Source of the DNA: Pseudomonadota bacterium
GTDB lineage: Bacteria; UBA10199; 2-02-FULL-44-16; JAAZCA01
Reading direction: 5' to 3'
DNA: 18,390 nucleotides
NCBI GenBank assembly: GCA_043798915.1
Contig: JAZDOG010000013.1
Location: forward strand, 1-18,390
Position numbers and translations under genes: made by a program. The notes beneath the pieces were generated by a model, which worked only from the letters and a program-made list of their open reading frames with translations, had not been told where the DNA came from and ran no database searches. This document shows, piece by piece, positions 1 through 18,390 of the stretch (the first letter of the stretch is position 1; every line of letters begins with the position of its first letter).

Positions 1-187
1 GACATGAAGAAAATGCAGAGAAAGAAACAGTGGAGGCGGGAAAATCAGATATGCAAGCCAGAGGCAACCGTGCCAGGAAATGAAAATACGCGCCGTGACG
101 TGCTGGTTTTCACGGCCTGAGTTTCCCGACGGGCACTAAATATAGTGAGAGCGAGGGTGGGGTAAACTTGGCCTGTGTCGCGATGAC

Positions 188-294
188 TTCAAAAACTGGC
201 CCTACGGGCCAACAAGCCCCGCCTTCGGCGGACGTGGGCCGCTACACGGCCCCGTCTTTACAAAAATAAAAGGATCAGGCCGCCAGTTTTGGAA
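188..294. repeat. Multi-hairpin palindromic element (REP/MITE-like)
   Basis: Outer arms ttcaaaaactggc (188-200) and gccagttttggaa (282-294) pair at 12/13 positions. Internal hairpins are ggccc-tac-gggcc (198-210), ccgcc-ttc-ggcgg (219-231) and gggccg-ctaca-cggccc (236-252). Confidence 0.55.
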
Positions 295-354
295 TGAAAA
301 TATACCCTTGAGTTTGCTGAATGATGGTTCTAACGTCGTCCACGGTGGCCCGCA

Positions 355-392
355 AAAGAAAACGGGCCCGATTTTTTGGGTCCGTTTTCTTT
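355..392 (+). terminator. Intrinsic terminator-like hairpin, possibly bidirectional
   Basis: 17-bp stem aaagaaaacgggcccga / ttgggtccgttttcttt, with two G-U pairs on the + strand, a 4-nt loop and a T-rich 3' arm. Confidence 0.65.
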
Positions 393-424
393 AGAAGCCC
401 TTCTCTCGCGCGGCATGTTTGTAG

Positions 425-430
425 TATACT
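425..430 (+). promoter_or_regulatory. Putative -10 box (TATACT) for a leaderless transcript of the release-factor-like gene
   Basis: TATACT lies 6 nt before the ATG at 437. There is no Shine-Dalgarno sequence and no clear -35. Confidence 0.45.
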
Positions 431-436
431 CCCTGC

Positions 437-841
437 ATGCCCGTTTCCCTGTCGAAGCAGAACGATTTAAATCAGCGCATGAAGCGGCTCGGGATAAGCG
501 AGAACGACTTGAGGGAGCACTTCGTTCGTTCATCAGGCGCGGGCGGGCAGAATGTAAACAAGGTCTCGACGTGCGTTGTCTTGAAGCACCTCCCCACGGG
601 CATCAAGGTGAAGTGCCAGAGGGAGAGGAGCCAGGCGCTGAACCGTTTCCTCGCGAGGAGGATCCTTGTCGAGAAGCTCGAGCGGAAGATACTGGGCGAG
701 ATGAGCGCGCTGGAACAGAAGATGTGGAAGGTGAGAAAACAGAAGCGCCGCCGTTCGCGCCGCGCGAAGGAGAAGGTGCTTGCCGAAAAGAGGATCCAGT
801 CCGAGAAGAAGCGCCAGCGTGCGGCGGTCAGAGACTCCTAG
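437..841 (+). CDS. Codon-independent peptidyl-tRNA hydrolase / peptide chain release factor-like protein (RF-1 GGQ domain; ArfB or C12orf65-like ribosome rescue factor), 134 aa
   Basis: RSSGAGGQNVNK, HLPTGIKVKCQ and RSQALNR motifs; no codon-recognition domain; very basic C-terminal tail. Confidence 0.9.
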   Translation: MPVSLSKQNDLNQRMKRLGISENDLREHFVRSSGAGGQNVNKVSTCVVLKHLPTGIKVKCQRERSQALNRFLARRILVEKLERKILGEMSALEQKMWKVRKQKRRRSRRAKEKVLAEKRIQSEKKRQRAAVRDS

Positions 842-3621
842 AATATCAAGGCTGGCGCTATCGGGATCGGCGCCAGCGTCGCCGCTGCCGCGCCTGTGAG
901 TATTTCCGCTCCCAGCAAAAATCCTTCATTTTCTGGTTGTGCATGACTCCGATGGCGCGCTAACCATGCCGCCCCATGATGAATGACGCTGCCCATCCTT
1001 CCTGTCTTATGGTTATTGGGCGGCGAGACGCCCGCGACGACCACTTTTGCTTTGACTGTATTTGCTTCGGCTCCGGATCCACCCGGCCCGGCGCCGCCAG
1101 GACCGGCCGACGGGTCGGTCTTCCATTTCGAAGTGTCGATCTTGATCGTGACGCTCATTCCATGGCCCTTGACGGGCGTGTAGGCTATTTGCCACCCATG
1201 CTGTTTGCCGGCCCCTGACGCCGCCGTCGGGATGTCGGCAGCGGTGCCCTTGCCATTGTCCGAGATTTGCAAGGTGATTTCGTTGCCGACGAGCTTGCCG
1301 TCGACGTCGATCAGGCGATAGTCCGCCTTTGGATCGCTATTGTCGACCCTGCCGCGGATCACTTCGTGGATGGTTCGAAGCAGTTCTTTTTGGATATGGT
1401 CAGGCACGGGGAGGGTTATTTCCAGTTTCGCTATGTTGATAGAGACATCGCGGTTTTTCGCATTGCCTGAGTTCAACCATTTCGCGGCTGCGATGAGGCT
1501 GTCGACGCGTGAGAAATTGAGCGAAGCCAGTTTTTTTATATTGGAAATCACCGTCTCCACATGGCTCGCAACCGCCTTCACCCTTTCTGCAGTGGCGGCG
1601 TCGGGTTTTCCAAAAAGCTTTTCGCATTCATCAATCGCGGCCAGCCACTTTTTATGGAGCGGCGCCAGTTTCTCCCGGAGTTTTTTGCCCAGCGCTCCAA
1701 CTTTCTCGTCCAGGGGCTGAAGCCTCGCCCCGAGGAGGGCAAAATCCGCATCATCTCCGGCGGACGGAGCGGATTTTTTCATCGCCGCGGAGGCATCGGG
1801 GATGAGTTCATCGGACAGCCGCCGTTCAAAATCAGACACGATGGATTCGAAGAGCCTTGTCGCGTCCTCGCTCTGAAACAGTTTGACGAGGCGAGTCGGC
1901 CTGTCCATTCCGGAGGCTGAGTCATGGAGGGTCCTCGCGAGAGACATGCTTTCCACCTCGAGCCTTGCGCCGCCCAGCTCCGATCGCCCGGCCTCGATCA
2001 GCGAGTCGATGGCCTCTTCCACCGCCCGGCCCGGTATCGGGTCGGTCGGGATGTAGGGCATGATAGCGCGGAGAGGTCTGGCGTCGTCGGCGGGGCCTGC
2101 GGGAGGAGGGGGGAGTCGCGGGACAGGAGCGCCGTTTGCAATCGCTTTGGCGAGGGCTTCAGACAGGATGATGATTATCTCGGTCCCGCCTTTCGGAGTC
2201 GATTCGACAATCAACTTCCCTCCATTTCTTTCGGCAAGCCGCCGCATAAAGGAAATGCCGCTCGTCGGGGATGGAGCTCGCATTGCCTCATCCGCGTTGA
2301 AACTGCGGCCGTTGTTCATTATCGACAAAAAACTGCCATCCTCTGGCGACGCAATGCTGATTGTGCGCCCATTGGAGGCGCTGGCTTTCTCGGGGTACGC
2401 ATGTTCCAAAGCGTTCGATATAGCCTCGCGCATTATGAAGAACAGATCGACTCCGGCCTGGCCCGACAGGGCAGTGTGTGGCAACCTTTGTATTTTGATT
2501 GCCACCTTGGCCCAGTCCGCATCGTATTGGAGAGAGGCTACGGCAAATTCGACCGCGGACTCCGCGGTCGAGAGGCTGTAGTTGAAAAGCGGACTAAGAT
2601 ACTTGAGGCGAGTTTTATCGTGGGTGATGGGCCCGACGGCGGTTGCGACAGCCGCGAGCGAGAAGACCGCGTTGTAAACCTTGCGCAGCGTCACGGCGGA
2701 GGCGTCGATGGCCTCGTCCCAGCTGTTGGAAAGATTGCCGGGGAAGAATGAAACTATGTTCTTCAGAAGATGGCCAAGCTCAATCACCTCATCGCGGTCC
2801 TTTGTGGCGAGATCATTTGCCCCATCTCTTGCCTTGATAACCGTGGAGGGGCTCTTCACCGACAGCTCTGCCAGTTTGAGCGCCTCGGGAAAACGCTGCT
2901 CCAGGGCGCGCTGTCTGTGTTCTTCTACCACAGAGTCGTGGATGGCCAGCGCCTCTTCGCCATGGAAAAAGTTTGAGACGGATGCAAGTTTTTCGGCGTC
3001 TGTGACCCTCGGGCGGTCCAGTTTTTTCAGCAGTGATCGGACGGCCCTGTTTGCGCGGGGGTCCTTTCCCTCGATTGCCGCAGCCAGCCGATCGAGCCCG
3101 TCATGCGCGGCTTTCAAACGCGGCGCGGCGTCGGCCTCTGAAACGGGCGCCGGCCCCTCGCCGGCCTTTTCCCCACCCGCGAGGAGCAACTTTTTGATTA
3201 CGGAGGCCACTTTTCTGATGTTGTAGATGGTCCATGCCTTCAACAGCAGCGTCGTGCCATAGATCGTGTAACGCCAAACCCTGCCTATTTTGTCGCTTAA
3301 GGAGATATCCGCGCAGTCTTTTGAAATCGAAGACAGGATGCCTGCATCGGGGAGCTTTTTGCAGATCTCGGCGTCCTTTGAATCCTTCGCGCGATGCCTG
3401 TCCTCCGGTTTATACCAGCTGTTGAAGGCATGGCAGAACTCCGCCTCCTGCGACGTATGGAACGGGATGTATGAATGGATATTACGGTAGGCGCTGAGGT
3501 CGATCGCCTTAAGCTTTTCATCCGGGGCGCACCAGGAGAGCGCCTCGCGATCATTTTGTTTGTCGCAGAGATGAGGTTTCAGCTGCCTTATTATATCCGG
3601 CTGGATGTTGAACCTGGCCAT
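838..3621 (-). CDS. Paralog A (927 aa): 4-Cys N-domain, weak membrane helix, two histidine-kinase-derived modules, conserved C-terminal tail
   Basis: Long ORF. Module 1 has the N-box EAISNALEH, a G1-like NNGRSF and GGKLIVESTPKGGT. Module 2 has ISDNGKG and GHGMSVTIKI but a degenerate N-box. N- and C-terminal motifs are shared with the three neighbours. Confidence 0.85.
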   Translation of the reverse strand: MARFNIQPDIIRQLKPHLCDKQNDREALSWCAPDEKLKAIDLSAYRNIHSYIPFHTSQEAEFCHAFNSWYKPEDRHRAKDSKDAEICKKLPDAGILSSISKDCADISLSDKIGRVWRYTIYGTTLLLKAWTIYNIRKVASVIKKLLLAGGEKAGEGPAPVSEADAAPRLKAAHDGLDRLAAAIEGKDPRANRAVRSLLKKLDRPRVTDAEKLASVSNFFHGEEALAIHDSVVEEHRQRALEQRFPEALKLAELSVKSPSTVIKARDGANDLATKDRDEVIELGHLLKNIVSFFPGNLSNSWDEAIDASAVTLRKVYNAVFSLAAVATAVGPITHDKTRLKYLSPLFNYSLSTAESAVEFAVASLQYDADWAKVAIKIQRLPHTALSGQAGVDLFFIMREAISNALEHAYPEKASASNGRTISIASPEDGSFLSIMNNGRSFNADEAMRAPSPTSGISFMRRLAERNGGKLIVESTPKGGTEIIIILSEALAKAIANGAPVPRLPPPPAGPADDARPLRAIMPYIPTDPIPGRAVEEAIDSLIEAGRSELGGARLEVESMSLARTLHDSASGMDRPTRLVKLFQSEDATRLFESIVSDFERRLSDELIPDASAAMKKSAPSAGDDADFALLGARLQPLDEKVGALGKKLREKLAPLHKKWLAAIDECEKLFGKPDAATAERVKAVASHVETVISNIKKLASLNFSRVDSLIAAAKWLNSGNAKNRDVSINIAKLEITLPVPDHIQKELLRTIHEVIRGRVDNSDPKADYRLIDVDGKLVGNEITLQISDNGKGTAADIPTAASGAGKQHGWQIAYTPVKGHGMSVTIKIDTSKWKTDPSAGPGGAGPGGSGAEANTVKAKVVVAGVSPPNNHKTGRMGSVIHHGAAWLARHRSHAQPENEGFLLGAEILTGAAAATLAPIPIAPALIF

Positions 3622-3684
3622 GGCGTCTTCGGCCCTTTTTTCTTGTGCTGCACTGGGACATCTGCCAAAAAGCGTCTTGCAGTC

Positions 3685-3819
3685 GGCGCTTTAAGAAAGG
3701 GCGGTTGGGTCCCATGCGTTCTGACGGCGGAGAACTCCGCCAGGCCCGGAAGGGAGCAACGGTACCCGATCCGTCCAGAAGTGCCGTGGTCAAACCCGGC
3801 CGCCTTTTCTTAAAGCGCC
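3685..3819. repeat. 135-bp intergenic element with 26-bp terminal inverted repeats (MITE-like or structured RNA)
   Basis: ggcgctttaagaaagggcggttgggt (3685-3710) pairs with acccggccgccttttcttaaagcgcc (3794-3819). The 3 non-Watson-Crick positions are all G-U on the + strand. It contains an internal hairpin ggcggag-aa-ctccgcc. Confidence 0.75.
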
Positions 3820-6045
3820 CTAAAATGGCACGGGCAGCGGTGCCGGAATTGCCGCCCCCGCCGCTGTGCCTGTGAATGTTTCCGCGCTCTGCAAAAATCC
3901 TTCATTTTCTGGCTGTGCATGACTCCGATGGCGCGCAAGCCATGCCGCTCCGTGGCGACTGATTCCTTGTGGCGCGCCTTTGACCGACTTTCCTGTCCGG
4001 TGCTGACCGATCGGCGAGACGCCGGCGACGATCACTTTCGCCTTGTCCGCATCCGCCGGGGCTCCGGCTCCATTCGACCCGGTACTTGCAGGCTTCGGCA
4101 CAGCGGATTTTTCTCCGCCGCCCTTCGGGCCCTGCGGTGCCGGGCCTGAATTGGCGGGACTCAGCCTGATTGTCACCGTCGTCCCTTTATTGAAGTCGGA
4201 GCTGTTATTCATCTCCCAGACGTTTTTCTTCACAAGATCCCGCAGGACGACAAGACCCCTCGCAGCGAGTTTCTGGGGATCGGTCGGCACCTCGACCTGG
4301 TATCCTATTCCATTGTCCGCGGCGCTCAGGGTGCCGTCGAAGTAGTCTATCCGAATCAAATGTGCTTTGCTGTACCGCAGCATATTTGACATCAGTATGC
4401 CCATCGCCAGGTAGAGATCGAAGCCCTTTTCCTCGGATATCGGCAATTGCTTCGGCAACTGCAGGACGACCTTGGTATCCTTCAGACCGGCGCTTTGCGT
4501 GATGACCGCGAGTTTAATGATCGAAGCCACGTCCCTGAATGGATTGAAATCAGGTGTCCTCATGGATTCGAGATAATCCTTGGCAAACAGACCCTCTATG
4601 TTTTCAAGTTCGGCCGGAATGACATTCTCCAGGCCTGTGCGGCTTTTGCCGGCGACGCTTATCAGTCCCAATTGCGGGGCTAGCATTTCACGCCACGCCT
4701 GCTGGGGTGAAGGGTCGGCGATTGCGGAGATCGCCGCGTTCATTCTTTCGCCGAGTTCATTGAGACGATTCCTTGCATCGCTTTCCCCGCTGATTATCCC
4801 CAGGATAGCTGAAGATGGTGTCCTGGAAGCCGAGAGGGCGACTCCGCGGGCCATGGCAGGCAGCCACATGTCCTGCGCCTGCCGCATGTATCTCTGGGCG
4901 AGCAAAGAGTATGTCATCCTCAATTCCCCGGAATTCAGATAATCTTTCGCAAGCCTCATCTTGTCGTCATCCGATCGGGCCCCGTCGCCCAGCGCATCGC
5001 TTGCGGTCTGTGCCCTCTCGAGGAGGAATTGCATGCTGGCGAGGTCGTCGGCAGCAGGGGGCTTGGCGGCTATCCTGCTGTCGGAAGCCAGTGCGGCCTC
5101 GAGCGTGTCCGCCAGCATGCCGATCGCGCCGGTTGCCTTGGTGAGCGGCGGGGTGTCCGCGGCTTTTCCAGGATCGGTTGCAGCCGGCGCCTGGTCCGTT
5201 TTCGGCGCGGGGTCCTTAACCCACGCTTCGAGCCACCGGGCGGCGCGACTCCCAAAACCTAGTCTAGCTTTGCGCGATTCTTCCCGACTCTCGTGCGCCG
5301 CATCGAGGGTCTTCGAAAGTTCGCCCTTCTTCAAACGAGTCTTGAAATAAACCCAAACTGCCGTAAGTGCCGTAATGGCCGCTCCCCCAAGCGCGACCGC
5401 GACTATATGCAGCCTGCCCTTGATCCCGGTGTACTCTTTGGCGACCTCTGCGCAGTCGTCGGAGAGCTGCTGGAGTTCAGCGGGATTGCTTGTGACGAGA
5501 CAGGTCTGGGCTATCGCATTGCGGAGCGCCACCTTCTTCTCTTCGATCTGCGCGTTGATCTTCGCGTCGTTGGGTTTCTTCGCCGCCCTGAGCGCGGCCA
5601 GTTCGCTCAAACCCGTGCTGATCAGACGCGCTTTGGCGCGGAATGTATCATCCCCCATCCTGCTGCGCAGGTCGGCCGACACTCCGTCCGTGATCAATTC
5701 GTGGACGTCGGAATATTCCAGGTTTTGCACCGGCGCGCCCTTTTCATCCCGCCCGTCGATGGCCGCCCTGAGTTTTTTCCGCGCGTCGCTCTGGGTGTCG
5801 GCGCAGAAGTGGTTTGTCTCGGTATAGGCTTTGCTGTAGGCGGCGCAGAACAACACCTCAATGGACTTGTCAACTCCCGGCAACCAATCCAGATAGCCCC
5901 TCGACCTGTAGCTTTTAAGATAGCTGTCGATGTTTATGTCCGGCGGTTTGTCGGCGCAGTAGGCCGCGCTCGATCTGTATGAGCCCCTCCCGCAGATGAG
6001 CGGCGAGATTTGTTTCATGAGCTCGGATTTTATGATGCCAGCCAT
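3820..6045 (-). CDS. Paralog B (741 aa): 4-Cys N-domain with insertion, membrane helix, one HATPase_c-like module, conserved C-terminal tail
   Basis: SD (AAGGAG) before the ATG; hydrophobic helix IVAVALGGAAITALTAVWVYF followed by K/R residues; LMSNMLRYS (N-box), ADNGIGY (G1), KGTTVTIRL. Confidence 0.85.
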   Translation of the reverse strand: MAGIIKSELMKQISPLICGRGSYRSSAAYCADKPPDINIDSYLKSYRSRGYLDWLPGVDKSIEVLFCAAYSKAYTETNHFCADTQSDARKKLRAAIDGRDEKGAPVQNLEYSDVHELITDGVSADLRSRMGDDTFRAKARLISTGLSELAALRAAKKPNDAKINAQIEEKKVALRNAIAQTCLVTSNPAELQQLSDDCAEVAKEYTGIKGRLHIVAVALGGAAITALTAVWVYFKTRLKKGELSKTLDAAHESREESRKARLGFGSRAARWLEAWVKDPAPKTDQAPAATDPGKAADTPPLTKATGAIGMLADTLEAALASDSRIAAKPPAADDLASMQFLLERAQTASDALGDGARSDDDKMRLAKDYLNSGELRMTYSLLAQRYMRQAQDMWLPAMARGVALSASRTPSSAILGIISGESDARNRLNELGERMNAAISAIADPSPQQAWREMLAPQLGLISVAGKSRTGLENVIPAELENIEGLFAKDYLESMRTPDFNPFRDVASIIKLAVITQSAGLKDTKVVLQLPKQLPISEEKGFDLYLAMGILMSNMLRYSKAHLIRIDYFDGTLSAADNGIGYQVEVPTDPQKLAARGLVVLRDLVKKNVWEMNNSSDFNKGTTVTIRLSPANSGPAPQGPKGGGEKSAVPKPASTGSNGAGAPADADKAKVIVAGVSPIGQHRTGKSVKGAPQGISRHGAAWLARHRSHAQPENEGFLQSAETFTGTAAGAAIPAPLPVPF

Positions 6046-6058
6046 GGCTGCTCCTTTT

Positions 6059-9000
6059 CTAGAAAACGGGCACGGCCACCACCGGAGGCGGCGGCGCCGG
6101 GGTAATGCCTAAGAACACCTCGGCACCTTGCTGCTGGACATTCGCAGCATCTGGATGCGATTGCTCTGCCATGCGATGTCGCCAGGCTGCGCCGCGGCGC
6201 TTGGAATCAGGCATCGCTATGCGCGGTCTTGACATGCCGGATACGCCGGCGACGACAATGCGCGGAATCCCGGCCGCCGCTGAAGCGCTGCTGGATACTC
6301 CAGTTTTGCCGAGGGCATCGGCGGGTATAGGCGGCGGTGTTTTGCTGCTTCTTGCCGCCCCTGATCCGCCCGACCCGCTTCCGCCTCTGGGCGCGGGGAA
6401 AACGTCCGCTACCCACTCGTCGGCGATGGTCAGCGTTGCCGTTGTTCCTGTTCCTGGTCTGGAAACGATATCGAGTTTCCAGCCCTTTGCGTCGCAGAGT
6501 TTGCGCAACTCAACGATGCTGTTTTCCGCGCCGTTGTAGCCGATGATTATTTTGAGCGCCTTGCCTTCGCGCGCGGCCGAGACCTCGATCTCCGTTGCGC
6601 CGCTGAGCGCCGGATTGCGAATCATCTTGTAGACGATGCGGAAGAGCTGCGGTCCTTCCTTCGAAGGCACGGATATATTCGTCTCGAGTTTCTTGATTCT
6701 GATGCCGGCCTTGTTGGGCTTTTGCGCCGCCAGCAGGTTCAGCATCCTTGCCGACGCAAGGAGGCCGTTCATATTCGAGAGATTGAATTCTGATCTGGCG
6801 AAGGCAGCGCGGATAGCGCTTTGCTTTTCGTCCGGCAGGTGGTGTGACGCTAAAGCGAGGGCATTGAGGACGTGGCCTGTGTCAATTATCACATCGCCCA
6901 TGCGATGCGTCGCTTTGTTGAAAGCCGCTTCGAAACTGTCGCCGGGGACCGTCATTCCGTTCGCAATAGCCGGGATCACAGGCAGGAGCGCTTTCTGAAG
7001 CTTCGCCAGCTGCTCATTCGTTGCGAGGGCCTTATCGATCGCCTCGTGCAAGTCGTCAAGAGTCTTCGCGCCCGCTTGTTCGTCCCCGTTTTTTATATGC
7101 ATGGCGGCCGAGGTCAGCTCGTCCATGGCTTTTGGCACGGTCTCCCCCAGCACAACCTGTTCGAAGCGGGTTGCGAGGTCGCCCATCAGCCCCAGCGTTT
7201 CTTCGCTGCGAAGCATGGGGGCAAGCCTCCCGAGTCTTTCGATGTCGATAATGAGGTTTTTAACCGCTTCAAATCGATCTCCCGGCGGCAATGCTAACTG
7301 TATTTTGTTCCATTGTTTTTGCGCCCAATCCAGCCCGCTTCTGCCGGCGGGCGCGATCGGCAGCGCCACGATGCCTACTGAAGCGTTCGCCTGGGCCGCG
7401 TCGATCCTTTGCTCGGAAATGAGCTGCGCCTGAGCCAGAGCGACCAGCGCATGTATGTGCTCACGCCCGGTCCAGTCTGCCTGCGTCCAATTCATGTCCC
7501 TTCTGTCGTCGAGCGCCTTCGAGAGGGCTTCGGCCCTTGCGTCGCCGGAAATGAGTTGCGCCTGTGCCGCCTCGATCAGCCTGCCCATGGCGGTTTTCAC
7601 CTGCTCGAGCATGGAGGCAACATTCGAGGCGTCGAAATCATTCCGCGGCGCATAGAAATTTTTCGGGGTTGCCGCGGGCAAAACGTCCAGCGCGGACGGC
7701 GTTGAAATCCACGGGAGATCGATTTCCCGTGTGAAAAAACTCATGCCCCGGACGACCACGCCCACCATTATTTTCGGGGAGGCATCGAAATCAGGCGACG
7801 GCGAGACGTTGATGAACATCGACCCCATGATGGTGGTTTCGTCGGTCACCGTTTCGTTGATTACCGCAGCGATCGCTCCCTGGACGGCGATCAGGAGCCC
7901 CATTCGGTTCTCTATGGGCACCTGCGAAGGAATCAATGGCACCTTCATCTCTATTCTCAGCTTTTTTTCAGCGGCGGCATGAATGTTCAGCGCGACCGCG
8001 AGCGCCATGGTGGAATCGAGCCATTCCAGGTCAAGCCTTTTTGATATGGCATATTCGAAGGCCGTTTCTTCGTCCAGTTTGTCCGGGCGGCCCGCTATCG
8101 GCTTGTGCCATTCCGATTCCGGATCCGTTATGGCATCTTCCGCGTAATCTTCGAGTTTGGAATGATTCGGATCCATTGCCCTGGCAAGGGACATCAGCGT
8201 GGTCCGCATCCCGTAGACGAGGGACCCTTCCAACATATCATTCCATCTCGCGGACCATCTCGCGGATCCGCCGATCGACTGCGGCACGGGCGTGGTTTCC
8301 CTGAGGGCCTTGAGGGCCAGGATGATATTTTGAAGCTCTCCAAGCGGTTGCAAACCGCCCTTGAGCAATTGCGACACTACCCAGTCCGCATCGGGGGCGC
8401 TATACGCGCCATCATCAACTGCAGGCGCGTGCCCATCTTTTTTTCCGATTGCCCGGGCAATGGCGTTCGCAATTTCCACCGCTTCTTTCGACAGCGATGC
8501 CTCTTTTTGATGGGCTATAACGACGTCGCCTGTTGTCAGCGTTGCCTTTTTCCGATGGGCTATAACGGCTTCCGCTATTTGGGGGAGCCAGAGTTGGGCA
8601 AATTGAGGCCAGGCGTCTTCTATGATCGACTTAAGCAAGCCGGCGTTCTCATCGGTGAAGAACGACTCCGCGCCGGAGGCTTTGAGCGCCCGCGCCAGCA
8701 GCCGCAATTTTTCGGCGATATCCTTATTCAAATGCAACGGGTCCGCTGTCTCGAGCCGCCCGGCCGCGGCTTCAATTAAAGCGGATAAAGCGGAGGTGCT
8801 GCTGGGAGCTGGCGGCGGCGCTTCGTTCAGGACCGGGGCCGCGGGCAACGCTACCGCTTCGCCTGACTCTGGCGCTGATGAAACCGACGGGGCTGCGGTT
8901 TCCCGTCCGGGTCGGGGTTGACTCCGGACTCCCACCACTATTTTTTTGGGAGCGCCGGAAAGAGGGGAAGTCGAGATATCGATGGTCGCCCCCTTTGGGG

Positions 9001-10648
9001 CGCCTTTGAGTGTCTTGAAAATCGCCTGCTGCATGGCGATCAGGAATCCGATGGGGTTATTCTCCGGCGTCTTCGCGTCAATCGAGGGCATTCTCATCTC
9101 TATTTGCACGCCTTTTCTGGCGGCGAACTGGGCGCTCAGCACGACCGCGAGCGCCATGGTGGAGTCGAGCCACTCCAGATCGAGCCCCCTCGATATGACA
9201 TATCTGAGAGCGGACTCTTCGTTCAGTTTGTCCGGGCGGTTCTCCATCGGCTTGGGCCATTCCGAATCCTGTTTCGATATGGCGTCTATTGCATACCCTT
9301 CGGGCACGTGTGAAGCAGGGATCATCCCACTGCTGATGGATATCAGGGTGTTTCTCATCCCGGCGCCCAGACCCAGGGCCCCTTGCAACAGATTCATCCA
9401 TCTCTTGGATACGCCATTCGGCTGCGGCTCGGCTGCGGCTTTCAGGAGGTCCTCGGTGATATCCCTGAGGTCTTTCAGCGGCAGACCGCTGTATATGAAC
9501 AATTGCAATAATACCCAGTTGGCGTCCTCGTTTTTATCTTTGGTTATTCCGGCATAGGCATCTGCGGTTTCCACCGCACCTTCCGGCAGTGATTGTCGTG
9601 TTCGATGGGCTACAACGACCCCCGCTATTTTGGGAAACCAGAATTTGGCAAATTGAGTCCAGATATCTGCGAGGGCCGACTTGAATATGCCGGTGTTTTT
9701 GTCGTCGCTCAAGAATGCCGCCTCGCCGCCTGAATCCCGGATTGCCTGCAGCAGCAGCGTCAGCTTCGGCTGCATGTCTTCTGGCTCGGGCGCAGCGGCC
9801 GCATGTGCAGCGACGGGTGGCGGTTGAGGCTCGGCAGTTGTCGGCTGAGGTACAGGTGCCGCAGGCAACGCTACCGCTTCGACTCGCACGGGCGTTGATG
9901 AAGTCGACGGGACATCGACTGCCTTCTGTCTGAGCTTGGGAAAGTTCTTGCCAGTTATCACTATCTCAATCTTCTCACCATCAGCATCGTGGCTGACGTG
10001 TGCCTCTCCGCCTAAATCCTGGACCACTCGCAACAGCTGCTGCATTAGATCGACGCCACTGGGTTTTTGTGGCGATTGAGGTACGGCGGCTTGCTGAGGC
10101 GGGGAGGACGGAGGCGGCGCTTTCCTTTTGCCGGGCTTGTCATCATCGCCGCCCTGGTCGTCGTCATACTTGCGTTTCAGGAATATCGACCCCAGCAACG
10201 CCAGAAAGGCAGCGCCCACCACCCACCTGAGGCCGCGCGTCGAAACGTGCTTGAACATGACGTCGTGGCATTCGGCGCCGATCTTTTCGAGTGCGGCAGG
10301 ATCGGCTCCAGAGCGACCGGGGAGGATATTTTTATTGAGAGCGTTGAAGTCCTGGCAGAAGCGCACCTCGACCGGCGTCTCCCAGGAGAGAAGACTCGAT
10401 GTCGGGCTGTAGCTGTCGAGATTCACCGCCTGACGATTATTCCGGTTGCAATATGGGGCATCCTTCCTTCGAGAAGCTTCCTCCGTCGTTTGCTGGCCGG
10501 GTGCCCTGCTGCCAGGACCGCGCCTGTAAAGATTATTGTAGTAATTTTGGGGTTGATAGGGAGGGACAGTGTTCGCCTTTTCCCCTTCGTTGCAGAGGAA
10601 GGGATCGAGTCTTTCAAGCAGTCCGATGTCTATTATACTGCGCGCCAT
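6059..10648 (-). CDS. Paralog C (1529 aa): 4-Cys N-domain, membrane helix, two internally repeated degenerate modules plus a C-terminal pseudo-HATPase, conserved C-terminal tail
   Basis: Long ORF; membrane helix WVVGAAFLALLGSIFL then KRK; LDLEWLDSTMALAV occurs twice; the final module (GWKLDIVSRPGTGTTATLTI) is clearly homologous to the 679-aa neighbour but has GYNG in place of SDNG and lacks the ATP lid. Confidence 0.88.
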   Translation of the reverse strand: MARSIIDIGLLERLDPFLCNEGEKANTVPPYQPQNYYNNLYRRGPGSRAPGQQTTEEASRRKDAPYCNRNNRQAVNLDSYSPTSSLLSWETPVEVRFCQDFNALNKNILPGRSGADPAALEKIGAECHDVMFKHVSTRGLRWVVGAAFLALLGSIFLKRKYDDDQGGDDDKPGKRKAPPPSSPPQQAAVPQSPQKPSGVDLMQQLLRVVQDLGGEAHVSHDADGEKIEIVITGKNFPKLRQKAVDVPSTSSTPVRVEAVALPAAPVPQPTTAEPQPPPVAAHAAAAPEPEDMQPKLTLLLQAIRDSGGEAAFLSDDKNTGIFKSALADIWTQFAKFWFPKIAGVVVAHRTRQSLPEGAVETADAYAGITKDKNEDANWVLLQLFIYSGLPLKDLRDITEDLLKAAAEPQPNGVSKRWMNLLQGALGLGAGMRNTLISISSGMIPASHVPEGYAIDAISKQDSEWPKPMENRPDKLNEESALRYVISRGLDLEWLDSTMALAVVLSAQFAARKGVQIEMRMPSIDAKTPENNPIGFLIAMQQAIFKTLKGAPKGATIDISTSPLSGAPKKIVVGVRSQPRPGRETAAPSVSSAPESGEAVALPAAPVLNEAPPPAPSSTSALSALIEAAAGRLETADPLHLNKDIAEKLRLLARALKASGAESFFTDENAGLLKSIIEDAWPQFAQLWLPQIAEAVIAHRKKATLTTGDVVIAHQKEASLSKEAVEIANAIARAIGKKDGHAPAVDDGAYSAPDADWVVSQLLKGGLQPLGELQNIILALKALRETTPVPQSIGGSARWSARWNDMLEGSLVYGMRTTLMSLARAMDPNHSKLEDYAEDAITDPESEWHKPIAGRPDKLDEETAFEYAISKRLDLEWLDSTMALAVALNIHAAAEKKLRIEMKVPLIPSQVPIENRMGLLIAVQGAIAAVINETVTDETTIMGSMFINVSPSPDFDASPKIMVGVVVRGMSFFTREIDLPWISTPSALDVLPAATPKNFYAPRNDFDASNVASMLEQVKTAMGRLIEAAQAQLISGDARAEALSKALDDRRDMNWTQADWTGREHIHALVALAQAQLISEQRIDAAQANASVGIVALPIAPAGRSGLDWAQKQWNKIQLALPPGDRFEAVKNLIIDIERLGRLAPMLRSEETLGLMGDLATRFEQVVLGETVPKAMDELTSAAMHIKNGDEQAGAKTLDDLHEAIDKALATNEQLAKLQKALLPVIPAIANGMTVPGDSFEAAFNKATHRMGDVIIDTGHVLNALALASHHLPDEKQSAIRAAFARSEFNLSNMNGLLASARMLNLLAAQKPNKAGIRIKKLETNISVPSKEGPQLFRIVYKMIRNPALSGATEIEVSAAREGKALKIIIGYNGAENSIVELRKLCDAKGWKLDIVSRPGTGTTATLTIADEWVADVFPAPRGGSGSGGSGAARSSKTPPPIPADALGKTGVSSSASAAAGIPRIVVAGVSGMSRPRIAMPDSKRRGAAWRHRMAEQSHPDAANVQQQGAEVFLGITPAPPPPVVAVPVF
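7750..9881 (-). repeat. Intragenic tandem duplication, two units of ~320-370 aa (about 9881-8920 and 8861-7750)
   Basis: Identical 18-mer ggcaacgctaccgcttcg (EAVALP) at 9864-9881 and 8844-8861. Shared peptides include SEWxKP, RPDKLxEE and LDLEWLDSTMALAV (9143-9184 and 7994-8035). Boundaries are approximate. Confidence 0.9.
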
Positions 10649-10694
10649 GGATGTGCCTTCCCTTCAATATCGGTCACACGCCTTCCAGTCCCTC

Positions 10695-10725
10695 TTTTCG
10701 CACTATTGCCGAAAAAGTTGCGTGG
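10695..10725 (-). promoter_or_regulatory. Putative sigma28-like promoter of paralog C (and B)
   Basis: The minus strand reads CCACGCAACTTTTtcggcaatagTGCGAAAA. The 13-mer CCACGCAACTTTT is identical to 17695-17707, with the same 14-nt spacing from GCAAC to a CGAnAA box. Confidence 0.45.
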
Positions 10726-10787
10726 TTTTTTTAGATATTTTTTTGGCTCCGCCAGGGGCGTCCCGTTGCCGTTCAATAGTTGCTCAT

Positions 10788-12827
10788 CTAAAGCCCTGGC
10801 ATGGCCATCGGCACGGCCACCGGAGGTGGTGCCGCTGGGATGGCGCCGAAGAGCACCCCGGCGCCGCGCTGCAGGGCGTCCGAGGCATCCGGATGAGATT
10901 GACTTGCCATGATTCTATGTCGCCAGGCTGCGTCGTGTTTCGGGTGGGGTGGCGACATGCGCGGTTTTGACACGCCTCCGGATACGCCGGCGACGACGAT
11001 GCCTGGCGCCATGGCCGCCGCTGAAACGCTGCCGGAATTTCCAGCGCCGCTACCGGCCCCGGGGGAGGCAGGGGTTTTGCCGCTGCCCGTTGCCCATTCA
11101 TCGGCGATCGAGATCATCACCGTTGTTCCCTTTCCCGGTTCGGAAATGATATCGAACTTCCAGCCGTTTGCGCGGCAGAGTTCCCGCAATATGGCGATTC
11201 CGTTTCCCTTTCCAGATTTGCCGGGACTCATGCGCGTGCCATTCATCGCTGCGCGAAGTTCCTCCTTCGTGAGGCCAGGGCCGTTGTCGGAGATGGCGAT
11301 GTTGAGCTTTCCGTCGCTTTGAGAGGCCGTTGCGGTGACCTGTGTGCCGCCGCTGTGCTGCACGGCATTGTAAAAGCCCTCGAATATGAAGCGGAAGAGC
11401 TGCCGTTTTATCTCTGGCGGCACGGCGGCGTCCGTTTCGAGCGCATTGATTTTGATCTGGATATTGCGCCTTTTCGCCTCCTTTTCGCTCAACCAGCGCG
11501 CTGACGCAAAGAGACCATTGATGCTCGACAGGTCAAATTTTAACCCGACCAGGACACTGCGGATAGCTTCTGGATCTTTTTCATCTATAAGAATGGGCAG
11601 CACGGCAATAAGGGGCGAAAGGATGTTGCCCGTGTCGTGGGCCACTCCTCTCAGCTGTTGTATTGCTGCGGCATCCAGGGCCGTCGCGTCGTCGGGGATA
11701 ACCATCCCCCCTTCAACAGCCTGGATTGCAGACAGGAACTTTCTTTTAAACTCCTGCAGTTGCTCCAGCTTCGCATTGATATCTTTGGCCGCGTCATTCG
11801 CTTTTTTGATCCAATTTTTGCCGAATTCCTGATCCCTTCGTCCTATTAAAGAAGCGCCCTGGGTCATCATGGCCATGATGTTTGGCATCGCCTCCTCCAG
11901 CACGATTTTCTCGAAGCGATCCGCGATGATGCGGATGAGATCAGCAGTCTCGCCGCTCCGGAGAAACGGGGCGAGCCTCCCGAGCCTGCCGGCGGCGGTG
12001 AGAAGTCCTCGGCTTGAATCGGTTTGGTATTCCGGCGGGAGCTTATTCCATTCCTTCCGCACCCACTGCTTTTCGTTCTGGCCGGCCTTGATGAACAGCG
12101 CGTTCGACAGCTCCGAAATGCGCGGGTGGTTGACGAACAGGGCCCGCGCCGCATCGACCAGTGCGACGAGGGTTTTTTCCACCTGATCAAGGAGAGGGGC
12201 GACATTCGCGGCGTCGGAGCCCTCCTTGAGCTCGTACATTTCAGGCTGCGTTGGCCGGGGCGTGGAGATAGGATTCGGGTCGTCAGAAGATTCGGCGCCG
12301 GAATTTTTCTTCAAATCCTCCCTCCCTTGAGGGGAGGGAGTCAGAGGGAGGGTGATCTTTCCCATCGAGGGAGAGGGAAAAGAGGAATCAGGTGTGGGGG
12401 GCACGCGCAATGCCGCGTTTTCTTCGGGAGGATCATCGCCGCCGCGGTTGCGCTTCAGGATCTTTAATATCAGCGCCCCCAGGCCCACCGCCAGAATTCC
12501 CGCGCTTACCCTGCCGATGATGCGCACCCTGACGTGCTTTGCCAGGATACTGCCGCAGTCGTCACTTATCTGTTTGAGCGCCGCGGGGCCGGCTCCGGAC
12601 TGGCCGGAGAGAATGTCTCTGTTGAGCGCATTGAAGTCCCGGCAGAAGCGCACCTCGACCGGCGTTTTCCAGACGAGGGCGCTCGACATCGAGCTGTAGC
12701 TCGTGAGGTCCACCGCCTGACGATTTTTCTGATCGCAGTACGGGGCATCCTTCCTTTTGCCTCCTTCGATGCAGAGAAAGCGGTCCAGCTTTTCAAGCAA
12801 TCCGGTGTCGATCACGCTGAGCGTCAT
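10788..12827 (-). CDS. Paralog D (679 aa): membrane-anchored histidine-kinase-like protein with apparently intact motifs, 4-Cys N-domain and conserved C-terminal tail
   Basis: SD AGGAGG; membrane helix IIGRVSAGILAVGLGALILKIL; H-box-like VAHDTGNIL, N-box EGFYNAVQHS, G1 ISDNGPGL, G2 GKGNGIAI, and SEPGKGTTV. Confidence 0.88.
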   Translation of the reverse strand: MTLSVIDTGLLEKLDRFLCIEGGKRKDAPYCDQKNRQAVDLTSYSSMSSALVWKTPVEVRFCRDFNALNRDILSGQSGAGPAALKQISDDCGSILAKHVRVRIIGRVSAGILAVGLGALILKILKRNRGGDDPPEENAALRVPPTPDSSFPSPSMGKITLPLTPSPQGREDLKKNSGAESSDDPNPISTPRPTQPEMYELKEGSDAANVAPLLDQVEKTLVALVDAARALFVNHPRISELSNALFIKAGQNEKQWVRKEWNKLPPEYQTDSSRGLLTAAGRLGRLAPFLRSGETADLIRIIADRFEKIVLEEAMPNIMAMMTQGASLIGRRDQEFGKNWIKKANDAAKDINAKLEQLQEFKRKFLSAIQAVEGGMVIPDDATALDAAAIQQLRGVAHDTGNILSPLIAVLPILIDEKDPEAIRSVLVGLKFDLSSINGLFASARWLSEKEAKRRNIQIKINALETDAAVPPEIKRQLFRFIFEGFYNAVQHSGGTQVTATASQSDGKLNIAISDNGPGLTKEELRAAMNGTRMSPGKSGKGNGIAILRELCRANGWKFDIISEPGKGTTVMISIADEWATGSGKTPASPGAGSGAGNSGSVSAAAMAPGIVVAGVSGGVSKPRMSPPHPKHDAAWRHRIMASQSHPDASDALQRGAGVLFGAIPAAPPPVAVPMAMPGL
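12316..12380 (-). repeat. In-frame REP-like palindromic element in the linker of paralog D (encodes FPSPSMGKITLPLTPSPQGRED)
   Basis: The minus strand reads ttccctctccctcgatgggaaaga-tcaccctccctctgactccctcccctcaagggagggagga, with a 9-bp stem ctccctccc/gggagggag (12318-12340). This segment has no counterpart in paralog C. Confidence 0.65.
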
Positions 12828-12914
12828 GGCTGTGTCCTCCTGTTTTTATGCCTCCCCCTGCCGTTCAATTCCCTTGCCCTTTCGCGGGGCATCTGATTAA
12901 AAGGTGAACCCATT

Positions 12915-14630
12915 ATGGCCTATCAGGTTCTCGCCAGAAAGTATCGTCCGCAGCGGTTCTCCCAGGTTGTGGGGCAGGAGCACGTGACGCAGACGCTCAT
13001 GAACGCGCTCGCCGCCGGCCGCCTCCATCACGCCTACCTCTTCGCCGGGGCCCGCGGCACCGGGAAGACCACTGTTGCCCGCATACTGGCTAAAGCCCTC
13101 AACTGCAAGCAGAAAGAAGGCGCTGAGCCTTGCGGGACGTGCATTCCCTGCACCGAGATCACGGGAGGCGCGTCTTTAGACGTCCAGGAGATAGACGGCG
13201 CGTCAAATACAGGCGTGGACGACGTCCGCGAGCTGAGGGAGCATGCCAGATACATGCCGTCGTCCGGAAAATATAAAATATATATCATCGACGAAGTGCA
13301 CATGCTTTCGGGCAGCGCCTTCAACGCGCTGCTGAAGACCCTGGAGGAGCCCCCCGCGCACGTCGTCTTCATCTTCGCCACGACCGAGGCTCACAAGCTG
13401 CCGGCGACGATACTCTCGCGCTGCCAGCGCTACGACTTCCGCAGAATCCCGCTGCAGGCGATGGCCGACACGCTCGGGCGCATCGCCCTGGAGGAAAAAG
13501 TTGCGGTCGACGTTGACGCGCTGAGGCTCATCGCGCGCGAGGCCACCGGTTCCTTGCGCGACGCTGAATCGCTCCTCGACCAGGCGATCGCGTTCTCGGG
13601 TGGAACAGTCAGCGCCGACACGATCAAGGCGATGCTGGGCTTTCTCGACCGCAAGCTCCTCTTCGACGCGGTCGGTGCGGTGATCGCGCGCGATGCGGCG
13701 CGCGCGCTCGCGGTGCTGGACGAGGTCTTCAAACAGGGCGCGGACCTCTCGCGCTTCGCGATGGATATCCTCGAGCTTTTGCGCCACATGCTCGTTCTCG
13801 CCGAGTGCGGGGATGAGAGGGGGGCCGTGGATCTCCTGCCGGACGAGGTGGGGCAGCTCAAGGCGATGCTTGCGGGTAATGCAGTGCGGGGTCCCGAACT
13901 CCATCAGATGTTCTCGCTCTGGTATCGCGTGGCGGAGGATGTCCCGCGATCGCCGTTTCCAAAGATGCTCCTCGAGGTGGGGCTCATGCGCCTCTGCCGT
14001 GTGGGTCCTGTGAAGCCGATCGAAGAGATAATGGCCAGGATAGATGCAGTGATCGAGCAAGGATCAGAGAGCAACCGCCCGCTTCGGGGAGACTCCTCCT
14101 TGGGAGACAACTTCGGAGGGGAAAACCCCCTCCCCACCGCTGGCGCGGCGGTTCCCCTCCCCAGTCTCCCCAGGAGGAATCTCCCCGCGCAGGCGGTTCC
14201 AGAGGTGAGCCCGGCTAAACCGACCTTTGAGCCGGTGGTGTCGCCGCTCGATACTGTCGCGGAAAAGAGGTGGGAGGAGTTCATGCGCTTTCTCGCCACA
14301 GAGAAACCGCAGATCGCCTCGCTCTTCCAGCACGGCGTGCTCGTCGGGATCGACGACGGCGTCGTGAAGGCGACGTTCGACAATCCGCTCTATTCCGACA
14401 TGCTCTCGGAGGCCTCGAGGAAGGCGCAGGTAGAGGGGCTCTTCGAGGCGTTCTTCAAGAGGCCGATGCGCCTCATGGTTGGCCGCAGCGGCGGCCCGTC
14501 TCCGTCCGGCGCGCGCGGCGAGCAGAAAAAGGAGATGATGCGAGAGGCGCTCGGCAGCGACATCGTCCGCCAGGCAGCCGACATATTAAACGCGAGGGTC
14601 CATGAGGTGAAGGTCGAGGGAGAAAAATAA
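12915..14630 (+). CDS. dnaX: DNA polymerase III subunit gamma/tau
   Basis: YQVLARKYRPQ N-terminus, Walker A GARGTGKTT, Zn-binding cysteines, DEVH, SRC motif; followed by ybaB and recR. Confidence 0.99.
   Translation: MAYQVLARKYRPQRFSQVVGQEHVTQTLMNALAAGRLHHAYLFAGARGTGKTTVARILAKALNCKQKEGAEPCGTCIPCTEITGGASLDVQEIDGASNTGVDDVRELREHARYMPSSGKYKIYIIDEVHMLSGSAFNALLKTLEEPPAHVVFIFATTEAHKLPATILSRCQRYDFRRIPLQAMADTLGRIALEEKVAVDVDALRLIAREATGSLRDAESLLDQAIAFSGGTVSADTIKAMLGFLDRKLLFDAVGAVIARDAARALAVLDEVFKQGADLSRFAMDILELLRHMLVLAECGDERGAVDLLPDEVGQLKAMLAGNAVRGPELHQMFSLWYRVAEDVPRSPFPKMLLEVGLMRLCRVGPVKPIEEIMARIDAVIEQGSESNRPLRGDSSLGDNFGGENPLPTAGAAVPLPSLPRRNLPAQAVPEVSPAKPTFEPVVSPLDTVAEKRWEEFMRFLATEKPQIASLFQHGVLVGIDDGVVKATFDNPLYSDMLSEASRKAQVEGLFEAFFKRPMRLMVGRSGGPSPSGARGEQKKEMMREALGSDIVRQAADILNARVHEVKVEGEK
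14073..14198 (+). repeat. 126-nt palindromic element in-frame within the dnaX linker
   Basis: 24-bp arms cggggagactcctccttgggagac (14085-14108) and gtctccccaggaggaatctccccg (14164-14187) with 2 mismatches; outer stem aaccgcc/ggcggtt; inner stem ggaggggaa/ttcccctcc. Confidence 0.8.
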
Positions 14631-14631
14631 A

Positions 14632-14946
14632 ATGGATATGAATGCATTGATGAAGCAGGCGCAGGAGATGCAGGTGGCGATGGCGAAGAAGCAGGAGGAA
14701 CTCGCCGCGCGCACCTTCGAAGCGAGCGCCGGCGGCGGGATGGTGACGGCGGCCGTGAGCGGAAAGCATGAAGTGGTGAAGCTCTCGATAGACCGCTCGA
14801 TCGTCTCAGCCGACGACGTCGGGATGATCGAGGATCTGGTCATCGCGGCCGTCAACGAGGCGTTCAAAAAAGCCAACGATGCCGCGCAGGAGGCCATGTC
14901 TGGAATGATGGGCGGCCTGGGCGGCCTGAAAAACATGTTCGGATGA
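14632..14946 (+). CDS. ybaB: YbaB/EbfC family nucleoid-associated protein
   Basis: MKQAQEMQ, AGGGMVT and EDLVIAAVNEA motifs; canonical position between dnaX and recR. Confidence 0.97.
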   Translation: MDMNALMKQAQEMQVAMAKKQEELAARTFEASAGGGMVTAAVSGKHEVVKLSIDRSIVSADDVGMIEDLVIAAVNEAFKKANDAAQEAMSGMMGGLGGLKNMFG

Positions 14947-14947
14947 C

Positions 14948-15538
14948 ATGACGAATCCAATCGATCGCTTGGTCCATGAACTTGCGAAGCTGCCCGGGAT
15001 CGGGGAGCGCACTGCCACAAGGCTCGCGTTTTTTATTTTGCGCGAGCCGGACGAGTATGCGCGCTCGCTCGCGCAGTCGCTCATCGATGTCAAGGAGCGC
15101 GTCAAGCTCTGCTCGGAATGCTGCAGCCTGACCGAGGCGGACCCGTGCGCAACCTGCCGCGACCAGCGCCGCAACCAGGAAATTCTCTGCGTCGTCGAGG
15201 ATCCGTCGGACATGCTCGCGGTCGAGCGCACGCGCGCCTTCCGCGGCCGCTATCACATCCTGCACGGCGCGCTCTCGCCGCTGGACGGAGTGGGGCCGGA
15301 CGATCTGAAGATCGCCGAGCTCCTCCGCAGGCTCGAGCGCGGCGGCGTGAGCGAGGTGATCGTCGCGACCAACGCGAACGTCGAGGGCGAGGCGACCGCG
15401 CTCTATCTCCAGAAGGTCATCCGGCCGACCGGCATCAGAATCACGCGGCTCTCATCCGGTATCCCCGTCGGCGGCGATCTCGAATACATCGACGCATCCA
15501 CTCTTTCTCGGGCCTTCGAGGAGCGCCGCGAAATCTGA
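14948..15538 (+). CDS. recR: Recombination mediator RecR
   Basis: HhH motif LPGIGERTA, C4 zinc finger, Toprim domain (CVVE, YHILHGALSPLDG, EGEATA). Confidence 0.99.
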   Translation: MTNPIDRLVHELAKLPGIGERTATRLAFFILREPDEYARSLAQSLIDVKERVKLCSECCSLTEADPCATCRDQRRNQEILCVVEDPSDMLAVERTRAFRGRYHILHGALSPLDGVGPDDLKIAELLRRLERGGVSEVIVATNANVEGEATALYLQKVIRPTGIRITRLSSGIPVGGDLEYIDASTLSRAFEERREI

Positions 15539-15597
15539 GATAATTTTATTTCTCCCAAATCGTTGATATAATTGAATATATTTATTTATTCTTCCGC

Positions 15598-15626
15598 GCA
15601 ACTTCCGGGTGCCTCCCAGCCGATAA
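15598..15626 (+). promoter_or_regulatory. Putative sigma28 (FliA)-type promoter
   Basis: Perfect GCCGATAA at 15619-15626, with GCAAC 16 nt upstream, preceded by an AT-rich tract. Confidence 0.6.
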
Positions 15627-15662
15627 TATAGATGAGAAGGTTTTAGACAATTGGAGGTCCAT

Positions 15663-16235
15663 ATGTCAGTCAACGGCGTTCAACCGATAGCCACTTACGA
15701 CGGCACGAATCCCGCAACATTTAGTCCCAATGATCCGGGCACGGTTGCCGGGGGCAAGCCTGCCGACAAGAAAACGTCTCCAGTCGCAGGTTCGCAAGCG
15801 ATGATGAAAGAGGCGCTGGGGTGGGCATTCGGGAAGGCAACACAACAGATCGGAATGAACCTTCAGCCTCCGTTCAATGGAACCCCTCAAGCCCCGGCCA
15901 ATCAGCAGGTGGCCAAGGAGAAAGAGGGCGGCAACGATAAGGCAAAGCCTGGTATCACCATTGGGACAGCGCCCGAAAAAGAACCTGCGTCTCCCAAAGG
16001 CGCCCCTTCCGACGATAAGGCTGCGCCTGCCGAGCCACCTTATATAGCGCCGGGAGGGGAGGAGATAGTCAATCCAAATGGGCCCGCGCCCTATGCAAAA
16101 GATGTGATGGCAAGCATACCGGCCACGCAGCCAGCGGGTGAACTTGCCCAAATTACTGCTGACAACCACACACTGGCCGAGGTCACACCAGACCCGGACG
16201 CGGCCTTCTTCGCTACTCTATTGGGCCCGCAATAA
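15663..16235 (+). CDS. Hypothetical Pro/Ala/Gly-rich, probably largely disordered protein (190 aa, MSVNGVQP...)
   Basis: GGAGG at 15653-15657 favours the ATG at 15663 over the TTG at 15651. No recognisable domain, signal peptide or membrane helix. Confidence 0.75.
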   Translation: MSVNGVQPIATYDGTNPATFSPNDPGTVAGGKPADKKTSPVAGSQAMMKEALGWAFGKATQQIGMNLQPPFNGTPQAPANQQVAKEKEGGNDKAKPGITIGTAPEKEPASPKGAPSDDKAAPAEPPYIAPGGEEIVNPNGPAPYAKDVMASIPATQPAGELAQITADNHTLAEVTPDPDAAFFATLLGPQ

Positions 16236-16298
16236 GGCACGGATCAAACCTGATATTGCCCTTACGCTGTCAAGTCAGGGCGGCAAATACTGGTTATT

Positions 16299-16346
16299 AG
16301 AACCTATTCTTTAGACATTATTGTGTTGTAAAGAACCTATTCTTTA
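16299..16346. repeat. Exact 15-bp direct repeat AGAACCTATTCTTTA, two copies
   Basis: Copies at 16299-16313 and 16332-16346, a 33-bp period. Confidence 0.85.
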
Positions 16347-16400
16347 AACCACCTATCAGGGAGAGCAAAAAAGCACGGAGCAAACTCTTGTGTGTCGATG

Positions 16401-16465
16401 TGTTAAATATACTGACAGTTTAGTTGTCAAATATATTGACAGAAGGTGAGCGGAAAGCATATAAT
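16401..16465 (+). promoter_or_regulatory. Sigma70 promoter (TTGACA-N18-TATAAT) with two palindromic operators
   Basis: TTGACA at 16436-16441 and TATAAT at 16460-16465. Palindrome TGTCAA-ATATA-TTGACA at 16425-16441 and an imperfect copy TGTTAA-ATATA-CTGACA at 16401-16417. SD AAGGAGGA precedes 16490. Confidence 0.85.
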
Positions 16466-16489
16466 CTCTCCTGGAGATAAAGGAGGACT

Positions 16490-17275
16490 ATGATGCGGAA
16501 ACTTGCGGCGCATCTCAGGCAATTGAGAGAAAAAGCGAAGCTCTCGCAGGATTATGTGGCGGTGAAGATCGGCGTCTCGCGTCCGACCTATATTCAGATC
16601 GAAAAGGGTGAGAGAGAGCTGACGATTTCCGAGGCAGAAAAGCTCTCTGCCCTCTTCGGCCTTACGCTGGATGATTTTTTGCAGGCGAAAGAGCCGCCAT
16701 CTTCTCATGTGGTGATCGATAACCCTTCGAAGACCCCGAAAAAAGACTCCGGCATCCGCATCAGCGTGCCTCAGAAAAATCTGCGAAAATTTAAAGAGGT
16801 GCTTCTCTACATCCTTGAGAAGGTTGGCGCCAAGCCGAATATCGGCGAAACGGCTATCTACAAGCTTCTTTATTTTATTGATTTTGATTACTACGAGAAA
16901 TTCGAAGAGCAGCTGATCGGGGCGACGTATATGAAAAACAAATTCGGCCCGACGCCGATCGAGTTTGTAAAGATCGCCGATGACATGAAGAAGAAAAAGG
17001 AGATAGAGCAAGTGGCGAGCAAGTATTTCCAATACGAGCAGAAGAAATACCTGCCTCTCCGGCCGCCTGATCTTTCGGTTTTGAGTGCGCGCGAGATCTC
17101 GCATGTCGACGATGTCCTCGCTCGCCTCTCGGACAAGAGCGCAAAGGAGCTGAGCGACTATTCCCACGAGGATATGCCCTGGAGGGTTCATAAGGAGGGG
17201 GAGAAGATCAGCTATGAGAGCGTCTTCTATCGCGACTATGAACACTCCGTGAGAAGCTGCGACGATGAACTTTAA
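16490..17275 (+). CDS. XRE-family HTH fused to a Panacea (DUF4065/SocA-like) antitoxin domain
   Basis: N-terminal HTH (LSQDYVAVKIGVSRPTYIQIEKGERE); C-terminal KLLYFIDF, FGPTP and LSDYSHEDMPW motifs typical of DUF4065. Confidence 0.88.
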   Translation: MMRKLAAHLRQLREKAKLSQDYVAVKIGVSRPTYIQIEKGERELTISEAEKLSALFGLTLDDFLQAKEPPSSHVVIDNPSKTPKKDSGIRISVPQKNLRKFKEVLLYILEKVGAKPNIGETAIYKLLYFIDFDYYEKFEEQLIGATYMKNKFGPTPIEFVKIADDMKKKKEIEQVASKYFQYEQKKYLPLRPPDLSVLSAREISHVDDVLARLSDKSAKELSDYSHEDMPWRVHKEGEKISYESVFYRDYEHSVRSCDDEL

Positions 17276-17600
17276 TGAGACCGAGGGATTTGGCAAAGAC
17301 CTGAATCGTCTCACAAAGAAATATCGGTCTTTGCCCGATGATCTTGAGGAGTTCAAAAAGGTGGTGGCCGCGGTTCCTCTCGGCTCCAGCAAGCATTTCG
17401 CCGTTTTGCACAATCAGGGCGGTGTTCGGATCGTCAAGGCGCGGTTGTTCTGCAGGTATTTGAAAGGTTCGTCGGGCCTTCGCGTTATTTACGCGTACCA
17501 TGAGGGCATGCAGTCGATTGCGTTTATCGAACTGTATTTCAAGGGAGAACAGTTGAGAGAGGACGCGATGCGGATTCAGAGGTATCTTGATCGGGGTTGA
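17265..17600 (+). CDS. Putative RelE/ParE/HigB-superfamily toxin, 111 aa
   Basis: Overlaps the antitoxin stop by 11 nt. The pattern FGKDLNRLTKKY...KARL...KGSSGLRVIYAY...IELYFK fits a RelE/HigB fold. Confidence 0.75.
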   Translation: MNFNETEGFGKDLNRLTKKYRSLPDDLEEFKKVVAAVPLGSSKHFAVLHNQGGVRIVKARLFCRYLKGSSGLRVIYAYHEGMQSIAFIELYFKGEQLREDAMRIQRYLDRG

Positions 17601-17694
17601 GAAACGACTATGCCGTTTCCCTTCAGCTGAATCGATCCAGCATTAACCCGTCTTTAAAAATCATCCCAACCTATCGTAATCGTTAAACATATAT

Positions 17695-17725
17695 CCACGC
17701 AACTTTTACAGAAAATTGCCGATAA
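17695..17725 (+). promoter_or_regulatory. Putative sigma28-type promoter for a leaderless gene
   Basis: CCACGCAACTTTT...GCCGATAA (17718-17725), with the ATG 5 nt downstream and no SD. Confidence 0.65.
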
Positions 17726-17730
17726 CAATA

Positions 17731-18390
17731 ATGAAGTGCACATGGTCCGCAGCCAAGCTGGCCACGGCCCTTCGGCTGGGCGAGCCCACATTCATCGAGG
17801 ATTCATTCCATGATCTGCAGCTGGCCTACGGCACTCACGCCAGACACATGGAAGGCAACAGGCAGGCCCTCCAGTCGGTCTACGCCGACCGATACGCCAC
17901 GCTCATCCAGGCGGGGCTCCTGAATCATGCCGGCATTCGCGACGAAGTCATGATGGGCATCGAGGATGCGAAGAAAAACTGGGTTGCATCCTTCTCTGGC
18001 GATCCTGTCACACAGAATCTCATCGAAGCCGAGCATTCCTTCATGTTCACGCAGACCGGCTACGAGGATGTGCAGCGCCTCTATCGGTCGGCGCTGGCCG
18101 GCATGAAGGCAGACGATCCCCGGCGCGCGTTTGTGGAACAGAAGCTCGGCCAGACGCCTAAGCTCCAGCAGGCCTTTGAGAAGACGGCCGCGGAGCTGGC
18201 GACGCTGTCCCTCATCGGACAGATCTCCGATCTCCACAGTACCTCGGTCATGCAGGGCGCCGAGTCTGATTTTGTGCGGAAGAAGGAGGAATTTTTCGCT
18301 CAGGGCCGCCGGGCGCTCGCCGGCGAGATTCGCGGGCTCCTCGTTTCAGGCCGGGCAAAGAGCTCGAAGGAAGCGATCGACATCATCGAG
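17731..18390 (+). CDS. Hypothetical protein, 3' end beyond the window (MKCTWSAAKLATALRLGEPTFIEDSFHDLQLAYG...)
   Basis: My own translation gives 220 codons with no stop from the ATG at 17731 to the window end, with GC-rich third positions. It is missing from the supplied ORF track, presumably because it has no stop. Confidence 0.85.
   Translation, partial: MKCTWSAAKLATALRLGEPTFIEDSFHDLQLAYGTHARHMEGNRQALQSVYADRYATLIQAGLLNHAGIRDEVMMGIEDAKKNWVASFSGDPVTQNLIEAEHSFMFTQTGYEDVQRLYRSALAGMKADDPRRAFVEQKLGQTPKLQQAFEKTAAELATLSLIGQISDLHSTSVMQGAESDFVRKKEEFFAQGRRALAGEIRGLLVSGRAKSSKEAIDIIE

Follow-up and report, generated by a model that had tools for sequence, protein, structure and literature searches.

A C-terminal tail shared by seven proteins of one Pseudomonadota genome, several of them kinase-like, as a possible docking or co-localisation peptide

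The window analysed here, a whole stretch of 18,390 nucleotides from a Pseudomonadota bacterium, carries four minus-strand paralogs, P0001 to P0004 (Table 1), and their neighbours are an RF-1-like ORF, ffs, dnaX and recR. A preliminary description of this DNA had claimed that all four paralogs end in a shared tail of about 70 amino acids, and translations and an alignment confirm it. In all four, a linker rich in Gly, Ser, Ala and Pro is followed in turn by [VI][VI]VAGVS, basic residues, AAW..RHR and GAE-x-[FL]-x-G, and the protein closes with an end that is uncharged and rich in Pro; in the four-way tail alignment VAGVS, AAW and RHR are invariant, together with isolated P, A, G and P positions. 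Arithmetic on the CDS coordinates places the start of [VI][VI]VAGVS at nt 1044, 4035, 6259 and 11000, in agreement with the tail positions first given, and the pattern first written for the tail is found in 4/4 proteins, save that its first spacer, set at 21 residues or fewer, is 22 residues long in P0002. The linkers of the window paralogs vary in length (about 24-51 residues, counted from the sequences), and G, S, A, P and T make up 60-78% of the 45 residues preceding each window tail. (A plus-strand gene overlapping the tails was considered and rejected; the plus-strand ORFs there are inconsistent between copies.)

Table 1. Minus-strand paralogs of the window with their linkers, tails and the intact HATPase domain; positions are counted from the first letter of the window.
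Feature	Position	Strand	Description
P0001, 927 aa	838..3621	-	N-terminal Cys-motif region, HATPase_c (residues 392-487), second degenerate HATPase-like module, linker, tail
P0001 tail	841..1044	-	residues 860-927; VVVAGVS, basic stretch, AAWLARHRSH, GAEILTG, uncharged Pro-rich end ...APALIF; profile match E 2.5e-22
P0001 linker	1045..1116	-	Gly/Pro/Ser/Ala-rich, 60% G/S/A/P/T (45 residues before tail); between second HATPase-like module and tail; limits approximate
P0002, 741 aa	3820..6045	-	Cys-motif N-terminus, hydrophobic segment 214-232, degenerate HATPase, linker, tail
P0002 tail	3823..4035	-	residues 671-741; end ...PLPVPF; profile match E 4.1e-22
P0002 linker	4036..4158	-	about 41 residues; 67% G/S/A/P/T; limits approximate
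P0003, 1529 aa	6059..10648	-	Cys-motif N-terminal region with insert, hydrophobic segment 139-157, C-terminal module 38% identical to P0004 (no Pfam HATPase match), linker, tail
P0003 tail	6062..6259	-	residues 1464-1529; end ...VAVPVF; profile match E 1.8e-22
P0003 linker	6260..6412	-	about 51 residues; 78% G/S/A/P/T; limits approximate
P0004, 679 aa	10788..12827	-	Cys-motif N-terminal region, hydrophobic segment 103-121, H-box-like AHDTGN, HATPase_c, linker, tail
P0004 tail	10791..11000	-	residues 610-679; end ...MAMPGL; profile match E 2.8e-18
P0004 linker	11001..11093	-	about 31 residues; limits approximate, counted from sequence
P0004 HATPase_c	11106..11405	-	residues 475-574; Pfam; AlphaFold2 pLDDT about 80-92

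The tail is found beyond the window as well. In a search of the genome's 31,289 six-frame ORFs, an HMM built from the four window tails recovers their own proteins with E 1e-29 to 9e-38 and matches three further ORFs (E 1.5e-4, 3.4e-3 and 8.1e-3), the next best match standing at E 0.65. These are a pair of proteins on contig C27, C27a and C27b, and a single protein on contig C61, named after it, each with a diverged copy of the tail at its extreme C-terminus after a Gly-rich linker. The preliminary description had proposed this search and counted a tail on unrelated proteins as support for a sorting signal; it has yielded three more carriers at two other loci, but no recognisably unrelated enzyme family. 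Across the three loci the tail occupies the extreme C-terminus in 7/7 carriers, VAGVS is invariant in 7/7 tails, as are further A, R and P columns, and the 45 residues before the tail consist of 60-87% G, S, A, P and T in 7/7. The motif [VI][VIR]VAGVS occurs nowhere outside the carriers among the genome's six-frame ORFs of at least 40 aa. A C98 ORF (479 aa) with a similar Pro-rich end was dropped as a carrier since it has neither VAGVS nor GAE-x-F. The three loci have no small conserved gene in common beside them; their neighbours are housekeeping genes (mltG, ruvX and amidohydrolases at C27), and no partner candidate emerged from these gene neighbourhoods. All of this rests on a single metagenome-style assembly, which consists of 105 contigs and has an estimated completeness of 97.2% from marker genes. 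A scan of genome contigs with RecR reached 59% identity at best, and its matches bear a mixture of phylum labels.

Among 1.84 billion representative proteins the tail profile matches these 7 alone, and no genuine match was obtained in 40 related genomes. (Two weak matches in relatives, at E about 2e-3, are spurious: one runs antisense to a long ORF and the other contains stop codons. The long ORF reads, from sequence alone, as a lytic transglycosylase.) Word-index searches with the P0004 tail and with P0004 residues 1-470 returned nothing more than the query itself, and the same search with C61 residues 140-620 returned the query and one relative, P0008. With the P0004 tail, the ESM Atlas gave no usable feature match, and its structure rows, obtained with a low-confidence model, all had TM <0.5.

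The bodies of the carriers range from an apparently complete kinase domain to one in which no such domain is detectable. Pfam HATPase_c is matched by P0004 at E 3e-13 and by the first, internal module of P0001 at E 2e-11; the match is weak in P0002 (0.031) and absent in P0003, and the earlier statement that tails are kept where the catalytic motifs have decayed therefore holds. Against the PF02518 cut-off of 26.4 bits, P0004 scores 50.7, P0001 44.5, C27a 35.0 and P0002 15.1, while P0003, C27b and C61 have no match to this model, so that 3/7 carriers (P0004, P0001 and C27a) pass the gathering score. The Asn-box, DxGxG and GxGxG motifs of the HATPase family occur together, among the aligned window paralogs, in P0004 alone. 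Similarity between the C27 pair and the window proteins is limited to fragments of the HATPase end (E 1e-4 to 2e-3). Outside its tail, C61 has nothing detectable in common with the other carriers (hhalign probability 0.8%), and no HATPase is detectable in it by Pfam, BLAST or hhalign. An AlphaFold2 model of the C61 body from a 3-row alignment has a mean pLDDT of 49.8 and finds no Foldseek match in the PDB at E <= 0.001; VIA-align gives a best Z of 7.7 for a helical part of the body and a Z of 6.6 over 82 aligned residues for the domain before the linker, both below the level counted as meaningful. A C61 relative in G010 (33% identity) is without the tail, and in P0008 (35% identity) a linker rich in Gly leads to a short acidic end, whose alignment with the tail is only loose. 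By hydropathy, P0001, C27a, C27b and C61 are free of hydrophobic segments at the N-terminus, and the first hydrophobic segment of P0002-P0004 starts at residues 103-214.

The preliminary description had allowed that the tail might prove to be part of the HATPase fold. In an AlphaFold2 model of P0004 residues 400-679, which rests on a 6-row alignment and is weak evidence, the core has a pLDDT of about 80-92 and the linker and tail 30-48, and the tail does not pack onto the HATPase core. This unpacked prediction, shallow as its alignment is, and the variable linker speak against a tail that belongs to the fold, and in C27b the tail begins about 130 residues past the degenerate HATPase-like end (counted from sequence). 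In 19-residue windows the last residues of the tail have a Kyte-Doolittle mean of 1.46-1.89 in 6/7 carriers, and in C27a and C61 this stretch is the most hydrophobic segment of the whole protein. Of the last 20 residues 3-6 are prolines and, in 7/7 carriers, 0-1 are charged; basic residues lie upstream of this uncharged end, and the region preceding the last 20 is net basic. Such endings are found in 11 of 3,341 six-frame ORFs of at least 200 aa, and 7 of these 11 are the carriers. All tails end in F, L or P, with Phe as the last residue in 5/7, and their net charge (K+R minus D+E) is 0 to +4 in 7/7, with 2-5 His in addition. A predicted complex of three tail copies, run without controls, scored 0.02 where the mark is 0.42, a value that tells neither way on binding.

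Orthologs in other genera keep the layout of linker plus extension, but their match to the tail profile is not significant (<=4.8 bits); the non-matching extensions are those of G004, G008 and G003 orthologs. The profile's failure to match them argues that the specific tail motifs are neither old nor general. In G003, the C-terminal extensions of a class-A-like protein and of two proteins at the syntenic MltG locus were examined, and 3/3 have a net charge of -10 to -11; an uncharged, Pro-containing end is common to them and to the tails of the present genome. A 2-row profile of G003 tails matched those two proteins alone in 5 genomes. Tails are alike inside a genome and unlike between genomes. 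(A likeness seen by eye between the C-terminus of the G008 ortholog and its downstream neighbour, around 'FAGF', is not significant, with a BLAST E of 7.5.)

How far the likeness of the tails reflects selection can be judged from synonymous sites. Between P0001 and P0002 the tail has a pS of 0.29-0.31 against 0.68 +/- 0.07 in body windows (minimum 0.54, n=54); in the C27 pair linker and tail have 0.24-0.31 against 0.70 +/- 0.06 in the body (minimum 0.58, n=46); and between P0003 and P0004 the values are 0.38 for the tail and 0.56 +/- 0.10 for the body. The lower synonymous divergence of tails than of bodies within pairs indicates that gene conversion inflates tail similarity, and within-pair tail identity is thus partly gene conversion and not purifying selection. 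The dN/dS of the P0001/P0002 tails is 0.87. Between loci, the tail pS is saturated (0.64-0.91), and pN/pS, about 0.6-0.75 on these saturated values, implies that constraint is weak over the greater part of the 70 residues. However, VAGVS is invariant in all carriers despite saturated synonymous sites between loci, so that this motif looks selected. The earlier proposal that the tail is under selection independent of kinase activity is partly supported, by the invariant VAGVS motif and by a tail that behaves as a separable module.

These observations support the view that the tail is a module separate from the catalytic domain. What such a module might do can be framed as follows. On the reading that we favour, tentatively and without counting it as more likely than not, the tail may be a flexibly tethered docking or co-localisation peptide of a set of kinases and pseudokinases. 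It is predicted to be intrinsically disordered, follows a flexible linker rich in Gly, Ser, Ala and Pro, and carries three short conserved motifs (VAGVS, AA.-basic and GAE-x-[FL]-x-G); its last 20 or so residues are hydrophobic, uncharged and rich in Pro. The carriers, which appear to comprise one intact histidine kinase and several pseudokinase-like relatives, would be brought by it to one common site, where the seven could work as one signalling cluster; a shared partner protein, the carriers themselves, or a membrane surface are the candidate sites. That the tail binds something, and what it would bind, we infer. Its uniformity within the genome and its divergence in orthologs of other genera would follow from gene conversion between neighbours combined with selection that keeps the copies fit for the same partner. 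In a stronger form, which we regard as improbable, the tails would be interchangeable and would co-evolve genome-wide as a genome-specific 'zip code', basic here and acidic in the sister genus, which might gather one active kinase and six pseudokinase-like proteins onto one scaffold or onto each other.

Several other accounts of the tail have to be weighed against a docking peptide. One of these, unlikely though it retains some weight, is that the tail has no function of its own and is an ancestral, fast-drifting extension of an expanding kinase-like superfamily, with 3' ends homogenised by gene conversion. The low tail pS relative to the bodies at all three pairs, the P0001/P0002 dN/dS, the non-matching extensions of the other-genus orthologs, and the absence of the tail from all other proteins searched are each in keeping with drift of this kind; it is less easily reconciled with a VAGVS kept throughout across saturated loci, with a tail that at every locus keeps its three motifs in order, sits at the very C-terminus and closes uncharged and rich in Pro, or with the C61 body, which is not detectably related to the other carriers. 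The original inference of an export or sorting signal, by which the carriers would be taken out of the cytoplasm, is not supported: no feature of a known sorting signal and none of the cognate machinery searched for was found, and we consider this reading highly improbable. In its favour, several proteins close with the same tail of about 70 residues behind a Gly-rich linker, Phe is often the last residue, and the C27 and C61 carriers lack an N-terminal hydrophobic segment, as would be the case for substrates with a C-terminal signal. However, P0004 has a complete, ATP-binding HATPase with an H-box-like motif, an intact ATP-binding domain must be cytoplasmic, and three window paralogs have an internal hydrophobic anchor; together these match the architecture of a sensor kinase seated in the inner membrane, with its C-terminus in the cytoplasm. 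Nor do the tails end in a hydrophobic helix plus basic cluster, or occur on a recognisably unrelated enzyme family. Sorting, RTX or T9SS-tail models of Pfam/NCBIfam did not match the window proteins (E <= 0.1), and Pfam sorting models did not match the C27 and C61 proteins (E <= 0.01 and 0.1). Searches of the genome (G000) gave 0 matches to sortase/exosortase (PF04203, PF09721), with positive controls, although in an assembly that is 97.2% complete this does not prove absence; 0 to the VirB4 ATPase and TssC sheath (PF03135, PF05943), again with positive controls; and 0 to an encapsulin shell gene (PF04454), with controls positive in 3 genomes. Pfam scans of all seven carriers found no HemolysinCabind or other RTX model, and Asp is almost absent from their Gly/Ser/Ala/Pro-rich linkers, unlike the Gly/Asp nonapeptide repeats of RTX proteins.

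A sub-case of the address tag, in which the uncharged Pro-rich end and the flanking basic stretch would anchor the carriers peripherally, at a membrane or interface, is rather unlikely; the soluble C27 pair and C61 would then be held at the inner membrane face beside the membrane-spanning window paralogs. The hydropathy of the end in six carriers, its near lack of charge in all seven, its basic flank, and the predominance of carriers among ORFs with such endings are consistent with an anchor. Prolines at this density do not suit a transmembrane helix, though, and the AlphaFold2 model has no helix there; the G003 extensions combine a similar end with a strongly acidic flank, which would repel anionic lipids, and 3/4 window proteins already have an N-proximal hydrophobic segment. 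It is very unlikely that the tail serves as a degron or processing tag by which an AAA+ (FtsH-, Lon- or ClpXP-type) or PDZ protease turns over the seven proteins together. Proteases of the AAA+ and PDZ types start on unstructured, non-polar termini, and a long disordered extension finishing in F, L or P would qualify, but a degron requires much less than 70 residues with three motifs in order, the Pro-rich endings are unlike LAA-type degron tags, and nothing in the data ties the tail loci to a protease. As improbable as export is a self-association or polymerisation tag, in which the beta-prone VVVAGVS and GAEVFLG would zip the tails of different carriers together. Its two hydrophobic, beta-prone motifs are separated by a variable spacer, and the greatest likeness is between tails of neighbouring genes, as would suit matched pairs; gene conversion explains that likeness more simply, however, there is no positive evidence for self-association, and no strands appear there in the AlphaFold2 model.

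If the tail is a docking tag, seven otherwise dissimilar proteins of an uncultured lineage would belong to a single signalling assembly, and the tail peptide could be used as bait to find its hub. If drift and gene conversion alone account for the tail, it has no wider importance. The locus is, in addition, a clean, small case in which the effect of gene conversion on tandem paralogs can pass for purifying selection, and it presents a C-terminal extension, predicted to be disordered, that is uniform within a genome and diverged beyond recognition between genera.

Known C-terminal elements resemble the tail to differing degrees. In bacterial tail-anchored membrane proteins a helical TM segment is reported to serve as the C-terminal anchor (10.1101/2023.11.02.564894). 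They are like the carriers in closing with about 20 uncharged residues that basic ones precede, but the tail here has 3-6 prolines in these 20 residues and no predicted helix. Sortase-type signals (LPXTG, PEP-CTERM, GlyGly-CTERM and MYXO-CTERM) need an N-terminal signal peptide and a cognate sortase. The LPXTG signal is reported to be laid out as a signature motif, a TM helix and a terminal basic cluster (PMC4617865). Sortase and exosortase signals are similar to the tail in being a common C-terminal tag of a few dozen residues, present on several proteins, with a hydrophobic stretch near the end; in the tail, however, the order is reversed, with basic residues before the hydrophobic part, and the hydrophobic part is Pro-rich.

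Closer in kind are peptides that recruit partners. The C-terminal peptide of FtsZ docks onto partner proteins after a disordered linker. The C-terminal tip of SSB is likewise reported to be a conserved partner-docking peptide after a disordered linker (PMC10164576). Both resemble the tail in having a disordered Gly/Pro-rich linker and then a conserved peptide with a hydrophobic or aromatic last residue, but they are acidic, short, universal and found on a single hub, whereas the tail is basic, long, confined to one genome and carried by seven client-like proteins. Chemoreceptors are reported to carry a flexible linker and a conserved C-terminal pentapeptide that recruits partners (PMC7390727, 10.1101/2024.03.07.583918, PMC8609364). 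This pentapeptide, which binds CheR and CheB, is like the tail in that several paralogous, cytoplasmic signalling proteins have the same end motif after a flexible linker, and in that the motif is independent of the signalling or catalytic fold and varies between lineages. It is 5 residues long, whereas the tail has about 70 with three motifs and a Pro-rich end, and there is no sequence similarity between the two; its carriers are MCPs with a known partner, whereas here they are HATPase-type kinase-like proteins with a putative docking role. The dockerins of cellulosomal enzymes are extracellular, folded, Ca-binding modules of duplicated EF-hand-like units with a Pfam family. The tail differs from them in being probably cytoplasmic, predicted to be disordered, and without a family. 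A genome-specific 'zip code' would be a cytoplasmic counterpart, for signalling proteins, of the dockerin-cohesin principle, of which no description was found in the literature searched. In both cases a C-terminal module of about 70 residues follows a low-complexity linker and is present on many proteins per genome, with species-specific pairing to a scaffold in the case of dockerins, and by analogy the dockerin is the nearest model for an address tag that would co-evolve genome-wide.

At the C-terminus, behind a low-complexity linker, the four sensor-kinase-like paralogs P0001-P0004, encoded by successive ORFs on the minus strand of contig C104 (18,390 bases, one of 105 contigs in a 2.34-Mb assembly), carry a tail that is a real and reproducible feature and that, in its present form, is specific to this genome (G000) and is not accounted for by any known family. 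In the linker, G/S/A/P/T make up 60-78% of the 45 residues preceding the tail. The tail itself runs from [VI][VI]VAGVS through a basic spacer of 16-22 residues to AAW, RHR and SH, and then through a spacer of 9-10 residues to [GS]A[EG]-x-[FL]-x-G and an uncharged Pro-rich end. Translations and alignment find the pattern of the preliminary description in all four paralogs, with a first spacer of 22 residues in P0002 as the sole correction, and CDS coordinates and tail-start residues confirm its positions (motif starts 1044, 4035, 6259 and 11000). Its claim that the tail is kept despite catalytic decay also holds: Pfam HATPase_c matches P0004 (E 3e-13) and the first, internal module of P0001 (E 2e-11), but P0002 at only 0.031, and P0003 has no Pfam match of any kind, yet both are tailed. 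In the alignment of the HATPase regions, the Asn-box, DxGxG and GxGxG motifs are kept together only in P0004. An AlphaFold2 model of P0004 residues 400-679 gives pLDDT ~80-92 for the HATPase core and 30-48 for linker and tail, with only a low-confidence helical tendency across AAW..RHR..SH; within the limits of its shallow 6-row alignment, it agrees with a tail separate from the HATPase fold, giving no sign of packing onto the catalytic domain.

The bodies of the four share 25-38% identity over their last ~450 residues. A further common feature is an N-terminal region of ~100 residues in which three Cys, an Arg, a Tyr and a Phe are invariant; this region has no signal-peptide-like start, matches no Pfam family, and is followed in three of the four by a strongly hydrophobic segment. 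Among 22 genomes of the order, a profile of this region matches only G000 (four), G004 (one) and G008 (two). The P0003 copy carries a 36-residue insert and, by eye, this protein has internal repeats of ~300-400 residues, two similar blocks preceding a P0004-like C-terminal module.

Coordinates of the features discussed (C104 unless stated otherwise)
Feature	Location	Strand	Length	Basis or remark
P0001	838-3621	-	927 aa	
P0002	3820-6045	-	741 aa	
P0003	6059-10648	-	1529 aa	
P0004	10788-12827	-	679 aa	
N-terminal Cys region, P0004	12498-12827	-		alignment
N-terminal Cys region, P0003	10199-10648	-		alignment
N-terminal Cys region, P0001	3292-3621	-		alignment
N-terminal Cys region, P0002	5716-6045	-		alignment
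dnaX, 104-aa ORF (14632-14946), recR	together 12915-15538	+		ORF and Pfam/NCBIfam scans
SRP RNA gene (ffs)	3703-3804	+		Rfam RF00169, 58.3 bits; between P0001 and P0002, ~9 kb from dnaX
ORF with GGQ motif (SGAGGQNVNK)	437-841	+	134 aa	sequence alone
ORF	15651-16235	+		no Pfam or NCBIfam match
ORF	16427-17413	-		no Pfam or NCBIfam match
ORF	17716-18390	+		ORF only
Extra tail carrier	C27 10419-12575		718 aa	four-tail HMM match
Extra tail carrier	C27 8234-10399		721 aa	four-tail HMM match
Extra tail carrier	C61 296-2398		700 aa	four-tail HMM match
Class-A ortholog	G004 contig 9761-12304			beside dnaX, divergent
Class-A ortholog	G008 contig 4153-6912			beside dnaX, divergent
ffs in G004	L022 9717-9817			immediately upstream of dnaX
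Kinase-like gene pair	L001 (G000:C27) 8234-12575			between mltG/yceG and amidohydrolase
Kinase-like gene pair	L120 (G003:C2) 3468-8376			between mltG/yceG and amidohydrolase
Two long paralogous ORFs	L030 (G008:C4) 7157-11999	+		downstream of class-A ortholog

The neighbours of the four paralogs are housekeeping genes. Two other genera from the taxonomic family of G000 (represented by G004 and G008) each have a single ortholog of their type (class A), adjacent to dnaX and divergent from it, and a third relative, G003_902, matches the class-A N-terminal region. Because the single ortholog of G004 is divergent from a dnaX that has ffs directly upstream, P0002-P0004 seem to be an insertion that separated ffs from dnaX in G000. 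The ORF with the GGQ motif resembles a small RF-1-domain or ArfB-type peptidyl-tRNA hydrolase; it is convergent with P0001 and overlaps its stop codon by 4 bases. The G+C content of 16001-17000 is 49%, as against 56-64% across most of the contig, so this stretch may be foreign DNA. (The two long ORFs of G008 have no Pfam match and by eye share a motif around HLEFGG; the first has two tRNA genes on the opposite strand within its upstream portion, so that its true start is probably later than the open frame suggests.)

An HMM of the four tails, run over 31,289 six-frame ORFs of G000, recovers its members at E 1e-29 to 9e-38 and finds three further carriers, a pair on contig C27 (C27a, C27b) and one on C61, at 1.5e-4, 3.4e-3 and 8.1e-3 (next match 0.65), each with the match at its extreme C-terminus behind a Gly-rich linker. 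VAGVS and three more columns are invariant in the 7-way alignment, and [VI][VIR]VAGVS is absent from all other six-frame ORFs of G000 (ORFs of at least 40 aa). Among 1,835,955,588 representative proteins, the 7-tail profile returns exactly the seven carriers (E 1e-14 to 2e-22) and no other protein at E <= 0.001. Its only two matches in 40 related genomes (E ~2e-3) are spurious: one runs antisense to a different gene, and stops break up the second. C27a matches HATPase_c (E 2e-8) and has short HATPase-end fragments in common with P0003 and P0004; C27b is its degenerate paralog. C61 has no Pfam match. Outside the tail, BLAST aligns it with none of the other six, and hhalign gives it a probability of only 0.8% against an alignment of the family HATPase regions; the AlphaFold2 model of its body is too poor for fold assignment. 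The suggested check, whether a proteome search finds the tail on unrelated proteins, thus has a mixed outcome: the tail extends beyond the four paralogs, including to at least one body without detectable relationship, but to no recognisable unrelated enzyme family.

In all HATPase-type relatives the catalytic domain is likewise followed by a low-complexity linker and then by 50-90 residues of C-terminal extension. These extensions score <= 4.8 bits against the tail profile, so likenesses seen by eye (GG[VS]AS, G[AT]xx[FM]VG) are anecdotal. Net charge is 0 to +4 (plus 2-5 His) in all seven G000 tails and -10 to -11 in the three G003 extensions examined; both sets finish with an uncharged stretch that contains Pro. 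G003 shows synteny with the C27 locus (mltG, two kinase-like genes, amidohydrolase; G003 names assigned by position and sequence only), but by BLAST the pair, although kept in order, are not simple one-to-one orthologs, G003_536 being closer to the class-A HATPase than to C27a. Of the relatives of the C61 body, that in G010 has no tail and P0008 ends in a short acidic stretch behind a Gly-rich linker. The tails are alike inside one genome.

How much of this likeness reflects function bears on the reading that the tail is functionless, a product of drift plus gene conversion. By Nei-Gojobori counts, synonymous divergence in neighbouring genes is far lower in tails than in body windows: pS is 0.29-0.31 against 0.68 ± 0.07 (minimum 0.54, n=54) for P0001/P0002, 0.24-0.31 (linker and tail) against 0.70 ± 0.06 (minimum 0.58, n=46) for C27a/C27b, and 0.38 against 0.56 ± 0.10 (minimum 0.40, n=50) for P0003/P0004. 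Together with a dN/dS of 0.87 for the P0001/P0002 tails, this shows that the within-pair tail identity of 58-63% is largely due to recent 3'-end exchange rather than purifying selection. The codon string GTC GCC GGC GTA TCC (GTA is rare, 7% usage), common to four of the seven copies, is weak evidence of older exchange between loci, since these copies represent only two independent pairs. Apparent tail conservation is in part mechanical. Between loci, however, pS is saturated (0.64-0.91; pN 0.42-0.58), and the survival of VAGVS, motif order and terminal position argues for selection on at least the motifs and makes a wholly functionless tail unlikely. The earlier claim of selection on the tail therefore holds for the motifs between loci, and not for the similarity of neighbours, which is largely gene conversion.

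The proposal of an export or sorting signal finds no support. No Pfam or NCBIfam sorting-domain, RTX-repeat or T9SS-tail model matches the carriers; sortase- and exosortase-type signals end in a TM helix plus basic cluster, an arrangement that the tail endings lack; and sortase, exosortase, VirB4, TssC and encapsulin models have no match in G000 (estimated 97.2% complete), while the controls matched. An intact ATP-binding kinase domain following an internal hydrophobic anchor implies that the C-terminus lies in the cytoplasm, so export of the carriers is unlikely, and as the role of the tail we give it very little weight. The hydrophobic end (Kyte-Doolittle mean of the last 19 residues 1.46-1.89 in six of seven carriers) might form an interfacial membrane anchor; its 3-6 Pro per 20 residues argue against a transmembrane helix, and we regard an anchor as improbable. 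A degron seems a slim prospect, and a self-association tag is as doubtful as export.

The best fit, tentatively, is a tethered docking or address peptide: a flexible linker leads to three short islands of conservation, with spacers of variable length, at a strictly C-terminal position. Several divergent signalling proteins bear this tail, which is uniform inside G000 and diverged between genera. The linker, the islands, the C-terminal position, the several signalling carriers and the within-genome uniformity with divergence between genera are the reasons for preferring a docking or address peptide. No description of such a tail on histidine-kinase-like proteins was found in the open-access literature searched. 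Two published systems are the nearest in function: the C-terminal pentapeptide of chemoreceptors, which recruits CheR and CheB (PMC7390727; 10.1101/2024.03.07.583918; PMC8609364), and the C-terminal tip of SSB (PMC10164576). As neither has a sequence relationship to the G000 tail, they are analogies of mechanism rather than of membership.

Follow-up and report, generated by a model that had tools for sequence, protein, structure and literature searches.

The arfB–dnaX locus

Four adjacent, co-oriented open reading frames, here called A, B, C and D, lie on the minus strand between an arfB-like gene and dnaX in the window, by which is meant the whole stretch of 18,390 nucleotides that was analyzed. 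Verification of the minus-strand frames confirmed the coordinates of the four neighboring genes proposed in an earlier note on this DNA.

437..841, plus strand: arfB-like gene, the left synteny anchor (Pfam RF-1 domain, 4e-26)
838..3621, minus strand: gene A, 927 aa; two modules, both incomplete
3820..6045, minus strand: gene B, 741 aa; sensor domain in its long form with 6 Cys; histidine gone and ATP lid shorter
6059..10648, minus strand: gene C, 1529 aa; three modules, sister of D and pseudokinase-like
10788..12827, minus strand: gene D, 679 aa; the positional ortholog divergent from dnaX; alone among the copies in having the full kinase motif set
12915..14630, plus strand: dnaX (Pfam), the right synteny anchor, divergent from D

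In related genera, the arfB–dnaX slot holds a single intact family gene, whereas the same slot here holds four. Synteny comparison located one intact family gene divergent from dnaX in G004, G008 and G009, and in G004 an arfB-type gene lies on the far side of that single gene, just as it does to the left of A–D. A response regulator gene usually adjoins that of its cognate sensor kinase. None was seen next to the orthologs in the eight context loci listed, and none of the 21 receiver-domain hits of this genome falls on the A–D contig. The earlier report of a window free of response regulators and of HAMP, PAS, GAF and receiver domains is borne out, as Pfam detected none of these domains in A–D at E ≤ 1. 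Promoter-like sites (2 vs. 3.9 expected) and terminator-like sites (17 vs. 17.1 expected) carried no signal.

The four proteins share a common order of elements: a Cys-rich N-domain, a hydrophobic helix, a helical region with an HDxxN motif and an HATPase_c domain, followed by a Gly/Ser linker predicted to be disordered and by a hydrophobic tail. This shared layout, first noticed from the sequence alone, is upheld by an alignment exhibiting invariant N-terminal Cys columns and an invariant tail core, VAGVS..AAW..RHR..P. Pfam recognizes HATPase_c in A (residues 392–487, 2e-11) and D (475–574, 2.8e-13), weakly in B (543–629, 0.031, below cut-off), and not in C. As had also been described, the unit of helical plus HATPase_c-derived domain recurs one to three times, occurring once in D and B, twice in A and three times in C.

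A small family of old paralogs

A family HMM built from 66 members, with the window's own proteins left out, matches all four genes at E values from 2e-77 to 4e-26: D at 2e-77, A at 3e-36 and 1.9e-30 in its two modules, B at 3.9e-28, and C at 4.4e-26. At the profile level, these matches show A, B, C and D to be true paralogs and the motifs claimed to be shared among them to be significant. The family is small, with 71 clusters out of 1.84 billion representatives passing E ≤ 1e-30, and among the genomes searched is nearly confined to one family of one phylum-level lineage. A word-indexed protein search with D retrieved no family member but D itself, the other matches being generic kinases at E ≥ 1e-6; a genome-contig collection searched with D alone yielded no related loci; and a metagenome scan with the His-less subgroup produced 594 pattern matches, of which 0 were confirmed.

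In the family tree, C and D are sisters (100/100) and together form the sister of an outside clade (96/98). B groups with the outside proteins P0058 and P0108 (99/98), and the tree neither fixes the placement of A nor joins it to B. Of the two subfamilies that had been proposed, C/D is thereby retained and A/B not recovered, the similarity between A and B residing mainly in the tail, where amino acid identity reaches 61%. Because B and C/D fall into separate, well-supported subclades, each with outside proteins, most of the divergence is old, and the phylogeny shows these to be long-kept paralogs, not fresh duplicates. The C/D split alone resembles a later duplication, so that the picture of an expanding family does not fit the tree.

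At the DNA level, similarity between the genes was found only at their 5′ and 3′ ends, at 73–77% identity, in agreement with the earlier impression of conserved ends flanking diverged middles. Recent gene conversion was considered as the source of these ends and mostly rejected, their DNA identity being no higher than that; only the tails of A and B depart from this, sharing a stretch of 46 nt with a single difference.

The Cys-rich N-domain and the membrane helix

The N-terminal elements of the four proteins map as follows.

12522..12827, minus strand: D N-domain, residues 1–102; short form with 4 Cys (C19, C31, C62, C91); AF2 pLDDT mostly 78–94
12459..12521, minus strand: D hydrophobic (membrane) helix, residues 103–123; Kyte–Doolittle 2.1; within a continuous predicted helix, 81–126
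10169..10648, minus strand: C N-domain and membrane helix; 4 Cys, of which C1 and C2 flank a 36-aa insert; helix at residues 139–160
5407..6045, minus strand: B N-domain, residues 1–213; 6 Cys, of which C4 and C5 flank a four-helix insert; AF2 pLDDT 90, pTM 0.77
5338..5406, minus strand: B membrane helix, residues 214–236; Kyte–Doolittle 2.2
3283..3621, minus strand: A N-domain; 5 Cys
3166..3282, minus strand: A weakly hydrophobic helix in the place of the membrane helix; best Kyte–Doolittle window 0.89, none ≥1.4

The N-domain had been read as uniformly bearing four cysteines, which is correct for C and D but not for A, with five, or B, with six. Six is the family norm, and six conserved cysteines are present in ~16 of the 22 listed N-domain proteins. 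Cysteines are lost in pairs: C4 and C5 in C and D, C3 and C6 in P0048. In the AF2 model of the B N-domain, C4 and C5 lie on two short strands, 81–83 and 180–182, which carry C81 and C182. Across 21 proteins, Cys density is 2.84 per 100 aa before the helix versus 0.13 after it, and the N-domain cysteines show no CxxC-type spacing. The domain has no Pfam or NCBIfam hit. For the modeled fold of the B N-domain, Foldseek against the PDB returned 0 hits at E ≤ 0.001, comparison with the ESM Atlas gave nothing usable (TM ≤ 0.35), and a wide structural search reached a best Z of 7.3 that covers only the helical insert, 83–183, and lies in the range expected for generic bundles.

The single membrane helix attributed to all four proteins stands out by its hydrophobicity in B, C and D; in A it is weak, and there the claim holds less well. 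No signal peptide was found, and the N-termini of A–D are not hydrophobic; the N-terminal domain of 100–260 aa would thus need to cross the membrane without one. The positive-inside signal is likewise weak, with 77 Lys and Arg after the helix versus 64 before it and an excess after the helix in only 12 of the 21 proteins. Together with the low helix hydrophobicity in A, G004 and G008, these features favor an N-domain that stays in the cytoplasm as a redox or metal sensor, its hydrophobic helix being a membrane-associated or dimerization element that does not truly span. Yet 15 of 21 helices score ≥1.5 on the Kyte–Doolittle scale, and the paired loss of cysteines, coupled with their spacing, suits disulfides better than a metal site, making a cytoplasmic sensor distinctly improbable. 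Instead, the N-domain is probably disulfide-bonded and located outside the cytoplasmic membrane, as judged from this Cys pattern and the helix that follows; C1–C2, C3–C6 and C4–C5 would be the expected pairs.

The Gly/Ser linker and the C-terminal tail

Beyond the catalytic region, D is predicted to be disordered from residue 586 to 679 (AF2 pLDDT <50), and each of the four proteins ends in a related tail.

10791..11009, minus strand: D tail, C-terminal to the Gly/Ser linker; contains VVAGVS, AAW-RHR, GAGVLFG and a Pro-rich end
6062..6304, minus strand: C tail (tail alignment)
3823..4050, minus strand: B tail (tail alignment)
841..1059, minus strand: A tail (tail alignment)

The tail has no Pfam hit, and NCBIfam gave none over any tail at E ≤ 1. 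Other family members show the motifs of the tail again, and within this genome, where it is the most conserved cytoplasmic part, the tail is common to six proteins, including two soluble paralogs on another contig. Four of these six tails end in Phe, and a basic cluster precedes the hydrophobic end. A C-terminal sorting signal of the PEP-CTERM, GlyGly-CTERM or MYXO-CTERM kind was considered and rejected on three grounds: the lack of an NCBIfam hit, the non-hydrophobic N-termini, and the position of the basic cluster before the hydrophobic end. Peptides that tether proteins from the ends of disordered linkers are familiar elsewhere, such as the chemoreceptor pentapeptide NWETF and the C-terminal tips of SSB and FtsZ. 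Like these, the A–D tails place a short, conserved, hydrophobic C-terminal motif after a flexible, low-complexity linker, but they bear no sequence similarity to them, are longer, and contain two micro-motifs. Tethering of a partner or of the membrane is the most likely role of the tail.

A conserved C-terminal tail and a small genome, 2.34 Mb, are the only features that speak for an alternative raised in the earlier note, that these proteins are exported effectors disrupting signaling in a host or prey cell. The N-domain is followed by a membrane helix rather than preceded by a signal peptide, the tail matches no NCBIfam sorting signal, and the window contains no secretion genes. Positional orthologs are intact, single-copy kinases amid housekeeping genes, standing alone between dnaX and arfB, and the ATP-binding residues are kept in 67–69 of the 69 aligned family members. 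Of all the readings weighed here, export is the one we credit least.

Neither end of these proteins is thus named by a library, and the architecture that went unrecognized at first sight remains so after Pfam, NCBIfam and, for the N-domain, Foldseek. The evidence supports kinase-derived proteins whose architecture no library describes.

The catalytic core and the histidine region

Histidine kinases are the main sensors of bacteria, and their core, made up of a DHp hairpin and a catalytic domain, is regarded as near-invariant. In D, the corresponding parts are:

11583..11831, minus strand: D predicted helical hairpin; helices 333–374 and 379–415, with His397 of HDxxN; AF2 pLDDT >89
11103..11522, minus strand: D catalytic HATPase_c, residues 436–575; Pfam 475–574, 2.8e-13; Foldseek ZraS and HK853, E 6e-9

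HATPase_c is present in all 69 aligned family members. Of these, 54 have H at the His column and 61 have D at the next position, while 67 keep the N-box Asn and all 69 the G1 Asp; such retention of ATP-binding residues argues for a cytoplasmic kinase part. The family profile matches HK853 over 242 residues (E 2e-20), and Foldseek hits comprise ZraS, HK853, DivL and RetS (E 6e-9 to 3e-7). As in HK853 of Thermotoga maritima (PDB 2c2a, 3dge) and ZraS (9jfj), HATPase_c with its N, G1 and G2 boxes comes after long paired helices with H-D-x-x-N. Unlike these class I kinases, the family has an N-terminal, Cys-rich sensor domain with an unmatched fold, an extended disordered linker with a tail C-terminal to the catalytic domain, and no adjacent regulator.

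The divergence extends to the histidine region itself. Pfam HisKA matches only 2 of the 69 members, both below cut-off, although in both its His falls on the family His. The distance from His to N-box has a median of 91.5 residues (n = 68), shorter than the 101–116 of nine ordinary kinases, and the catalytic domain starts its first strand ~36 residues beyond the His. HMMER aligns the family His helix with helix 2 of HK853, not with its H-box. The AF2 model of D pairs the His helix, 379–415, with the preceding helix and predicts only a 9-residue helix, 419–427, afterwards. The modeled core thus departs from the canonical DHp hairpin, in which the His sits on the first helix and a full second helix comes after. 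Since the region is not a recognizable HisKA, His397 is a putative phosphorylation site.

D displays the full kinase motif set, HDTGN, the N-box Asn, DNGPG, GKGNG and GKGT, and among the four genes it alone combines an intact N-box Asn, G1 (DxGxG) and G2/ATP lid. By its motifs, D would be the sole catalytically complete kinase of the four, and presumably an active one. A competing view is that none of the four, not even D, uses phosphotransfer, and that they signal as ATP-binding or scaffold receptors acting through the tail and protein contacts in a DivL-like manner. The His is missing in 15 of the 69 members, with Tyr in its place in two, even as the ATP-binding boxes are conserved, and the outside proteins P0028, P0033, P0048, P0058 and P0108 are His-less; the non-canonical histidine region, the missing linked regulator and the exceptional conservation of the tail within this genome point in the same direction. 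However, the frequency of His and of the following Asp in the family is hard to explain without catalysis, and D and the single-copy orthologs retain every box. Signaling by all four without phosphotransfer therefore strikes us as unlikely.

Three degenerate copies

The modules of A, B and C depart from D to different degrees.

8789..9781, minus strand: C internal repeat copy 1, residues 290–620; ends in a truncated HATPase-like piece
7649..8788, minus strand: C internal repeat copy 2, residues 621–1000; 39% identical to copy 1, E 3e-64
6314..7450, minus strand: C module 3, residues 1067–1445; helical region and degenerate HATPase, 38% identical to D
4159..4419, minus strand: B degenerate HATPase_c, residues 543–629; Pfam E 0.031, below cut-off
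2161..2448, minus strand: A module-1 HATPase_c, residues 392–487; N-box kept, G1 NNGRS, no upstream histidine
1042..2025, minus strand: A module 2, residues 533–860; Gly in place of the N-box Asn, deletion of the ATP lid, a shorter His-helix

By motif alignment, A, B and C each lack the histidine or the ATP lid, if not both, and none has a His at the family His column. C consists of two tandem copies of ~330 aa, each with a truncated HATPase piece at its end, plus one fuller module in which His is replaced by Ile (IIDTGH), G1 reads GYNGAE and the lid is deleted. In A module 2, alignments place the His one column off, followed by a deletion of ~20–29 residues. Catalytic or phospho-acceptor residues have thus disappeared from three of the four genes, in keeping with the repurposed kinases envisaged earlier. 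Having kept the kinase fold while the phospho-acceptor or ATP-site residues are gone, A, B and C would classify as pseudo-histidine kinases.

Loss of catalytic residues from all three would also be expected if A, B and C were functionless duplicates in decay. Yet their frames are long and intact (741–1529 aa), conservation extends to the Cys pattern, the helix and the tail, the subclades of B and of C/D are old and include outside proteins, and an internal duplication has arisen and been retained in C—features that render simple decay very improbable. Since sensor domain, helix, fold and tail persist in A, B and C while the histidine or lid is gone, these three can instead be read as pseudokinase co-receptors. 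Co-folding of D 285–580 with C 1170–1445, run without controls, scored 0.00 against a mark of 0.32 and is taken as speaking neither for binding nor against it.

A proposed mechanism and its precedents

The reading we prefer, to which we would give an even chance, is that the locus encodes one live kinase, D, and three pseudokinase co-receptors, and belongs to a rare, undescribed, lineage-restricted sensor kinase family. A Cys-rich, disulfide-bonded helical domain would sense outside the cytoplasmic membrane and connect through one membrane helix to a cytoplasmic helical region, whose last long helix would bear the HDxxN phospho-acceptor motif ahead of the ATP-binding HATPase_c domain; the disordered Gly/Ser linker and short hydrophobic tail would then tether a partner or the membrane. 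The ancestral arfB–dnaX slot with its single gene is here filled by four paralogs, D alone being catalytically complete. With sensor domain, helix, fold and tail kept, A, B and C may sense other inputs and either modulate D or compete with it for the partner of the tail. Output would pass to a response regulator encoded elsewhere in the genome, unlinked to the array.

Catalytically impaired kinases with retained functions have precedents. DivL of Caulobacter, a single conserved gene with PAS domains, has a histidine-kinase fold without the phospho-acceptor histidine and is retained as a signaling scaffold. It is matched by both profile and fold searches (PDB 4q20), and the two family members with Tyr at the His column recall it. 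A, B and C differ from DivL in forming a tandem array and in having a degraded ATP site as well. Modulation of one kinase-family protein by another is exemplified by RetS–GacS of Pseudomonas aeruginosa, where it proceeds through the kinase dimerization helices and where several inputs converge on one output (PMC8498467). The proposed action of A, B and C on D may be likened to this system, and RetS (6dk7) is among the fold hits; however, RetS and GacS, as described there, are unlinked, distantly related hybrid kinases, whereas A–D are tandem paralogs whose contact is putative. FasB and FasC of group A Streptococcus are adjacent sensor-kinase-like paralogs that act together with parts of each dispensable; their losses are complementary, the histidine being lost from FasC and the kinase domain from FasB, and the regulator gene fasA lies in the operon (PMC12675982). 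An obligate heterodimer of the kind outlined there does not fit A–D, as D on its own retains every motif. The array here also differs from Fas in having no linked regulator. Since D, unlike FasB or FasC, needs no partner on motif grounds, the pseudokinases A, B and C could act alone.

A more far-reaching version posits a new class of receptor kinase. Its disulfide-knotted sensor would be exported with the N-terminus leading and without a signal peptide, its bundle would be rewired such that the His helix pairs with the preceding helix and not with the one after it, and its linker-tethered tail would dock all paralogs of the genome, membrane-bound and soluble, on one partner; the four genes would form one heteromer, in which three dead subunits gate one live kinase. 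This version is, in our estimation, unlikely.

Implications

This is a rare family of uncultured organisms, and its functional features are deduced rather than observed. The Cys-rich sensor domain and the tail constitute new sequence modules named by no library. At this one locus, nature provides a dissection series of the same architecture: a full D, a C with a dead ATP site and duplicated stubs, a B with the full ancestral sensor and no histidine, and a two-module A. Such a series offers a way to study the role of kinase-dead paralogs. If the predicted geometry holds, the family would represent a naturally altered kinase core and bear on how the catalytic domain reaches the histidine.

Four paralogs in a conserved frame

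The window is one entire contig (18,390 b) of an assembly of 2.34 Mb that is 97% complete, and four co-oriented kinase-like genes, A to D, take up most of it.

The array and its flanking genes
437-841: arfB-type gene with an RF-1 domain, flanking the array on the gene A side
838-3621, minus strand: gene A, ORF of 927 aa
3820-6045, minus strand: gene B, ORF of 741 aa
6059-10648, minus strand: gene C, ORF of 1529 aa
10788-12827, minus strand: gene D, ORF of 679 aa
12915-15538: dnaX, ybaB and recR, flanking the array on the gene D side

A, B, C and D are paralogs. All four match a family HMM built from 66 relatives, with the window's own proteins left out because circularity was to be avoided (D, 2e-77; A, 3e-36 and 1.9e-30 for its two modules; B, 3.9e-28; C, 4.4e-26). 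Grouping them as one related set, as the earlier note did, thus stands, and these E-values therefore refute the notion that the shared motifs lack significance. In the A-D alignment the Cys columns near the N-terminus are invariant, as is a tail core, VAGVS..AAW..RHR..P. DNA similarity is detectable at the two gene ends only (73-77%), in keeping with the described pattern of conserved ends and diverged middles. Pfam recognizes HATPase_c in A (392-487), in D (475-574) and weakly in B (E 0.03), with no match in C; it finds no HAMP, PAS, GAF, receiver or HisKA domain in A-D, the first four of which had already been noted as missing. NCBIfam returns partial kinase matches only, far under its cut-offs. 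The module, a helical region plus a HATPase_c-derived domain, occurs twice in A. Gene C carries two tandem copies of ~330 aa (39% identical, E 3e-64), each terminating in the first third of the HATPase fold, followed by a fuller third module that is 38% identical to D.

The frame of the array recurs elsewhere. In three other genera (genomes G004, G008 and G009) the gene divergent from dnaX is a lone family member, and in G004 an arfB-type gene comes after it; the window has this same frame, arfB / genes / dnaX, with four genes, D being dnaX-proximal. At 838-841 gene A, on the minus strand, meets the convergent arfB-type gene: the stop codon region of A covers the final 4 nt of the latter. The genome of the window holds a second family locus (contig 27, L128; 8234-12575, minus strand), where two soluble paralogs, 721 and 718 aa long and each built of several modules, lie in tandem. 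Their helical modules are repeated and their HATPase pieces degenerate; they contain zero Cys and end in the tail seen in the window proteins. Genes of the YceG/MltG type and for an amidohydrolase flank the two. G003 also has this second locus. A weak second N-domain profile match (E 0.003) in G008, within a 717-aa frame (contig 206, 1813-2040; L037), may be a diverged additional paralog.

Beyond recR, the plus strand encodes a 194-aa Pro/Ala/Gly-rich ORF (15651-16235) and, at the contig end, a 225-aa open-ended ORF (17716-18390), neither with a Pfam match. Between them, at 16490-17600 (plus strand), lie two ORFs with an 11-nt overlap. One encodes 261 aa and has the domains HTH_3 (7e-16) and SocA/Panacea antitoxin (2e-18); the other, of 111 aa, has no Pfam match. 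Together they resemble a toxin-antitoxin pair of the Panacea type. In this stretch G+C drops to 0.49-0.53, versus 0.56-0.64 in the rest of the window.

The Cys-rich N-domain

The AF2 model of B residues 1-245 (21 aligned sequences; pLDDT 90, pTM 0.77) is mainly helical, with two short strands, 81-83 and 180-182, in which C81 and C182 lie, and a last helix, 188-239, that continues into the membrane segment. Foldseek against the PDB gave no match to it at E<=0.001, and the best hit of a wide structural search (Z 7.3) covered the 83-183 insert only, in the generic helical-bundle range. N-terminal to the helix there are 2.84 cysteines per 100 aa, and C-terminal to it 0.13 (21 proteins). Six cysteines, C1-C6, stand at fixed places in ~16 of the 22 N-domain proteins listed. 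Absences are paired in C and D (C4 and C5) and in the outside family protein P0048 (C3 and C6); the pairing is broken in A and in another outside protein, P0021. The proposed four-Cys N-domain is accordingly correct for C and D and not for A (five) or B (six), and the single membrane helix ascribed to all four is weak in A. Gene C also has, from C1 to C2, an insert of 36 residues rich in Gln, Asn, Tyr, Pro and Gly (10400-10510, minus strand), absent from D and every other aligned N-domain.

This distribution, with the model, fits a disulfide-bonded, extracytoplasmic N-domain and a cytoplasmic ATP-using part. Counting against that orientation, no signal peptide was found, and the positive-inside signal is weak: K+R residues number 77 behind the helix and 64 ahead of it, with the larger number behind it in 12/21 proteins. 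Placement of the Cys domain in the cytoplasm is distinctly improbable.

A shortened histidine region and uneven kinase motifs

The AF2 model of D (69 aligned sequences; mean pLDDT 74.9, and 89-97 across residues 290-580) has helices at 292-329, 333-374 and 379-415, the last with His397 at its middle, then a 9-residue helix and the catalytic domain. The His-to-N-box distance has a family median of 91.5 residues (n=68), versus 101-116 in nine ordinary kinases by a regular-expression estimate that may be off by a few residues. HMMER places the His helix on helix 2 of HK853; by contrast, two weak Pfam HisKA matches put Pfam's His on the family His. We infer that this helix, H-box-like in sequence, would pair with the one before it, since little is left of the helix that normally comes next.

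HATPase_c is found in 69/69 aligned members and HisKA in only 2/69, under cut-off. The motif columns are retained to differing degrees: His in 54 members, the next Asp in 61, the N-box Asn in 67, the G1 Asp in 69 and the G1 Gly in 68. The 15/69 members whose HDxxN column has another residue in place of His (Arg in 5, Gln in 3, Tyr in 2, Ser in 1, others) still keep the ATP-binding boxes, and the two with Tyr recall DivL. G003, G004 and G008 each have a single-copy ortholog that keeps HDxxN, N-box and DNGxG. Read from alignment to the independent HMM, D has everything: H397-D-T-G-N, N-box Asn, DNGPG, GKGNG lid and GKGT. In A, module 1 lacks the His and has 'NNGRS' as G1; module 2 has its His shifted by one column, then a deletion of ~20-29 residues, Gly in place of the N-box Asn, and a deleted lid. 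In B, Ser occupies the His column and the lid is shortened. Of the three C modules, the first two are stubs; in the third, Ile stands in for the His, G1 reads 'GYNGAE' and the lid is missing. It is unlikely, if still worth weighing, that all four are scaffolds free of phosphotransfer.

Linker and tail

A Gly/Ser/Pro-rich stretch follows the catalytic domain (D residues 586-679 are predicted disordered). The tail beyond it, common to six proteins of this genome, has two family-wide micro-motifs: hydrophobic-(A/G)-G-hydrophobic right after the linker (VVAGVS in the window proteins), and G-x-(G/E)-h-h-x-G near the end, then a hydrophobic, often Pro-rich C-terminus. The best 15-residue hydrophobicity within the last 40 residues is at least 1.0 in 48/69 members and at least 1.5 in 20/69. 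By analogy with linker-tethered C-terminal peptides, the tail is read as a putative docking or membrane-association motif. No NCBIfam sorting-signal model matches it, and the idea that the proteins are exported effectors, floated in the earlier note, is scarcely credible. Over 46 nt the A and B tails differ at one position only (~904-970 and ~3886-3952, minus strand), in proteins otherwise ~27% identical, which suggests a short gene-conversion tract or nucleotide-level constraint.

Age and distribution

Searched by profile, 1.84 billion representative proteins gave 71 clusters at E<=1e-30, ~20 of them matching from the N-domain onward; shorter soluble forms without N-domain and helix occur too. 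The organism's phylum was represented by 93 species genomes from a single class, 10 of which the family profile matches at E<=1e-25. Eight of these lie within the organism's own family (12 other genomes there), and the one match outside it spans the catalytic domain only. The organism's dnaX matches metagenome-assembled genomes with a variety of taxon labels (Deltaproteobacteria, Desulfobacterales and Syntrophales among them), with no more than 34-56% identity. The N-domain profile matches 4/93, all in the organism's family.

A maximum-likelihood tree of 27 rows took in five soluble members and the N-domain proteins from the search of representatives, with none else dropped and C represented by its C-terminal module alone. 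C and D pair at 100/100 and are sister (96/98) to a clade of outside proteins without His (P0028, P0033 and P0048); B groups with the outside proteins P0058 and P0108 (99/98), and A is not resolved within a 16-row clade. Exact placements are unsure, as A, B and P0108 sit on long branches. Of the two subfamilies suggested before, C/D holds and A/B does not, as A and B are not joined. Since B and the C/D pair sit beside outside proteins, the array is mostly an old set of retained paralogs rather than the fresh burst implied by calling the family 'expanding'. It is very improbable that A, B and C are decaying copies. B retains the ancestral long six-Cys sensor without the histidine, and D the chemistry with a shortened four-Cys sensor.

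A proposed kinase with proposed pseudokinase partners

Membership of the histidine-kinase superfamily and kinase/pseudokinase paralogy is of an already known kind; the family, N-domain, shortened His region and tail have no description in the databases covered, namely Pfam, NCBIfam, PDB and Atlas. Precedents for the co-action proposed for A-D are the blocking of GacS by RetS via a DHp-DHp heterodimer (PMC8498467), and the adjacent kinase-like paralogs FasB and FasC, which heterodimerize (PMC12675982). The genome has 21 receiver-domain matches, 0/21 of them on this contig, which bears out the reported lack of a response regulator in the window; because of this, output would go to an unlinked regulator. 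At about an even chance, then, D would be a live sensor kinase, with A, B and C as pseudokinase co-sensors that modulate D or share its tail partner, and signaling to a regulator encoded off this locus.
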